NCBI GenBank assembly: GCA_025774845.1
Contig: JALGZP010000002.1
Coordinates: 348-64,347 of the forward strand
Source of the DNA: a bacterium
GTDB taxonomy: Bacteria; Arandabacterota; Arandabacteria; Arandabacterales; Arandabacteraceae
Length of the DNA stretch: 64,000 nt
Direction of reading: 5' to 3'
The notes beneath the pieces are model-generated. The model did not search any database. It was not told the DNA's origin and saw nothing but the letters and a program-made list of their open reading frames with translations. Within the stretch, counting starts at the first letter, position 1. Each line of letters starts with the position of its first letter. Of this stretch, positions 1 through 64,000 are shown piece after piece. The position numbers and the translations under genes were made by a program.

Positions 1-519
1 GTTTTCCAGAACGTTCACCCTCGCTCCAAATCCTAACCCACCCCGCCCGGTGTGAGCATCGTAGCCCACGTTAAGCACCGGTGAAATCCCACCGGGAAGT
101 GGGGCGGTCTGCAGGGCGGCTTGATAGAAAAGAGCCGTCTCCCTGCCGGAAACCGGGGATTGCTCAAAGCTGAAGAGCTCGACTTCAGCCTTGGCCCTCA
201 GGAGTGAGTCGGGGAGAACCACGGTGTAGCTGAGATCTACCAGCCACTTACTGAAGTCCATAACGTACGAGCTACTGACCTCAAGCTTGCGCCAGACGGG
301 TCCCCTCAGAGTGAGACCTACATTGGCACCTCCATCCATTCCAAAGAAGGTGTCGAAAGGGTCTTCGTCAACAGGCCCAAAAAACCTGTGCTGGACCTTA
401 AACTCCATCTGCCCTCTCTCGAGATTCGAGGGAACACTCAGGTTCAGCATACTCATCTCGTAAGATAGGCACATCGCCGGCAGGCATACAAACAGGATGA
501 CAAGACTGACTTGCTTCAT
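1..519 (-). CDS. Exported beta-barrel-like protein, first 173 codons only (continues past window start); DUF5777-like, tentative
   Basis: Not in ORF track because it has no stop inside the window. ATG at 519..517 with GGAG upstream. I translated the minus strand to position 1 without meeting a stop. Signal peptide MKQVSLVILFVCLPAMC. The block GQMEFKVQHRFFG...FFGMDGGANVGL recalls HRF-motif barrels found beside DOMON proteins. Confidence 0.5.
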   Translation of the reverse strand, partial: MKQVSLVILFVCLPAMCLSYEMSMLNLSVPSNLERGQMEFKVQHRFFGPVDEDPFDTFFGMDGGANVGLTLRGPVWRKLEVSSSYVMDFSKWLVDLSYTVVLPDSLLRAKAEVELFSFEQSPVSGRETALFYQAALQTAPLPGGISPVLNVGYDAHTGRGGLGFGARVNVLEN

Positions 520-558
520 ACTCCTATCTCTCCGCGACAGATTCCTGCATTCATCTTT

Positions 559-945
559 CTATTCGTCCAGACTTTCTGCGTTCTGCTCTTTCTCCTCGGC
601 CTTCACAATAATCTCGGCTTTCTTCTTACCGGAGATACTGCAGCCCGAGATCACACTTATCTTGTCGCCCACCCTGGCATCGATGACTCTGTAAGAGGCT
701 TCCTGTATACCTTTGTCGATCTGGCTCTTGAACTTCTGCTCGATGATCTTCCTGCCGTTAAGCTCCACCTTTATCTCGTCCACGTAGTGCTTGGATGCGT
801 CCGCTACATTGTGTGCAACGACTATCCTGAGCAGATGGTCTGCGATATCAAACTCAACGCTCACCTTTGCAGGGGGGTGTCCAAAACCGGAAGCCGCGAG
901 GCTTAATAGCAGCACAAGGGCCAGTGAGATCGCTGAATACTTCAT
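559..945 (-). CDS. Small exported protein with superoxide-reductase-like His/Cys spacing, function unknown
   Basis: 128-aa ORF with signal peptide MKYSAISLALVLLLSLAASGFG. Candidate ligands are H23 (HPP), H45 (AHN), H53 (KHY) and C102 (GCSISG). Lies on the same strand between the DOMON gene and the barrel gene. Confidence 0.6.
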   Translation of the reverse strand: MKYSAISLALVLLLSLAASGFGHPPAKVSVEFDIADHLLRIVVAHNVADASKHYVDEIKVELNGRKIIEQKFKSQIDKGIQEASYRVIDARVGDKISVISGCSISGKKKAEIIVKAEEKEQNAESLDE

Positions 946-977
946 AATACCCTCCTTGCCGTATACGTGCAGCGAGG

Positions 978-1532
978 TTAGAGCGTGATTGTAGTAGCAG
1001 CTCTGGCCGCGTGTTGGGTTGTGTGATCGTCGGCACCGTTCGGACCTCTGCTCAGGATCACTCCATAGGTGTTACCCTCTGCCAACGGGCGGTCTCTGGT
1101 ATCACCGGAATCCAAAGGAATCGAGAAAGTTATCTCGGTCACTCCACCGGTTTCCGTACCACCTTTGTCGGTGACATCATCCGATCCTCCACCACTGACA
1201 TCCGACTCATGGGAAGTGAGCGCTGAGCCATAGTCATCACGTATGAATGCATCTCCGCCGCTCACATAGCCGATAATCAGATTCGCGTTCTGCATTCTAT
1301 TCGTGGGGTCGAATCCAACCGCCACCCACCCGGTTGTTGATGCGCTTACCTTTACCATCAGTGTTGAATCCTGGACCTTCCACTTCAGTGTAACTCCAGC
1401 GGCAGTCACCTGTGAGAAACCATCATCGTCAGTCCCGCCACCGGTACCTGTACCTCCATTGTCCGAACCGCAGGCACAGCAAGCCAGTAGCCCCAGACAC
1501 AAAACGAGTATCAGCCACCGTCCTGAATTCAT
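978..1532 (-). CDS. DOMON-domain lipoprotein
   Basis: Track ORF is 978..1628. The likely start is the internal MNSGRWLILVLCLGLLACCACGS (lipobox). VTLKWKV...STTGWVAVGFDP...NANLIIGY...EITFSIPL is a typical DOMON pattern. Confidence 0.7.
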   Translation of the reverse strand: MNSGRWLILVLCLGLLACCACGSDNGGTGTGGGTDDDGFSQVTAAGVTLKWKVQDSTLMVKVSASTTGWVAVGFDPTNRMQNANLIIGYVSGGDAFIRDDYGSALTSHESDVSGGGSDDVTDKGGTETGGVTEITFSIPLDSGDTRDRPLAEGNTYGVILSRGPNGADDHTTQHAARAATTITL

Positions 1533-1763
1533 TAGGGATACCCCCTTGTCTCTATGTTCACGGGCCTTATCACTCGCGATGAGCGAGTCTACGAAACTTT
1601 GGATTACGTGACCGTCATATGGTTGCATGCAGGAAAGATCGTGTCAAGAGGTGGGTACCGGGCTCTGCCGGGTCGATCAACGAAACCTCATCACACGCGG
1701 TAGCATCAAAAGCATATCTCTTGCGAATCTCAGTGAGGGAACCACAAACCAAGGAGGAGAGTC

Positions 1764-2516
1764 ATGCGGGATTCCGTTAGGCATGGAGCCACGATGCTTG
1801 TTGTTGCATTGGTGCTTGTCCTGACACAGTCGCGGGTCGCGCAAGCGGTCACAGTGACACTCGAGGGGGTGAAGGATAACTCGATCTATTCTGAGAGCGG
1901 CTCAGAAAGCAACGGTGCAGGCGATCACTTCTTCGCGGGGAGGACCAACACCGATAGCATTCGCAGGGCGCTGATAGCGTTCCCTGTCGCCGACAGCATC
2001 CCGCCGTGTGCCAGCATCACAAGTGTGACCCTCACGCTTCACGTTTCCCGGACCACGAGTGCTCTACAAACCGTCACCCTGCACAGACTGATTGCCGACT
2101 GGGGCGAGGGAACCTCGCATGCTCCGGGGCAGGAAGGCAAAGGGGCGGCTGCCACACCGAATGACGCTACGTGGGACAACACGTTTTTCCCGGGGACCTT
2201 CTGGACAAACACAGGAGGAGATTATAATCCCGTAGGCAGCGGGCTCCAGTCAGTCGGAGCAGCCGGTTTCTACAGTTGGGCCGATGCCGCCATGGTAACG
2301 GATGTTCAGATGTGGCTAGGCGATCCGGGTACCAACTTTGGCTGGATGCTAATCGGGAATGAGGCAGCAAATCATACAAGCAAGCGCTTCGATTCGCGTA
2401 CCAACGCCACCGCAGCCAACAGGCCCGTGCTGGTGGTGGACTATGAGGACTGTGCAGGTATCCATGAAGGCCCTGCCTTAAGATGGGGGAAGATCAAGTC
2501 TCTTTATCGGAAGTAA
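1764..2516 (+). CDS. Exported protein, DNRLRE/CBM96-like beta-sandwich (tentative)
   Basis: 250-aa ORF with GGAGGAG RBS and signal peptide MLVVALVLVLTQSRVAQA. KDNSIY...NGAG...IRRALIAFPV...ITSVTLTLHV resembles DNRLRE-type domains. Confidence 0.6.
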   Translation: MRDSVRHGATMLVVALVLVLTQSRVAQAVTVTLEGVKDNSIYSESGSESNGAGDHFFAGRTNTDSIRRALIAFPVADSIPPCASITSVTLTLHVSRTTSALQTVTLHRLIADWGEGTSHAPGQEGKGAAATPNDATWDNTFFPGTFWTNTGGDYNPVGSGLQSVGAAGFYSWADAAMVTDVQMWLGDPGTNFGWMLIGNEAANHTSKRFDSRTNATAANRPVLVVDYEDCAGIHEGPALRWGKIKSLYRK

Positions 2517-2520
2517 CCGG

Positions 2521-4374
2521 CTAGTTTATATATCCCAACGCCTTGAGCCTATCCATCAGCTGCTCATCGACCTCGGGTGGAGCCTTTCCGGCATGAAGCC
2601 GCCCGGTCTCATAGGTTTCGATTGTCGAGATCGGGTGCTGCGTGAGCCAGGTGTCCCGGAATGCTTCCGTTAGAACCCTTCCCGGCATATCCTCACCGAC
2701 CGGCAGACCCAGCAGGTAAAGGACCGTGGGAGCAATATCATAGACTGAGGCCTCGGTCAGAGTCACGCCCTGTCTGAAGGGTTTGCCCCAGAGAATCAGG
2801 ATGCCGGGTTCAGGATAGTGATGTGCGTTCCCCGTCATCTCGTGACCGTGATCGGAGGCTATGATAAGCGCGTAGTCCTCCCCCAGCCAGTCCATCCAGA
2901 GCCCAAACAGGCTGTCGTGGAAAACATAGGTGTTTTCGATCGTGTCCCCCAGCCATTCGATCAGCCGCTCGGACGTGAACTTCGACAGGTAGCCGGTCAT
3001 GGGATACTCTTCCGGATGACGCTTCAGAGAGTGTTCGTAGTAGAAGAGATGCTCAATCGCGTCTATGCTTGTAAGTCCCATGGCCATGAGGTTTGCATCC
3101 ATAGTACCAAACAGGCTCTCTGAAACGGCCTGGTACTTAAAATCGGAGGTGAGGTGCCATCCAAGCATGCCTATCCGGTCACTCGCCCCGGGGTAGGCCT
3201 CGAGACTCTCTGCCGGACAGCCTATGAACGCTGACAGAGCGGGATCGGGAAGCCCGCCCGTTATGTCGGAGATGTAAGTGGCAAGCTCGGGTGGATGGAC
3301 ATGATCCTTTGGCTCCTCTGCGTGAAGCCGGTCGGAAACCATGAATCCCCGGACTTCTTCCACCGGCCAGGTATACCGCCACCCCACAATTCCCACATCG
3401 GCGCCGGTGTCACCCACTATGTTCCAGACAGCCCTTACCCTCCTGTGACTGGGTCCCAGCGGACGCGAGCTACCGAAGCCCCTGGCATGAAGCTTGATGA
3501 AGATGTCGGGCAGCATCATTCGGGTCGGACACGGAAACCTAGCGATGCCGTGCTGCATCCCGGGGAAAGCGTAGTTGATGAAGCTGCCGACGGCGTGTCG
3601 CTCCGGTGAGTGTCCTGTGGCAAGTGTGGTCCACACCGGAGGGGAAACTGTCGGCGATAGCGTTTCCAGATGCGCCCTCGTACCCTCTTTGGTGAGCCTA
3701 CTGTATGCAGGGAGTCGTCCCTCACTCATCAGGGGATCGATGATATCCCATGTTACACCGTCGTCAACAATGATAAGGACCTTTTCGATACCGCCGGTCC
3801 GCTCGAGAGCCCCGGCCGCCTGATCCGCTTGGACTGCCACACCCCTTGTGGGGACAGACAGATAGCTCCAGGCACAGGCCACTATGGCCACAGCGACCAC
3901 GGTTCCAAGGAAGCCGATCCTGATCTTGCGGGAAGACCACCGGCGGACAATCACAAGCGCGATCAGACCTGCAATGGCACCTGCAGCCGCTGAGGCAAGG
4001 GCTACTCCCGCCGTCAGGATCAGACTCTTAAGCGGATGGTAAATCAGATGGGGTGCTCGCTCATCAAGGAACTGGTGACACGGGTAGCATGCGGCAAATC
4101 TGTCTGCAAAGATGAAAATGCCTGCCGAGATGGTGACAATGAGAAACGCCAGTCCACCCGTACCGAGTCTCTTGAGAGCACCGAAGACCGCACCGATTGC
4201 TCCCAGTATGAACCCCGCCAACCCGAACAGCAGCACTGACCAGAAGAGCAGGAAGAAGAGATCACGCGGGGTTTCCCAGACGTAGTTGACCCCGGCAAGT
4301 TCGAAGCCGACCAGGAGACCCAAGAACGCGGCCGGAGCGGCCCCGAACTTGAGAATTGCTTTAACAAACACCAT
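2521..4374 (-). CDS. Membrane-anchored alkaline-phosphatase-superfamily enzyme (type I phosphodiesterase/nucleotide pyrophosphatase family)
   Basis: 617 aa. About 6 N-terminal TM helices, then VLIIVDDGVTWD...LSPTVSPPVWTTLATGHSPERHAV...IIASDHGH. These are the metal and Thr-nucleophile motifs of the NPP/AlkP fold. Confidence 0.8.
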   Translation of the reverse strand: MVFVKAILKFGAAPAAFLGLLVGFELAGVNYVWETPRDLFFLLFWSVLLFGLAGFILGAIGAVFGALKRLGTGGLAFLIVTISAGIFIFADRFAACYPCHQFLDERAPHLIYHPLKSLILTAGVALASAAAGAIAGLIALVIVRRWSSRKIRIGFLGTVVAVAIVACAWSYLSVPTRGVAVQADQAAGALERTGGIEKVLIIVDDGVTWDIIDPLMSEGRLPAYSRLTKEGTRAHLETLSPTVSPPVWTTLATGHSPERHAVGSFINYAFPGMQHGIARFPCPTRMMLPDIFIKLHARGFGSSRPLGPSHRRVRAVWNIVGDTGADVGIVGWRYTWPVEEVRGFMVSDRLHAEEPKDHVHPPELATYISDITGGLPDPALSAFIGCPAESLEAYPGASDRIGMLGWHLTSDFKYQAVSESLFGTMDANLMAMGLTSIDAIEHLFYYEHSLKRHPEEYPMTGYLSKFTSERLIEWLGDTIENTYVFHDSLFGLWMDWLGEDYALIIASDHGHEMTGNAHHYPEPGILILWGKPFRQGVTLTEASVYDIAPTVLYLLGLPVGEDMPGRVLTEAFRDTWLTQHPISTIETYETGRLHAGKAPPEVDEQLMDRLKALGYIN

Positions 4375-4484
4375 ACAGGTTCCCCATCCGTGCCCTATAC
4401 AGAGTCTAAAGGATGAAAACCTCTAGAGCACTCACATACTTGAGATGCCTCTGAAGCCCAATTGGGCATGTGTGCACCGTGATC

Positions 4485-5603
4485 TCAGAGCAGGAACTTT
4501 ATTGCGCACAGTACCTGTGAGGTCGAATCCCCGATCCGGTGTTCAACACCCGCCACAGTGGAGTGCCCTTTCAGGAAGTAGTGAAGACCGTACGTGTAGT
4601 CGGCGATGTCATCTCCACCATCCGGGCTCTGCTGGGAGTACTTGAGCGTGAGCATTGCGCTCTTCTTTCTCACTCCGGCCTCGGCAAAGAACGTGTTGCC
4701 TTTGTACGCGCTGTCCCACTCATAGAAACCGGCGTTCAACACGGCATCCACCCTGCCCAGATTCACGCCTGCCTGGCAGTCGACCACCCAGTTCTCTGAA
4801 TCCATGACCGTTTTGCTCGTGAGTGTCGCATCGTCTGAAACGCTGGTAACCGTCTCAAAGGTCGCATCCGGCTGCATGTCGACGCCCGCGCCGACGAGAA
4901 GATAATCCCCGGCCTTTCCAAGCCTGTCCTGACCATAGAACCAGCCGGTCTGCGCGTCACCCATAAGCGCAAACTGTACATGGCCCGTGAGGCGCATGCC
5001 GGCCTCGGGATTCTTGCCCTTGGCTGTGGTCACCGTGGTGGTATCCGTTACAACTACAGATGTACTGAGGTTATCGTGGCCGTCGAAAACGCCCAGGCTG
5101 TAGGCGAACTTGTTCGCGACCGAACCGTGAAGCATCGCGCCAAAGTCTCTCCACACGAAGTGGTTGCTGAATTTCACTATCTCGGAGTTGTAGTCGATAC
5201 CCAGCAGACTAGCGGCGGATGAACCGTTTTCAAATGAGAAGGGAAGCAGGATAAGCCCTGCCATCACCCAGTGGCCGGAACCGCCGACACTCAGGTCGAT
5301 GAAGGCGTCCTGTATCTTGGTGGATGATGACGAACCGATCATACCGGCGTTGGCGTTATCCGTCTCGACAAACACTTTGATGCCGTCCGTTATCTGGCCG
5401 GCGATGATGAATCTCCCGCGCTTCATGAAGATATCATCGTTCTCGAGAGCGTCTTCCTGGTCAACGAACCGGCCGTGGAACTGGCCAAGAAAACTGAGAT
5501 TGAGATACGAATCGTCCCCGAATTCCACTTTGGGGCCGGCCACGAGACCGGATGCCGTAAACAGCACCAGCAAACCAATGCAAAAGATTATGCTCTTCTT
5601 CAT
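4485..5603 (-). CDS. Outer-membrane porin (beta-barrel)
   Basis: 372 aa with signal peptide MKKSIIFCIGLLVLFTASGLVAG. Alternating beta-strand pattern with an aromatic-rich C-terminus. Lies downstream of the MFS and acs genes. Confidence 0.6.
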   Translation of the reverse strand: MKKSIIFCIGLLVLFTASGLVAGPKVEFGDDSYLNLSFLGQFHGRFVDQEDALENDDIFMKRGRFIIAGQITDGIKVFVETDNANAGMIGSSSSTKIQDAFIDLSVGGSGHWVMAGLILLPFSFENGSSAASLLGIDYNSEIVKFSNHFVWRDFGAMLHGSVANKFAYSLGVFDGHDNLSTSVVVTDTTTVTTAKGKNPEAGMRLTGHVQFALMGDAQTGWFYGQDRLGKAGDYLLVGAGVDMQPDATFETVTSVSDDATLTSKTVMDSENWVVDCQAGVNLGRVDAVLNAGFYEWDSAYKGNTFFAEAGVRKKSAMLTLKYSQQSPDGGDDIADYTYGLHYFLKGHSTVAGVEHRIGDSTSQVLCAIKFLL

Positions 5604-5651
5604 GACTTCGTCTCACTCCTTACGCTGTGAACCTGTAGGCTATGTTTAAGC

Positions 5652-6935
5652 TTACGCGACCTCTGCTTTTATCGGCTTGAGCAACAATGCCAGCCCCGCA
5701 GCAACAAGACACGCAACCGCTGCGATGATGAAGGCAACGTAGAATGTTCCCATGGTATCCCAGACCCTGCCTGCCATCACCGGGCCGAGTATCCCACCGA
5801 CGCCGTAGGCGGAGAAAACCACGCCGTAATTGGCGCCAAGGTTCTTCGGTCCGAAGTTTTCAAGCGTGAGAAGTGGGAACAGGGCGAAGTTGCCGCCGAA
5901 ATTGAAGCCGAGCCAGCAGGCAGCAACCGTCAGCGTCAACGCGCTTGAACCCATCCGTATAAGCAGGAACATCATCGCGCCCTGGAGCACGCACATGAGA
6001 ATGACCGCGCCCTTGGCGGAAAGCTTGTGAGAGAGCGTTCCCCAGACGATTCTGCCAAGACCGTTAAACAGGGCCAGAAGACCAAGCGCCGACCCCGCGG
6101 CAGCTGCCGTGAGACCGCCCTGGAGTACCCCGAAGTTCTTGAGGCACTTGATTACCATAAGCCCGCATCCGGCACTGAACACAAAGGCGAGCCAGATCAT
6201 CCAGAACTGTCCTGTCCTGACCACCTGGTTCTGGGTCAGGTCTCTGACCGTCGCCAAGGCCGAGCCGTCTTTCGCCGTAGGAGGACTCCAGCCGGAAGGT
6301 TTCCAGCCATTCGGGGGATTCGATAGCAAAAGCCCGCCGATCACCACGCAGACGGCGAAGATGATACCGAATATCAGGAATGTTCCGTTGACACCGTGGA
6401 CGGCTATCAGGTTCATCCACGAACCGGCCAGTTTGACGAATATAAAGGCCCCGGCACCGAATCCCGCCACCGCAAGACCGGTGATAAGACCCTTGAGATC
6501 CGGAAACCATTTGACGCACGCGGCGATGGGACAAACATAGCCCATGCCGATACCGGCACCACCGACGATACCGATGAAGAGCAGCATCAGGGGATAGGAA
6601 GTTCCCGTGAGGCTGGCGAGACAATAACCGGCACCCAGCATCAGACCGCCGATCACCGCGATCTTACGCGGCCCGAACCTGTCCTGGAGCCGGCCGGCAA
6701 GTATCATCGTGAAGGCAAATGATGCCAGCCCTGCCGAGAATATCCACGAGGTTTGTGATGCAGAGTACTGAAACGGACCACCTGGATCCTGCAGTGCTCC
6801 CGTAAATGCGCCCCAGGCATAGATGGCACCAAGGCACAACTGCACCAAAAGGCCGCCTATGACAACCCACCAGCGATTCATAACCTTCTGTTCCACAGAA
6901 AACCTCCTATACTGGTTTCCGACAGAAACCGGCAC
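5652..6935 (-). CDS. MFS transporter, oxalate/formate antiporter (OFA)-like
   Basis: 427 aa with 12 predicted TM helices and Gly-rich MFS loops (GRLQDRFGPRK). The start may instead be the internal MNRWW at 6881. Confidence 0.8.
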   Translation of the reverse strand: MPVSVGNQYRRFSVEQKVMNRWWVVIGGLLVQLCLGAIYAWGAFTGALQDPGGPFQYSASQTSWIFSAGLASFAFTMILAGRLQDRFGPRKIAVIGGLMLGAGYCLASLTGTSYPLMLLFIGIVGGAGIGMGYVCPIAACVKWFPDLKGLITGLAVAGFGAGAFIFVKLAGSWMNLIAVHGVNGTFLIFGIIFAVCVVIGGLLLSNPPNGWKPSGWSPPTAKDGSALATVRDLTQNQVVRTGQFWMIWLAFVFSAGCGLMVIKCLKNFGVLQGGLTAAAAGSALGLLALFNGLGRIVWGTLSHKLSAKGAVILMCVLQGAMMFLLIRMGSSALTLTVAACWLGFNFGGNFALFPLLTLENFGPKNLGANYGVVFSAYGVGGILGPVMAGRVWDTMGTFYVAFIIAAVACLVAAGLALLLKPIKAEVA

Positions 6936-7039
6936 CCAGCCGGACCGGTCGTGCGTACCCGCACGCCTCAGTCATAAGAGAGGAGTACCCGAGATTCAAG
7001 AACTTTGTTTCCCGGATACTCCTCATACCAAAAACTGAA

Positions 7040-9025
7040 TTACTTACGTCCCTCGATCAGAGAGTCAACAACTGAGGGATCCGCCAGGGTCGTTGTGTCA
7101 CCGACCTGGTCGATCTGACCGGCGGCGATCTTCCTCAGGATTCGACGCATGATCTTGCCCGACCGTGTCTTGGGCAGGCTGTCAGCGAACTGAATCTTAT
7201 CAGGCGTCGCTATGGGGCTTATGACTTTCCTGACGTGGCCCCGCAGTTCCTTCAGCAGCTCGTCGGTCTTATCATAACCCTGCTTCAATGTGACAAAGCA
7301 ATAGATCCCCTGACCCTTGATCTCATGGGGCATCGCGGCTACGGCCGCCTCCGCCACCGACTGGTGGTCGACCAGTGCGCTCTCAACCTCAGCCGTGCTG
7401 ATCCTGTGACCTGACATATTGATCACGTCATCCGTCCGGCCCATGAGCCAGTAGTACCCGTCCTCGTCCTTCTTGCAGGCATCACCTGTAAAGAACTTGC
7501 CCGGATACACCGAGAAGTAGACCTTCTTCACCAGCTCGTTCTTCGGATCGCCCTGGGTCATGCGGAACATACCCGGCCAGGCCCGCTCGATGATGAGGAT
7601 GCCGCTCTCATTGGTGTCGGCTTCCGAACCGTCTTCTCTCAGGACCTTGGGTACAATACCGAAGAAAGGCTTCGTCGCCGAACCCGGTTTGGTCGGGATG
7701 GCGCCCGGGAGCGGAGTGATAAGGATTCCGCCGGTCTCGGTCTGCCACCATGTATCGACGATCACGCAATTCTCGCGGCCGATCACCCGGTGGTACCACA
7801 TCCACGCCTCGGGGTTGATGGGCTCACCTACGGAACCGAGAATACGAAGGCTCGACAGGTCATGCTTGTCGGGCCACGTTTCGCCCAGTCTCATAAGAGC
7901 GCGAATAGCGGTCGGAGCCGTGTAGAACACGGTGACCTTGTAATCGGCGACGATCTTCCAGAACCTGTCGGGCTCGGGATAGGTGGGGACACCTTCAAAC
8001 ATCACCTGGGTTGCCCCGTTTGACATCGGGCCGTAAACGATATAGGAGTGACCGGTGATCCAGCCGATATCGGCCGTGCACCAGAAAATATCATCATCAT
8101 GCACATCAAAGATGTTCTTAAAGGTAATTGTTACATAGAGCAGGTAACCGGCGGTTGTGTGAACCACGCCCTTGGGCTTACCGGTGGTTCCGCTCGTGTA
8201 GAGAATGAACAGCGGATCTTCAGCATCCATCTGCTCCGGCTCGCAGGTATCCGTGATATCGTCAGCCGACATCTCATCCTGCCACCAGAAATCTCTCCCT
8301 GCCTTCATGTTCGGGCTGGTGTTGCCGCGATTGTACACAAAGACTCTCTCCACACAATCGCACTTGTCGGCGGCCTCATCTGCCTTGCTCTTAAGGTCCG
8401 AGACTTTGCCGGCATGTATGCTGACGTCGGAGGTGATGATCGCCTTCGAGGTGGAATCCAGAACACGGGTAGCCAGCGCCTCCGAGCTAAACGCCGAAAA
8501 GACCACGGAATGAACCGCACCGATCCGGGCGCACGCAAGAACCGCGATGGTCAGCTCGGGAATCATGGGCATATACAGCGTGACCCGGTCACCCTTGCCG
8601 ATACCATGCTTCCTCAGGACGTTTCCGAACCTGCAGACCTCGGTAGTGATCTCACCATAAGTGTAGGTCTTCCTCTCGTCGTCCTTCTCGCCCTGCCACA
8701 GAATGGCGATCTTGTCCTTCTTGCCGGCTTTGACATGTCTATCAAGACAGTTGTAGGCGACGTTGAGTTTCCCACCTTCGAACCACTTGGTGTAAGGCTC
8801 GGCGACTTCACCAATCTTGGAGAAGTCGTAATACATAACCTTGTCCCACTTCTTGAACCAGTCAACGTTCTCATCGGCCATCTTGGCCCAGAAGGTTTCA
8901 GGATCATCAATTGACTGGTTATAGAGTTTCTCGTACTCCTCCATACTCTTGATGTACGCGTTCTCGCTCAGCGCTTTCGGAGGGTAGAACACCTTTTCAT
9001 CTTTGATCGTGGATTCGTTCGACAT
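7040..9025 (-). CDS. acs: Acetyl-CoA synthetase (AMP-forming)
   Basis: Start taken at MSNESTIKD (strong GGGAGGAAGGA RBS). Motifs YTSGTTGKPKGV, WWQTETGG, YFTGD and SGHRISTAEVE, with PKTRSGKIMRR at the C-terminus. Confidence 0.95.
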   Translation of the reverse strand: MSNESTIKDEKVFYPPKALSENAYIKSMEEYEKLYNQSIDDPETFWAKMADENVDWFKKWDKVMYYDFSKIGEVAEPYTKWFEGGKLNVAYNCLDRHVKAGKKDKIAILWQGEKDDERKTYTYGEITTEVCRFGNVLRKHGIGKGDRVTLYMPMIPELTIAVLACARIGAVHSVVFSAFSSEALATRVLDSTSKAIITSDVSIHAGKVSDLKSKADEAADKCDCVERVFVYNRGNTSPNMKAGRDFWWQDEMSADDITDTCEPEQMDAEDPLFILYTSGTTGKPKGVVHTTAGYLLYVTITFKNIFDVHDDDIFWCTADIGWITGHSYIVYGPMSNGATQVMFEGVPTYPEPDRFWKIVADYKVTVFYTAPTAIRALMRLGETWPDKHDLSSLRILGSVGEPINPEAWMWYHRVIGRENCVIVDTWWQTETGGILITPLPGAIPTKPGSATKPFFGIVPKVLREDGSEADTNESGILIIERAWPGMFRMTQGDPKNELVKKVYFSVYPGKFFTGDACKKDEDGYYWLMGRTDDVINMSGHRISTAEVESALVDHQSVAEAAVAAMPHEIKGQGIYCFVTLKQGYDKTDELLKELRGHVRKVISPIATPDKIQFADSLPKTRSGKIMRRILRKIAAGQIDQVGDTTTLADPSVVDSLIEGRK

Positions 9026-9230
9026 CGTCCTTCCTTCCTCCCTTCGACATAAATCTAAAGGTCTCATGCTTCTTGGTGATTACATCTTGGTGAGTGACAG
9101 CTGTCATCTCGCGGTTTTCGTATCTGATGAGTCAGATGCTCTTCGCCCCAGCTATAGAACCTCCTTTCGCACAGCACGATAACAGCGTTAATGAGTTGCT
9201 CTAGATGTGTCAAGATAGATAGGGATGAAT

Positions 9231-9259
9231 AATATAAGCGTTTTTGGCTGTGATGTCAA
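9231..9259 (-). promoter_or_regulatory. Candidate sigma70 promoter (TTGACA-N17-TATATT), about 200 nt upstream of acs
   Basis: Minus strand reads TTGACA (9259..9254), a 17-nt spacer, then TATATT (9236..9231). Confidence 0.35.
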
Positions 9260-9282
9260 CCGGGATGATCAATATTCCGGGG

Positions 9283-12200
9283 CTATCTGAGGAGGATCAT
9301 TTTGCGGGTCACGGCCTCCCGGGCAGTGCTGACCCGGTAGAAGTAAAGACCGCTTGCGACCATGCGGCCTGAGGAGTCACGTCCATCCCATTCTACGGCG
9401 TGTCTTCCCGGCCGCATCGCACGATTGAGCAGGTTCCGGACAATCCTTCCGTCAACAGCGATCACATCTATATGGACCATACCCGGGCGCGGCAGATGGA
9501 ATCCGACTTCAGTACTACCGCTGAAGGGATTGGGGACGTTTTGAATGACGCTGAGTTTGCCCGATCCGAACTCCGGTGTAATCTCATTGGGTCTGTGGAC
9601 CAGCACATAGGTCCCGAGGGCATGGGTAAACGCACTTATCCTGTGCTCTTTGCTATGAAGATAGGAGCTGACCGGTGTTGTCCCGGTGTCTTCAACCCTG
9701 GCCAGGGAGAGATGCTCGGCATCATGGCAGTCCGTATCATATTCAATCGAAATCTCGATCCAGTCATCGATATCGAGGCCGCCCGGTGATATCTCGTAAG
9801 CAACCGGATCGGCTTCGCCGGGGTCACCTGATTCGAATATGACCACGTAGGCGTCCCGACCAATCGTTCCCGGCTCCAGCCGTACCGTGCACCTGCCGTC
9901 CGGGCTGACTGCAGTACCGCCGGAGCCGGCAAGGACAAGCAAGGAGGAGAAATCTCTTGCGAGACGGGCCCAGTTACCCCTCAGATCAGTACCTTCGATA
10001 CAGATTGACATCACCCCGCTCGAGCACAGGTCGTAGTCACCGCGATACACGTTCAGGGAAGGCTCGGTCACTTCAAGCTCGACGGTGACGTGATCAACAC
10101 TGCACCTGAGGCTTGCTTCCGTAATCACCTCGCTCGCCACCAGGAAAACGTCGAGGTGGTTTGTTATATAGGGATTCTGGAGAACGGAGATCGAGAACTC
10201 AGGCGGAGTCTGGTCATAGGGTGTGGCGGATGCCGTATCCGGTTCTGAATAGTTGGGCATTTCATCGTATGAGAATATCGAGTAGTAGTAGGTAGTTTCG
10301 TTGGCAAGGCCGGCGTGGACAAACGAATCCGCGCCCGCCGGCGACGCCGGGAATCTTCCGGAATACCCGTTCTCCACGGGTATCCCGTCGTCGGGTGAAG
10401 AGGGGCAGGTTGTCGTTGAATACTGTATGAGCACCCCCTCAAGGTCCGGATCATCTGGGAAGTACCACCTCAGAAACACCGCGGAATCACCTACAAACAC
10501 TCTGAATCCAGTGACCGGGTCGGGTGGAGTGGTATCGAACGGAGCGGCACTTGCCGTTACGGCACCCGAGTAGTTCGGTACCTCGTCGGCTGAGAACGCG
10601 GCGTAGTAGTAGGTCACGTTGTTTACAAGACCGGTGTGAGCGAAGCTGTCCGTGCTCGCCGGCGTATTGACGAACACTCCATCCGATCCGTTCTCCACGT
10701 CGGCCCCATCCGCCGGTGAGTCGGGATAACCCTTGGTCGAATATCTTATCACGGTCGAGCTGAAGTCGGTATCCTCCGGATTGGACCACCTGAGCATCGC
10801 CCTAGCGTCACCCGGAGTGGCTGTGAAAGCCTGGGGAGTAGCCGGCGCGACAACATCCGCCGGGACTGCACTCGCATTCTCTCCGACCGAGTAGTTGCCT
10901 TCGTCATCATAGGTAAACGCTGTATAGTAACAGGTTTCCCCGTTTGTCAAACCGTGATGCAGGAACGAATCCTGGGATGCCGGGGCATTCGCGAACATCC
11001 CTGACAGGCCGTTCTCCACCGGGCTCCCGCCGGTCGGCTCCACAGGGAAGTCGACTGTTGAATATCTGATGATCGTCCCTTCGAAATCGCTGTCGGGTGG
11101 ATTGGTCCAGCGGATATTCACCAGGGTATCACCGGCCTCAGCAGTCAGGCCCGTGACCTCACCGGGCGGTGTGTAATCTCCGGGTGATGCACTCGCATGG
11201 GCCGCGGGTGAATGGTTCGGAACCTCATCAAACGCGAACGCCGAGTAATAGTAAACGGTGCCGTCCGTAAGCCCGCTGTGGATGAAAGATGTATCGCTAC
11301 CTGGCCGTCCCGGGAAGATACCTCCGGCCCCGTTTTCCACGGGTAACCCGCCGGAGATGGTTGCCGGATAGGAACTTGTCGAGTAGCGTATGACCGATCC
11401 TTCAAGATCACTCGCTGTGGGATTGACCCAGGAGAGCGTGATCTGGCCGGGTGCGGGCTGGGTCAGGAAGGCGACGGGCGTACCGGGGGGCATCGTATCA
11501 GATGGAATACCTCTACCGGTAAGTCCCGTTTCACTCAGCAGTGTCCCATTGTAGGCATAAGCGGTGTAGTAGTAGGTCGTATCATTAAGAAGCCCCGTAT
11601 GCGTGAAACTCCCCTGACCGGAGGGTGTACCCATTACATATCCGGCGTGGTCGTTTTCAATGGGTAGACCTGCTTCTGCGCTCTCAGGGTAGGCCGATGT
11701 CGAATAGACTATGAGCGCGCCCTGAACCGGTGCCGGTGGCAATGACCACTCAAGCACATTGGATGTATCTCCCGCGCTCACAGTGAAGGTCGGCAGCGCC
11801 TCGGGTGTCTCTGTGGGACAGCCCTGACCGATCGCGCCTATACGACCGCAGCCGTATCCGGTAAGACACGGCGAGTTATCAGATAGAGAGTAGTTCCCGC
11901 CCACACGATCGCAGAACAGGGGATCCTCCGAGAAGTTGCCGCCGCCATCGGTACCGCAGACCGTGTCGCTCTGGGTATTCGAGTAGAGGTCACAACAGGA
12001 GATGACGGGATTCGATCCCTGCAAGCACGTGATGGCGTCACCACCCTGGGTGTTTGAGACTATGGTCCGGGTGAGCTCACCCCCACTCCCGCCCGCGTAG
12101 TACACACCCGCGGCCGCCGTGTTGCCTTCGATCGTACATTCGGTGATCCGCGGTGACGAGGCGTCACTGTTTATACCCACACCCATCAACGCGTTTCCGG

Positions 12201-13959
12201 CCACCACACAGGCTTCTATACGCGGGGTCGAATTCGTGATCTTGATCACACCCGACGCGAGCGGATTTTCAAGACCGGTAAGAGTGAATCCCCTAAAACG
12301 TGCCCCGCTCCCGACGAGGTCGAACCAGACTATGTGCTCATGAGAACCGTCCGTGCCGGCATCGATGATCGTGCTTTCGGGACCCGCTTCACTCATGATG
12401 ACGATCGCCTGATCGATCAGGATCGAGCCTTCGGGGTAGGTACCGGGAGCCACGATTACGGTGTCCCCGGCGTCCGCAAGACCGACGGCCTCTCCTATGG
12501 TCGAAACATCGGACGGCACGTGCCAGGTGTGGGTTGACGAAAGCTCGGTTCCCCTGAGCCGTATGCAGACATCGGAGTCTTCGCAGCCTTCGATGGTCCG
12601 GACATCCTGCCACTCGCTCCCGTCGGCACTCACAAAACACTTGCCGGGTGCCACTATGCCGTTACCGTCGAGGGCGACCGGATAGGGAAAAGATGAATTG
12701 GTGAACCGGACCACCGCGTAGACAGCGTCTCCCGGTTCCACGGCAACGGGTGCGGAAAGCTCGACCGAGTGATAGCCGTATTCGGAAAACGCCTGATCGA
12801 GTTCGCTCGAAAGCAGTGTTGAGAGCGTGGTCCCGTCGAAGTCATCGTAGAGATACACATCGATATCGGTGGTGATATCGGTTGCCCAGAATTCGACACG
12901 TTCCAGCCGTGTGTCCTCCTCCGCGGCGAACTTGCACATCCCCCATGCCGTGGTCCCTTCGAAGCCCACCTGGACTTCACCTTGATACCCGCCCTCGTCG
13001 TAATAGAGCAGCCGACCGTCGGGATCATAATCCTGCCAACCGGTCATCGAGGACGACCAGCAGCCTATCATCGCAGTGCCGTATGCCATCGTGAAGAAAC
13101 CGCGCTCGGTGCCGTAGCCGCAGCGCCCTCCCCAGTCATTGCCCCAGCTGTTCTTGGCTATCCAGCCACCCTGACCACCCTCCTGCTCCAGTGAATCGTC
13201 CCAGCCTAACAGCAGGACCGCATGGTTGGGCTCTTGCCTTACGGGGTTATACAGTGTGTATGAACCGTCATAGGCTTTCATCTCGAAATACCAGGAGCTG
13301 CCCGACCCGGCATATAGCGATGTGTAAAGCGGTCCATAGGCCATTATGTAGGATTTCAGCAGATCGGGTTCCGGGATACTCTCCGCCGATACCATGCTCC
13401 AATCCAGAAGTGTGGTGACGTAGCTGCAGTTGCTCTTGCACGCCACGTTGGCGGGCACGTAGGGGTCACAGGTCTCAAGTACGGCGCCCTTCTGCGACAG
13501 GAAGTTTGCCATCCTGTGGTAGTTGCCTCCCGAGCAGCTACTCCTGTACCATTCGCATTCCTTGATGTTGTTCTCAGAGAAGTCATACCGTGGCTCCCCA
13601 TCGACCAGCAATTTGGCCTCGAGATTGGCAAGCGCGGCGAACGCATAGCATGAGCCGCAGGCCCCTTGATTCTTGACCGAGGTAATCCTTCCCTGCTCCC
13701 GCCAATCAAATCGTGAGGGCAGAGACACCGCGCGCTGAACCGGACGGACGGGTGTTATATGCAGCATGCTCCGCGCCGGGGGAATGAAACCCGCATCTTC
13801 TAAGACCGGATGGCTGGCGAGCGGTGCGTGCACCAGCGCCCGTGCCCTGGGTTTCCCGGCGGCGCCGGCAAGGGGGATCCTGACCGTACTTCCGACTACA
13901 CACAGGAGGAGAAATGCTGCCGGCAGGGATTTCACCCTGGTTGTACGTATACCGATCAT
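9283..13959 (-). CDS. Exported multidomain papain-family (C1) cysteine protease with right-handed beta-helix, five Fn3-like repeats and Por/FlgD-Ig-type C-terminal domain
   Basis: 1558 aa. Catalytic triad motifs are NQGACGSCYAF (Cys104), NHAVLLLGWDD and NSWGNDWG. The beta-helix region has GNTAAAG and NSPCL-type turns (aa ~480-715). C-terminus is NPFSGSTEVGFHLP...WDGRDSSGRMVASGLYFYRV. Confidence 0.85.
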   Translation of the reverse strand: MIGIRTTRVKSLPAAFLLLCVVGSTVRIPLAGAAGKPRARALVHAPLASHPVLEDAGFIPPARSMLHITPVRPVQRAVSLPSRFDWREQGRITSVKNQGACGSCYAFAALANLEAKLLVDGEPRYDFSENNIKECEWYRSSCSGGNYHRMANFLSQKGAVLETCDPYVPANVACKSNCSYVTTLLDWSMVSAESIPEPDLLKSYIMAYGPLYTSLYAGSGSSWYFEMKAYDGSYTLYNPVRQEPNHAVLLLGWDDSLEQEGGQGGWIAKNSWGNDWGGRCGYGTERGFFTMAYGTAMIGCWSSSMTGWQDYDPDGRLLYYDEGGYQGEVQVGFEGTTAWGMCKFAAEEDTRLERVEFWATDITTDIDVYLYDDFDGTTLSTLLSSELDQAFSEYGYHSVELSAPVAVEPGDAVYAVVRFTNSSFPYPVALDGNGIVAPGKCFVSADGSEWQDVRTIEGCEDSDVCIRLRGTELSSTHTWHVPSDVSTIGEAVGLADAGDTVIVAPGTYPEGSILIDQAIVIMSEAGPESTIIDAGTDGSHEHIVWFDLVGSGARFRGFTLTGLENPLASGVIKITNSTPRIEACVVAGNALMGVGINSDASSPRITECTIEGNTAAAGVYYAGGSGGELTRTIVSNTQGGDAITCLQGSNPVISCCDLYSNTQSDTVCGTDGGGNFSEDPLFCDRVGGNYSLSDNSPCLTGYGCGRIGAIGQGCPTETPEALPTFTVSAGDTSNVLEWSLPPAPVQGALIVYSTSAYPESAEAGLPIENDHAGYVMGTPSGQGSFTHTGLLNDTTYYYTAYAYNGTLLSETGLTGRGIPSDTMPPGTPVAFLTQPAPGQITLSWVNPTASDLEGSVIRYSTSSYPATISGGLPVENGAGGIFPGRPGSDTSFIHSGLTDGTVYYYSAFAFDEVPNHSPAAHASASPGDYTPPGEVTGLTAEAGDTLVNIRWTNPPDSDFEGTIIRYSTVDFPVEPTGGSPVENGLSGMFANAPASQDSFLHHGLTNGETCYYTAFTYDDEGNYSVGENASAVPADVVAPATPQAFTATPGDARAMLRWSNPEDTDFSSTVIRYSTKGYPDSPADGADVENGSDGVFVNTPASTDSFAHTGLVNNVTYYYAAFSADEVPNYSGAVTASAAPFDTTPPDPVTGFRVFVGDSAVFLRWYFPDDPDLEGVLIQYSTTTCPSSPDDGIPVENGYSGRFPASPAGADSFVHAGLANETTYYYSIFSYDEMPNYSEPDTASATPYDQTPPEFSISVLQNPYITNHLDVFLVASEVITEASLRCSVDHVTVELEVTEPSLNVYRGDYDLCSSGVMSICIEGTDLRGNWARLARDFSSLLVLAGSGGTAVSPDGRCTVRLEPGTIGRDAYVVIFESGDPGEADPVAYEISPGGLDIDDWIEISIEYDTDCHDAEHLSLARVEDTGTTPVSSYLHSKEHRISAFTHALGTYVLVHRPNEITPEFGSGKLSVIQNVPNPFSGSTEVGFHLPRPGMVHIDVIAVDGRIVRNLLNRAMRPGRHAVEWDGRDSSGRMVASGLYFYRVSTAREAVTRKMILLR
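10210..11811 (-). repeat. Five tandem ~100-aa protein repeats (first one divergent) inside the protease gene
   Basis: Recurring PP..V..F....GD....L.W.NP.D.D.EG..IRYST..YP.....G.PVENG..G.F...P...DSF.H.GL...T.YYY.AF..DE.PNYS, spanning aa ~717-1250. Confidence 0.75.
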
Positions 13960-14056
13960 GCTCTGTTCTTTCGACCCGTGTACCGTGGTTATTCGCCAGT
14001 ACCACTATACTCACACACAGCAGGATCGGCAATTACTCTAAGTACATGCGCGGTCA

Positions 14057-16192
14057 CTATTCTAGCAGGATGATCTTGGTGGCCTCCGAGTGCGGTCTGC
14101 CCTCGCCGGTGACGGCGCTCAGCCGGAGGAAGTAGACACCGCTCGCCGCCCTGTTACCGGTTCCGGTCATTCCGTCCCAGGCCGCTTCATATCGGCCCGG
14201 TCCATCGTTGCGTTTAAGCAGGGTGCGTACGACTCTACCTCTCAGGTCAACCACGCTCAGTTCCACCCTCGCCCGAACGGGCAGGCTGTAACGGATGGTT
14301 GTACCTGAAGCAAACGGGTTTGGCCGGACCCGCTCGAGCCACACCCCACTCCGGGGTCGATCCGGTACGTCATCCACCGACGCAGTCCCCAGGAGCTCGT
14401 GTATGGTATCGATCGCGAGTTTCGGTTTGTGGCCGAAGTAGGGCAGTACCACAATCCCGTCCCGGTCGATTATGAAATTACGGCCGAACGGTAACCCGGT
14501 GTTGGGCTGGGTATAGTGAATCGAGGCGACAGCGGTCGAATCGTGCATAACGGGACCTCTGAGGTAATAGTTATCCCAGAGGATAAACATCCAGGCCAGG
14601 GTCTCTTTGTAGTAACCGCCTGCATTGAGGAGGACTGTAACGACTTCGGGGTTATCTTCGAATTCCTTAACTATCGTGTTCTGCATGTCCGCGACCGCGG
14701 GCAGGCAGGCCGGTCACCACGAGCCGTAAACAGCCATCCAGATGATCTTTCCCAGATGGTCGGAGAGCGTGAAGGTTCCCTCCTCGTATTCACCGGTCTC
14801 ATGGTTCTTCGTGAAGATGGGAAGTGTGAAGTCCACAGCCGGTTCGCCGGGATCGAGATGGTCGGTGCTGGCGAACACCTGGATCGAGAGAGGGCTTTCG
14901 TCGGGGTCGTTGGAGTAGAAGTAGACTATGCCGTAGCCTTCTTCCGGCGTCCCGTCGTGGATGATATTAAAGGTCGCCGTATCCCCTGGGGCGATCGTTC
15001 CACCGGTGTACGAAAGGCTGACAGCCGGTACCGTCACAGTTACGCTGTCGATTATGAGATCACCTGCACCGAAGTTGGAGAGGGTCACGAGCTTCGTGCC
15101 CCCACTGGGTGTAAATCTTATCCTGGAAGTACTCGGTGTTATGTCGGCCTGTGTGCTCATCGAAGCCGGGATCAGCCGGTAAACGTCCATCGAGTTCCAG
15201 GTTGAGCAGAGAACCAGGTTACCATCCGAACCCACTCCGCCGAAACTTCGGAATACAGCATTGGCATTCCTTCGTGCGCCCTTCTCACGTGCGACCAGGG
15301 TTAGGTCACCGTTCGGTGCAACGCTGTATACGCGAACCCCGGAAAAGTCGGTTACGGCGAGATAGTCTTCTACCCACTCCATGTCCTCGGCGGCAGCGTC
15401 GACCGGGTATACCGTGCGGTCAAGGGGATTACCGTTCCGGTAGTGAATCACACCGGCTCCACCCGCCGCAAGATAGACATGACCGTTACGCGAGACCACT
15501 CCCTCAGCCGTCCCCAACGCTGTGGAAAGGTCATCGCCATCCAGGATTACGGGGTTTCCCACATCGGACACGTCGACCACCTTAAGACCACCTGCACCAT
15601 CGGCAACGTATGCCGTGTCGCCTGTGACAACGATATCGAAGGCATCAACGAAGCCTGAGTCCAGCGAGCCGGTCAGAGCAGGATTCAGGGGGTCGGTGAG
15701 ATCATAGACACGTATGCCATGGCTGTGGGCTGCAACGTACAGGTAATCTCCATCGACACACATCTTCTCGAAGTAGACCTTGCGCTGCTTCACTGTCTTC
15801 CGCCGGTAGAGAGTGTTGCCCACACGCTCGATCACTGCGAAGCCGGTTGTAAGCGATACATCGGGGTGGTGAAGATTGGCGTAGATGAAATTGCCGTCCT
15901 TGAGATAGATGTCCCGCGAGTTGATATTCATCATACGTGATATGTAGCTGTTGGTTCCCTCGACGGGGAGAGCAGTGAGATCCACCACGGCAAGAGCGAG
16001 GTTACTCGATACAACTGCCAGCGAGTCCCCAAGCGGGATTACATCGAGGAGCTCATCCGGTTCGCCGGGCTGCCGCAGGTAGCGGCCTGTGTACTCCAGG
16101 ACCATGTCCTGTGAAAAACCCTGCGATGCGAGAACAACAAGAAGAGCGAAGAAGAGCCAGTGCCTGCGAAAACCATCCTTGATTAGATCCAT
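14057..16192 (-). CDS. Exported LVIVD-repeat beta-propeller / Ig-like / TlpA-type redoxin protein with in-frame UGA (candidate Sec, W-U-P-A-C) and Por/FlgD-Ig C-terminal domain
   Basis: Track ORFs 14714..16282 and 14057..14686 share one frame and are separated only by TGA at 14714..14716. Read-through gives DFTLP...FTLSDHLGKIIWMAVYGSW-U-PACLPAVADMQ. Start taken at MDLIKDGFRRHWLFFALLVVLASQGFS. LVIVD-like repeats include GIRVYDLTDPLNP and GLKVVDVSDVGNP. Confidence 0.75.
14681..14704 (-). promoter_or_regulatory. Candidate bacterial SECIS hairpin for UGA 14714
   Basis: mRNA folds as CUGC-CCGC-GGUC-GCGG-(ACAU)-GCAG, starting 10 nt after the UGA. Apical loop is GGUC with G at +18/+19. Confidence 0.5.
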
Positions 16193-16360
16193 CCGTCCAC
16201 CCCACTTTTCCTGAACCTCCACCCAATCATATACAGATGGATAGGAGCACATCCTGGCTATTCTGATGTAGGATGCACCCAACAGTTGCAGTCTAATCCG
16301 GACTTCTCATGGTGTGAGGGGCAGTAACCCCGGGCACTCCGCAGGAGAAAGCTGGAACAG

Positions 16361-16492
16361 CTATGCAGTTGGCTCGGAGACCTTCGCGGCCTTTGCCTTT
16401 GCCTTGATCTTCTTCTTTTTGCGAGGACGGGTGTTACCCGAGCTCTTCTTCCAGATCTTACCCTTCCGTGTCCTTCGATCTCCTCTTCCCAT
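16361..16492 (-). CDS. 30S ribosomal protein THX (bTHX), 43 aa, below the track length cut-off
   Basis: Hand translation gives MGRGDRRTRKGKIWKKSSGNTRPRKKKKIKAKAKAAKVSEPTA. This closely parallels the Thermus Thx sequence as I remember it ([25 protein letters not shown]). GGGAGG lies 8 nt upstream of the ATG. Overlaps the 3' end of the upstream gene by 35 nt in another frame. Confidence 0.7.
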   Translation of the reverse strand: MGRGDRRTRKGKIWKKSSGNTRPRKKKKIKAKAKAAKVSEPTA

Positions 16493-17750
16493 CTTTGATA
16501 CCTCCCATATAGATACAGTCCTCTATTTCGCCATACCCGCGGACGATGTCATCGGCAAAAGCGATGCAGGTCGGAGCACCGCAGCATCCGCAGTCGATCC
16601 TGGGCAGCGCATTGTATATTGTATCCTTCTGTTTCTTCTTTTCAATCGCTGTGGCCAGGTCGCTGGCAAGGGGCCGAAGCGGCCTTGGGGCCAGCTTCTT
16701 TTCAAGGGAATAATGTCCCTTGTTATACTTCTCTATAACTTCATCTCTGTCAACCGGAACCTTACCACCATACTTCCTGAGCAGGTGCAGAGTGCTGCTG
16801 CGTGCGACGTACATGTTCTCAACGACAAGCGATCCACCGATGCAACCACCCAGACACGAGGAGAGTTCTACGAATTCCACATCTCTGAGTTTGGAGTTCT
16901 CGATATCGTCAAGGATCTTTGTAACATCACTCATACCGGAAACGGCGATCGAATGCTCCGCACCTATCAGCCTGGTCATCTCCCCCAACATGGACCAGCC
17001 CGCACCGAACTTGAAGTCCCGGGCAACATCCTCGTCAATCTCTTCATTCTCGAGGTCGGCGACCGCTGAGAAGAGAGGAGCAAAGACATCGACGATCGAC
17101 ACGGCACCGTCTATCCAGGATTTCGCCTTTTCGGCAGGCTGTTTGATTGAGACGATCTTTGCGGGGCAGGTCGTGATATAGACTACACCGATCCCCCCGA
17201 CATCCACACCAAGCTCACGTGCCAGATTCTGCTTAACATCTCTGGCAGCTATCTCCCTGGGAACATCTACAGGCACAACCCTGCCGGTCAGATCCGGGTA
17301 CTTCACCTGAATCAACCTCACGACCGCAGGGCAGAACGAGGAGAGAACGGGGAGCCTGCCCCTGTGTTGGGCAATGGACTCATCGATCGCAATGCTCACC
17401 TCTTGACAAGCGAGGGATAGATCACACACATAGTCGAATCCGATTCGCTTGAGCCCCATTATCACTTTTCTCGGATCGACCTCGGGTCTGAACTGCGAAT
17501 AGAGCACCGGTGACGGTAGTGCTACCTTGTACTTGAAATCCAGAGACTGCGCAAAGGGATCCGTAAGCGGCACGATCGCACCCGAGGGACAGACATTTAT
17601 ACACTCACCGCAATCCACGCACAGCTCTTCAATCACCCTCGCCTTGCCGTCACGCATCCTTATCGCAGCTGTGGGACAGCTGCGCATACACTTCATTCTC
17701 CCGTCGCATCTTTCGTCAACGAACTCTATGGGGTGATAGTATTTTCCCAT
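16458..17750 (-). CDS. [FeFe]-hydrogenase large-subunit homologue of the putative sensory type (no PAS domain)
   Basis: 430 aa. N-terminal 2x[4Fe-4S] region (CMRSCP, CVDCGECINVCP). H-cluster-like motifs are SSFCPAV (L1, proton-relay Cys replaced by Phe), TTCPAK (L2) and SSCLGGCIGG (L3, Ser where catalytic enzymes have Met). C-terminal CGCCGAPTC-x16-C. Confidence 0.8.
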   Translation of the reverse strand: MGKYYHPIEFVDERCDGRMKCMRSCPTAAIRMRDGKARVIEELCVDCGECINVCPSGAIVPLTDPFAQSLDFKYKVALPSPVLYSQFRPEVDPRKVIMGLKRIGFDYVCDLSLACQEVSIAIDESIAQHRGRLPVLSSFCPAVVRLIQVKYPDLTGRVVPVDVPREIAARDVKQNLARELGVDVGGIGVVYITTCPAKIVSIKQPAEKAKSWIDGAVSIVDVFAPLFSAVADLENEEIDEDVARDFKFGAGWSMLGEMTRLIGAEHSIAVSGMSDVTKILDDIENSKLRDVEFVELSSCLGGCIGGSLVVENMYVARSSTLHLLRKYGGKVPVDRDEVIEKYNKGHYSLEKKLAPRPLRPLASDLATAIEKKKQKDTIYNALPRIDCGCCGAPTCIAFADDIVRGYGEIEDCIYMGGIKDGKRRSKDTEG

Positions 17751-17752
17751 CG

Positions 17753-18184
17753 CTAATCCGTGTGAATCGTTATGGCCAGTTTGGTGCCTTTCCCCACCTC
17801 GGATTCGATCTCGAAGTCATCTGCATTACGCTTAATGTTCGGAAGCCCCATTCCCGCCCCGAAACCCATCTCCCTCATTTCAGCGGTCGCGGTCGAATAG
17901 CCCTCCTCCATCGCCCGTTCGATACACTCGATGCCCGGGCCTTCATCCTCTAGCTCGATTCGTATGCTTGTCGGGGTGGCCGACAATCTCACCACCGCCC
18001 TCTTCGCATACATGACGATATTCATCTCGGCTTCATAGGATGCAATGGCCGCCCGTCTGATCTTCACCGGATCGAAACCGATTTCCTTGAGAATCGATTT
18101 TATCTCCGTAGAGACCGTACCCGCGTTGGTGAAGTCCTTGCCAAGGACTGAAAATTCTTGGAAGAACAGAACTTCATCGCTCAT
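17753..18184 (-). CDS. RsbW/SpoIIAB-like anti-sigma-type ATPase (HATPase_c) protein
   Basis: 143 aa. EDEGPGI...GFGAGMGLPNIKRNAD...GKGTKLAITI are GHKL ATPase G-boxes. ATGA overlap with the upstream gene. Confidence 0.75.
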   Translation of the reverse strand: MSDEVLFFQEFSVLGKDFTNAGTVSTEIKSILKEIGFDPVKIRRAAIASYEAEMNIVMYAKRAVVRLSATPTSIRIELEDEGPGIECIERAMEEGYSTATAEMREMGFGAGMGLPNIKRNADDFEIESEVGKGTKLAITIHTD

Positions 18185-18540
18185 TTTCCACCAATCTGGC
18201 TTCCGGATTTCATGCCCTTTTCATAGAGGCGGCCGCATGCTTCGAACATCGAAAGCGGACATGACAACAGCGGAATACCCTTCTGTCCGGCCAGCTTCAC
18301 CGCCTCCTCGTCGGGCGTCTTCCCGCGTACATAGACTATCGCTCGCACCTCTGCTACATGAGAGGTTATGACGGATTGGACGTTCCTTAAGCCCGTGAGA
18401 AGAATCCCGCCAGGTGCGGCGAACGCAAGCACATCGCTCATGAGATCGGCGCCGCACACTTCCTCGTAGTCGTGATCGAGCATATCTTCTCCCGTAATCA
18501 CCTCACACTCAATTACCTGGCATATTTCCTTTAGTGTCAA
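18181..18540 (-). CDS. DRTGG-domain-like small protein
   Basis: Track ORF is 18181..18606. I place the start at TTG 18540..18538, which sits 5 nt after GCAGGAGG and just past the upstream stop. Product (M)TLKEICQVIECEVITGED...GGILLTGL...VYVRGK resembles the small DRTGG proteins of NuoEF/[FeFe]-hydrogenase operons. Confidence 0.6.
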   Translation of the reverse strand: MTLKEICQVIECEVITGEDMLDHDYEEVCGADLMSDVLAFAAPGGILLTGLRNVQSVITSHVAEVRAIVYVRGKTPDEEAVKLAGQKGIPLLSCPLSMFEACGRLYEKGMKSGSQIGGK

Positions 18541-18556
18541 TGAAGCCTCCTGCTGT

Positions 18557-20875
18557 TCATACTCCCAGATACTTGCATATCGTACCAGCCGCGCCAACGC
18601 CCTCAACGAATGCTTCTTCGGCTATGACCGGAGACCGGCCAAAACCGCAGGCGAAGATGCCGGAAGCACTTGTGGCGAATGGGGCGGCCAGCGAATCACC
18701 CGTCGCTATGAACTTAAGATCGTCAAGCCTGACTCCGGCCACGCGCGCCAGCTCTTCGTGGTCCGAGCCGTGGAGATGCCCGACTGAAAGCACCACGGCG
18801 TCAAACTCGTTGGAAACACTCTTCCCATCCGTCGAGTCGACGGCTACCTTGAGAGCCCCTTCCGTAGTAATCCGTGGCTCACCCGTGATCTCGATGAAGT
18901 TTACCCCGAGGTCGGCGGCATCCGTGTAGAGATCCTCCTCGAAGCCAAAAACCCTGATCCCTCTGTGGAACACGGTTACCTCTGCGCCGGGATTGTCCTC
19001 TTTGAGTCTGAGCACGTTGGCCAGGGCTTGCTTGCAGCAGTACCTGCTGCAGTAGGGGTGTTCGGCGCTGCGTGCACCTACACACTGAATCATCGCCACC
19101 CGCTTCCAGGAAGCCCGGCCTCCGGTGATACGCTGGCGGAACTCACTCTGGGTCAGGATTGCCTCGTGCTCTCCATGGTGGTACCCCGCAGGCACATAGG
19201 CGTTCGCGCCGGTTGCCATCAGCATCGCACCTGCTTCGAGCGTCTTCTCACCCTGGGGGGTGGAAACCTTGACCGTGATCTTTCCATCCGACGTTTCTAC
19301 GGCCGCTACGGTGCTTTCCTTAAGAACCGTTGCAACCGGGTTCGTCTCTATGGCTTTCACAAAACCGTCAACCACATCGACCTCTGTGCCTTCGGCGATG
19401 GCGGCGAAAGTCAGAGGCTTGCCTATTTCCGCCGACTTCTCAACCACTGTCACTTCTACACCACGCCGCACGAGCTCACTCGCGGCGGCGAGACCCGAGG
19501 TGCCTCCGCCGACCACAACCACACTCGCGGGTCTCTTCTCCCTCCCGGCCTCCGGCAGCTGCGAGGCAGAGGAGCCCTCCGTGACCGAGGCCAATTTCGC
19601 CTTCAGGTCGCCGCTCAGGCCTTCACCACCCACAATCGTGACGCTTCCCCGGGGGAGACCCGAGACCGTCTCAAAGAGCTCTTCATGACTGCCTTTGTGA
19701 CATCCCACCACGACTATCGATGATGTCTCATCCAGATTCGCCCTCATCGCGGCTCTGCCGTCCTTGTAACAAAGGAACGGGTGGACGATACAAAGCCCTT
19801 CGACATCCGACCGGTTCACACCTGCAAGCTCGAGACCGTATTCACAGGCATACACGAACGTCTTGCCCTTGTGCCGGGGTGACTGCTGAGACGGCACAGC
19901 CCCTGAGGAGTCGAGTGATCTGGTTGATGCCGCCAATGCATCGATCACACTCCGGTAAACCGGAGCCGGTCCGCAAACGGCACCACCAAATGATACGGCT
20001 TCGGTCTCGGCGATGAGACTTCCTATGCTGCGTTCAATGAACCCGAACTTGTTGACCCTGATCCCCGCCGTCCTGGCATAGCGCTTGAAGCCGCCAAGGG
20101 CATGGACACCAACGGCAAGCACGACGAGATCGAATTTCGCTTCGGCGGTTTCACCCGCGGCTGAGTATCCAACACTCAGGGTCCCATCCCCGGGATCCTC
20201 CTTGACCGAGGTCACCTCTCCCTCGATGAACTCGATCCAGTTCTCGCCCTGAAGCTCCGAAAGATCGAGCTCACTCCCTTTACCCACTGGTCTTAAGCCC
20301 CTGTGGAATACATGGACCTCCACATCGCCGGCAAGCTTCCTGGCATGTCTGGCCTGTGAAAACGTACGCGAGCAGCAGTCCGATGAGCAGAAGTTCGCGC
20401 CAATGCCCTCTTCCCTCGAACCGACACACTGAATGAAAGCGATTCGTTTCGGTATGTCCCCGTCAAAGGGTCTTACCAGGAGTCCGCCGAATGGACCCGT
20501 GGGACTCACCAGACGCTCGAATTCGAAACTGGTTATCACGTTCGCAGCGTCCGCGTAGCCGAGCTCCTTCTTCCCGTCGGGGTTAAAGACCTGACCGTCG
20601 GACGTGAATACTATGGCGTCTGCTTCGAGCTCGACCCTGCTTGCCGCTTCATCGTAGACGATCGCCTTGGGATCACACTCTGCAAGACACAGCCCGCAGC
20701 CGATACAGCGCCGGCAGCTCAGGCACCGTGCTGCTTCCTTAAGAACCATCTCCTCCGAAAGCCCGAGTTCAACCTCTTCGAAGTTGAGATTCCTCTCTTC
20801 AAGCGGCAGTTCGGGCATCCTATTCCGCTCGGAAGGAATGTCTTTGAACTCGGGTATGAACTTCGGTTTCTTCAT
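18557..20875 (-). CDS. Large HdrA-related flavoprotein: N-terminal Fe-S module plus two HdrA-like modules
   Basis: 772 aa. CLSCRRCIGCGLCLAEC, then two CxGxR...C..CC signatures (IQCVGSREEGIGANFCSSDCC and IQCVGARSAEHPYCSRYCC) and one GGGTSG FAD site. Confidence 0.8.
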   Translation of the reverse strand: MKKPKFIPEFKDIPSERNRMPELPLEERNLNFEEVELGLSEEMVLKEAARCLSCRRCIGCGLCLAECDPKAIVYDEAASRVELEADAIVFTSDGQVFNPDGKKELGYADAANVITSFEFERLVSPTGPFGGLLVRPFDGDIPKRIAFIQCVGSREEGIGANFCSSDCCSRTFSQARHARKLAGDVEVHVFHRGLRPVGKGSELDLSELQGENWIEFIEGEVTSVKEDPGDGTLSVGYSAAGETAEAKFDLVVLAVGVHALGGFKRYARTAGIRVNKFGFIERSIGSLIAETEAVSFGGAVCGPAPVYRSVIDALAASTRSLDSSGAVPSQQSPRHKGKTFVYACEYGLELAGVNRSDVEGLCIVHPFLCYKDGRAAMRANLDETSSIVVVGCHKGSHEELFETVSGLPRGSVTIVGGEGLSGDLKAKLASVTEGSSASQLPEAGREKRPASVVVVGGGTSGLAAASELVRRGVEVTVVEKSAEIGKPLTFAAIAEGTEVDVVDGFVKAIETNPVATVLKESTVAAVETSDGKITVKVSTPQGEKTLEAGAMLMATGANAYVPAGYHHGEHEAILTQSEFRQRITGGRASWKRVAMIQCVGARSAEHPYCSRYCCKQALANVLRLKEDNPGAEVTVFHRGIRVFGFEEDLYTDAADLGVNFIEITGEPRITTEGALKVAVDSTDGKSVSNEFDAVVLSVGHLHGSDHEELARVAGVRLDDLKFIATGDSLAAPFATSASGIFACGFGRSPVIAEEAFVEGVGAAGTICKYLGV

Positions 20876-20877
20876 AT

Positions 20878-22566
20878 CTAACTCAGGTACTCCTTCATTG
20901 AATCGGCTGCTATGTGGCCCGCGCGTATTGCCTCAATCACCGTGGCAGGCCCGGTCACACCATCCCCCCCCGCATATATGCCGGGACGGTTGGTGGCCAT
21001 AGTCCTTTCGTCAACCACAAACGAGTTCCAACGCGATATCTCGAAGCCATGCTCGTCCGGGAGGAACGTGATATCCGGCTGCTGGCTGATGGCCGGAATG
21101 ATGAGATCGGCCTCGACGGTGAATTCCGAACCCTCGACAGGAATCGGCCGTCTTCGGCCGCTTGCATCGAGTTTGCCCAGTCTCATCTTGGTGCATTCCA
21201 TGCCGGCTACCTTTCCGCCTTTACCCAGGATCTTGACCGGTGCGGCAAGGTAGTGAATCTTGACGCCCTCCTCCTCCGCTCCCTCGACCTCCCAGTCGTT
21301 TGCAGGCATCTCCCTTCGCGATCTCCTGTAGAGTATGGTGACCTCCTCACAACCCAACCTGAGCGCCGTCCTTGCCGAATCGATCGCCGAGTTTCCGCCG
21401 CCTATGACTATCACCTTGTTACCCGGTCTTGTCTTGTCTCCGAGATTCACATCCCGGAGGAACTTTATACAGTCAAGAAAACCTTCGTAGTCGTCTTCCC
21501 CGGGCACCCTGAGTTTAAGACCTTCATATGCACCCACGCCCAGGAAGATTCCCTTAAAGCCCTGCTTGAAGAGGTCGTCGACCGTGAACTCCTTCGTGAG
21601 AGGGGTGTTGAGTTTTATCTCGACACCAAGATCTTCGATGTATGCAACATCACTCAAGAGGATGTCCCTGGGCAGCCTGTATTCGGGAATTCCGAGGTGC
21701 ATCATGCCGCCGGGCACGGGAGCGGCCTCAAAAACGGTTACCCGATAACCTTCAAGCGCGAGATCGTGTGCAACCGTAAGACCCGCGGGGCCGGCCCCCA
21801 CCACTGCCACTTTGGTCTTAAGGTCTTTCTTGGGCTTCGGCGGTACGAACTTGCCGGCCTTTCGCTGTGCGACCTCATAATCGCTTACAAAACGCTTGAG
21901 AGCATCAATCGCAATCGCCTCGTCCTGACGCCCCCTGTTACAGACCGTCTCACACGGATGAGGACAGATCCGGCCGCAAACTGCTGGCAGCGGATTCCTG
22001 TCACGAATAACTCTTATTGCTTCTTCGTACCGGCCACCGGCGATCAGTCCCACGTACCTTCTTATGTCTATGTGAACGGGGCATCGCTCCTGGCAGGCGG
22101 GTGTTTCCTTCTCGATATTGTACTCGCCCCCGAAAGTACGCGGCCCCGCAAAGTCTATCGCGGTCCTGAGCATCAAACCCTCGTTATAGCTATCATATGG
22201 CTTTATCGGACAGACAAGCAGGCACTCGGCGCAGGCATTACAGGCCTCGGTTACCCTGCCCGGCTGGTGAGTTAGACTGACTTTGATCCTGTCGTCTTTC
22301 TTACGCACGCTCCCGAGGGTCGAGTTCGTGAGTACCCTGATCCCCGGGTGAGCAAGAACCTCATTCACCAACTTGGATGAAAGACAGACCGATGGGAAGC
22401 CCTCGGGAACCACCCGTTCCTGCTTGAGCAAGAGCCCGCCCAGGAACGGCGACTCCTCAACAAGCGCAACCCTGGCGCCCGATCCCGCAACCTCGAGTGC
22501 TGCCGTAAGCCCGGTGATACCGCCACCGACAACAACTACTTCCCTCGGGGAAGACTTATCACTCAT
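20878..22566 (-). CDS. GltD/NfnB-like NAD(P)H oxidoreductase subunit with an N-terminal HdrA-like FAD fragment
   Basis: Start taken at MSDKSS (ATGAGTGA overlap with the mvhD stop). VVVGGGITG...ACNACAECLLVCP is followed by CGRICPHPCETVCNRG and VAVVGAGPAGL...PGGMMHLGIPEYRLPRD...VIGGGNSAIDSAR, typical of GltD/NfnB. Confidence 0.8.
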   Translation of the reverse strand: MSDKSSPREVVVVGGGITGLTAALEVAGSGARVALVEESPFLGGLLLKQERVVPEGFPSVCLSSKLVNEVLAHPGIRVLTNSTLGSVRKKDDRIKVSLTHQPGRVTEACNACAECLLVCPIKPYDSYNEGLMLRTAIDFAGPRTFGGEYNIEKETPACQERCPVHIDIRRYVGLIAGGRYEEAIRVIRDRNPLPAVCGRICPHPCETVCNRGRQDEAIAIDALKRFVSDYEVAQRKAGKFVPPKPKKDLKTKVAVVGAGPAGLTVAHDLALEGYRVTVFEAAPVPGGMMHLGIPEYRLPRDILLSDVAYIEDLGVEIKLNTPLTKEFTVDDLFKQGFKGIFLGVGAYEGLKLRVPGEDDYEGFLDCIKFLRDVNLGDKTRPGNKVIVIGGGNSAIDSARTALRLGCEEVTILYRRSRREMPANDWEVEGAEEEGVKIHYLAAPVKILGKGGKVAGMECTKMRLGKLDASGRRRPIPVEGSEFTVEADLIIPAISQQPDITFLPDEHGFEISRWNSFVVDERTMATNRPGIYAGGDGVTGPATVIEAIRAGHIAADSMKEYLS

Positions 22567-23347
22567 ATGCAGTCTCACCGTTACCTGAAAGTTCCCACAT
22601 CGGGGTGTTTCCCACGACGGAGTGTATCTCAGCAAAACCCATCTTCTTTAGATCCGCCATCTGTCTTACGAGAATCTTCGGTGCCGTGTCCATCTTGGTG
22701 GCCAGCTCTTTTACCGAATGGGGTTTACCCTTGAGCCGTTCCAGTATCTCTCTCAGTCTGAATTCATCCATCGCTATCTCGTCAAAGAGCCTACCTATCT
22801 CATGGGCCGTGAACTTCTCCCCGTAGAGGTTACCCTTCTCGGTGAATTCCACGATCTTGCCCGTGACCCATCTGATCTTACGGCCGCCGAGCGCCTTCCC
22901 CGCAGCCTGAAGCTTGACCTCAAGATCGTTCTTATCGATGCCCTCGGGCTTACCCAGGGGACCCAGCTCGGTGATATCCTTCTGGAACTCACCTGCGAAC
23001 TCGACGAACTTGTTGCCCTCAGCGCTCGACATCATACGCATCCGGAGTCTGGCAGGATCTATACCCGCCATCCTGAGGACCCGCTTGGTGATTTCCATCT
23101 TGCCCTCGGCATGGAGGTTACCCGAGGTATAATGGCACTCTCCACGCTTGCAGGCGCCCACGAACACTCCGTCCGCACCCGCCAGCAATGACTCGATGAC
23201 CATCACAGGATCCACCCTTCCCGAACACATCACTCTCACAACCCTGATGTCGGGTGCATATTGAAACCTCGCTACCCCGGCGAGGTCAGCCGCACTGTAT
23301 GCTCACCAGTTACAGCAGAAAGCTATGATGTGCGGTTTGAAACTCAT
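22559..23347 (-). CDS. mvhD: MvhD-like iron-sulfur subunit with in-frame UGA (candidate Sec in CCNW-U)
   Basis: Track ORF starts at 23239. Extending upstream in frame gives [47 protein letters not shown], with TGA at 23303..23305. The ATG at 23347 lies 2 nt after the upstream stop. Without the extension the conserved N-terminal Cys block of MvhD is missing. Confidence 0.8.
23267..23285 (-). promoter_or_regulatory. Candidate bacterial SECIS hairpin for UGA 23303
   Basis: mRNA folds as CCUCGC-CGGGGUA-GCGAGG. The 6-bp stem starts 18 nt after the UGA and loop Gs lie at +25 to +28. Confidence 0.6.
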
Positions 23348-23349
23348 AC

Positions 23350-25038
23350 TCACTCCTTTTCGAAAGCTGCCCGTATCTGGGCCGTCAATTGCTCGTCGCT
23401 ATAATGCTTCATTGTAATTGCCCCCCGGTAGCAGGTCGCTCCGCACGTTCCGCAACCCTTGCAGGCGACATCGATTGTCCGTGCTTTCTCGCCGGCCTCG
23501 GTCTCAATCAGCTCAATCGCTCCGTATGGACAGAGCGCCACACAGAGTCCGCACCCCCTGCAGTCTTCCTCGGTTATGAATGAGACAATCGGTTCAACCT
23601 TGACCCGACCGCTTTCGAGGAACGTGGATGCACGCGACGCGGCACCGAGTGCCTGCTCGATGCACTCCTGGATGCCGGCGGGCCACCGTGCGGTTCCGCA
23701 GACAAAGATCCCGTCGGTCGCAAAGTCAAGCGGTCTGAGCTTCACGTGGGCCTCGAGGAAGAAGCCGTATTCATCGAGCGGGACCTTGAGCATCCTGGAA
23801 AGAGCTTCATTCGTACCGGCCGGTACAAGCGGGGTCTCAAGCACAAGGAGATCATACGGGAGCACCATCTCTCTCCCAAGTATGGCACTCGTCACCTTGA
23901 CCTCGCCCTTCTCGGCAAGCGGCGGTGCGTCGTCTGGGTAATTCACGAACCTGACACCGGCTTCCTTGGCATCCATCAGCAGGCTCTCGTTCTTGATCCC
24001 GTAACACATGAGATCCCGGTAGAGCATGGTCACATCAGATTTCCACTTCTTGCGAATGAGGATCGCATTCTTGATTGCCGTCATACAGCATATACGCGAG
24101 CAGTAAAGCCTGTCCCGCATTCTCGACCCGACGCAACCGATCATGACAACGTTCTTAGGACGGGTCCCGGGCTTTGCGAGCAGGCCTTCAAGTTGAAGTT
24201 GGGTTACAGCCCGCTTTGAATCAAAGCCGTACTGTCCTTCCGGAACCAGTACTTCCGCTCCTGTCGCCAGGATTATGATACCTGCCGTCACAGGTTCCTT
24301 AAGCGATGTCACGGATACGATGTAGTTACCTATGTAACCCTTGACCTCGGTCACTTCCGATGACTTGAGAACCTTGATGCGCCGGGCTTTTCCTACACGC
24401 CCCACCAGACCCTTCACATACTCCGCCGCCGGTTTCTCATGCGGGTAGATCCAGTTGACCGCCCTTAAGAGCCCACCGAGTTGTTTCTGTTTCTCAACCA
24501 GAACCACCTCAAACCCTCGTCTCGCAAGCTCGAGCGAAGCGGTCATGCCCGAGATACCTCCACCGATCACAAGCGCGCGTTTCGTCACATCCCCGATGAT
24601 GGGTTCCATCGGCTCAAGATACGCCGCCCGTGCTACACCCATCCTTATGAGGTCCTTCGCCTTCTCCGTAGCCGCCTCGCGATCTTCCTTATGCACCCAC
24701 GAGCAGTGCTCCCTGATATTGACGAATTCAAAATAGTAGGGATTAAGCCCGGCATCTTCGCATGCCGCACGGAATGTTGGCTCATGTGTCCTCGGTGTAC
24801 AGGCGGCGACAACGACCCGTTCAAGTTTGTTATCGGTAATGGCCTGACGGATGTCATTGATCCCGGCTTCCGAACACGAGTAAAGATTCTCTCTCACAAA
24901 GATCACATTTGGAAGACCCGACGCGTAATCGGCCACGGTTTTGGCATCCAGGAAGCCCGCAATATTCGTCCCGCAGTTACAGACGAAAACCCCTATACGC
25001 GGGCCGTTCACCGTGTCTTTCCTGCCTTGCTTACTCAT
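23350..25038 (-). CDS. HdrA paralogue with intact N-terminal Cys domain and C-terminal 2x[4Fe-4S] ferredoxin, lacking the FPTxDCSxC block
   Basis: 562 aa. RIGVFVCNCGTNIAG, VVVAACTPRTHEP, NIREHCSWVH, VIGGGISG, IGCVGSRMRDRLYCSRICCM, and CRGCGLCVALCP / CKGCGTCGATC. ATGA overlap with the upstream gene. Confidence 0.85.
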   Translation of the reverse strand: MSKQGRKDTVNGPRIGVFVCNCGTNIAGFLDAKTVADYASGLPNVIFVRENLYSCSEAGINDIRQAITDNKLERVVVAACTPRTHEPTFRAACEDAGLNPYYFEFVNIREHCSWVHKEDREAATEKAKDLIRMGVARAAYLEPMEPIIGDVTKRALVIGGGISGMTASLELARRGFEVVLVEKQKQLGGLLRAVNWIYPHEKPAAEYVKGLVGRVGKARRIKVLKSSEVTEVKGYIGNYIVSVTSLKEPVTAGIIILATGAEVLVPEGQYGFDSKRAVTQLQLEGLLAKPGTRPKNVVMIGCVGSRMRDRLYCSRICCMTAIKNAILIRKKWKSDVTMLYRDLMCYGIKNESLLMDAKEAGVRFVNYPDDAPPLAEKGEVKVTSAILGREMVLPYDLLVLETPLVPAGTNEALSRMLKVPLDEYGFFLEAHVKLRPLDFATDGIFVCGTARWPAGIQECIEQALGAASRASTFLESGRVKVEPIVSFITEEDCRGCGLCVALCPYGAIELIETEAGEKARTIDVACKGCGTCGATCYRGAITMKHYSDEQLTAQIRAAFEKE

Positions 25039-26330
25039 ACGCCGACTTCCTCATATATCCTGGCCGCCGCCCGCTCTGCGGCGGCACTGGCCTGGCTTAC
25101 CGCCTCGGGTATATCACACGGCCCCTTACAGAACCCACAGGCGAAGATGCCTGCCACACTGGTATCCGCCGGTTGCTCGGGGGGACACAGGATGAAACCG
25201 TACTTGTCCGCCTTGATCCGGAGAAGTTTCGCGAGCCCAAGCGCTCCCCTTGACGGCATCGCCGCGGTTGCCAGCACGACCATTTCGGTCTCAAGCGATT
25301 CGACTTTTCTCTTTCTCGTGTCCTCGTACCACACGATGGGATTCCCGTTGGGACCATCCTCGATCTCGGCAACCCTTCCCCTTATGTACTGGACCCCGTA
25401 CTCTTCCGCCGCCCGCTTCTCGTACTTCTGGAACCCCTTGCCCACGTTCCGGAGGTCCGTGTGGAAGACGTAGGAAACCGATTCGGGATCGTGTTCCCTC
25501 GCCAGCATGGCATCCTTGATCGAATACATACAGCAAACGCTCGAGCAATACGCGCAGTTGTTGAGATCTCTCGAGCCCACACACTGTACGTAAGCCACCT
25601 TCTTGGCCAGCTTGCCGTCGGAGGGTCTGTGGAGATGCCCTCCGGTGGGACCGGTCGCATTTATGAGTCTCTCATACTGTAAGCCGGTTATTACATTCTG
25701 GATCTTGCCAAAACCGTAGTGGGTAAGCGCCGTCGGGTCGAAGATATCAAGCCCGGTCGCGACTATTACCGCATCGACGTCGAGAGCAAGGATCTTGTCC
25801 TTCATCTCGTAGTCTATCGCGCCCTTGTCGCAGATCTTCTTACACACGCCACACTTGCCCTTGGTGAAGTATATGCAGTGGTCGCTGTCTATGGTCATTA
25901 CCGCGGGAATGCCCTGTGAGAAGTAAAGGTATATCGCTTTCCGTTTCCTCAAGTCCATGTCGAAGGCATCGGGTGCTTTTCCCGGGCACTTGCTCACACA
26001 GTCTCCACAGGCATTACAAATTTCTTCATCGACGTAGCGGGTGCGCTTTCTCACCTTGAGTGAGAACTTGCCGCCTTTCCGCTTAAGCCCCTCTATCTCA
26101 CTGTACGCCAGCAGTTCGACCCTGGGATGCCGACCGGCATCCAGCATTTTAGGCGCGAGAATTCATATGGAGCAGTCATTGGTGGGAAAAGTCTTATCAA
26201 GCTGTGCCATCACCCCGCCTATGCTGGGTTTCTTCTCGATCAGATAGACTTGAATACCCATCTCACCGAGGTCTAGCGCAGCCTGAATACCGGCAATCCC
26301 ACCGCCGATCACTGCAACCTTACCTTCCAC
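25035..26330 (-). CDS. hdrA: HdrA core (FAD domain plus inserted ferredoxin) with in-frame UGA (candidate Sec in FPTNDCSI-U)
   Basis: Track ORFs 26163..26372 and 25035..26147 share one frame and are separated only by TGA at 26163..26165. Read-through gives [15 protein letters not shown]...[29 protein letters not shown]...[12 protein letters not shown]...[22 protein letters not shown]. Start placed at GTG 26330, 8 nt after GGGAGG; the ATG at 26372 is an alternative. Confidence 0.85.
26122..26144 (-). promoter_or_regulatory. Candidate bacterial SECIS hairpin for UGA 26163
   Basis: mRNA folds as CUGGAUGCC-GGUC-GGCAUC(C)CAG. A 7-bp perfect core extends to 9 bp with one bulged C. It starts 19 nt after the UGA and has a GGUC tetraloop. 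Confidence 0.7.
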
Positions 26331-27462
26331 GCTTCTTACCTCCCAATGATCCGGCCACAAGCGTGACCGCATCGGTTATCTCTATTTGACCTGAGCAATC
26401 CTCATCCCGCAGGGCGCATCTCAGGTGGATATTGCACTTCGGACAAGCGGTAACAAGCACCTGCGCGCCTGTTGAGATGGCTTCATCAAGTCTCTCGACC
26501 TGGATCTTCTTGTTGACCCTCGAGCAGCTCACCCAGTTGCTTGAACCACAGCAAAGTGCATCCTTACCCCTTCGCGTCATTTCCGCCAGCTCGAGATCGG
26601 GTATGCTCTTGAGCACGTTCCGAGGTTCCTCGATAATGTCATCAGACTTGGCGAGCCTGCAGGGATCGTGGTAGGTCACTTTGGTTTTGCGTGAATTCAA
26701 TCGTATGTCACCCATCTTTTCACTCAGAAGATCAAGGAGGAAGACCACCTCGAGCCCCATACCCCTTACGAACTCCGAATAGACGTGTTTGAACATGTGA
26801 TAGCATTCCGGACAGGAGAACACGACACGTTTTGCACCCGTCTTCTTTATAGCTGCGACATTACGTTTAGCAAGTTCCTTTACGAGATCGCCTCCCCCGG
26901 TCCAGTACTCATCATGACCGCAGCACACCTCACCTTCGCTGACGGCAGGTATGATGCCCAACTGATTGAGCAGACGTACGCTTGAGTTCCCGATCCCCCT
27001 GCCGTCGAAACCGATTTCCTTGAACACGACATCAAGAAAAGGCAGGCAGCCTCCGAAGTAATACGTGCTTGATCTCGACCGTGTCTTCGCGCCACGCCCC
27101 AGCCAGGAAGCCTGTCGTCTGAACCCTGGCATACGTTGCAGGTCGATCAGGGCTGCGAGTGTGTCCGCATGGGTGCAGACACCGCTCTCACCAACCTGTC
27201 TTGCGCGCTCCCTCATCGATCTCATGAAACCCGTGAAATCAACCGTGGACGGACACCGGAGATCACAGGTGCCGCAGGTGAGACAGCTCCACATTTCCGG
27301 GTCGTGCACACTTTCATCCTCACTGAAGAGGAGCGCCTTCTCCACGGTCAGCCGCGGTGAGTAGGCGTCGCGATGCCTGGAAACGGGACAACTGCCCGTA
27401 CAGATACCGCACTCGAGGCAGAGATATGCCTTTGTCTTATCTACGGCCGCGCGAAGCGACAC
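26320..27462 (-). CDS. HdrD-like (fused HdrC/HdrB) Fe-S protein with two CCG domains
   Basis: [12 protein letters not shown] and [12 protein letters not shown] (HdrC-like), then VCCGHDEYW and [11 protein letters not shown] motifs. Start placed at GTG 27462 after AGGAGGAGG; the track start at 27510 is a TTG. Confidence 0.8.
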
Positions 27463-27880
27463 GTTTCCTCCTCCTGGTTGTTTTCTTGAACTGCTTGAGG
27501 AAGTTCCCAAGCACCCTCTTGTATTCCTTGCCCCCGCTCTCCGATATCATGTGAAAGCCGAGGCGTTTCCCCGGTACTCCGGCAATCTCAAGTATCTCCT
27601 GCGTCTCCTTTACTATCTCTCCGCATCTCTGGCTTCCGTTGTAGTAATGACAGTCTCCCTCCTCACAACCCAGTACCAGTACTCCGTCGAAACCCTTGGC
27701 AAACAGCTTCAGCAGGAAAGACACCTTGACCAGACCTGTACATTTGACCGGTATGACAGTCGGACCCGCGTCACAGGTGAAGCCATCCTTCGCGGCATTC
27801 TCCATCGCTGTAAGCGGATGCCATTTGCACGGCACTATTGCCACCTTCGTTTTGATGCTATATACCCCCTGCCGCTTCAA
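27437..27880 (-). CDS. Second MvhD-like Fe-S protein (all-Cys version)
   Basis: 147 aa. VPVKCTGLVKVSFLLKLFAKGFDGVLVLGCEEGDCHYYNGS parallels VMCSGRVDP...GACKRGECHYTSGN of the neighbouring MvhD. Start codon uncertain (the track start is a TTG with no clear RBS). Confidence 0.7.
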   Translation of the reverse strand: MKRQGVYSIKTKVAIVPCKWHPLTAMENAAKDGFTCDAGPTVIPVKCTGLVKVSFLLKLFAKGFDGVLVLGCEEGDCHYYNGSQRCGEIVKETQEILEIAGVPGKRLGFHMISESGGKEYKRVLGNFLKQFKKTTRRRKRVASRGRR

Positions 27881-29612
27881 TAGTCGTATCGATCAGACGG
27901 GCCGTCATATCGGCGTGCGAAAGCGCGCCCGAAGGGCAAACTGAGACACACACTCCGCAACCCACACACTGAATCGGAATCACCTCTGCCCGCTTCAAGC
28001 CGTCTTCGTCAACCACGAGCTCGATGGCGCCGTGCCGGCACACCTCTTCACAACGGCCGCACCCCCTGCACAGGTCCCGGTCGACAGTGGTCGTACGCGC
28101 AATACGCTCTACCTTGCCGAGACTGATGAGGTCGAATGCCCGCGAGGCGGCGCCGTAACCCTGTACGATCGACTCGGTGATCGTCGACGGCCAGTGCGCA
28201 CTCCCCGCAACGAAAACACCTCTCGGAGCATACTCCTCAGGCCTCACCTTAAGCCTCGGCTCCACCAGGAAGCCGTAGCTGTCAGTCGGTATCTTGAACA
28301 TCCGGGCGAGTGATGTGTTCGTCGCCGGGGGCAGCATCGGCACCGCAAGCACAATGCGGTCGAACGGTATGTGGGCTTCCATCTCGGATATCTGGTCGTA
28401 GACCTCAACCGTGGTGTCTCCGAGGACGGGCGGCTTCTCCGGTGAGTACCGGATTATGTCGACACCCATGTCCCTCGCCCGGTCAAGATCACCGGCATAA
28501 CCTGCAAAGCCCCGCGACAGTATCGTCACCTGCGAAGCCGGGAACTTCTGCTTGATCAGGATCGCGTTCTTGATTGAGGCCGTACAACATATACGTGAGC
28601 AATAAGGTCTTTCATCGTTCCGCGATCCCACACACTGGATCATCACGACGTCTGAACCGGGATTGTCCCCACGCTTGAGTATGGCTTCGAACTCAACCTG
28701 GGTAACCACCTGGTCGCGTTCACCGTAGCCAAACAGACCCTTCGGCGTAAGCAGGTCCGCCCCGGTGGCAACAATTATCACACCTGCTTCGATCTTTTCG
28801 CCGCCGGTGAGCTCAATCTCGAAATTCCCGACATGACCGCGGACCGAAACCGGTTCCACCCCGGTTTTCACCTCGACCGCGCCCGCATCGATGTTCCGTG
28901 ACTGGCCGTTGAGAAACTCGGATGCTTCTATGTAGGACGGGAAGACGATGTTGAGTTGTTTTAGCAGTCCCCCGACACTTTCATCCTTCTCTACTATGAT
29001 TGTCTTTACACCTCTCGAAGCCATGGCCGTGGCCGCCGACATACCCGCTATACCACCACCCAGCACAACGCACACCGGTTTGATATCGGCTTCTACCTTT
29101 TCCATCGGACTCGTGCCGGCTACACGGGCAACAGCCATATTTATGAGCCCCAGTGCGCCCGATGTCGTTGCCTTCTTTGCTCCCGGCGGGGCCGAGCACA
29201 ACCTGCTTATGTCCGCAAACTCCACCAGTGAAGGATCGATACCCGACTGCGCCAGAATGTTCCTGAAGAACTTGCCGTACAACCGCTCACTGCTGCCGGC
29301 GACAACTACCCGTGACAGTCCGCGTTTGACAATCAGAGCGCCGATCGCATCTATCTTCCCGATCGTGCAGGGGTAGTCCTGGACCTTGACGAGGGCCACC
29401 TCGGGATTTGCCGCCACCTGTTTCTCGAGTGAGGTGATATCGAGCACACGTGAGAGATCGCTCTCACACTGCGATATTACGACGGCGACACCTGTACCCT
29501 TTGCCCGGACCGGCCGCGTTTGGGATTTCTTTGCAGGGCGTTTCTTGGCGGGTCGTTTCCGGACCCGCGTCGCCTTCTTCGACTTCTTCTTTGTCCGTGT
29601 CTTTCCCGGCAT
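27858..29612 (-). CDS. HdrA paralogue with degenerate (Cys-poor) N-domain and a Lys/Arg-rich N-terminal tail
   Basis: Start taken at ATG 29612 (GAGGAG upstream). MPGKTRTKKKSKKATRVRKRPAKKRPAKKSQTRPVRAK, then VLGGGIAGMSAA, IQCVGSRNDERPYCSRICCT, and CRGCGRCEEVCRHG / CVGCGVCVSVCP. Confidence 0.8.
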   Translation of the reverse strand: MPGKTRTKKKSKKATRVRKRPAKKRPAKKSQTRPVRAKGTGVAVVISQCESDLSRVLDITSLEKQVAANPEVALVKVQDYPCTIGKIDAIGALIVKRGLSRVVVAGSSERLYGKFFRNILAQSGIDPSLVEFADISRLCSAPPGAKKATTSGALGLINMAVARVAGTSPMEKVEADIKPVCVVLGGGIAGMSAATAMASRGVKTIIVEKDESVGGLLKQLNIVFPSYIEASEFLNGQSRNIDAGAVEVKTGVEPVSVRGHVGNFEIELTGGEKIEAGVIIVATGADLLTPKGLFGYGERDQVVTQVEFEAILKRGDNPGSDVVMIQCVGSRNDERPYCSRICCTASIKNAILIKQKFPASQVTILSRGFAGYAGDLDRARDMGVDIIRYSPEKPPVLGDTTVEVYDQISEMEAHIPFDRIVLAVPMLPPATNTSLARMFKIPTDSYGFLVEPRLKVRPEEYAPRGVFVAGSAHWPSTITESIVQGYGAASRAFDLISLGKVERIARTTTVDRDLCRGCGRCEEVCRHGAIELVVDEDGLKRAEVIPIQCVGCGVCVSVCPSGALSHADMTARLIDTTIEAAGGI

Positions 29613-29629
29613 GGTCTCCTCAAACAAAC

Positions 29630-30277
29630 TCAGGGACTTCCGTAATGCGTCTCACACACAATACACCTGAAAGTGTCCTTCGAGCCTCCAACGCTGTGAA
29701 GACTCCTTCGCGCAAATACTTTCCTAAGGTCAAACGTTCTGGCCGGACAGATCGTGGTACAGGTACCGCATCCCACGCAGACATTCGATTCCTGGCCGAA
29801 GGGTGGTACCACCTCACTCTCAGGACCTCGATTGGCGAATCCGATCGCCCCGACCCCGACGATCTCCTTGCAGGCCCTGACACACATCCCACACAGATAG
29901 CACTCTTCCTCACCCTTCGGAAACGGATTGGTTTTGACTCCGAGCTCCTTTGCCTTGTGCCTTATGATTTCGATGTCGGGGCACCGGGCGAGAAGCAGGG
30001 TTATGATCATCCTGCGGATTTCTGTTACCAGCTTTGTCTCCGTCCTCACAACCATTCCGTCCGCCACCGGTGTCACACACGAAGCCATCGTTCTTGTCCG
30101 CCCCCCCTGCTTGACCTCGACAACGCACAGCCGGCACGACCCGATCGGTGTCAGGGCTTCATGGTAACAAAGTGTCGGGATCTCGATCCCCATCTCCTTC
30201 GCTACCTCGAGGATGGTCCGGCCCTTTTCGGCCTTCCGGTTCCTGCCGTCGATCCTGATGCTCAATGTGTCGCTCAT
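29630..30277 (-). CDS. NuoG/HydA-N-terminal-like [2Fe-2S] plus 2x[4Fe-4S] ferredoxin subunit with no catalytic domain
   Basis: 215 aa. IRIDG...CYHEALTPIGSCRLCVVEV...ASC (plant-type 2Fe-2S), then CYLCGMCVRAC and CVGCGTCTTICP. Confidence 0.8.
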   Translation of the reverse strand: MSDTLSIRIDGRNRKAEKGRTILEVAKEMGIEIPTLCYHEALTPIGSCRLCVVEVKQGGRTRTMASCVTPVADGMVVRTETKLVTEIRRMIITLLLARCPDIEIIRHKAKELGVKTNPFPKGEEECYLCGMCVRACKEIVGVGAIGFANRGPESEVVPPFGQESNVCVGCGTCTTICPARTFDLRKVFARRSLHSVGGSKDTFRCIVCETHYGSP

Positions 30278-30283
30278 TTGGAT

Positions 30284-32113
30284 TTACTCCACATAAATCG
30301 CATCACCAGCAATCGCATCGAACTTGCACACTTCATAGCATGCGCCGCACTTTATGCATTTGGCTTGATCCAGATTGTGAGGTTGCGCCCTTGCTCCCGC
30401 CAACGCGCCTACCGGACAAGCCTTGACACATCTCTGGCAGCCCGTGCACTTATCCGCAACGACTCTGTAAACGATAAGAGCCTTGCAGACCTTTGCCGGA
30501 CAGCGCTTCTTGTATATGTGCGCTTCATATTCATCACGGAAATACTTGAGTGTAGTGAGTACCGGGTTTGGCGCCGTGGCTCCGAGACCGCAGAGCGATG
30601 CCTCCTTGATCGTCACCGCCAGACTCTCAAGCAGATCTATGTCACCCCGTCTGCCCTCACCCTTGACGATCCGTCCGAGGATTTCTCTCATCCTCCTGAT
30701 TCCCTCCCGGCAGGGTGTGCATTTCCCGCAGGATTCCTCCTCAAGGAAGGCCACGAAGTAATGGGCGACATCGACCATACAGGTATCCTCATCCATCACG
30801 ATCAGGCCTCCCGACCCCATGATCGAACCCGCCTTCGAGAGCTCCTCATAATCCACGGGAAGATCGATCAAAGACGTCGGGATGCAGCCGCCGGAGGGTC
30901 CCCCGCTCTGCACGGCCTTGAACTCCCTGTCCTTGAGTACCCCACCGCCGATATCATATATGATCTGCCTGAGCGTGGTCCCCATCGGAACCTCGATCAG
31001 ACCGGTGTTCTTTATCTTCCCCACAAGCGAGAAGACCTTTGTCCCCTTGCTCTTCTCGGTTCCGAGTGATGCGTACCAGTCTCCGCCGCGCAAAATGATG
31101 GGCGCCACGTTCGCCCAGGTTTCAACGTTGTTTACATTCGTGGGCTTGCCCCAGAGCCCGCTCTCCGCGGGAAATGGCGGACGTGGTCTCGGGCGACCCT
31201 GTTCGCCTTCAATCGATGCCATCAAGGCGGTTTCCTCGCCACAGACGAACGCCCCCGCACCCCTCACCACATTGATCTCGAAGTTGAAGCCGGTCCCGAG
31301 GATATTCTCACCCAAAAGACCGTACTCATGAGCGACTTCAATTGCCTTTGTCACGCGCTCAAGTGCCAGCGGGTACTCTTCTCTCACGTATATGTATCCG
31401 ACGTCAGCCCCGATCGCGCGCGCACCGATTGTCATCCCCTCGAGCACCGAGTGCGGATCGGACTCAAGCAGGCTCCTGTCCATAAAAGCCCCGGGATCTC
31501 CCTCGTCGGCGTTGCATATCACGTACTTACCATCCGGGCCGGGAGATTTCCTGCATATCCCCCACTTGATCCCCGTCGGGAAACCCCCACCTCCTCGTCC
31601 CCTCAAACCGGCTTTCTTGACCTCATCTATGATGTCCTCCGGCTTCATCTCCGTGAGAGCCTTCGGGAGCGCAAGATAACCCTCATTTGCGATGTAGTCA
31701 TCTATGCTGTCGGGATCGATCCTCCCGCGGTTTCGCATCGCAATCAGAACCTGATCCTTGAAAAAGCCGATATCCGAAAGCGAAGGCAGCGAATCCAGTC
31801 CCGGCTTCTCGCCGATCGTGAGACGCTTGACCACCTTCCCACCAACCAGGTGTTTCTTGACTATCTCTTCAACATCGCCGGCGGTTACTTTCCCATAGAC
31901 GGTCCCACCGGGTTCGACGGTTACAACGGGGCCCAGATTGCAGTACGCGTTGCACCTTCCCCCGGTCACCTTGACCCTGCCCGGGACCCTATGGCGCCCG
32001 AGCGATGCTTCGAGAGCTTGTTTCACCTCCCGCGCACCGTTTAAAACACAGCATGTGCCATAGCACACACTGACGGTCATCTGCTTGCGGCCGGATTTCT
32101 TAGTCATATCCAC
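30284..32113 (-). CDS. NuoF/HydB/HndC-like NAD(P)H-binding flavoprotein subunit
   Basis: 609 aa. N-terminal thioredoxin-like 2Fe-2S module, RGRGGGGFPTGIKW FMN-site signature, ESCGKCTPCREG, and C-terminal CTGCQRCVKACP / CIKCGACYEVC. The ATG at 32107 is the more likely start. Confidence 0.9.
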   Translation of the reverse strand: MDMTKKSGRKQMTVSVCYGTCCVLNGAREVKQALEASLGRHRVPGRVKVTGGRCNAYCNLGPVVTVEPGGTVYGKVTAGDVEEIVKKHLVGGKVVKRLTIGEKPGLDSLPSLSDIGFFKDQVLIAMRNRGRIDPDSIDDYIANEGYLALPKALTEMKPEDIIDEVKKAGLRGRGGGGFPTGIKWGICRKSPGPDGKYVICNADEGDPGAFMDRSLLESDPHSVLEGMTIGARAIGADVGYIYVREEYPLALERVTKAIEVAHEYGLLGENILGTGFNFEINVVRGAGAFVCGEETALMASIEGEQGRPRPRPPFPAESGLWGKPTNVNNVETWANVAPIILRGGDWYASLGTEKSKGTKVFSLVGKIKNTGLIEVPMGTTLRQIIYDIGGGVLKDREFKAVQSGGPSGGCIPTSLIDLPVDYEELSKAGSIMGSGGLIVMDEDTCMVDVAHYFVAFLEEESCGKCTPCREGIRRMREILGRIVKGEGRRGDIDLLESLAVTIKEASLCGLGATAPNPVLTTLKYFRDEYEAHIYKKRCPAKVCKALIVYRVVADKCTGCQRCVKACPVGALAGARAQPHNLDQAKCIKCGACYEVCKFDAIAGDAIYVE

Positions 32114-32981
32114 CCAGAACCTGCGGGATCTTCTCCTGGGTCATCTTCCCGTAGAATTTCCCGTCAACAACGAATACCGGAGCCAGTCCGCAGCAACCCA
32201 CACATCTCACGGACTCAAGCGAGAACTTGTCATCATAGGTGGTCTCACCCGTGTGAATTCCCAACTCCCGCTCGAAACTGTCGAGAAGGTTGGTGCCTCC
32301 CCTCACATGACAGGCAGTCCCCAGACACACGTGGATCATGTGTCTCCCCCTCGGAAGCAGGCTGAATGACTTGTAGAAGGTCGCAATTCCATAAACCCTC
32401 GGAAGATCGATGTTGACTCTTCCTGCGACAAACCTCAGCGCCTCCTGAGGCAGGTAGTTGAGTTCCTTCTGTATATCCTGCAAGTAGGAAATCAGCATGG
32501 ATTCTGAAAAGCGATGTTTGGCAAGGATCCCGTCAATCGCAGCAAGACTTGCGGGATCGTCAAAACTCTTGATCCTCCGCTCCCTGGCTTTCTCCCTGGT
32601 TTCGACCTCCATGCGTTCCTTACCCAACGCGTGGGATATCATGTCGGAGAGTTCCGGCATGGGGCTGAACTTGGAGATGTAGTTGTAGGCTCCTCTCCGC
32701 ATCGCCTCCACGGCCCCTTCGACGGTCGGAGTTGCCGTCTCGCCTATGATCGGAACCATCGGCATGATATCGTGGACGGTCTTCAGAAGCATCAGGCCGT
32801 CATCATGAGGAAGATCGAGATCAATGATAACGAGATGGGGAGGTCTTGCACCTATCTCGGAAAGCAAGGCGGCCCCGTCGGGAGCCAGTCGTACCGCATA
32901 CCCGTGGCCGGTCAGTGCGCTTTCTAACTCACTCCGCCTTCCGGGTTCTTGCTCCAATACTAGAAGAACAAGTTCGATCAA
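32100..32981 (-). CDS. Receiver (REC)-domain fused to NuoE/HydC-like [2Fe-2S] subunit
   Basis: 293 aa with a TTG start after AAAGGA. N-terminus LVLLVLEQEPGRR...HLVIIDLDLPHDDG...ISKF follows a CheY-like pattern. C-terminus HVCLGTACHVRG...VRCVGCCGLAPV carries the NuoE Cx4C...Cx3C cluster motif. Confidence 0.8.
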   Translation of the reverse strand: MIELVLLVLEQEPGRRSELESALTGHGYAVRLAPDGAALLSEIGARPPHLVIIDLDLPHDDGLMLLKTVHDIMPMVPIIGETATPTVEGAVEAMRRGAYNYISKFSPMPELSDMISHALGKERMEVETREKARERRIKSFDDPASLAAIDGILAKHRFSESMLISYLQDIQKELNYLPQEALRFVAGRVNIDLPRVYGIATFYKSFSLLPRGRHMIHVCLGTACHVRGGTNLLDSFERELGIHTGETTYDDKFSLESVRCVGCCGLAPVFVVDGKFYGKMTQEKIPQVLGGYD

Positions 32982-33010
32982 GCGATGTCCTTTCTACACC
33001 CAGGTACTGC

Positions 33011-33376
33011 CTAGTGGAGGCTCTCGGCGCCAGCGCCGAGAACAAACTTGCCGACCGGTTTCCCCCCGAGAACATGTTCCGCGTAAATCTGTTTTGCCTT
33101 GGCTCCATCGAGATCGCAGTACTTCACCGGAGGCGCTCCGGGGAGTTCGACCGTCATCATCGGCTCCCGCGAGCAAAGCCCGGCACACCCTGTAGTCTTA
33201 ATCGTGACACCCGATTTCCCGAGTTCTTCTGAAGCTGAGAGAACAGCTTCAAGCACACCCTCGGATCCGGATGCTATACCACACGTACCCATATGGACTA
33301 TGACCAACCTGGATTTCTTGCGGTTCTTCAGGTCACGATAGTGGGACTGCAGCTTCTCAGCACTGAGTTTCTGCAT
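33011..33376 (-). CDS. Thioredoxin-like [2Fe-2S] ferredoxin (HndB-like)
   Basis: 121 aa. VHMGTCGIASG...TTGCAGLCSREP. Confidence 0.75.
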   Translation of the reverse strand: MQKLSAEKLQSHYRDLKNRKKSRLVIVHMGTCGIASGSEGVLEAVLSASEELGKSGVTIKTTGCAGLCSREPMMTVELPGAPPVKYCDLDGAKAKQIYAEHVLGGKPVGKFVLGAGAESLH

Positions 33377-33411
33377 ATCGTTCCCCGTTTGTGTAGTTCG
33401 GCCCTGATCGC

Positions 33412-33750
33412 CTATCCGACAGGCTTGAGGCCGGCTTCGTAGAGCTGGACGGCGACCTTGAACGAATCGAGATCTGTTCCGAAGACGGTCACGCCGACCT
33501 TGTCCGCCATCTTCACCGTGTCTTCCGGAACCTTCTTCCCCCTCACGACTATGATTGCAGGAACATCTACAAGATTTGCGGCGGCGATAGTGTTCTTATG
33601 GGTCTGGACCGTAACCCAGACGCTGCCCGCCTGTGCACCCGCCATGACATCGCTGAGCATGTCGGAGATGAAGGCGCCGTCGATCTCGTTTTCAGTAACC
33701 TTGTTCAAGGGTTTGAAATTCAGTTTGGTTTCCAGGTCTTTGACTGTCAC
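33412..33750 (-). CDS. DRTGG-domain-like small protein
   Basis: 112 aa. FISDMLSDVM...VWVTVQTHKNTIAAANLVDVPAIIVVRGKK parallels the 18181..18540 product. Confidence 0.6.
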   Translation of the reverse strand: MTVKDLETKLNFKPLNKVTENEIDGAFISDMLSDVMAGAQAGSVWVTVQTHKNTIAAANLVDVPAIIVVRGKKVPEDTVKMADKVGVTVFGTDLDSFKVAVQLYEAGLKPVG

Positions 33751-33775
33751 GGTTTGGCCTCCTTCATTTGGCGAT

Positions 33776-34309
33776 CTAACCCTCAGGGGTCAGGCTGAGC
33801 ATGCCCACATCCTTGAGCATCTCGCCACGACATAGATCGGGTCTTCTTGTCAGGGAACCGGGTACAACCAGTATCTTCTTGCCGGGCGTACGGAGTCTCG
33901 ATGTAAAGTAGTCGGTCAAGATCACCAGTTTCTCGACCGGCAGATCGACCTCTTCCCCGAGTTGATAGGACAGGGCGGCATAGAGCCAGACGTTCTGTCC
34001 CTCGCAGATCCGGGACATTATGTTTACATGGCACTCAGGATCACAACCCACGCAATGCATCAGACCCATCAGGTCTTCGAACGGGACGGTCTTCTCGCAC
34101 CTGGTGCAAACCATATCGAACTTGACCGACTGGGCGCTCCCGGCATAGTTCCAGTAGTGATCGTCCTCTTTGTATTCATCCTTTGGAGGAACATCTTCAT
34201 AGGAGAAGTACACGCGATTCTTGTTACAGTGGTAACATTTCTCAGTTACTATGAAACCGTCCCTGAGATTTGTCATTTTCCAGGTGTGGTCGCACTCATC
34301 ACTAACCAT
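33776..34309 (-). CDS. Cys-rich (zinc-ribbon-like) hypothetical protein, first gene of the operon
   Basis: 177 aa with GGGAG RBS. CxxC-type pairs CYHC, CTRC and CVGCDPEC. I recognise no family. Confidence 0.6.
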   Translation of the reverse strand: MVSDECDHTWKMTNLRDGFIVTEKCYHCNKNRVYFSYEDVPPKDEYKEDDHYWNYAGSAQSVKFDMVCTRCEKTVPFEDLMGLMHCVGCDPECHVNIMSRICEGQNVWLYAALSYQLGEEVDLPVEKLVILTDYFTSRLRTPGKKILVVPGSLTRRPDLCRGEMLKDVGMLSLTPEG

Positions 34310-34373
34310 ATTGTTCTCCCTGCGCGGATTCAGTCAGATCCCGACCCGAGGCCCACCCGAGTCCTTACGACAC

Positions 34374-34402
34374 AGAATACGGGGGCAAAACGGCAATGTC
34401 AA
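34374..34402 (-). promoter_or_regulatory. Candidate sigma70 promoter for the Hdr/Nuo operon (TTGACA-N17-TATTCT)
   Basis: Minus strand reads TTGACA (34402..34397), a 17-nt spacer, then TATTCT (34379..34374). Lies about 65 nt upstream of the ATG at 34309. Confidence 0.4.
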
Positions 34403-34411
34403 GCAGGATAA

Positions 34412-35698
34412 TCAGCGGAAAGCCTTTATATACTGGCGGTAGCTTGCATTAAGGATGAGCATGGGAATGAGATAGTGGGTGCGCCTGCCCAGACTGAACG
34501 CCCTTCTCACCGTTCCTTTGAGCGAATAGAACTCATCCTCAATCCACCGGCGGCCCCGATCGAGTTCTTCAACTGTCATCTTGGCCGGCTTGAAGACCGT
34601 GTGCGCGATATCGTACTTCCTCCAGTCCTCGGTGATTATGCGGTTCTCACGCTTGAGCCGCTCCTGAAGCTTGGTCCCCGGGAAAGGAGTCAGGATCCCG
34701 AACTGGGCGAAATCTATCTTGGTCTTGTTGATGAAATCCAGTGTGCGCTTGAAAACACTCTTATCATCATGGTCGAAACCAAATACGAAAGCTCCCTCGA
34801 TGCTGATACCGGTGTCATGTATCCTCTTGATGTGATCATGGAACCGGGCAACCACGTTGAAGCTCTTCCCCACTTCTCTGAGGCTATCGGGCATTATCGA
34901 CTCAAAGCCGACAAAGACCCCCCGGCACCCGGCCTTGTGCATCATCTTCAAGAATCCGAGGTCCTTCCCTATCGTGATGGGTGCCTGGCAGATCCACTTG
35001 ACATTCAGTGGGGCAATCCCTGCAAAGAGCTCTCTTGCATACGAGCGACTACCCGCCAGATTATCATCGACAAAGACCACGAACTTTGTGGCGAGGGCAC
35101 GTATCTCATCTACCACTGAGCCCACCGACCGGAACCTGAATTTGTCTCCAAAGAAGCGCTGGACGCTGCAGAAGTCACAGCCAAGGGGACAGCCCCTGGA
35201 TGTCTGGACCGTTCCTTTGAGGAAGTAGCCCTTGCGCTCGAAGATATCCCTTCTGGGAATTGATATCTGTGAAGGATCTGGCTTCCTACCCCTGTAAAAC
35301 TTCTTGAGGCGTCCGGCCCTGAAGTCCGCGAGCAGCCTCGGCCATATTCCCTCAGCCTCACCGATCGCGACACAGTCCGCGTGCTGAATAGCCTCAAACG
35401 GTACGGCAGACGGATGTATTCCGCCCAGGACCGTCTTTACTCCCCGTTCTCTGTATTGATGTGAGATCTCGTACGCCCTCGGGGCATTCGCGGTCAGACT
35501 GGTTATGGCAACGAGATCGGGGGTGCTCGCAAAGTCCAGGTCGCGCATACTTTCATCAACCATCTCAATCTCAAAATCATCGGGTGTGAGCGATGCCAGA
35601 ATCCCAAGAGCCAGCGGCGGAACCTGAAAGGCACGTCCTGAGATACTACGTTTCTCTTTCTTCCCCGTTCCCGGGGCGGCCAGGAGAATCTTCAACAT
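34412..35698 (-). CDS. B12-binding-domain radical SAM protein
   Basis: 428 aa. N-terminal cobalamin-binding-like Rossmann fold (DLVAITSLTANA...VLGGIHPS), then SRGCPLGCDFCSV (CxxxCxxC). Confidence 0.85.
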   Translation of the reverse strand: MLKILLAAPGTGKKEKRSISGRAFQVPPLALGILASLTPDDFEIEMVDESMRDLDFASTPDLVAITSLTANAPRAYEISHQYRERGVKTVLGGIHPSAVPFEAIQHADCVAIGEAEGIWPRLLADFRAGRLKKFYRGRKPDPSQISIPRRDIFERKGYFLKGTVQTSRGCPLGCDFCSVQRFFGDKFRFRSVGSVVDEIRALATKFVVFVDDNLAGSRSYARELFAGIAPLNVKWICQAPITIGKDLGFLKMMHKAGCRGVFVGFESIMPDSLREVGKSFNVVARFHDHIKRIHDTGISIEGAFVFGFDHDDKSVFKRTLDFINKTKIDFAQFGILTPFPGTKLQERLKRENRIITEDWRKYDIAHTVFKPAKMTVEELDRGRRWIEDEFYSLKGTVRRAFSLGRRTHYLIPMLILNASYRQYIKAFR

Positions 35699-35776
35699 AG
35701 CCTCCGATACGTATGATGAGATCTATGTTAAGCGGAGGCTACAGGATGGGGGCGTAAATGTCAAGGTCGGGCGGTC

Positions 35777-37138
35777 TCAGCGTATGTAACCCAGAGACTT
35801 GAGCTGGTCGATCTGGTCGCGGCTGAGCTTGGGACTGCGTGTCTTGAGCTCGGCGCGTCTCAACCGCATTTCGTAGTCCCACTCATGCAGTTCCGTCTGC
35901 ATCTTTCTGAGAGTCGTCAGGTCATCTACACTCACGTCCCGCTTCTCTCCGGGATCTTCAGCCAGGTTGATCAACTGGGTCACGTCACTGGTCGGATCGT
36001 AGATCAGTTTCAAACCGTCACGGATCATCGTCTGGAAGGTACCCCACCTCATGGTCTCGCTGAACACCGCCCGGGGCTGGGGCGTTTTGCCGCCGGCAAA
36101 CTCAAGCGCCACTCCATCGTGCGTATACCCATCCGGCATCTCGAGACCGTTCAGACTGAGGATTGTGGGTGCGATGTCCACGAGCCCTACATGCTGGTCT
36201 ATGACCCTTGCCGTGGTTTCTCCCGGAAGCCTGATCATCAGGGGCACGTGAATCAGCTCCTGATAGACGGTCTTGGTGTGGCCGATCCAGTTATCTCCGC
36301 GCTCAAGGAACTCTTCGCCGTGATCGGCAGCGATGATGATAATCGAATTGTCGTAGAGCCCCTGCTCCTTGAGCACGTCCAGGAACCTCCCGACATGCTC
36401 GTCCGTGAACCTGATTTCCGAATCGTAGAGAGCGTTCAGGTAGTCTACGTCATCTTCGGTCATCTCCGGGGCCAGCTCTCTCAGGTCACTGATCGTCTGG
36501 CCGCTGAGGAGCGTTCCATCATAGTCAGGATAGTAGTTGTACTCCTCATGCTGGATGTAGTCGCAATGAGGATCGAAGTAATGCAGGAACAGGAAGAACT
36601 TGCGATCCTTGTGCTCTTCGATAAAGGCGACAGCCTTGTCGGTGACCGACGGTGACGACACATGGCCGTGCCCCTGGGAGTTTTCCTCGTCATAGATGTC
36701 AAAGCCCTGGCCTATGCCGAAGGTGTTCGAGATATAGGCATGCGCGATTATTCCCCCGGTCGCGTAGCCACTGTTCCTGAGTACTTCGGCCAGGCAGGGG
36801 AACTTCTCGTCAAGTACAACTGCCTGATCCTGGTACCCGAGAACGTGTGGGTACTGGGCCGTGAACATGCTCGCCACCGTTGGAGTGGTCCACGGAGCAG
36901 GAGAAATTGCATTCCTGAACAAGACGGCGTCAGCGGCGAACTTGTCGAGATTGGGAGTCGTGTTCCGGTCGTACCCGTAGCAGCCGACATGATCTGCTCT
37001 CATGGTATCGATCATGATCAGTATGACATTGTGCCTGTCTTTTGCCGTCAGATTGTCATCATCATCGGCCGCAGTACACGCGACCAGTGCAATGGCGGCC
37101 ATCAGGAACGCGAAGGAGACCCGTCTCATAAGCATCAC
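35777..37138 (-). CDS. Exported sulfatase-fold (AlkP superfamily) hydrolase/transferase, Thr at nucleophile position
   Basis: 453 aa. VILIMIDTMRADH...SPAPWTTPTVASMFT...IIIAADHGEEF. No C/S-x-P-x-R formylglycine motif. Confidence 0.8.
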   Translation of the reverse strand: MMLMRRVSFAFLMAAIALVACTAADDDDNLTAKDRHNVILIMIDTMRADHVGCYGYDRNTTPNLDKFAADAVLFRNAISPAPWTTPTVASMFTAQYPHVLGYQDQAVVLDEKFPCLAEVLRNSGYATGGIIAHAYISNTFGIGQGFDIYDEENSQGHGHVSSPSVTDKAVAFIEEHKDRKFFLFLHYFDPHCDYIQHEEYNYYPDYDGTLLSGQTISDLRELAPEMTEDDVDYLNALYDSEIRFTDEHVGRFLDVLKEQGLYDNSIIIIAADHGEEFLERGDNWIGHTKTVYQELIHVPLMIRLPGETTARVIDQHVGLVDIAPTILSLNGLEMPDGYTHDGVALEFAGGKTPQPRAVFSETMRWGTFQTMIRDGLKLIYDPTSDVTQLINLAEDPGEKRDVSVDDLTTLRKMQTELHEWDYEMRLRRAELKTRSPKLSRDQIDQLKSLGYIR

Positions 37139-37185
37139 ATATTACTATATTGCACTCAACGTCATGGGGAAAGTGCTTTCGATCG

Positions 37186-39195
37186 CTAACGTGAGAGGAT
37201 GATCTTCTTGCTCACCATGCCGGGGCCTGTAGCTACCGAGACGAAGTAAACGCCGGGGGCCACTCTATCACCGTACGAGTCTCTGAGATTCCAGGTAAAC
37301 GGCCCGGCTTCTCCGATAGCACCCTTCCTTACGACCCGGCCCAGGATGTCATAGATCTCGACTCTTCCTTTCGCACCCGGCCGGGACAACGAGATTGCAG
37401 CATAAGATGTTGCCGGGTTGGGGTAGCATGTCACGACCAGTGCCGGATTCTCGATATCGATTCCGCCCAGACCGCCGAACCAGTCCACAATCCTTGAGAG
37501 CAGGAGCACACGGTCCTCCGGAGTCGAGATCGCTTCGAACCCAAAGGAGAGATAGACGACCTTCGAGGAATCCGAGTCGAATCGGACCCCACCATGCTTG
37601 GCCGGATCACTGTAGTCAAAAATGACCTGAGCGGGTGCGACCGAATCTATCACATCGGGGTAGTTCTGGTTATTTGCCCCGTCTCCACCCTGGATCGTAA
37701 TCGACAAGCCGTCGGTTATGGGATCACCCGCCCGCCCGGACAAATTCCAGAGGTTGGAATTCGGCATGATGTGCCGTGCGTGAAGGTAGTTCCTGTAGAA
37801 TGTCTCGGAGTCCTCCGAATATTCATGACTGTTGATATCGTCAAGACCCCAGCCGATGTCCTGCCCCGTCAGGAAGAGCCGGCCGTCGCCTGCGAGGTAT
37901 GAGGTTAGAACCGATTGATCGTGCACATCAAGACTCGGGGCGGCATGGCCGGTGAACCAGACCACAAATTCCGTCGCGTCGAGGTCGTCAAGCTCGGGAA
38001 CGTCGATTGTCCGATCCCAGGTCCCCCACGAGATACCTAAGGAATCGAGTGCGTCTTCGTAGTAAGGCTCGAGATCATAGCCTCCATCGTCATCGACTAT
38101 GAGAGCGCATACACCTGAGATGGCAAGGTACCGGAGACTCCGGCTGAAAGCAGGGTCCCGGCGCGATGTCAGGGTCAGAGTCGCCACCCCGGTACCGGTG
38201 TCATAGCCGCAGCCGATGGTAACGTTGATGGCACAGGAGCTGTCACTCTCGAGGGCGACTGAACCACCCAGTGGAACGCCACCCACGACTTCGTAATCTG
38301 CGGACCAGTCCGAGGGTAGCTGCTGTGTGAAGTCTATGTCAAACGTGTCCACAACCGACGTGCGACTTAACAGCGTTCCGGGGAAGACTGCGTCCCTTCC
38401 TTCACCGGCAACATCCCCGCGTCTCGGCGCGGTGTATCTTGCCCAGGCCGCCGGTGGCTGTGCGGACGACACTGCCTGGACTATACTCGTGTCTGTTTCA
38501 TCCTGGATAAAAACAATGGTGCTGACGTTGGCCGGGTCCCACGATGGGTCAACCTCAAAGGCGAGATTGAAGTCCAGGGTTTCCCCGGCGTCTATCGCGA
38601 ACGCGATCCCGCCGGGATCGGGAACGAAATCCCTGAAGACAAAGTTGAAAATGTCCTGACCGTTGGGTGCCTCATAGTATATGCTGTCCTCGATCGCGGC
38701 CGCTCTTAGGATCAGGCTGTCCGCCAAAGGCTCCCACTCCGCTATCACGCTTATGTCAACAAAGCAGGAATCGCCGCTCAATGAGTCACTCGCCACCAGC
38801 TTTATCGGGCTCGGGACGTCAAGATTCTCATCGATCACATCCTTGATCGGTCCAACGAAGCAGGACTTCGGTCGCTTGACGCCGTCGATGAACATCGCCG
38901 GCATCTTGGTGATTGAGTAGTAGCCTAAGCGTTCCTCAATCTCCACCGGGTTGGCAAGGTAGAAGGGATCTAACGCCCACGGATCCCTTCCGTGGTATCT
39001 GATCATCACAACATCAACTGGACTGTAATAAACGAGCATCGAATCCAAACTTGGATTCAGGCAGCGGCCTCACCCGCAGCCGACATTGATCGCGTGCTCG
39101 ATCAGCACCGTCCGTCTCGCCGCGTCCGCAGTACCGACGCCAACAGCAGCCAGAACCGCCATCGCTACCAGACACCAGATTAAGAATCTTTGCAT
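37186..39195 (-). CDS. Exported thioredoxin-fold / Ig-like protein with in-frame UGA (candidate Sec, GCG-U-GRC) and Por/FlgD-Ig C-terminal domain
   Basis: Track ORFs 39070..39270 and 37186..39048 share one frame and are separated by TGA at 39070..39072. Only the upstream piece has a signal peptide (MQRFLIWCLVAMAVLAAVGVGTADA). Read-through gives RRTVLIEHAINVGCG-U-GRCLNPSLDSMLVYY...IRYHGRDPW...PAMFIDG. C-terminus is YPNPATSYAAISL...GVYFVSV. Confidence 0.65.
39041..39058 (-). promoter_or_regulatory. Candidate bacterial SECIS hairpin for UGA 39070
   Basis: Perfect palindrome GAAUCCAA-GU-UUGGAUUC, realistically a 6-bp stem with an AAGUUU loop. Starts 12 nt after the UGA with the loop G at +20. 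Confidence 0.5.
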
Positions 39196-39335
39196 TCTAC
39201 CCCTATGTCTCAAAATAACAAATAAAGCGGAACGCGCCTGCGTCCCGCTCCAACACAACAATGGTACCACGAAACCCGCTCGAAGTCAAGTCAAACCCGT
39301 GGGGTTCAGGAGCCCGTGATGGCGCCCTGTGCCGG

Positions 39336-39761
39336 CTACTTACCCAGGAGGGCCTGGAAAGTATCCAGATGATCTTCCTCTTCAGCCAGAATTGTCTTAA
39401 ACATCGTGACCGTGGTGTAGTCTTTCTCCTTCTCGGCCAGCGCTATTATCTCCTTGTAGAGCTTGACTGCACCCTGTTCGGCCTTGATATCCTCCCTGAC
39501 CATCTGTCTGAAGGTCTTGCCCACTGTGATCGGGTCCGGTTCAGTGGTCGGGCGGCCACCGAAGTAAGCGAGTCTCATCGCTATCTCTTCGGCATGTCTC
39601 ATCTCGGTCAGCGCAATAGCCCTCAACTCATCCTTCACCGTGAAACCCTCGATCCCCTTCCAGAGCACCTGCTGCCACATGTACTGGATCGAAACCTGGA
39701 TCTCTCTCGCTATCGCCTTGTTTAGAAGTACCATCAGTTTCTTCGAAGCCATACCGAACAC
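39336..39761 (-). CDS. Bacterioferritin/ferritin-like di-iron protein
   Basis: 141 aa. LNKAIAREIQVSIQY...TEMRHAEEIA...EEEDHLD matches the ExxH ferroxidase pattern. Confidence 0.7.
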   Translation of the reverse strand: MFGMASKKLMVLLNKAIAREIQVSIQYMWQQVLWKGIEGFTVKDELRAIALTEMRHAEEIAMRLAYFGGRPTTEPDPITVGKTFRQMVREDIKAEQGAVKLYKEIIALAEKEKDYTTVTMFKTILAEEEDHLDTFQALLGK

Positions 39762-39790
39762 CTCCGTTCATTGGACCGCCAGTGCCGCTC

Positions 39791-40537
39791 CTACTTTACT
39801 ATCGGTGACGCCTCCTGGTCAAATGGATTGGTTCTCATTGCCAGTGAGAAGAGATAAGGATAGTGGTTCTTGAGGTGTTTCATGTAATCCAGCCATTCGC
39901 TGACCAGCAGGACATAGGCTCTCCTTATGTCCCCTGCCAGATGCTTGTAGTCGCTATCCGGTAAGCCGGCCAGATCCCCACGACTCCGGACTTCCTCAGT
40001 GAGATGAAAAACCGCACGGAGAAGATCGGTGAAAGTCTCATGTTCGAGCAGAGCGGGGTTCTCAAGAAGCCGAACCATAAAATCCCTCTTGGTGATCAGA
40101 AAGTTCCGCAGGTTCTCGAGGTCAACCTTGGTGATATCGATCCCATAGTCATACGACCTGAGATGGCGGCTCACGACTTCGAATTCTTTATCTGACCAGT
40201 CATTTGAGACAATCATCTTCTTTCTGATGCTATCGAGTCCGGGATCGGCATCCGAGAGTGACACAAGAAGCCCCGTCCCAGCCTCACTAAAGAAGGTCCC
40301 TATGACCATGTTGAGTTTCTCAAGCACTATCCGCTTCTCCCGCCGGACAAGCAGGCTGTGGATTATCAGGGTAACAAGCAGCACTTCGATCGGAACAAAC
40401 GCTACGTCTCCCACCATGTATATGAATATGTGATGGGCATCGTGGAAGACCGTATAGTGGAAGAAATACAGCACCGCGGACAACACAACCAGCGAAAGAC
40501 CCAGGACAATCTGCCAGCGCCGAAACGTCATATGCAA
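39791..40537 (-). CDS. Hypothetical membrane protein (2 N-terminal TM helices)
   Basis: 248-aa ORF with a hydrophobic N-terminus and a soluble helical C-terminal region. I recognise no family. Confidence 0.55.
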   Translation of the reverse strand: MHMTFRRWQIVLGLSLVVLSAVLYFFHYTVFHDAHHIFIYMVGDVAFVPIEVLLVTLIIHSLLVRREKRIVLEKLNMVIGTFFSEAGTGLLVSLSDADPGLDSIRKKMIVSNDWSDKEFEVVSRHLRSYDYGIDITKVDLENLRNFLITKRDFMVRLLENPALLEHETFTDLLRAVFHLTEEVRSRGDLAGLPDSDYKHLAGDIRRAYVLLVSEWLDYMKHLKNHYPYLFSLAMRTNPFDQEASPIVK

Positions 40538-40625
40538 TCACTCCTCCCCATGTGAACGACGACTTGCGCCCATACTCCTTTGATTCTGACTCCTTGAGGT
40601 CGACCGGGGTTGCTCAACCGGTCCG

Positions 40626-41387
40626 CTAAATCTGACAGTCATGGCAGGCATAGGTGATCCGCCCGGCCTGCCGAAACGACTCCACACGGCCTCCGCATCT
40701 CGGACATGGTCTGCTCTTGCCGCGATAGACGCGGATCCACTCATCCTCCCTCCCCCGCTCCTCAAGCCATTTCTTCATCAGTCTGAGTGTCCAGTCTGTA
40801 AGTCGCCGCTTGTCATTCCGGGAAAGCCGGGCCACTTTTCTCCGGGGGTGGATCTTCGCTCGAAACATGACTTCGATCCGAAGGATATTCCCCACACCTG
40901 AAACGATCGTCTGATCAAGGAATGCCTCCCCGATCGTATAGGAAGGCCTGGCATCAAGACGCCGCAGGAACTCTCTCCTGGAAAAGTCGCTTCTCAGAGG
41001 ATCCGGACCCAGATTGCCCCATGTCGGGTGCCGATCGAGGTCCTCCTGAGTGAGAAGTCTCACAACAGGCGCCGAGAACGCAACGGCGGCGTGGGAACCG
41101 GTAGTCAGAATCAGGCGAGCGCGCTCACGCGGTCTATCCCAGGTCTCCGCTTTACGATAGATGCGCCAGTAGCCCCACATCATGAGGTGTACAAGAATGA
41201 TCCTCTCATCGGAAAGTCTGATACGGAATTGCTTGCCGTAGGCTTCAACGTCGTTGATGCGCAGGTTCCGGAGCGAAGACTCGAACCGCTTGAGCTTGCG
41301 AACACCGAACTCGATCCGGACCCTTTTACCCTTGAGCACCCTTCTGAGCTGCCTGGCATTGTAGTGTACTAAAGGACCTTCCGCCAT
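40626..41387 (-). CDS. Fpg/Nei-family DNA glycosylase
   Basis: 253 aa. H2TH block LDQTIVSGVGNILRIEVMFRAKIHP and C-terminal zinc finger CPRCGGRV...YACHDCQ. The N-terminus is MAEGP rather than MPEGP. Confidence 0.8.
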   Translation of the reverse strand: MAEGPLVHYNARQLRRVLKGKRVRIEFGVRKLKRFESSLRNLRINDVEAYGKQFRIRLSDERIILVHLMMWGYWRIYRKAETWDRPRERARLILTTGSHAAVAFSAPVVRLLTQEDLDRHPTWGNLGPDPLRSDFSRREFLRRLDARPSYTIGEAFLDQTIVSGVGNILRIEVMFRAKIHPRRKVARLSRNDKRRLTDWTLRLMKKWLEERGREDEWIRVYRGKSRPCPRCGGRVESFRQAGRITYACHDCQI

Positions 41388-41415
41388 AATTCAATCCCGG
41401 GTGGACCTCAACCGC

Positions 41416-42396
41416 TCACTCTTCCACCATTGCCCTGAAGGCTTCGTCCTGCCTGAGTGCTTCAAGATCGGAGTCGTCACGCGCCATCTTCTTAAATTCA
41501 GGTGACAGCGTGAGGGCCTGTCCAAGAGTCTCCAGCGCCTCATCCTTCATACCGGATAGCGAGTAATAACATGCTAGGTCATACAGGGCTTCCGGCAAGG
41601 TGGGGTTGAGTTCAACCGCCCTCAGGGCCGCACCCAGAGCTCCGTCGAGATCGCCTTCCTCTTTCAAGGCACTTGCCTCAAAGAGAGCGCTGTAGGAGAG
41701 CTGGATCCCCAGCAGGCGTGACAATTCATCAATCGGTTCGGCATGATCATCGACTCTCAGGTCGATATACCTGTCATTGAGACCCAGGTATCCCCCGGCC
41801 TCTTTGACCACGAGCAGTGAAGCCGACTGCTTGCCCCTGGAGTCACCACCGGCTTCCTCACCGGCCTTGAGTGCCTTGACCAGACGAAGAGCCAGCTCAC
41901 CCTCGGTCTCCCCGAAGGTCTGGGACATCGCGGTGATGGCCGTCCCATCAACGAGTATGTTACCCTGGCAGGCAAAGTACTTACCGGCCTTGCCACCGGC
42001 CCAGGCGATGCACTCCTTGCCGGTGAAGGTGGCCGACCGTCCCACTGCATCCACTATCCCGACCTGCCGTCGGTCCCTGCCTTCGTCGGAGCCGACCAAG
42101 CTCTCCAGGACTTCATTCGGATCAAGACCGGACGCAAGAAGCGCAAGACCCTCCGGGCCATACATCGTATTGGCATATGACTGGGTCGCAACGGCTCCGA
42201 CCCCCGCGCTTGCCCACGGTACGACTGCACCGACCGCGAGGAATTTCGAAGCCACTGCTACACCAAGCTCGCCCGTCTCCGGATCGAATCCCACAATCGA
42301 GAAAGTGGAAACCTGTGAAGTCCTGTTTGGCGCAGTCGCAAGACAGACCGCCACACAACCCCAGATAAGAACCGTACTGATCAGTAGCTTTTTCAT
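41416..42396 (-). CDS. Exported DUF1028 (Ntn-hydrolase fold) protein with C-terminal TPR region
   Basis: 326 aa. STFSIVGFDPETGELGVAVASKFLAVGAVVPWA is the characteristic DUF1028 N-terminus. TPR-like helices at the C-terminus. Confidence 0.75.
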   Translation of the reverse strand: MKKLLISTVLIWGCVAVCLATAPNRTSQVSTFSIVGFDPETGELGVAVASKFLAVGAVVPWASAGVGAVATQSYANTMYGPEGLALLASGLDPNEVLESLVGSDEGRDRRQVGIVDAVGRSATFTGKECIAWAGGKAGKYFACQGNILVDGTAITAMSQTFGETEGELALRLVKALKAGEEAGGDSRGKQSASLLVVKEAGGYLGLNDRYIDLRVDDHAEPIDELSRLLGIQLSYSALFEASALKEEGDLDGALGAALRAVELNPTLPEALYDLACYYSLSGMKDEALETLGQALTLSPEFKKMARDDSDLEALRQDEAFRAMVEE

Positions 42397-43616
42397 CGCT
42401 CTCCCCTCCTTCCCCAGAAGAAGACAAGCATATCGTCAATATGAGCACGCCAGTTGCCCCAGCTGTGTCCTTCGTTGAACTCCTGGTACTTCAGGCGATA
42501 CCCCTTTTCGGTGAGAATAGTCTGCATCCTCCTGTTTTCGCTCAGGAGATCGCCGAATTTCCCGCAGTCAATATAGAAGTCGACAAGCTGTTTCGGACTC
42601 TCCTCCGCCTGCATGAGGAGTTTCCCATCATCCACTTCAAATGCCCCCGACTGCGACCCGCACATACCGAAAATCTCCGGGTGATTCATCGCAATCATAA
42701 AGGATATGGCACCACCGAGCGATGCTCCCATGATCGCGGTATCGTCCGGGCGGGTGCTGACGTCATAGCGCACGCGGATGAACGGCATGATCTCTTCGAT
42801 CAGTAACCGTTCATAGTCGGCGTTCAGCCAGTATTCGTAATTCCTGTCGAACGGATCGATGAAAACGGCGATGATAGGAGGAATACGGCCCCGTCGGATT
42901 ATGTTGTCCAGCACGTTGACCATCGAGGCGAGTGTGATGTACTCTCCACCGTCCTGCACAAAAACAACAGGATACGGCCCGGGATTTGCGGCCACGCCTG
43001 TCGAGTCGGGCCGGGACCCGTACGGCATATAGACCTGGATCTTCCTCGTACTGGGGAGTATGTCGCTCGTGAACTCATGAACATCGACTGTGCCCCGCTG
43101 CGGGAACATGGCCTCGGCAATCTCAGATGGTGGCACGTAGTCAGGCATGCTGAATTCGGAATTGTCTCCAAAACCGCCTGTTATCGTCCTCGCGTTGAGC
43201 GGGTCAAGCATCCAGAGCCGGTCGACATAGAACTTATAGTCTATGCGCGCGTCCATCGGCATGGTGAGTGTAAGGTAGTACAGGTTGGTCCGTCCCAGCC
43301 TTGTCATCTCACGGGTCTTTGTATCCCAGCGGTTTATGTCAGAGGGGACGGTTGCCCTCAAGCCCACCGCGCCATGGTAGACAAAGGTGACCAGACTATC
43401 TTCGATTAGCGGGAATTTCCCGTTGTTTTCCTCAAGGAAGTTGGTCACCGGCCAGCCGCCCGTACCCGAATAGGCGCGTCCAAGCCTCTCCTGCAATCTT
43501 CTAATCCTGGGGCTCATGATCTCCGACTCATCTTCGGGGTAGCAGAGACCGCTCAGGGCCAGAAACAGACCCATTGTAAGGACCAGTATGATTGCCGATC
43601 GTACCACACTAACCAT
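42393..43616 (-). CDS. Exported esterase (enterochelin-esterase-like alpha/beta hydrolase)
   Basis: 407 aa. N-terminal Ig/CBM-like domain, GASLGG nucleophile elbow and HSWGNW near the C-terminus. Confidence 0.7.
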   Translation of the reverse strand: MVSVVRSAIILVLTMGLFLALSGLCYPEDESEIMSPRIRRLQERLGRAYSGTGGWPVTNFLEENNGKFPLIEDSLVTFVYHGAVGLRATVPSDINRWDTKTREMTRLGRTNLYYLTLTMPMDARIDYKFYVDRLWMLDPLNARTITGGFGDNSEFSMPDYVPPSEIAEAMFPQRGTVDVHEFTSDILPSTRKIQVYMPYGSRPDSTGVAANPGPYPVVFVQDGGEYITLASMVNVLDNIIRRGRIPPIIAVFIDPFDRNYEYWLNADYERLLIEEIMPFIRVRYDVSTRPDDTAIMGASLGGAISFMIAMNHPEIFGMCGSQSGAFEVDDGKLLMQAEESPKQLVDFYIDCGKFGDLLSENRRMQTILTEKGYRLKYQEFNEGHSWGNWRAHIDDMLVFFWGRRGER

Positions 43617-43709
43617 ATTGTGTATCCCCCTTCCGGTGAATCGAAACCTTCGAGTTCTTTATAACATCTTGAAACCTGCCATGCCACCGGAATCCACCAA
43701 CGGTAGTGC

Positions 43710-43738
43710 TTGACTTCAACGGGATTCCGTGGTACAAT
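43710..43738 (+). promoter_or_regulatory. Candidate sigma70 promoter (TTGACT-N17-TACAAT with TGg extended -10)
   Basis: TTGACT at 43710..43715, a 17-nt spacer ending in TGG, and TACAAT at 43733..43738. Confidence 0.5.
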
Positions 43739-43755
43739 AGTTACGATCACAGGCA

Positions 43756-46700
43756 TTGGGACGCCGGGAGTGTGCCGACTCACCGGTGTTTTTATATGTA
43801 TGCTTACATGAGAGGAACATATTGAAACTAAACAGGTTATTGCCATTGCTGGCGGTACTCGTGCTCCTTTTCATTCCTTCCTCGTGCTACCCGATATGGC
43901 ACTGCGGAGACATCGAGCTGCCTGCCGAGCCCCGTACGACCCTGATCGATCCCGTGACGGGAGATTTCTTTGTCGGTGCCGCCTCGGCGCACCTCATGAG
44001 AATCGACGAGGCCACATATGAAGTGACCCTGTTCGACCTTGTAGATACCCCGGTGGCAATGGGATTGGACCCGGCTGCAAGGTTGCTCTACGCCTGCCAT
44101 GCCGACCCCGGTATGGTGACAATCATGAGCATCGAGACAGGCGACACTACCCTGGTTGCGGTCGGGAAGTCCCCATCGGGTGTGGCTATAGATCCGATCC
44201 GCGGCCTGGCGTACGTGGCGGCCGCGGGTGACAGCACCATTTGGGTCCTGGAAAGCTCGGCCGTATCAGACACAATCGAATGCGTTGGCAGCCCTGCCGC
44301 CGTCTCCGTAGATCCATGGACGGGAAGGGGTTTCGCAGCGCTCACCGACTCCGACCTGCTTTTCGACTTCGATACCTCAACCGGTGATACGGCATACTTC
44401 ACCACCGGGCTCGCACCCGCGGACATAGAGATTGATCCCGAGAAAGGTGAACTCTACATCGCGAACTCCGGGGAGGCCACGATAACGGTCTTCACCATTG
44501 ACTCGGACTCGGTTTACAGTGTCTCAGTCGACGGTCCGGTCACGACCCTCGCACTCAATCCCGAAACCGGGCGCCTTTTTGCCGGTACCACACCGGCCGG
44601 TGTTACCATTGTAGACACGGACACATATACGACGCAGAACGTCGGGCTCCCGGCCGAGCCCGGGTTTATCTCGATAGATGGTCTGGCCGACAGAGCTTTC
44701 GCAGGCCTTCCCGACGCGGACCTTCTCATCGAGATAGACTCAGCCGGTGACACCCTGATGATCCCGGTTCCGGGAAGTCCGGCCATGCTTGCGGTCAACC
44801 CCGTGACCTATAAGTGCTATGTCACCGATACCGAGTCATGGGCATTGAGTGTCTTCGAGGCGATCAACCTTAGCGGCGAGCGCGTCTCAGCCCCGGGCGG
44901 TCCCGGTCAGGTGAAAATCAACTTAGAGGACCACAAAGTCTATTCACCGAAGTGGTGGGTCACGGGGCTCGTGGTCATAGACGGTTACACGAATCAGGTA
45001 TCCTCGCTCCCAACCGCAGACGGCCCGAACGCTGTGCACATAGACCCCGTAAGCGACGATCTCTACGTAGTCTGCGCCTGGGCGAACAGGGTGATGGTGA
45101 AAAGGAGCGATAGCCCGGATACCGTGCTTGTGCCCCTGGGCGACTATGCCCACGGGATGGGCCTCAATCCCAATACCGGAAGAGCATTCGTAAGCAACAG
45201 GTACTCGAGGGATCTGACCGTCATTGACATGGCGACGCTCGATACGACGCTCGTAAGAATGGGTGGCTACCCGTGCCATGTCGATGTTAATCTCGACCAC
45301 AACAGGGTTTACGTTCCCAATCGAACCAGCTGGTCCCTCTCAGTAGTAGATGGGGCCCTGCTGACGACGACTTTTACACCAATCGGCCGCGCGCCCACAA
45401 TCGCCCGTGTCGAACCCGTGACCAACAAGATCCTGACTGCCGATAGCGGCGGAAGGACGATTTCAGTTGTGGACGGGATTACACTCGAGCGTGTCGAGAT
45501 CCCGGTGGGAACGACCCCACGAGGCGTGGGAGTCAACTCGAACACCAACACCATATACGTATCAAGCTCCATGGATGGCGAGGTAACCGTGATCGACGGA
45601 GACACGTACGAAAGGACTCCCGTTCCGTGCGGGGCTCTCGTCTTCGCTGTTAAGGTGGATCCGTGGCTCGACCGGGTTTTCACACCCAGCTGGTCATTTG
45701 ACACGGTGCACATGATTGACGGTAACTTCAAATCGATGCTGACGATCCCGGCAGGTGGTGAGCCGCATGGTACTGCCTACGACCCGGTGCTTGAGAAGTT
45801 CTACATCGCCAACCATGCGGGAAACTCCATCGACATCATACAGTTCAGGGAGAAGATCTCTCCGAGACTGGAAGTAGCCATCGACACTTTGCCCGGTGAC
45901 GTTGCCTACATCCCGACACCGACTATCACGGGGACGGCGACATCGCTCAGGACCCCGCGGAACTATGGCATAATGAAGGTGCTTTACAAGATAGACAATC
46001 TCAGAGGTCCCTGGAGCGAAGCCACCATCATTGGTCAGGGAGCGAGTGTCCCGTGGGAGATCACGACTCCCCCGCAGCTCCTTGGTGCCCATCTGATCTT
46101 CGTTGCTGCCATTGACAGCACGGCCGGCTCGCTTTCGTCGTCTTCCTTATCCTCACTTGTGCGGATGAGTGATATCGCCTGTTATGAGTTCACGTGCCTT
46201 ACCCCACCACCCGGAGCCCCCGAGCTGGTTATCCCGGATGATGAACAGCTCGGCGGCCAGAGCCTGGCATGGACTCCGACGTGTGGAGATGACGGATGGT
46301 ACGATATCGAGTTGTCTCCCGATCCGGATTTCTCAGGCGGGGTGACCACAATCAGTGCGATCGGTTCACCATCATACACGCTGTCTGCAGGTGAGGTGGA
46401 AGGTGGCCTGTCTTACTGGCGGGTTGCGGCTGTTGACTACCCGCACGGCAAACGTAGCGACTTCAGCCCTGTCTACACCATAAGCCTCGCAGACGGTCCG
46501 GGAGGTCCGGCAGGTCCGGCTCTGGCACAATGGGCGCTTACCGTCTATCCGAATCCTGCGTCGGAAAACGTGTCACTGAGACTGGCCGGTGCAAACCCGG
46601 CAAAGAGCCACTGCACGGTCTATGATGTTGCAGGCAGATTCGTTGCCGCCATACCCCTGGTGGCATCTGATAACGGCCTCTCCGGCTCGTGGAGTGCTAC

Positions 46701-46797
46701 TGACGCATGGGGCAACCCGCTACCCCAGGGAGTGTACTATGCGCGGATCAAGGCCGGCGGAGAAACCTTCGAACACAAGATCATCCTGTTACGCTGA
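43756..46797 (+). CDS. Exported YVTN/YncE-type beta-propeller repeat protein with Por/FlgD-Ig C-terminal domain
   Basis: 1013-aa ORF. The true start is probably TTG 43822 after GAGAGGAA, giving (M)KLNRLLPLLAVLVLLFIPSSC. Repeats such as LYIANSGEATITVF, VYVPNRTSWSLSVVD and IYVSSSMDGEVTVID. C-terminus is YPNPASENVSLRL...GVYYARI. Confidence 0.8.
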   Translation: MGRRECADSPVFLYVCLHERNILKLNRLLPLLAVLVLLFIPSSCYPIWHCGDIELPAEPRTTLIDPVTGDFFVGAASAHLMRIDEATYEVTLFDLVDTPVAMGLDPAARLLYACHADPGMVTIMSIETGDTTLVAVGKSPSGVAIDPIRGLAYVAAAGDSTIWVLESSAVSDTIECVGSPAAVSVDPWTGRGFAALTDSDLLFDFDTSTGDTAYFTTGLAPADIEIDPEKGELYIANSGEATITVFTIDSDSVYSVSVDGPVTTLALNPETGRLFAGTTPAGVTIVDTDTYTTQNVGLPAEPGFISIDGLADRAFAGLPDADLLIEIDSAGDTLMIPVPGSPAMLAVNPVTYKCYVTDTESWALSVFEAINLSGERVSAPGGPGQVKINLEDHKVYSPKWWVTGLVVIDGYTNQVSSLPTADGPNAVHIDPVSDDLYVVCAWANRVMVKRSDSPDTVLVPLGDYAHGMGLNPNTGRAFVSNRYSRDLTVIDMATLDTTLVRMGGYPCHVDVNLDHNRVYVPNRTSWSLSVVDGALLTTTFTPIGRAPTIARVEPVTNKILTADSGGRTISVVDGITLERVEIPVGTTPRGVGVNSNTNTIYVSSSMDGEVTVIDGDTYERTPVPCGALVFAVKVDPWLDRVFTPSWSFDTVHMIDGNFKSMLTIPAGGEPHGTAYDPVLEKFYIANHAGNSIDIIQFREKISPRLEVAIDTLPGDVAYIPTPTITGTATSLRTPRNYGIMKVLYKIDNLRGPWSEATIIGQGASVPWEITTPPQLLGAHLIFVAAIDSTAGSLSSSSLSSLVRMSDIACYEFTCLTPPPGAPELVIPDDEQLGGQSLAWTPTCGDDGWYDIELSPDPDFSGGVTTISAIGSPSYTLSAGEVEGGLSYWRVAAVDYPHGKRSDFSPVYTISLADGPGGPAGPALAQWALTVYPNPASENVSLRLAGANPAKSHCTVYDVAGRFVAAIPLVASDNGLSGSWSATDAWGNPLPQGVYYARIKAGGETFEHKIILLR

Positions 46798-46803
46798 CCC
46801 GGG

Positions 46804-48084
46804 CTAGGGTTGGCGGTGTGCCTCGAGCAGAGGCTCAACGATCTCCGGGGGAATGCGTTCCATCCTGTAGACCTGCTCCCGGTGGTTAACTCTCATAGCG
46901 GGGTTGTACCATTCCCAGACAATCTCGCCTTCCCCGGTAATCTCGAAACACCGGCCACGGTCGCCTTCGCATACCAGTGTGTTACCGTTCGGAAACCTCT
47001 GGGATGAGCCCCGTTCAGGCGTGTAGAAGGTCTCCGGAGGGTCGCCGACATACTCCCACTCGATTTCTTCAGTCAATGGATTGAGCTCGATTAGCCGGGT
47101 GTATTTCCTCTTCCTCGCCCCGTTGTCGAATATCAGGATGTTGCCGCTATCGAGCATGGTCGGATGGTGGGGCCAATCCAGATCACCCTCACCCCATACC
47201 CAGAGGATTTCCTTGGTATCCTTCTCAAGCACGGCAATCTGGTTCACATTCCTGAAGCATATCAGGAGGTTTCCCTCACCAAATCTCGGGTCACTCCCGC
47301 CAAGCGGTGTATCGGGGATGATACTTATCGTGTTCATATGAAACTGGTCATATCTGCGCGGCCACGCATCTATCTCGGCCTTGACCGACTCGGCGTGGGC
47401 GGTCAATGGCTCCCAGGTCTTGGGATCCACACCATCGGCTATGAGGCTGTCCAGGATGGTATCGATAAACGAGCGCTGATCGAACTTCCGCTTGATCTCT
47501 GCAAGATTCGCGAAAGTAGACCACCTTTCGATCTCCTCACCACACTCTGAAAGCCGAACGATCGCCGGAAACCTTACACGCAACCTTCTGTGCTCGTGAA
47601 TCTCACGGCCTATCACATAGATGGTACTGTCAGGAAGAAGTGTTATCTCATGGTGTGATCTCAGCTCGATTCTCCAGATGAGCTGCGAATTCCAGTCGAG
47701 TTTGATCACATCATGGAACTTGCGTATTACGATCAGGTCGCCGTTATCAAACATCCGGGCATAGTCCCATACTCTCGGCCGCACGTCCGGGTATGCCCAC
47801 GTGTTGACAACTGTCCCTGTCATATCCATGAGGACAACTTCGGAGGTCAGTGAGCTGCAGTAGAGATTGTAGCCCCTGTACGACTTTGATGGCTTGAATC
47901 TCACGACCCCGGCCTTCGCGGGATCACTCTCATCCTTGGTAACGGTCGTGTAGGGTACCGACCGGAGGGCTTTCAGGTTGTCTTCATTCTTGTCACTGTC
48001 GGCCCGGACGCCGGTTGATATGATTGTCGCTGAGATAAGAACTGCGGCTATAACCAGATAGTGCTTTGCGGCCTGTGTTCTCAA
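46804..48084 (-). CDS. Exported arylsulfotransferase (ASST)-like beta-propeller protein
   Basis: 426 aa with a signal peptide. HHEITLLPD...QFHMNTISI...WPHHPTMLDSGNILIFDNG...GNTLVCEG resembles the ASST family. Confidence 0.65.
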   Translation of the reverse strand: MRTQAAKHYLVIAAVLISATIISTGVRADSDKNEDNLKALRSVPYTTVTKDESDPAKAGVVRFKPSKSYRGYNLYCSSLTSEVVLMDMTGTVVNTWAYPDVRPRVWDYARMFDNGDLIVIRKFHDVIKLDWNSQLIWRIELRSHHEITLLPDSTIYVIGREIHEHRRLRVRFPAIVRLSECGEEIERWSTFANLAEIKRKFDQRSFIDTILDSLIADGVDPKTWEPLTAHAESVKAEIDAWPRRYDQFHMNTISIIPDTPLGGSDPRFGEGNLLICFRNVNQIAVLEKDTKEILWVWGEGDLDWPHHPTMLDSGNILIFDNGARKRKYTRLIELNPLTEEIEWEYVGDPPETFYTPERGSSQRFPNGNTLVCEGDRGRCFEITGEGEIVWEWYNPAMRVNHREQVYRMERIPPEIVEPLLEAHRQP

Positions 48085-48147
48085 TACAACCTCTCATTTC
48101 CGCAGACAATAGAAACATAAGCTATTCCTGAGAGTGAAGACAAGAGG

Positions 48148-50658
48148 TTGCCACGCTCCCTTCGGGAGTTCGCAATGACACCTTTCAGTCGAGAGAGCTT
48201 GTCAGTGCCGGGCCGGTCTGGCATTATTCCATATATGAAGTCAAGTCCTGAAACCGGAAGGGATATGGTCGAGCGGCGTCTGCTCGCCGCTTTGACCTTC
48301 ATCGTGTCACTGATATTCTATATGGCAACGCTTCCCAGAAGCGTGCTTCCCGGTGACAGCGGCGAGCTCATAGCGGCGTCGCGTACGCTGAGCATCGCAC
48401 ATCCCCCGGGTTATCCCCTCTATGTCATGATCGGCAAGTTGTTTTCCACTCTCTTCGCATGGGGTACCGTGGCCTACAGGTACAATCTCCTCTCGGCAGT
48501 CGCGGTGTCTGCCACCCTGGCACTTGTCTATCTTATTCTCACCGAGCTGCGTGTTGGAAGGATCATCGGGATTGCCGTGACGCTCGGTCTGGCAACACTC
48601 CAGTCCTTCTGGCTTCAGGCAACGACCGCGGAGGTCTATGCTTTTAACGCACTCTTCACGGTGATACTCCTCTATTCCGCACTCCTCGGGAGGAGGCGCG
48701 GCGAGGGGAGTTTCCTCCTGATCGCGTTCGTCGCCGGTCTCGCGCTTTCACATCATCTCAGCCTCATCTATCCTGTGATCTCAGCACTCGTGATACTGGT
48801 CTTCGGACTGAGGGTGATACCCAGGGTCAGAACAGGCATGCTCTCCGTGCTTCTCTTTTTGCTTGGCCTGACCGCATGGCTTTATATACCCGTGAGATCG
48901 AGTGCCGGCCCGTTACTAACCTGGGGCAGTACCGATACGCTGTCGGGGTTCATATCACACATAACAGCTCAGGGTTACAGGTGGCGGCTGAGAGAATTCG
49001 CTGTCGCCGCAAGAGCGGTCAATTTCTTCGATTACTTCCGGGTCGCTACGGCGGAATCGGGAGTGCTGTTGATATCCGCCGCGCTTATCGGAGTTGCGGC
49101 CAACATCAGGCGGTTCGCACTGATAGCAGGTTTTATCCTCCTGGTACTCTTCTTTGCGGCCCACTTTGCTATGTACAGCATCCCCGACATTGAGAGTCAT
49201 GTGTTCCCGGCATTGATCGGAATCGGCGTGCTGGCGGGGCTGGGGCTCCAGGGCATCGCGGGTCTCGCGGCGGGGTACAAGAAATCGGCGGGTCTTATCG
49301 TTGCTGTTTGCACGTTTCTGATTCTCATTCCCAACCTGCTTGAGGTTCATCCGCGAAGGGATGAATGGTTCGCTCTTGACTATGCTCATGCGATCGAGCA
49401 GAGCGCGCGTGGTGCCTGCGGTGATGACTGTATTGTGGTGACGAGCGGGGCTCTCTCGACTTTCCCATTGCTCTACACGTCCCTTGCCGAATCTGATGGT
49501 GTGCTGATATACGACCTCGCTGCATCGAATCCATCGATCATCGGCGGAGACCACCGGTCCGAAAGCCTGGAGGAATGCGTCGCCTGGGCTGCAGAGAAAT
49601 TCGGCAGATCGAAGGTCGCCCTGCTTGGACCGGTGCCGAGGTACGTTCTCGGGAGCAGGCCGCGTATCTGTGGAATGGTACACGTTATTGAAGAACCGCC
49701 GGCGGTGTGCCCTTCGCCGCTGGATTACAGCATCCGCGGGGCCGGTGAGGATCTCAGGGAGTACTCCTCGAGACTCCTGACCGGGACGTACTACCTCCAA
49801 CTTGCGCGGTGGCACGCCCAGGAGGGTGATACGACCGCTGTTAAGAGTAAGGTCAAACTGGCCCTTGCCGCGGCGAGTGACGATGTGGGTACGCACATAA
49901 ACGCGGCAACACTCTATCTCGAGACGGGTATGGTGCGACAGGCATTCGGCACAGCCGTCCTGGCGGTCAAGGTCGACCCCGACTTCTTCGAGGCGCATGA
50001 TCTGCTTGCCAACATGCTTACAAGTGCAGGCCGTGTCGATGAGGCCATTGTTGAGTACAGGGAAGCGCTCAAGGGAAATCCAAGGCCCGCGATGGTCTAC
50101 TCCAATCTGGCGAATGCCTATGCCACCAAAGGTGATCACACGAGCGCCCTCGACAATTTCTATAAGGCCATCGAACTTGATTCGACGCTTGCGAACACCT
50201 ATGTCGGCCTCGGACGTACGCTCGAGGCCCTTGGAAGAACAGGCGAGGCCCTGAAATACATGCGGCGCGCCCGTTCAATCGATCCCAATTCAACCCTTGC
50301 CTGTCGTGTCGAGGCGACCCTGCTCCTGAAGTCAGGGAAGGTTGAGGAGGCCGTCGAGGTGCTTAAGACTGCACTCTCTCTGGAGCCCGATAGCCCGGTT
50401 CTCTTCTCAGACATAGGGCTCTGCTACTTAAGGATGGACGATCTCGACAGCGCGATTGTCCATCTTAAAGAGGCTCTTGAGCTCGATCCAACTCTGCTTA
50501 CGGCCCGGGGCAATCTCGCCGTCGCATATGAGCGAAGCGGCCGGCCGCGGGAAGCAATCAGGGAATACAGAGAGTACATAGAGCTGGCTCCCCCTGGGCC
50601 GCTCAGGGAAAGAGCACGGGAAGCCATCGAGCATCTCGAGGCCGGTGGTGCCGGGTAA
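48148..50658 (+). CDS. DUF2723-type membrane glycosyltransferase-like protein with C-terminal TPR repeats
   Basis: 836-aa ORF; the start may be M30 or M40 (48238 or 48265). LPGDSGELIAA...HPPGYPLYVMIGKLF, about 10 TM helices, then about 7 TPR units. Confidence 0.8.
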   Translation: MPRSLREFAMTPFSRESLSVPGRSGIIPYMKSSPETGRDMVERRLLAALTFIVSLIFYMATLPRSVLPGDSGELIAASRTLSIAHPPGYPLYVMIGKLFSTLFAWGTVAYRYNLLSAVAVSATLALVYLILTELRVGRIIGIAVTLGLATLQSFWLQATTAEVYAFNALFTVILLYSALLGRRRGEGSFLLIAFVAGLALSHHLSLIYPVISALVILVFGLRVIPRVRTGMLSVLLFLLGLTAWLYIPVRSSAGPLLTWGSTDTLSGFISHITAQGYRWRLREFAVAARAVNFFDYFRVATAESGVLLISAALIGVAANIRRFALIAGFILLVLFFAAHFAMYSIPDIESHVFPALIGIGVLAGLGLQGIAGLAAGYKKSAGLIVAVCTFLILIPNLLEVHPRRDEWFALDYAHAIEQSARGACGDDCIVVTSGALSTFPLLYTSLAESDGVLIYDLAASNPSIIGGDHRSESLEECVAWAAEKFGRSKVALLGPVPRYVLGSRPRICGMVHVIEEPPAVCPSPLDYSIRGAGEDLREYSSRLLTGTYYLQLARWHAQEGDTTAVKSKVKLALAAASDDVGTHINAATLYLETGMVRQAFGTAVLAVKVDPDFFEAHDLLANMLTSAGRVDEAIVEYREALKGNPRPAMVYSNLANAYATKGDHTSALDNFYKAIELDSTLANTYVGLGRTLEALGRTGEALKYMRRARSIDPNSTLACRVEATLLLKSGKVEEAVEVLKTALSLEPDSPVLFSDIGLCYLRMDDLDSAIVHLKEALELDPTLLTARGNLAVAYERSGRPREAIREYREYIELAPPGPLRERAREAIEHLEAGGAG

Positions 50659-50677
50659 CAACTTCACACACCGCAGG

Positions 50678-52495
50678 TTACTGGATGTACCCTAAGGCCC
50701 TGAGTCGCTGCTTGGTATCCTCACTTAGCTTCACGGGTGTGTCCGGCTGGAGCTCGTTTCCGGAGTGCCATATGAGGAAGTAAGGTGTCTGTGGCCTTGA
50801 CTCGGGGATCCCGCGTGACAGAGCCTTCCGTGTCGACTTCTCAGTGAACGGCATCTTCGAGGCAGGCAAGAGCGTGGGGCCGATAAACGTCTTGCCGGCT
50901 GCAGGCTCACCATCGATTCTGAGATCAAATGTCAGACCGGCCCGCTTGGGATTCGCTTTGAACGCCAGACGTAGAGTACCCTTGAGCTCTAGCCCTTCGA
51001 TCCTGAGGAGTTCCGATGAAATTTCGGTGAATTTCACCCGGTCGCTCTCCACAATGTACCCGTCCGCATCGAGGATCTTCGCCAACTTGATGTTCCCGGC
51101 AAACGGCTTCTGCTGGGCCGTCACGGTGAGATCGAAGGTGTGGCTTTCGCCGCCGCCCGAGATCTCAACAAACCATGATTCCGATATGGTGTAGAGGGTA
51201 CCGAAGAGTATGTTCTCCATCAACCCGCGGGTATCAGTCTCTTCTGCAAGGACGTTATGATGCTCACCGGGATCGACCGCGAGGTTAAGCAGCATCTCCT
51301 CTTCGGTCACTATGTCATAGACCAGTTTCCACGGATGGGCAGTAAGACTCTTCTTCTCCGTGCCGTACAACATCGACTCGGAGAAAGCAAACTTGGCCGG
51401 CAGAAGACTGACTTTGGATGCCTCCACGTCCCCCTGGCCCGTGATAAAAGGTTCGAGGCTCACTCCCTCAAGATGAGTTGCCGCACTTATACCCATGATA
51501 TCGAGGATAGTCGGCATGACGTCAAGAAGTCTCACCTGCTCACCGACCGTTACATTCTCGGGAAGTCTGCCGGGAAGTGAGAGTATGAGCGGCACCTTGA
51601 TGAGCTCGTCAAAAAGCGTATGGCCGTGCTCGAAACCCTTGTGTTCAAAGAACTCCTCACCGTGATCGCTCAAAAAGACTATCAGGGTATTGTCTCTCAA
51701 ACCTCTCTCATCAAGTCCCTTGAGAAGATCTCCAACGGCCGCATCCGTAAAAGCTATCTCACCATCATAAAGCGCCCGGATATGATTCCAGTCCGCGGCC
51801 GCGGCCGGATCGTCCTCTCTTGCGAGCTCACGCTCCAGACGTATGTAGGTTTCACGTTCAAAACCTTTCCCCAGCCGGCCTTCGTATCCCGGATCGAAAA
51901 GGGTGTCATAGGGGGCGGGTGGCGTGTAATCCAGATGCGGATCGAAGTAGTGCACGAATGCGAAGAAGGGCACATCCTTATTGAGGTCAATCCACTTCAG
52001 GGCATCGGCGGTGGTGCCATCGGCGATCCTCCTGTCCCACCGCGGCGTCGTATCATAGAACTCGAAACCCCTGTCGACACCGAACTCGGCCGCGAGAGCA
52101 GGGGCATTTATTATCGCGCCGGTCGTGTAGCCCTGCTTGAGCAGCAACATCGCAAGCGGCGGGAAGACCGTCCGCATCCGCTTTCCATATGCACCGGCCC
52201 CCGGTTCGAGAAACCCGGCCCCGTGCTGAGTCGGATAAAGCGAGGTCAGAATAGTGGCAAAAGACGGAAGCGTCCAGGGTGATTGACTGACTGCATCCTC
52301 GAACAGCACGCCTTCGGCTGCAAGCCCGTCGATGTTCGGACTTGTGTTGCGCTCGTAACCGTAGCAACCCAGGTGGTCGGGCCGCAGCGTATCGATCGCT
52401 ATTATCATGAGATTGAGTTTGCGCTCGCTCGTCTGCCCGCATGAAAGTGCAAGGCAAATGCCTAGAAGCAATGCCAGCCTGCCGGGAGTCCTCAT
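50678..52495 (-). CDS. Sulfatase-fold (AlkP superfamily) lipoprotein, Thr at nucleophile position
   Basis: 605 aa with lipobox LALSCG. MIIAIDTLRPDH...SQSPWTLPSFATILTSLYP...VFLSDHGEEF. Confidence 0.8.
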   Translation of the reverse strand: MRTPGRLALLLGICLALSCGQTSERKLNLMIIAIDTLRPDHLGCYGYERNTSPNIDGLAAEGVLFEDAVSQSPWTLPSFATILTSLYPTQHGAGFLEPGAGAYGKRMRTVFPPLAMLLLKQGYTTGAIINAPALAAEFGVDRGFEFYDTTPRWDRRIADGTTADALKWIDLNKDVPFFAFVHYFDPHLDYTPPAPYDTLFDPGYEGRLGKGFERETYIRLERELAREDDPAAAADWNHIRALYDGEIAFTDAAVGDLLKGLDERGLRDNTLIVFLSDHGEEFFEHKGFEHGHTLFDELIKVPLILSLPGRLPENVTVGEQVRLLDVMPTILDIMGISAATHLEGVSLEPFITGQGDVEASKVSLLPAKFAFSESMLYGTEKKSLTAHPWKLVYDIVTEEEMLLNLAVDPGEHHNVLAEETDTRGLMENILFGTLYTISESWFVEISGGGESHTFDLTVTAQQKPFAGNIKLAKILDADGYIVESDRVKFTEISSELLRIEGLELKGTLRLAFKANPKRAGLTFDLRIDGEPAAGKTFIGPTLLPASKMPFTEKSTRKALSRGIPESRPQTPYFLIWHSGNELQPDTPVKLSEDTKQRLRALGYIQ

Positions 52496-52611
52496 ACCGG
52501 ACTCGATACCTCCTGATGTCGCAGTTCGCCCACCGAACGGCGTCCAACAGATAATATATCGGATTCGTCTCCCATGGCGAAATCTTTTTCACTGGCCCGA
52601 TGTTTAATTTC

Positions 52612-52640
52612 AAAACCTGCCCGGGGGGATGACCCCGGGG
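52612..52640 (-). terminator. Candidate Rho-independent terminator after the ICDH-family gene
   Basis: mRNA folds as CCCGGGG-UCAUCC-CCCCGGG (7 GC pairs), followed 4 nt later by UUUU. Lies about 53 nt past the stop at 52693. Confidence 0.5.
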
Positions 52641-52692
52641 TGGGCATGGCATTGCCGTTGTGGTTGGAATGCTCTTGGAGCCAGTCTACCTG

Positions 52693-53889
52693 TCAGCCCG
52701 TATAAGCCTTCCAGCGCTTCTCGAGTTCCGGGTCTTTCATGGTCGCGAGTATGTAATCGCAGAAGTCATTACCCGTGGCCCCATCGGATCTACCGGTCAT
52801 CACCAGTTTCTTCTCGTACTGACCGCAGATATCAAGCGCCATCTCGAGTTTCTTGCCCTTTTCAGGAAATCCGATGTGGCTGAGAAGCATGGCCCCCGCC
52901 CGGATCATACTGGACGGATCGGCATGCTGGGCCCGTCCTTCCTTGACCATCCGTGGGGCAGACCCGTGTATGGCCTCAAACATGGAATACTTCTTGCCGA
53001 TGTTGGCGCTCCCGGCCGTCCCGACCCCACCCTGGAACTCAGCCGCCTCATCCGTGAGGATGTCCCCGTAAAGGTTGGGAAGAACGAAAACCTTGAAGGC
53101 GGTCCGCCTCTTGGGATCGACCAGCTTCGCCGTCATGATATCGATATACCAGTCATCACACTCGATCCCAGGATACTCTTCAGCTATCTTCTGGCCTATC
53201 TTCAGGAATTTCCCATCGGTCGTCTTCACGACATTCGCCTTGGTGACAATCGTAACCCGGTTGATGCCGTTCTTCTTGGCGTGATCAAATGCCAGCCTGA
53301 TGATACGCTCCGCGCCCTGGCTCGTGATCACTTTGAAATCGAATGCCAGGTCTTCGGTGACATCTATGCCGCAACTGCCGAGGACGTAGGCCCCCTCGGT
53401 GTTCTCCCTGAAAAACACCCAGTCCAGTCCTTCCCTGGGAACCTTGACCGGCCGGACATTTGCGAAGAGATCCAGATATCTGCGCATCGCGACATTCGCA
53501 CTCTCTATGTTGGGCCAGGGATCTCCCTTCCGGGGAGTGGTCGTAGGGCCCTTGAGGGTGACGTGACACTTCTTTATCTCCTCGAGGACATCATCGGGGA
53601 TAGCCTTGTTGACCTTGGCTCTATTCTCAATCGTCAGGCCTTCGATCACTCTGAACTCAACCTTGCCTGACTTGAGCTCATCTGCGAGCATTGTCTCAAG
53701 TACCCGCTGGGCATCTGCGGCGATGTACGGGCCGATCCCATCGCCACCGATTATCCCCACGATGATCGGTTTCAGACCGCCGAAGTCGGTCCACTCCTCA
53801 CCTTTCTTCATCCTCTCGACCCGTGCCAGCTGCTCGGTGACGAGATTCTCGAAATGCGTTTTGGCTTTCTCGACAACCTTCTTGTCCAC
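52693..53889 (-). CDS. Isocitrate/isopropylmalate dehydrogenase family enzyme (probably isocitrate dehydrogenase)
   Basis: 398 aa. IGGDGIGPYI, LKGPTTTP, NLYGDILTDEAA and FEAIHGSAPR. Confidence 0.85.
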   Translation of the reverse strand: MDKKVVEKAKTHFENLVTEQLARVERMKKGEEWTDFGGLKPIIVGIIGGDGIGPYIAADAQRVLETMLADELKSGKVEFRVIEGLTIENRAKVNKAIPDDVLEEIKKCHVTLKGPTTTPRKGDPWPNIESANVAMRRYLDLFANVRPVKVPREGLDWVFFRENTEGAYVLGSCGIDVTEDLAFDFKVITSQGAERIIRLAFDHAKKNGINRVTIVTKANVVKTTDGKFLKIGQKIAEEYPGIECDDWYIDIMTAKLVDPKRRTAFKVFVLPNLYGDILTDEAAEFQGGVGTAGSANIGKKYSMFEAIHGSAPRMVKEGRAQHADPSSMIRAGAMLLSHIGFPEKGKKLEMALDICGQYEKKLVMTGRSDGATGNDFCDYILATMKDPELEKRWKAYTG

Positions 53890-53976
53890 GACTTCCTCCT
53901 ATGGGGGTGTCCGCTCTTTGCTTCTCGAATTCTGGATATTACACCGTCTGAGCGTCTATGTCAACGAATGCCTGCG

Positions 53977-55326
53977 TTACAGGTGGAGGACGAACCTGGC
54001 GATCTCCAGATAGATGATAAGAGCTACTACATCGAGGACGCTGGCTATCAACGGCCCGGAAGCAACCGCGGGATCGAGTTTCACTTTCTTGAAGATCAGG
54101 GGAAGAACTGCCCCCAGTACTGTTGCGAACGTGACGACCGAGACCATGGCAAGTCCGACAGTCAAAGCCAGCCTGATGTTATTTTCAAGCACGTAACCCC
54201 TGAGCGCTCCCACGACTGCCACAACAATCCCGATGATCAGCCCGACAACGATCTCCTTCCAGAAGATACGAAGCGAATCGGAGAGTGATACCTCTCCCGT
54301 GGCAAGACCTCTAATGATAACTGTGGATGCCTGTGTCCCGGCATTTCCACCGGATGCATTAATAACCGGGATAAAGATGGCGAGTGCAAAAACGGTTGTT
54401 ATCATCGATTCATACCGGTGTATGATCATCCCCGAGACGAATCCCACGGCGGCAAGCAGGATTAGCCAGACGACCCTCTCACGCGCCAGCCTGAACGGGT
54501 TGGTGGGCAGATAACGAAGATGCTCACCGGCCGCCCCGTAGTGATACATGTCCTCTGTTGTCTCTTCCACAACAACATCCACAACATCATCGTGTGTGAC
54601 TATTCCGAGGAGTTTACCACCGGTATCGACAACGGGGACGGATACGAGATCATAGTCCTTGGCCACTCTCACAACTTCCTCGACATGCGAAGTCGCATGG
54701 ACAGACTTGACATCCGCCTTCATAACGTCCTTCACGCTTGCGAGGCTGGGGAGCACGAAGAGATCCTTGAGCAGAATCACACCGACGAGTTTCCTCGAGT
54801 TGTCAACAACATAGACGTTATACAGGGTGTCGCGGTCGGGAGCGATTCGTCGTAGCTCCCCGAGGGCCCCGCCAATCGTAAGATCGCCACTCACCGCTGC
54901 ATACTCGGTCGTCATGACCGATCCAGCCGTTCCTTCTTCGTACGTGACAAGCCTGGCGATCTCATTGCGTTTCGCCTGCGCGATCATAGGCAGAATCCTC
55001 TCCGCCACCTCCTCGGGAAGGGCCTTTATGAGATCCACCCGTTCATCCGGGTCCATCCGCTCAATCAGACGCGCATTGTCAGGCCTCTCCATGGTCTGGA
55101 GTACTTCAACCTGCACTTCGGTATCCAGCTTCTGAAAGGCATCGGGGCCGAGAGGATCGCCCAGAAGCAGTACGATCCGGGAAATCACCGGGGGCTCAAG
55201 TTCCGCGATGAACTCCGCAATGTCGTAGGGATCGTGCTCGCTCAGGAAGTCCCTGACAGCAACGGACCGGCCTTCCTCAAGCATCTCAAGGATCTCCGGT
55301 CCTATGATTGTGTTTCGTTCTCCCAT
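53977..55326 (-). CDS. mgtE: Magnesium transporter MgtE
   Basis: 449 aa. MgtE N-domain (PDERVDLIKALPEEVAERIL), two CBS domains and a 5-TM C-terminus with PVINASGGNAGTQAS. Confidence 0.9.
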   Translation of the reverse strand: MGERNTIIGPEILEMLEEGRSVAVRDFLSEHDPYDIAEFIAELEPPVISRIVLLLGDPLGPDAFQKLDTEVQVEVLQTMERPDNARLIERMDPDERVDLIKALPEEVAERILPMIAQAKRNEIARLVTYEEGTAGSVMTTEYAAVSGDLTIGGALGELRRIAPDRDTLYNVYVVDNSRKLVGVILLKDLFVLPSLASVKDVMKADVKSVHATSHVEEVVRVAKDYDLVSVPVVDTGGKLLGIVTHDDVVDVVVEETTEDMYHYGAAGEHLRYLPTNPFRLARERVVWLILLAAVGFVSGMIIHRYESMITTVFALAIFIPVINASGGNAGTQASTVIIRGLATGEVSLSDSLRIFWKEIVVGLIIGIVVAVVGALRGYVLENNIRLALTVGLAMVSVVTFATVLGAVLPLIFKKVKLDPAVASGPLIASVLDVVALIIYLEIARFVLHL

Positions 55327-55552
55327 ACGCCCCCATGCGCTTCCTGATCGCGCCGGTCAGGACTCGATGATAAGGTGTCCGGTTGTAGAAACTCAAGCGG
55401 TAAGATTAGTCTTACATCTACCTGGCAGGTTCGAAGCGAACGTAGTCCATCTTGCCGCCTCGTTGGCCGCTGATGAAGGAGAACCTCAGGGTGCAGGGAC
55501 CACCAAGGAGTTCAAACTGGCTGCTCCCGGCAGCCGTGTGGTAAGTAGGGCT

Positions 55553-56518
55553 TCAGCCGGCCCCCGAGCCTTCGTCGAGGAGTATATCTTCATATTGGTT
55601 AAGAGCGCTGCAACCCTCCACCTCAACCCGGAGGACAAGGGGCATATCCGGCCATGCGGCGTATCTCACACTCGCCGTGTAGGTTCCGGGGCCCGGGACC
55701 GTAATCGGGACCTCAATGTAATCCCCTTCATCATCCAGCCCGGCCACGGCCATACCCTCGGTCGCATACGCGCAGTACACTACCTCGATGGCATACGTAT
55801 GCGGGTCACCTGTGTCGAAGGCGAATGTGTAACGGTCGAGCTCCACATCAAAATTCGAGGCACCCGCAATCACTACGACCTTCGCTACCCCGCTCTTATC
55901 GGGACAGCCAACACTCGCGGCCCGTACCATCAGGGCGAGCGGTGATTCGGCCTTGGCGGGAGCGACATACATTCCATTGTCCGTGATGGTACCAACCACC
56001 TCGGGGTCTCCCGTGACAGCTGCAACCGACCAGACTACATCCGTGGTCGTGCAACCTGAGACCTCACTTGAAAACTCGAGGGAATCTGAAATGAAAACGG
56101 TCGCCGTGTCAGGGTCGACCTTGACAAAGGCCGTTGTGTCTTCCTTCGTAATGAAAATCGTGGCTTTAGCTTCAACCGTTGCATCTTCCATGGCCACCGC
56201 CTCGAGCGTAACTGAGGGTGGGACGAGCCCGAACGTTTCAGGCAGGCTATCCGGTGCAACATAGACGCCTTCGGTCGTTATCATTCCTACCCAGGGATCG
56301 CCGCCAGGAATTCCGTTCACATACCATGTTACATCAGGCGTATCACCATCGTAATCGACTTCGAAGGTCTCGGAGCAGCTGATCTCAATGGACATCGAAT
56401 TAGGAATTATGACCAGCTTTGGCTGAGGACCGGGGCCCTTGTCCTCGCCACAATGAAGACCGAGCACAATGCTCCCGGCAAGTGCCAGAAAACATACCAG
56501 TCTAGATCTGCTCGTCAC
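55553..56518 (-). CDS. Hypothetical lipoprotein with Ig-like repeats
   Basis: 321 aa with lipobox LGLHCG. Two similar Ig-like modules (TEGVYVAPD / DNGMYVAPA) and a C-terminal beta-sandwich-like region. Confidence 0.6.
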   Translation of the reverse strand: MTSRSRLVCFLALAGSIVLGLHCGEDKGPGPQPKLVIIPNSMSIEISCSETFEVDYDGDTPDVTWYVNGIPGGDPWVGMITTEGVYVAPDSLPETFGLVPPSVTLEAVAMEDATVEAKATIFITKEDTTAFVKVDPDTATVFISDSLEFSSEVSGCTTTDVVWSVAAVTGDPEVVGTITDNGMYVAPAKAESPLALMVRAASVGCPDKSGVAKVVVIAGASNFDVELDRYTFAFDTGDPHTYAIEVVYCAYATEGMAVAGLDDEGDYIEVPITVPGPGTYTASVRYAAWPDMPLVLRVEVEGCSALNQYEDILLDEGSGAG

Positions 56519-56520
56519 CT

Positions 56521-58053
56521 CTACCTCTTCCAGACAAGACCGATCTTTCCGGACTTGGCTTCCACCGCATTCAGGATGTCCCAGTCGGCTATCTTCTTTG
56601 CTATCGCCTGAATATCGGGGTAAAGCACCCGGTCCTTCTTGAGCGGTCTGACCACCTTACGAATCTCCTTATACGCCGCAAGTGTGCCGACCCCGGGCTT
56701 CCCGTCAAGGAAGTCGAGGGCCTGTGCACCCGACATCATTTCGATGGCTAGAATGTTGATTACGTTTCGAACTATTTCTTTGAGCTTGCGCACGCTGATC
56801 GGACCCATACACACATGGTCCTCCTGATCCGCCGCCATGCTGAAGTTGTCCACGATGGCCGGATGAGAAAGCAACTTGTTCTCGGAGCAAAGCGACGCAG
56901 CCGTGTATTGCGCGACCATCAGGCCCGAGTTCAGGCCCTCACCCTTCACGAGAAACGCAGGAAGACCCACGTTGAGATTGGGATTCATAAGCCGGTTGAT
57001 GTGCCGCTCGCTCAAGCCCCCGATCTCGCTCACCGCGATGGCAAGCAGGTCGAGCACCATCGCAACCGGCTGGCCGTGGAAGTTCCCGCAGGATATACGC
57101 TCCCTGTCGGCTGCGAAGAAGAGCGGATTATCCACGGCGGAGTTCATCTCGATCTCGATCTGTTGCCTTGCATAGTGAAGGGCGTCGATTGAGGGGCCGT
57201 AGACCTGGGGAATACACCGCAGGCTGTATGCATCCTGAACCTTCGTTCCCTTGCCGGCAAGCCTGCTGCCTCTGAGCAGCTTTCTCAGGTTGGCCGCAAC
57301 GACATTCTGTCCGTTGTAGGGTCTTATCTCGTGAACACGTTTGTCGTACCCGCCCAGAGGAGTCCTCAGGGCATCGGCCGACATAGCGCTCGCTATGATG
57401 GCGGTCTTCATCAGCCTGATCGCATCATAGAGTCTGAGTGCGCCGCAAGCGGTGAACATCTGTGTCCCGTTGATCAGCCCAAGACCCTCCTTGAAACTGA
57501 GATTGACGGGCTTGATGCCGGCGAGCGAAAGCGCCTTCTTCCCACTCATCAACTTGCCTTTGTAAAACGCCCTGCCCTCTCCCATCACAACTTCGGCCAT
57601 CTGTGAAAGCGGTGAGAGGTCACCACTCGTTCCGACCGAGCCTTTCTCGTTGATCGCAGGAATGACGTTCTTGTTGATCATCTTGATCAGGGTTTGAAGG
57701 GTGCTTAGCCGCACGGCCGAATAGCCTTTGGCCAGCAGGTTGGCCCTGAGGAGCATCGCTCCTCTGACCTCATCTTCCTCGAAGAAATCACCCACGCCTG
57801 CCGAGTGACTGTAGACGATCCGCTTCTGCAGCTCTTCACCTACTTCGGGTGGAACACGAACCCTTGAAAGCTCCCCGATACCGGTTGTAACACCGTAGAT
57901 CAACTGGCCTTCGGCCACCAGGTCCTCGACGGTCTTCCTGCACCTGATAACGGCCTTCTTGGCCTTGGGGGCAAGTCTCACGCGGGCGTGGTTGCGTGCG
58001 ACCTCGTGGACATCCTCGATTTTGAGTCTCTTGCCGTCAAGCTGTACGATCAT
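56521..58053 (-). CDS. hutH: Histidine ammonia-lyase (MIO-dependent)
   Basis: 510 aa. YGVTTGIG, the HAL-type SH pair in IVYSHSAGVG, and the MIO segment GSVGTSGDLSPLS (T142-S143-G144). Confidence 0.9.
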   Translation of the reverse strand: MIVQLDGKRLKIEDVHEVARNHARVRLAPKAKKAVIRCRKTVEDLVAEGQLIYGVTTGIGELSRVRVPPEVGEELQKRIVYSHSAGVGDFFEEDEVRGAMLLRANLLAKGYSAVRLSTLQTLIKMINKNVIPAINEKGSVGTSGDLSPLSQMAEVVMGEGRAFYKGKLMSGKKALSLAGIKPVNLSFKEGLGLINGTQMFTACGALRLYDAIRLMKTAIIASAMSADALRTPLGGYDKRVHEIRPYNGQNVVAANLRKLLRGSRLAGKGTKVQDAYSLRCIPQVYGPSIDALHYARQQIEIEMNSAVDNPLFFAADRERISCGNFHGQPVAMVLDLLAIAVSEIGGLSERHINRLMNPNLNVGLPAFLVKGEGLNSGLMVAQYTAASLCSENKLLSHPAIVDNFSMAADQEDHVCMGPISVRKLKEIVRNVINILAIEMMSGAQALDFLDGKPGVGTLAAYKEIRKVVRPLKKDRVLYPDIQAIAKKIADWDILNAVEAKSGKIGLVWKR

Positions 58054-58225
58054 CTTTTTCCTCCGGGTAACCCGACATATACGTTCAGGCTCCCACGAAT
58101 CTACTAAATATCCCGAACGCGGTCAAGGTGGGTCGCGAGGATGATACCGGGGATGAATGGCCGGCGACAGGAGTCACTGTGCCCCCGGAATGCATGATAC
58201 AGGTGATATCATCCGGAGAATCGGC

Positions 58226-58253
58226 TTGACACGGGTATGCTGTTTCTTATGAT
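58226..58253 (+). promoter_or_regulatory. Candidate sigma70 promoter for the two-component operon (TTGACA-N16-TATGAT)
   Basis: TTGACA at 58226..58231 and TATGAT at 58248..58253. Confidence 0.45.
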
Positions 58254-58358
58254 AATGATGGCTTGGGCAACACCCGTGGGAGCCGGCAACAACTCGGTGA
58301 AGCTAGTTCCTTGCAGTGGTAGAGCACTGGACCCCGTTATCCGGACAGGGGAGATCAC

Positions 58359-59813
58359 ATGAGAATAAGAGTTCGCTCGGTGCTCACCGCCGGACTCGGG
58401 ATAATAGTGGGTCTCTTTGCCCTTTCTACGCTGGTCACGATAGGGTCGGTGAGTCGGATCGGCAGGTTGGAGGAAAGCCTGGCACGTTTCGACCATGCGA
58501 AGCACGAAGGCCATCTTACCCTTTCGGCGGTCCAGAAGGCCTTCATGCACCAGTCCCAGATCATGATCCTCGGGAATCCCACACATATGGACCGGTACAC
58601 CGAGGCCCGCCGGGATGCACTGACACAACTGAAGAGGCTTGAGGAAGCCAGCGAGGCGGTCGGTGTGACGGAGGGGACGGATGAGATTCGGCAGACGTTT
58701 AATGAGCTCCAGCGCTACTTCGAGGAAGATGTACTGCCCGATCTGACGGAATCCGGATCCGAACGTATTACCCTTCATGACCACTTAGCAACGTTGACGG
58801 AACGAGCAGGAATTCTGAATCACGAACTCAACTCCATCCTCGAAGGTCGCAGTGCGGAAGCTCGTGACGAACTTAAAAACGTCCTCCGACTGACTCAGGC
58901 GGCCACCGTCACCATGCTCCTGCTCTCCGTTCTGGTCGCAGGCATAGTCGGGGTGGTTCTGGTTCGGCTCATAGCCCGTCCGGTTGCCGATCTGCACCAG
59001 GCACTGGAGGCCATCGGGGGCGGCAACCTGGATGTCCGAGTCAGTGCAGCCGGTCCCAAGGAACTCATGGATCTTGCTCAGGGTCTCAATGATATGGTAG
59101 CGGCGCTTCAGGAGAGCCGTCATCTAGTCGCACAACAGGAACGCCGGGCAGCCATAGGGGAGTTGGCTGCGGGAATTGCCCATGAGTTGAACAATCCGCT
59201 GGGCGTCATCAAGGGATATATCAAGGTGCTGCGCAAGGAGGTCAAGGGCCCGCAGTCCAACAAGGATCTGGATATCATTACTGACGAGGTCAATCAGTGT
59301 CAGCGAATAGTCCAGGGACTTCTCGAGCTGGCCCGCCCCCAGACACTCGAGATGCAGCAGGTCGAGCTCGTCGCAGTGGTGCGTGAAGCCCTGGAGCGCC
59401 TGGAAAAGGCCAGAACGACGGAAGGTCCGAGGATCACGCTCTCTACCGGCCCTGATAGGATTGAGGCCACTGTTGACAGTCAGGCAATCAAGCGCATTCT
59501 CATTAACCTCATAAACAATGCGACCGATGCCGCGGGCGCCGGCGGCGAGATCGACGTGACAGTAAGGGAAACAGATGGTACCGCAGTGATATCGGTCGCC
59601 GATTCTGGTAAGGGGATTCCATCGGAAATCCGTGACAATCTTTTTAAACCGTTTCAGACCACCAAGCCGAACGGCACCGGACTCGGGCTGGCCATCTGCG
59701 ATGCCCTGGTCAGGGCTCATGGCGGCCGTATCGAGGCGGGACCGGGGTCAAAGGGCGGGGCTCTTTTCCGTGTGATTTTGCCCAGCCGGGAGAGGAGTGA
59801 CAGCCACGGATGA
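58359..59813 (+). CDS. Sensor histidine kinase (2 TM, periplasmic helical domain, HAMP, HisKA, HATPase)
   Basis: 484 aa. H-box AAGIAHELNNPL, N-box LINLINNATDA and G-boxes DSGKGI / GTGLGLAI. Confidence 0.85.
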   Translation: MRIRVRSVLTAGLGIIVGLFALSTLVTIGSVSRIGRLEESLARFDHAKHEGHLTLSAVQKAFMHQSQIMILGNPTHMDRYTEARRDALTQLKRLEEASEAVGVTEGTDEIRQTFNELQRYFEEDVLPDLTESGSERITLHDHLATLTERAGILNHELNSILEGRSAEARDELKNVLRLTQAATVTMLLLSVLVAGIVGVVLVRLIARPVADLHQALEAIGGGNLDVRVSAAGPKELMDLAQGLNDMVAALQESRHLVAQQERRAAIGELAAGIAHELNNPLGVIKGYIKVLRKEVKGPQSNKDLDIITDEVNQCQRIVQGLLELARPQTLEMQQVELVAVVREALERLEKARTTEGPRITLSTGPDRIEATVDSQAIKRILINLINNATDAAGAGGEIDVTVRETDGTAVISVADSGKGIPSEIRDNLFKPFQTTKPNGTGLGLAICDALVRAHGGRIEAGPGSKGGALFRVILPSRERSDSHG

Positions 59814-61192
59814 GTGAATACAGGATTCTCGTGGTAGATGACAAGGAAACCATGCTCTCACTCTTCCAGCGCATACTGTCCGATCACCAGGTCCGCACCG
59901 CCAGTGATGGGGCGAAAGCGCTGGCCCTGATAGATGAAGACGAGCCCTTTGACCTCATCATCAGCGACATCCGTATGCCCGGGCTGGATGGTCTTTCCCT
60001 CCTGAAGGAGGTGAAGCAGATACATCCGGAGACAGAGGTCATCCTCATGACCGCCTATGCGGAGGTCGGCGATGCCGTGGAGGCGATGAAAGCAGGTGCC
60101 TCAGATTATCTGGTGAAACCGTTTGATCCCGACGAAGCCATCATCGTGGTCAACAGGGCATTGGAGATTCGCCGGCTGGGCCGGCAGGCAAAGCATTTGT
60201 GGGAATCCCTCGATGAAGCGCGTGGGTTCGGTCCGTTTATAGGTGAGAGCGAAGCCATGCAAAAGATTTACACATTGCTTGACAAGGCAGCGGTCAGCGA
60301 TGCCAACGTGCTCCTCCTGGGTGAGAGCGGGACAGGTAAGGAATTGGCTGCGCATACCATTCACCGGAACAGCCCCAGGCAGGACGGGCCCTTTGTACCC
60401 GTCAACTGTGGTGCACTGCCCGTCGAACTCGCCGAGTCCGAGCTCTTCGGCCACGTCAAGGGATCCTTTACAGGCTCGGTCCGGGATAAACCGGGTCTTT
60501 TCGAAGAGGCCGGAGGCGGCACACTCTTTCTCGACGAAATCAATGCCCTGCCTCGGGCTATACAGGTGAAACTAAACCGCGCGATCGAGGAGCATGAAGG
60601 CAGGCGCGTCGGAGCCAACACGCCGTACAAAGTAGACGTACGTCTGATGGCTGCTGCTAACGTCGATCTCAGAGCAGAAGTGGACGCCGGCAGGTTCCGG
60701 GAAGATCTGTACTTCAGACTGCATGTTCTGGCGATTCGCCTGCCGGCACTACGGGAAAGGAAAGAGGATATCCCTCTTCTGATAGCTCATTTTCTTGACA
60801 CGCTGGGGGCTAATCGAATAAAGGAATTGACTCCTGAGGCAATCAGGGTGCTGACGGCGTATTCGTGGCCCGGCAATGTTCGCGAGCTGCGCAACGCGGT
60901 GGAAAGTGCCCTTGCTCTTACCGAAGGTGACGACATCGGTGTCTCTGATCTTCCACTTCACATATCTGAAAGCTCGGCAGGCATGATACCTGCGGGGCAT
61001 CTGACCAGGCTGAGCTACCAGGAGGCCTGCGACCTGGGCAGGGATCGCATGGCGAGACGCTACCTGACGGCACTGATGAAGACATCCGGGGGCAATGTCA
61101 CAGTCGCCGCTGAGCGTGCCGGGGTGAAGCGTGAAACACTTCACCGGCTGCTTCGAAGACACGACATCGATCCGTCCGCATTCCGCCGTTAG
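59810..61192 (+). CDS. Sigma54-dependent response regulator (NtrC family: REC, AAA+, Fis-type HTH)
   Basis: 460 aa. DLIISDIRMPGLDG, Walker A GESGTGKE, ESELFGHVKGSFTGS (GAFTGA-type loop) and the C-terminal HTH AAERAGVKRETLHRLL. ATGA overlap with the kinase gene. Confidence 0.9.
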   Translation: MSEYRILVVDDKETMLSLFQRILSDHQVRTASDGAKALALIDEDEPFDLIISDIRMPGLDGLSLLKEVKQIHPETEVILMTAYAEVGDAVEAMKAGASDYLVKPFDPDEAIIVVNRALEIRRLGRQAKHLWESLDEARGFGPFIGESEAMQKIYTLLDKAAVSDANVLLLGESGTGKELAAHTIHRNSPRQDGPFVPVNCGALPVELAESELFGHVKGSFTGSVRDKPGLFEEAGGGTLFLDEINALPRAIQVKLNRAIEEHEGRRVGANTPYKVDVRLMAAANVDLRAEVDAGRFREDLYFRLHVLAIRLPALRERKEDIPLLIAHFLDTLGANRIKELTPEAIRVLTAYSWPGNVRELRNAVESALALTEGDDIGVSDLPLHISESSAGMIPAGHLTRLSYQEACDLGRDRMARRYLTALMKTSGGNVTVAAERAGVKRETLHRLLRRHDIDPSAFRR

Positions 61193-61371
61193 GGGGTCGA
61201 CCTCCGGGCGCGCCGGATTGTCTCAGGGTGAGCCCGGCCGGGGGCCGGGTCGGGCAGGTCGGAGTAATCTGTCCCGTCACGTGTAATCCTACAGGTCACA
61301 TATTCCTGCTGCTTGCGCAGCACTGAATTTGAAACTTATTGAAAACAATACGATTAACAGAGCATAGGCTT

Positions 61372-61387
61372 AGGCACGCCGATTGCA
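61372..61387 (+). promoter_or_regulatory. Sigma54 (-24/-12) promoter aGGCACG-N4-TTGCA
   Basis: GG at 61373..61374 and GC at 61385..61386, exactly 10 nt apart. Matches TGGCACG-N4-TTGCW at every position except the first T. Lies about 90 nt upstream of the ATG at 61477. Confidence 0.65.
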
Positions 61388-61476
61388 GAGGGTTACTGGC
61401 GTGAGGCCTTCCCCGCCAGATGGCCCAGAGGATCTGATGCCCGGATGCCGGGGAGAAAGTGAGAAGGAGGTTTGTT

Positions 61477-62346
61477 ATGTTGAGAGTCATATGTATGGTC
61501 GCCCTGGTGATCGCTCTGGCAGGCTTGCCTGCGCTTGCGGATGAGGAAAAGACTCAGACGGAAGAGACCCCCGAAGGTGGGGCAGCGACGACGACTAAAC
61601 AAGAGGTTGAAGCAGTGGAGAAGGCCGAGGATACGTATCCTCTTGATACGTGCATCGTCTCGGACGGCAAACTCGGATCGATGGGTGATCCCGTGGTCTA
61701 CGATCACGATGGACGCGAGATCAGGTTCTGCTGTAAGGGGTGTATCGGAGCATTTGAGAAGGATCCGAAAACCTATCTTGAGAAGATGGACAAAGCCATA
61801 ATCAAGAAGCAACTCCCCGATTATCCGCTTGAAACGTGCTTGGTCATGGGTCATGAGTTAGCGAGCGAGAAGGAGACCCCCGTCAACTACGTCTACGACA
61901 ACCAGCTCATACGCTTCTGCTGCGCGGCCTGTATCAAGACCTTCGAGAAGGATCCAGACAAGTATCTCAAGAAGATTGGGGAAGCCAAGGCCAAACGTGC
62001 AGCCAAGATTGAGCACGAAGCTCAAATGAAGCACGAAGGCCACATGGAGCAAAAGGAGCACGAGGGCCACATGAAGCACATGGAGCACGAGGGACATGGG
62101 CACATGACAGAGTCGAAAGCTACGAAGCATGCCGCTGTCGAGCCATACCCTCTGAGCACCTGCATCGTCTCAGGCGAAGAGCTGGGTTCTATGGGAGACC
62201 CGGTAACGCACGTATACGAAGGCCAGGAACTCAAGTTCTGCTGCGCGGGATGCATCGGGCAATTCAAAGAGGACCCTGAGAAGTACATAAAGCAAATGAA
62301 GGCTGCCGGGGCAGCGGCGGCAAAAGAGAGTCAAGGAACAGAGTAA
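61477..62346 (+). CDS. Periplasmic protein with three Cys-motif domains and a His/Met-rich linker (putative metal chaperone)
   Basis: The track start at 61459 is a GTG; the ATG at 61477 follows GAAGGAGG by 6 nt. Three copies of YPL.TC.V......(x17-19)..FCC.GCI..F..DP.KY. Linker is HEAQMKHEGHMEQKEHEGHMKHMEHEGHGHM. Confidence 0.75.
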   Translation: MLRVICMVALVIALAGLPALADEEKTQTEETPEGGAATTTKQEVEAVEKAEDTYPLDTCIVSDGKLGSMGDPVVYDHDGREIRFCCKGCIGAFEKDPKTYLEKMDKAIIKKQLPDYPLETCLVMGHELASEKETPVNYVYDNQLIRFCCAACIKTFEKDPDKYLKKIGEAKAKRAAKIEHEAQMKHEGHMEQKEHEGHMKHMEHEGHGHMTESKATKHAAVEPYPLSTCIVSGEELGSMGDPVTHVYEGQELKFCCAGCIGQFKEDPEKYIKQMKAAGAAAAKESQGTE

Positions 62347-62364
62347 CGGCGGAGGACACTAACA

Positions 62365-63747
62365 TTGACGACGCCTCGGATCTTCCAGCAGACGGATAGG
62401 GTGTTCTGGCTTGTATCGGCATTAGTCTTACTGGTGGTACTCTCAGGCTGTGCATCGGTGGGTGAACGACAGTCCTTCAGGGAGCTCCGAGAACTCTCAA
62501 GATCAGAGCATGTATCCGGCGATCGCGTGTTTACACGCGGTGACCTTCCCGAATTGCTGGAAGATGCTACGCTTCAAGATTACCTGGCCTATGCGGCACT
62601 CAGCAACCCGGGGCTCGAAGCAGCATTTGACGAGTGGAAGAGAGCCCTGGAGAAGGTCCCACAGGCTCGTACACTGCCCGACCCACGGTTCACCTACGCG
62701 CATTACATACGTGAGGTAGAGACCAGGGTGGGACCTCAGCGCCAGGCGTATAGCCTGATGCAGACCCTGCCGTGGTTCGGCAAACTCCGGCTGCGTGGCT
62801 ACGCGGCACTGGAAGGCTCGGATGCGGCTCATCAGAGGTACGAGGCGGCAAAGCTGAGACTCTTCTACCGCGTGAAGCACGCTTACTACGAGTACTACTA
62901 CCTGGCACGGGCCATCGCTATCACGGAAGAAAACATGAGGCTGCTTTCGAGTCTCGAGTCAGTCGCCCGGGCCAAGTTCAAGACCGGCATGGCACCCCAA
63001 CCGGCTATCATCAAGGCCCAGGTTGAGCTCGGCAAGCTTGAGGATCGCCTGAATAGCATGGAGGCCATGCGCAAGCCGACGGTTGCCAGGCTGAACGCCG
63101 CCCTCGGACGATCTACGGACAGCGACCTGCCCTGGCCTCAGAAAATAGTGCAGCAAGAGGCTGACCTCAAGGACGACGAACTCTTTGAAGAGCTAAAACA
63201 GAGTAATCCCGAGCTGCGTGCGCTTGCATTCATGACCGCCAAGGAAGAGGTATCAGTCAAACTCGCAAGGAAGAACTACTTCCCCGACATCACCCTTGGA
63301 GCGAAGTTTATCGACACGGGTGACGCGATGAACCCGGACATGGTGGACAGCGGCAAGGACCCGGTCATGGCAACGGTCTCGATTAACGTGCCGCTGTGGG
63401 TGGGGAAATACCGCGCCGGTGAGAGAGAGGCCCGCGCACGGGCCCACGCGGCAGCAAGTCGCCGCGAGGATCGTGAGAACAAGTTGTTGGCCGACCTGAC
63501 CATGGTCCTCTTCCATTTCCGCGACGCCGAACGCAAGATTGACCTGTATCATGACACGTTGGTTCCCAAGGCCGAACAGGCCCTTTCCACCACCCAAAGG
63601 GCTTTTGCCGCAGGCAAGGCGGATTTCTTCGACTTGATTGAGGCCGAGCGGACGCTGCTCGAGTTCCAACTTTCGTATGAGCGTGCGCTTGTCGATCGCG
63701 CCCAGCGGCTGGCCGAGATAGAGATGCTGATAGGCAGGGAGATATGA
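62365..63747 (+). CDS. Outer-membrane efflux lipoprotein (TolC/NodT family, CusC-like)
   Basis: 460 aa with lipobox VLSGCAS. Two OEP repeats are typical of RND outer-membrane factors. Confidence 0.85.
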   Translation: MTTPRIFQQTDRVFWLVSALVLLVVLSGCASVGERQSFRELRELSRSEHVSGDRVFTRGDLPELLEDATLQDYLAYAALSNPGLEAAFDEWKRALEKVPQARTLPDPRFTYAHYIREVETRVGPQRQAYSLMQTLPWFGKLRLRGYAALEGSDAAHQRYEAAKLRLFYRVKHAYYEYYYLARAIAITEENMRLLSSLESVARAKFKTGMAPQPAIIKAQVELGKLEDRLNSMEAMRKPTVARLNAALGRSTDSDLPWPQKIVQQEADLKDDELFEELKQSNPELRALAFMTAKEEVSVKLARKNYFPDITLGAKFIDTGDAMNPDMVDSGKDPVMATVSINVPLWVGKYRAGEREARARAHAAASRREDRENKLLADLTMVLFHFRDAERKIDLYHDTLVPKAEQALSTTQRAFAAGKADFFDLIEAERTLLEFQLSYERALVDRAQRLAEIEMLIGREI

Positions 63748-64000
63748 TGAAAGCGGATCACACCGAGGAGGATGGGGCAATGGAAGGTGTTGAAAAGAGG
63801 GTTAAACCCGGTTATTCAAAGCGAAGAATCCTCATTCTGTGCGTCGTCGCAGCTGCAGTCATTCTCATCTCCATCGGGACCGGGTACAGGCTTGGGAGAA
63901 GAGGTGGAGAGAGTGAGACCTATGCGGAACACGAGCACGGTGCCGGGGAGACATCCGCGGCGGAGGTGTGGACCTGCTCCATGCACCCCCAGATCAGACA
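63744..64000 (+). CDS. Efflux RND periplasmic adaptor (CusB-like), first 85 codons only (runs off window end)
   Basis: Not in ORF track. ATG at 63744 overlaps the upstream stop (ATATGATGA). One TM helix, then EVWTCSMHPQIR, the heavy-metal-binding N-terminal motif of CusB-type adaptors. Confidence 0.75.
   Translation, partial: MMKADHTEEDGAMEGVEKRVKPGYSKRRILILCVVAAAVILISIGTGYRLGRRGGESETYAEHEHGAGETSAAEVWTCSMHPQIR

What the first reader, a model, noticed from the sequence alone, without database searches (positions are those of the whole stretch)
37186..39195. Second exported candidate selenoprotein: Trx-fold domain with GCG-U-GRC, followed by a perfect 18-nt palindrome
ORFs 39070..39270 and 37186..39048 share a frame and are split by TGA at 39070..39072. 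The upstream fragment supplies the only signal peptide (MQRFLIWCLVAMAVLAAVGVGTADA). Read-through gives RRTVLIEHAINVGCG-U-GRCLNPSLDSMLVYY...VMIRYHGRDPW...YYSITKMPAMFIDG. This resembles the thioredoxin-fold N-domains (..E.FT...C..C...NP...YH..DP...P....DG) of exported CTD proteins. The palindrome GAAUCCAA-GU-UUGGAUUC (39041..39058) starts 12 nt after the UGA. The Cys/Sec spacing (C-x-U-x2-C) is not a textbook CxxC, so this is the least secure of the four sites.
Basis: partly seen in the sequence, partly recalled or inferred. Interest (0 to 1): 0.65.

Follow-up and report, generated by a model that had tools for sequence, protein, structure and literature searches.

The report
Secreted thioredoxin-like selenoprotein with displaced selenocysteine
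The in-frame TGA is almost certainly a real selenocysteine codon in a secreted, thioredoxin-like surface protein of an uncultured Eisenbacteria bacterium, and the selenocysteine sits two residues away from where this protein family normally keeps its second active-site cysteine.

Summary
One 669-codon gene (37186..39195, minus strand) is interrupted only by TGA at 39070..39072. A perfect 7-bp hairpin (39041..39058) follows it.

The TGA very probably encodes selenocysteine:
- Among positional orthologues from GTDB and JGI assemblies, six further genomes have TGA in exactly this column and five have Cys.
- All the TGA forms are otherwise intact ORFs of 668-693 aa.
- The hairpin, 18 nt from the UGA to its loop and with an invariant loop G, is kept in every TGA form. 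Its synonymous sites are frozen. It is absent from the older Cys clade.
- The window also holds TGA-interrupted MvhD/FlpD and HdrA-like genes, and TGA is otherwise a normal stop there.

The protein has a signal peptide, an HBP35-like module (thioredoxin fold plus Omp28-type beta-sandwich), a further beta-sandwich, an uncharacterised alpha/beta domain and a type IX secretion sorting domain.

The active site is remodelled. The canonical C-x-P-C has become C40-G-U42-G-R-C45, so Sec replaces the Pro, Gly replaces the second Cys, and a new Cys appears at +3.

It is a distant relative, not a member, of NCBI's "Omp28-related selenoprotein" (GOS_C, UxxC). I class it as a new variant of a known kind. 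Its function, a cell-surface thiol/selenol-disulfide oxidoreductase, is inferred.

The parts
37186..39195 (-). Complete selenoprotein gene, 669 codons including Sec42. The stop codon TAG is at 37186..37188.
   Evidence: Orthologues of 668-693 aa have the same architecture.
39121..39195 (-). Signal peptide, residues 1-25 (MQRFLIWCLVAMAVLAAVGVGTADA). The likely cleavage is after A-D-A.
   Evidence: Read directly from the sequence. Equivalent hydrophobic N-termini occur in all orthologues. No signal-peptide predictor was available.
39070..39072 (-). UGA = selenocysteine codon 42.
   Evidence: TGA in 7 orthologous genomes and TGC in 5 at the same column. Upstream codons show mostly synonymous change.
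39061..39078 (-). Remodelled redox motif C40-G-U42-G-R-C45. It sits at the position of the canonical C-x-P-C, just before helix alpha1.
   Evidence: Ungapped alignment to the family consensus E-x-F-T-N-T-x-C-x-P-C-A-x-x-N-P. In the AlphaFold model of orthologue P0004 the C-G-C lies between beta1 and alpha1.
39040..39059 (-). SECIS-like hairpin. The 7-bp perfect stem GAAUCCA/UGGAUUC has a closing U.G and loop AGUU. The loop begins 18 nt after the UGA.
   Evidence: It is kept without a broken pair in 7 TGA orthologues. Stem codons are identical in all synonymous comparisons.
38821..39117 (-). Thioredoxin-fold subdomain, about residues 27-125, including the invariant Pro99 of the loop before beta3.
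   Evidence: The secondary-structure order is b-a-b-a-b-b-a in the models. Foldseek hits HBP35, tryparedoxins and thioredoxins. The profile hits thioredoxin 1fo5. Pro is invariant.
38458..38820 (-). Omp28-type beta-sandwich, about residues 126-246. With the thioredoxin subdomain it forms the HBP35-like module.
   Evidence: Pfam PF11551 Omp28 at 2e-9, 38 bits against a cutoff of 34.9. PDB hits 5y1a and 2r2c.
38116..38448 (-). Second beta-sandwich (Ig-like) domain, about residues 250-360.
   Evidence: All-beta in the AlphaFold model of orthologue P0004, residues 250-358. The profile weakly hits S-layer Ig-like domains.
37471..38112 (-). Uncharacterised alpha/beta domain, about residues 362-575, with motifs LIVDDDGG, GGDGANNQ and VYLSFGFE.
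   Evidence: Alternating beta/alpha elements in the model. No Pfam family for ours; one of 38 homologues hits DUF4350 weakly. Relatives occur in 431 stretches of GTDB genomes.
37189..37425 (-). Type IX secretion C-terminal sorting domain, residues 591-669.
   Evidence: PF18962 at 33.3 bits (cutoff 27). TIGR04183 at 36.8 bits (cutoff 23). The profile hits solved T9SS CTD structures 8glj and 8glk.

Best explanation
The TGA at 39070..39072 is decoded as selenocysteine.

Decoding (inferred). The hairpin at 39041..39058 acts as the bacterial SECIS. It recruits SelB with Sec-tRNA(Sec) to the ribosome paused at codon 42, so one 669-residue protein is made.

Export (inferred from domain matches). The signal peptide takes the protein across the inner membrane. 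The C-terminal sorting domain takes it through the type IX secretion system to the cell surface or the medium.

Protein (shown). The N-terminal module is homologous and structurally similar to HBP35 of Porphyromonas gingivalis. That protein is a T9SS cargo whose thioredoxin-type Cys pair is needed for disulfide-reductase activity.

Active site (alignment shown, chemistry inferred). The site is rebuilt to C40-G-U42-G-R-C45:
- The canonical first Cys is kept.
- The canonical second Cys is lost (it is Gly43 here).
- Sec occupies the canonical Pro position.
- A new Cys lies one helical turn further on.

The most likely chemistry is thiol/selenol-disulfide exchange on extracellular substrates. Sec42 would be the attacking nucleophile. 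The resulting selenylsulfide would be resolved by Cys40 (a CxU pair, conserved in all orthologues as CxC or CxU) and/or by Cys45 (a UxxC pair, found only in the Sec-type clade).
For: Sec decoding:
- Orthologues show TGA/Cys alternation in exactly this column, 7 TGA and 5 Cys.
- They are positional orthologues. DUF1028 lies upstream and sulfatase or B12-radical-SAM genes lie downstream in both types.
- The TGA forms range from 51% to 86% pairwise amino-acid identity (53-85% to ours), yet each keeps one in-frame TGA and an intact 668-693 aa ORF. They form one clade, sister to a C-G-C clade.
- Upstream of the TGA, changes between ours and L007 are 7 synonymous against 2 non-synonymous in 16 codons.
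- The hairpin is kept with no broken pair in all 7 TGA forms, and three one-sided changes preserve pairing.
- Codon identity among synonymous pairs is 109/127 in the hairpin codons against 233/545 in the flanks. Codons 4-7 and 9 are 100% identical.
- The C-G-C clade lacks the hairpin. L008 (TGC, 95% identical to L043) still has it, which suggests a recent Sec-to-Cys switch.
- The loop starts 18 nt after the UGA and has an invariant G at its second position. The window's HdrA-like and thioredoxin-like sites have GGUC loops. This matches the stable downstream hairpin with conserved apical-loop guanosines drawn in PMC2398784.
- The same window has TGA-interrupted FlpD/MvhD and HdrA-like genes. 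TGA also ends ordinary genes there.
- An independent contig, L001, has the same TGA.

Protein identity:
- Pfam Omp28 and the T9SS CTD score above their cutoffs.
- phmmer finds 2087 relatives with a conserved E.FTNT.C.PC...NP motif.
- The family profile's best PDB hit is HBP35, 5y1a. Thioredoxins and Omp28 also hit.
- AlphaFold models reach pLDDT 90 (orthologue P0004) and 94 (homologue P0110).
- Foldseek's top hit is HBP35, with TM 0.72 and E = 2.9e-11.
- HBP35 loses insulin-reducing activity when C48 and C51 are mutated, and it is surface-exposed through its CTD (PMC2907840).
Against: - No selA, selB, selC or selD gene and no tRNA-Sec lies in the window. Sec use is inferred only from the other TGA genes.
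- The hairpin shows no double compensatory change. It overlaps a conserved peptide (L-N-P-x-L-D-S), so part of its conservation is protein-level.
- Rfam finds nothing.
- The 71-nt region as a whole is not unusually stable.
- In the wider family the column is Pro, not Cys, so the Sec/Cys pairing rests on one clade of about 12 genomes.
- The models are of a Cys orthologue and a distant homologue, not of this protein, and no coordinates were inspected.
- No electron donor is known for a redox enzyme outside the cell.
- T9SS machinery was not looked for beyond the window.
- HBP35's physiological role is tied to hemin use, not clearly to redox catalysis.
Confidence: 0.8

Rival explanations
1. The Sec/Cys site is mainly a ligand rather than a catalyst. 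On this reading the protein is a surface binding or acquisition protein for haem, a metal or a metalloid, like HBP35 in hemin use. C40, U42 and C45 would form a soft-ligand site. The gene is still a selenoprotein, but it works differently.
For: HBP35 binds hemin and is needed for growth when hemin is scarce (PMC2907840). A triad C-x-U-x-x-C is not a standard redox motif. No extracellular reductant is known. A ferritin-like gene lies next door at 39336..39761.
Against: In HBP35 hemin binding maps to M135-P344 and does not need the Cys pair, whereas the Cys pair is needed for reductase activity. The site sits at the standard thioredoxin active-site position, and the family's invariant Pro (Pro99 here) lies just before beta3, where thioredoxin-fold proteins carry their cis-Pro loop. 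The older sister clade has only C-G-C, a pair rather than a triad.
Confidence: 0.15
2. The TGA is read through or recoded as something other than Sec, for example near-cognate Trp/Cys insertion or a lineage-specific reassignment.
For: No Sec machinery is visible in the window. No curated SECIS model matches.
Against: TGA ends ordinary genes in the window, for example at 34412, 41416 and 46795. The column alternates specifically with Cys. A conserved hairpin sits at SECIS distance with an invariant loop G. Two classic selenoprotein families in the window have TGA at their known Sec positions.
Confidence: 0.03
3. The gene is a pseudogene or two separate genes. The TGA would be a true stop, and any downstream product would start at TTG 39048 or a nearby codon.
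For: Gene callers split it this way. P0001 starts at MLVYY, and a 41-aa ORF is called upstream on L001.
Against: A downstream-only product would lack the signal peptide, strand beta1 and the active site of a secreted thioredoxin-fold protein. Seven genomes at 51-86% pairwise identity keep this single TGA and no other defect. The upstream fragment is under purifying selection. Cys orthologues are continuous.
Confidence: 0.02
4. The TGA is a sequencing or assembly error.
For: None specific. The reads were not available.
Against: The same TGA occurs in the independent JGI contig L001 and in six other MAGs from different studies.
Confidence: 0.005

Closest known systems
HBP35 (35-kDa hemin-binding protein) of Porphyromonas gingivalis, PDB 5Y1A
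   Same: It has a signal peptide, then a thioredoxin-fold subdomain with the active site before alpha1, then an Omp28-type beta-sandwich, and a T9SS C-terminal sorting domain. It is the best PDB match by profile (2e-6) and by fold (TM 0.72). Its Cys pair (C48, C51) is required for insulin reduction (PMC2907840).
   Different: HBP35 has a canonical W-C-G-Y-C-P motif and no Sec. It is 344 aa and lacks the extra beta-sandwich and the alpha/beta domain. Here the second Cys is replaced by Gly and Sec sits at the position of HBP35 Tyr50. Sequence identity is very low. Hemin binding was not tested here.
NCBIfam NF045500 'Omp28-related selenoprotein' = 'Hypothetical protein GOS_C' (Zhang and Gladyshev 2008, PMC2398784; review PMC13188914)
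   Same: It is a selenoprotein with a thioredoxin-like fold and unknown function. The NF045500 name calls it Omp28-related, and the GOS paper reports many Cys homologues. Our protein gives a weak but full-domain match (residues 20-242 to profile positions 31-264).
   Different: The score is 21 bits against a cutoff of 200. Orthologue P0004 scores 41 and paralogue L026 scores 54. The GOS_C motif is UxxC, with Sec at the first Cys. Here the first Cys is kept and Sec is two residues further on. Architecture and phylum also differ.
W-U-x-Y-C-P paralogues found here in Krumholzibacteria, Eisenbacteria and related MAGs (for example L026, L033)
   Same: They have the same overall architecture, with an HBP35-like N-module, the same alpha/beta domain (GGDGANNQ, VYLAFGFE) and a CTD. 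Thirty-two of the fetched loci carry an in-frame TGA followed by a hairpin.
   Different: In these, Sec sits at the canonical first Cys (UxxC). N-domain identity to ours is too low for tblastn to align it (matches start near residue 85). Their hairpin sequences differ.
Thioredoxin-like selenoproteins Sec.1 (CxU) and Sec.2 (UxC), PF13192 (listed in PMC13188914, citing Santesmasses et al. 2017)
   Same: They set a precedent for a thioredoxin-fold protein with Sec one residue away from a Cys (CxU).
   Different: They belong to a different Pfam family (Thioredoxin_3). I did not compare sequences, so this is a resemblance taken from the review table only.
Omp28 outer-membrane lipoprotein of P. gingivalis (PF11551, PDB 2R2C)
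   Same: Our protein has a Pfam match above the gathering cutoff, and the beta-sandwich matches structurally.
   Different: The solved Omp28 domain covers only the beta-sandwich. Omp28 is described as a lipoprotein, not a CTD cargo, and it has no Sec.

Membership tests
Bacterial selenoprotein (SelB/SECIS-dependent UGA decoding) | In-frame UGA with conserved coding sequence on both sides | tested here: met
   One TGA sits in a 669-codon frame. Both flanks are conserved at protein level in 12 orthologues, with mostly synonymous change upstream.
Bacterial selenoprotein (SelB/SECIS-dependent UGA decoding) | Cys in the same column of homologues (Sec/Cys pair) and further TGA-containing homologues | tested here: met
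   7 TGA and 5 TGC among positional orthologues. In distant canonical homologues the column is Pro.
Bacterial selenoprotein (SelB/SECIS-dependent UGA decoding) | Stem-loop just downstream of the UGA with a conserved G in the apical loop | tested here: met
   A 7-8 bp stem with its loop 18 nt after the UGA. The loops are AGUU, GGUC or AGGU, and the G at loop position 2 is invariant. Synonymous sites are frozen. No double covariation was seen, and no curated model is available.
Bacterial selenoprotein (SelB/SECIS-dependent UGA decoding) | Genome encodes selA, selB, selD and tRNA-Sec | not testable with these tools
   None lies in the 64-kb window, and the rest of the genome is not available. Indirect support comes from the FlpD/MvhD and HdrA-like genes with TGA in the same window.
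NF045500 Omp28-related selenoprotein (GOS_C) | HMM score at or above the curated cutoff of 200 bits | tested here: not met
   21.2 bits. The orthologue scores 40.8 and the paralogue 54.
NF045500 Omp28-related selenoprotein (GOS_C) | UxxC motif, with Sec at the first position of the CxxC | tested here: not met
   The motif here is C40-G-U42-G-R-C45, and the canonical first Cys is kept. The family motif is taken from PMC13188914 and PMC2398784.
HBP35-like / Omp28 superfamily (PF11551 plus thioredoxin-like N-subdomain) | Pfam Omp28 match above the gathering score | tested here: met
   38.0 bits against 34.9, residues 92-244. 36 of 38 homologues match.
HBP35-like / Omp28 superfamily (PF11551 plus thioredoxin-like N-subdomain) | Two-lobed fold as in PDB 5Y1A | tested here: met
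   The Foldseek top hit of the family model P0110 is 5y1a, with TM 0.72 over 229 columns. The orthologue model P0004 has the same element order. Our own sequence could not be modelled because of the stop codon.
HBP35-like / Omp28 superfamily (PF11551 plus thioredoxin-like N-subdomain) | Canonical C-x-x-C active site | tested here: not met
   The second Cys column (Cys in 120/124 relatives) is Gly43 here.
Thioredoxin fold | b-a-b-a-b-b-a topology with the redox motif at the N-terminus of alpha1 and a conserved Pro before beta3 | tested here: met
   DSSP order in the models. Thioredoxin and tryparedoxin Foldseek hits. Invariant Pro97/Pro99. The cis conformation itself was not inspected.
Type IX secretion system cargo | N-terminal signal peptide plus a C-terminal sorting domain (TIGR04183/PF18962) above cutoff | tested here: met
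   TIGR04183 at 36.8 against 23. PF18962 at 33.3 against 27. The signal peptide was judged by inspection.
Type IX secretion system cargo | T9SS machinery (PorU, PorV, SprA, GldK-N) present in the genome | not tested
   No component was seen among the window ORFs scanned. Two other window proteins carry FlgD_ig-type C-terminal domains, and a third also carries Por_Secre_tail.

The most novel reading that the evidence does not exclude
C40-G-U42-x-x-C45 may be a three-chalcogen relay evolved for work outside the cell. Sec42 would attack substrate disulfides, or polysulfide or metalloid species. It would form a strained C40-U42 selenylsulfide, or alternatively a U42-C45 one, and hand oxidising or reducing equivalents between the two partners. 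That would let a T9SS-displayed enzyme turn over without a cytoplasmic thioredoxin-reductase partner. If so, this would be the first described surface-displayed, T9SS-secreted selenoenzyme class. Sec has entered the same HBP35-like scaffold at least twice, at the canonical first Cys in the W-U-x-Y-C-P paralogues and at +2 here.
Probability: 0.2. Interest if true: 0.65.

Novelty: new variant of a known kind. Interest (0 to 1): 0.45.

Why it matters
- Bacterial selenoproteins are overwhelmingly cytoplasmic or periplasmic redox enzymes. A Sec-containing cargo of the type IX secretion system implies selenium chemistry at the cell surface of uncultured FCB-group anaerobes. No paper in the searched library links Sec with T9SS cargo.
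- The clade offers a natural series: C-x-P-C, then C-G-C, then C-G-U-x-x-C, then back to C-G-C-x-x-C in L008. This series could be used to ask what Sec buys in a thioredoxin fold when it is moved off the canonical position.
- Current gene callers and the curated NCBIfam model miss these genes. They are split into a 41-aa stub and an N-terminally truncated 'hypothetical protein'. Selenoproteome counts for Eisenbacteria, Krumholzibacteria and their relatives are therefore underestimates.

Tried and rejected
- Rfam at gathering threshold on the whole window, and at E <= 10 on 38980..39110, found no SECIS family. It also missed the MvhD and HdrA-like sites, so the negative result says nothing.
- A word-indexed protein search with the read-through N-domain found only the truncated self-match and one distant protein. 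The exhaustive phmmer search was needed.
I therefore modelled the Cys orthologue P0004 and the single-domain homologue P0110 instead.
- Single-sequence PDB searches of the N-module and of the middle region found nothing. Only the family profile reached HBP35.
- Foldseek with the full-length model returned only tandem Ig-like matches such as transglutaminases and macroglobulins, which was uninformative.
- tblastn of the N-domain against the window found no paralogue there.
- The alpha/beta middle domain could not be assigned. There is no Pfam hit for ours, and one weak DUF4350 hit among 38 homologues.
- I considered and rejected a genetic-code change, a pseudogene, two separate genes and a sequencing error. 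See the rival explanations.
Full report
**Observation**

On the minus strand the ORFs 39070..39270 and 37186..39048 share a frame. They are separated only by TGA at 39070..39072. Reading from ATG 39195 gives 669 codons. These comprise a typical signal peptide (MQRFLIWCLVAMAVLAAVGVGTADA), then ARRTVLIEHAINVGCG-U-GRCLNPSLDS..., and finally a C-terminal sorting domain.

The palindrome GAAUCCAAGUUUGGAUUC lies at 39041..39058, 11 nt after the UGA. It folds as a 7-8 bp stem with loop AGUU. Perfect stems of at least 7 bp are rare, with 38 in the window. The chance of one falling within SECIS range of a given TGA is about 1.3%. The surrounding 71 nt as a whole are not unusually stable (z = -0.46).

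**Is the TGA real?**

An independent JGI contig (L001) has the same TGA and hairpin with SNPs nearby. There the gene callers produced a 41-aa stub and a truncated 'hypothetical protein' (P0001).

**Who owns the window?**

A GTDB scan returned 80 loci. The closest is L007, 85% identical, a Candidatus Eisenbacteria MAG.

The window also contains other TGA-interrupted genes:
- An FlpD/MvhD gene interrupted by TGA at 23303 (FCCNW-U-AY). The downstream ORF matches PF02662 from profile position 10.
- An HdrA-like flavoprotein interrupted at 26163, next to an HdrB/C-like CCG protein.
- A third site (GSW-U-PAC) at 14714, in an LVIVD-repeat protein with a FlgD_ig C-terminal domain.

TGA also terminates ordinary genes in the window, so the genetic code is standard and the organism is very likely a Sec user. 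No tRNA or sel gene lies in the window.

**The decisive comparison**

The exhaustive phmmer search found 2087 relatives. Their consensus is R.VL.E.FTNT.C.PC...NP...YH.WWP...DPFY. Our motif aligns to this consensus without gaps:

| Our residue | Wider family at that column |
|---|---|
| C40 | Canonical first Cys (Cys in 126/130) |
| U42 | Canonical Pro (Pro in 95/129) |
| G43 | Canonical second Cys (Cys in 120/124) |
| C45 | No counterpart |

Distant homologues therefore do not have Cys at the UGA column.

The full-length orthologues (46-85% identical to ours, same 668-693 aa architecture) settle the matter:
- TGA forms: ours, L007, L009, L010, L011, L012 and L043 read N-x-G-C-G-TGA-[GA]-[RAS]-C-L-[NS]-P.
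- Cys forms: L008 reads C-G-C-A-A-C. L013, L014/L005, L004 and P0004 read C-G-C-[AV]-[GS]-[VI]-L-D-P.

These are positional orthologues. DUF1028 lies upstream and sulfatase and/or a B12-radical-SAM gene lies downstream in both types.

In a neighbour-joining tree the C-G-U-x-x-C genes form one clade. L008 (TGC) is nested next to L043 at 95% identity. The C-G-C-x-x-[VI] genes form the sister clade, and canonical C-x-P-C proteins lie outside.

Each TGA gene has exactly one in-frame stop. Upstream of the TGA, ours and L007 differ by 7 synonymous and 2 non-synonymous changes in 16 codons. A pseudogene, a pair of separate genes or a sequencing error cannot produce this pattern.

**The hairpin**

All seven TGA orthologues keep the stem GAAUCCA/UGGAUUC. 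The loops are AGUU, GGUC or AGGU. The G at the second loop position is invariant, and the loop always starts 18 nt after the UGA.

RNAalifold finds no broken pair. Three one-sided changes preserve pairing. There is no double compensatory change.

The stem lies inside the codons for L-N-P-x-L-D-S, so I compared synonymous sites. Among pairs of sequences with the same amino acid, codons are identical in 109/127 cases inside the hairpin and in 233/545 cases in the flanks. Codons 4-7 and 9 are identical throughout.

The C-G-C sister clade encodes L-D-P-G-L-D-S with different codons and has no hairpin. L008, the only Cys form inside the Sec clade, still has it, as expected after a recent Sec-to-Cys replacement.

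The window's other sites have comparable hairpins: GGUC loops for the HdrA-like and thioredoxin-like sites, and CGGGGUA for MvhD. The GOS paper describes stable SECIS-like hairpins with conserved apical-loop guanosines downstream of the Sec-encoding TGA (PMC2398784), and this hairpin fits that description. Rfam found nothing, not even at the MvhD site, so it is uninformative.

**What the protein is**

Sequence-family matches:
- Pfam gives Omp28 (PF11551, above cutoff) and the T9SS sorting domain.
- NCBIfam gives TIGR04183 above cutoff.
- NCBIfam also gives a weak, domain-long match to NF045500 'Omp28-related selenoprotein', at 21 bits against a cutoff of 200.

According to a 2026 review, NF045500 is the GOS_C family of Zhang and Gladyshev (2008). 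That family has a UxxC motif, a thioredoxin-like fold and unknown function (PMC13188914, PMC2398784). Neither our protein, its Cys orthologue (41 bits) nor the paralogues (up to 54 bits) reach the cutoff.

Structure-based matches:
- A profile of 38 homologues hits, in the PDB, HBP35 of Porphyromonas gingivalis (5y1a, 2e-6), thioredoxins, Omp28 (2r2c) and solved T9SS CTDs.
- The AlphaFold2 model of orthologue P0004 (pLDDT 90) shows beta1, then C-G-C, then alpha1-beta2-alpha2-beta3-beta4-alpha3. Two beta-sandwiches, an alpha/beta domain and the CTD follow.
- The model of the single-module homologue P0110 (pLDDT 94) has HBP35 as its top Foldseek hit (TM 0.72, E = 2.9e-11). The Omp28 domain and many thioredoxins and tryparedoxins follow.
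- The Pro before beta3 is invariant in the family.

HBP35 is a T9SS cargo displayed on the cell surface. Recombinant HBP35 reduces insulin faster than E. coli thioredoxin, and this activity is lost in the C48S/C51S mutant. Hemin binding maps elsewhere, to M135-P344 (PMC2907840). Our C40 corresponds to HBP35 C48 and our G43 to C51.

**Mechanism proposed**

Shown:
- The gene is one reading frame with a conserved UGA and hairpin.
- The product has export signals and an HBP35-like thioredoxin module with a rebuilt active site.

Inferred:
- SelB-dependent Sec insertion.
- Sec-pathway export, then T9SS-dependent secretion or surface anchoring.
- Thiol/selenol-disulfide exchange with Sec42 as the nucleophile.

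The resolving partner is open. C40 and position 42 are invariant across both orthologous clades, which favours a CxC/CxU pair. C45 occurs in 8/8 genes of the Sec-type clade and in 0/4 loci of the sister clade (and not in P0004), which hints at a U-x-x-C pair half a turn further along alpha1.

A ligand role (haem, metal or metalloid) is the main functional rival. What the alpha/beta domain (motifs LIVDDDGG, GGDGANNQ, VYLSFGFE) does is unknown. It has no Pfam family, and relatives were found in 431 stretches of GTDB genomes.

**Context in the superfamily**

Many of the fetched loci share the middle and C-terminal domains but have an N-module of the HBP35 type W-C-x-Y-C-P. Thirty-two of these carry TGA at the first Cys (W-U-G-Y-C-P-R-A) with downstream hairpins, and thirteen have Cys. 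L076 has F-T-N-T-G-U-P-G-C-P. Sec has therefore entered this secreted scaffold repeatedly, and only the clade studied here places it at +2.

**Novelty**

Thioredoxin-fold selenoproteins, an Omp28-related selenoprotein family and even CxU thioredoxin-like proteins (Sec.1, PF13192, listed in PMC13188914) are already known. What is new here:
- The displaced C-G-U-x-x-C site.
- The multidomain T9SS-cargo architecture.
- The Eisenbacteria lineage.
- The clean Sec/Cys orthologue series.

No paper in the searched library connects Sec with T9SS cargo. I rate it a new variant of a known kind, of moderate interest.

**Confidence**

- About 0.9 that the UGA encodes Sec.
- About 0.9 that the module is HBP35-like and the protein is exported.
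- About 0.55-0.6 that the role is catalytic redox exchange at the cell surface.

Noticed in passing
window 14057..16282 (-), TGA at 14714..14716: Another in-frame TGA lies in an LVIVD-repeat protein. The motif is G-S-W-U-P-A-C, and a FlgD_ig-type C-terminal domain lies after the TGA. A small CCGC/GCGG hairpin with loop GGUC starts 13 nt after the UGA. It is probably a second exported thioredoxin-like selenoprotein.
   Followed up: partly
window 22559..23400 (-) and 25035..26375 (-): FlpD/MvhD (TGA at 23303, FCCNW-U-AY) and an HdrA-like flavoprotein (TGA at 26163, [11 protein letters not shown]) sit in an Hdr/Mvh-type cluster. The cluster also has a CCG-domain protein, several FAD/4Fe-4S oxidoreductases, a NuoF-like protein and a [FeFe]-hydrogenase-like protein. 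Both sites are at positions known to hold Sec in these families.
   Followed up: partly
loci L024, L026-L034, L036, L040, L044-L048, L050-L053, L055, L060, L061, L063, L068, L070, L071, L073, L075, L080, L083, L085, L086: Thirty-two GTDB genomes (Krumholzibacteria, Eisenbacteria, Acidobacteriota-like and unclassified MAGs) encode a paralogue with W-TGA-x-Y-C-P at the HBP35-type active site and the same alpha/beta domain plus CTD. Each has a hairpin downstream. None reaches the NF045500 cutoff in the three tested.
   Followed up: partly
L052, about 2800..2830: The paralogue reads A-T-W-TGA-G-TAG-C-P. The second stop is TAG (amber) where relatives have Tyr. This may be a pseudogene or a base error, and it is not a second Sec.
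   Followed up: no
L008 1921..2000: The only Cys (TGC) form inside the Sec clade is 95% identical to the TGA form L043. It still has the complete SECIS-like hairpin, which is an apparent 'fossil' of a recent Sec-to-Cys switch.
   Followed up: yes
L001 2380..2390 versus window about 38000: The JGI contig splits the gene again after residue 369 (...FTGHAGSF, then a separate 228-aa ORF), whereas the window is continuous. This is probably an indel error in that assembly.
   Followed up: no
window 37471..38112 (-) and 431 GTDB stretches: An alpha/beta domain with motifs LIVDDDGG, GQDIGW, GGDGA[DN]NQ and VYL[SA]FGFE has no Pfam family (one weak DUF4350 hit). It is widespread in T9SS-type cargo of FCB-group candidate phyla. 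One match (L084) is labelled Thermoplasmata archaeon.
   Followed up: partly
window 34412..43616 (-): A neighbourhood is conserved around the gene in both Sec and Cys orthologues. It contains esterase, DUF1028-TPR, (Fpg/Nei-like, MJ1433_C-like, ferritin-like), the gene itself, sulfatase and a B12-binding radical SAM gene. No functional link is evident.
   Followed up: partly
window 9283..13959 (-) and 43756..46797 (+): Two more large secreted proteins carry T9SS-type C-terminal domains. One is a 1558-aa papain-family (C1) peptidase with lectin-like, beta-helix and fn3 domains. The other is a 1013-aa beta-propeller protein.
   Followed up: no
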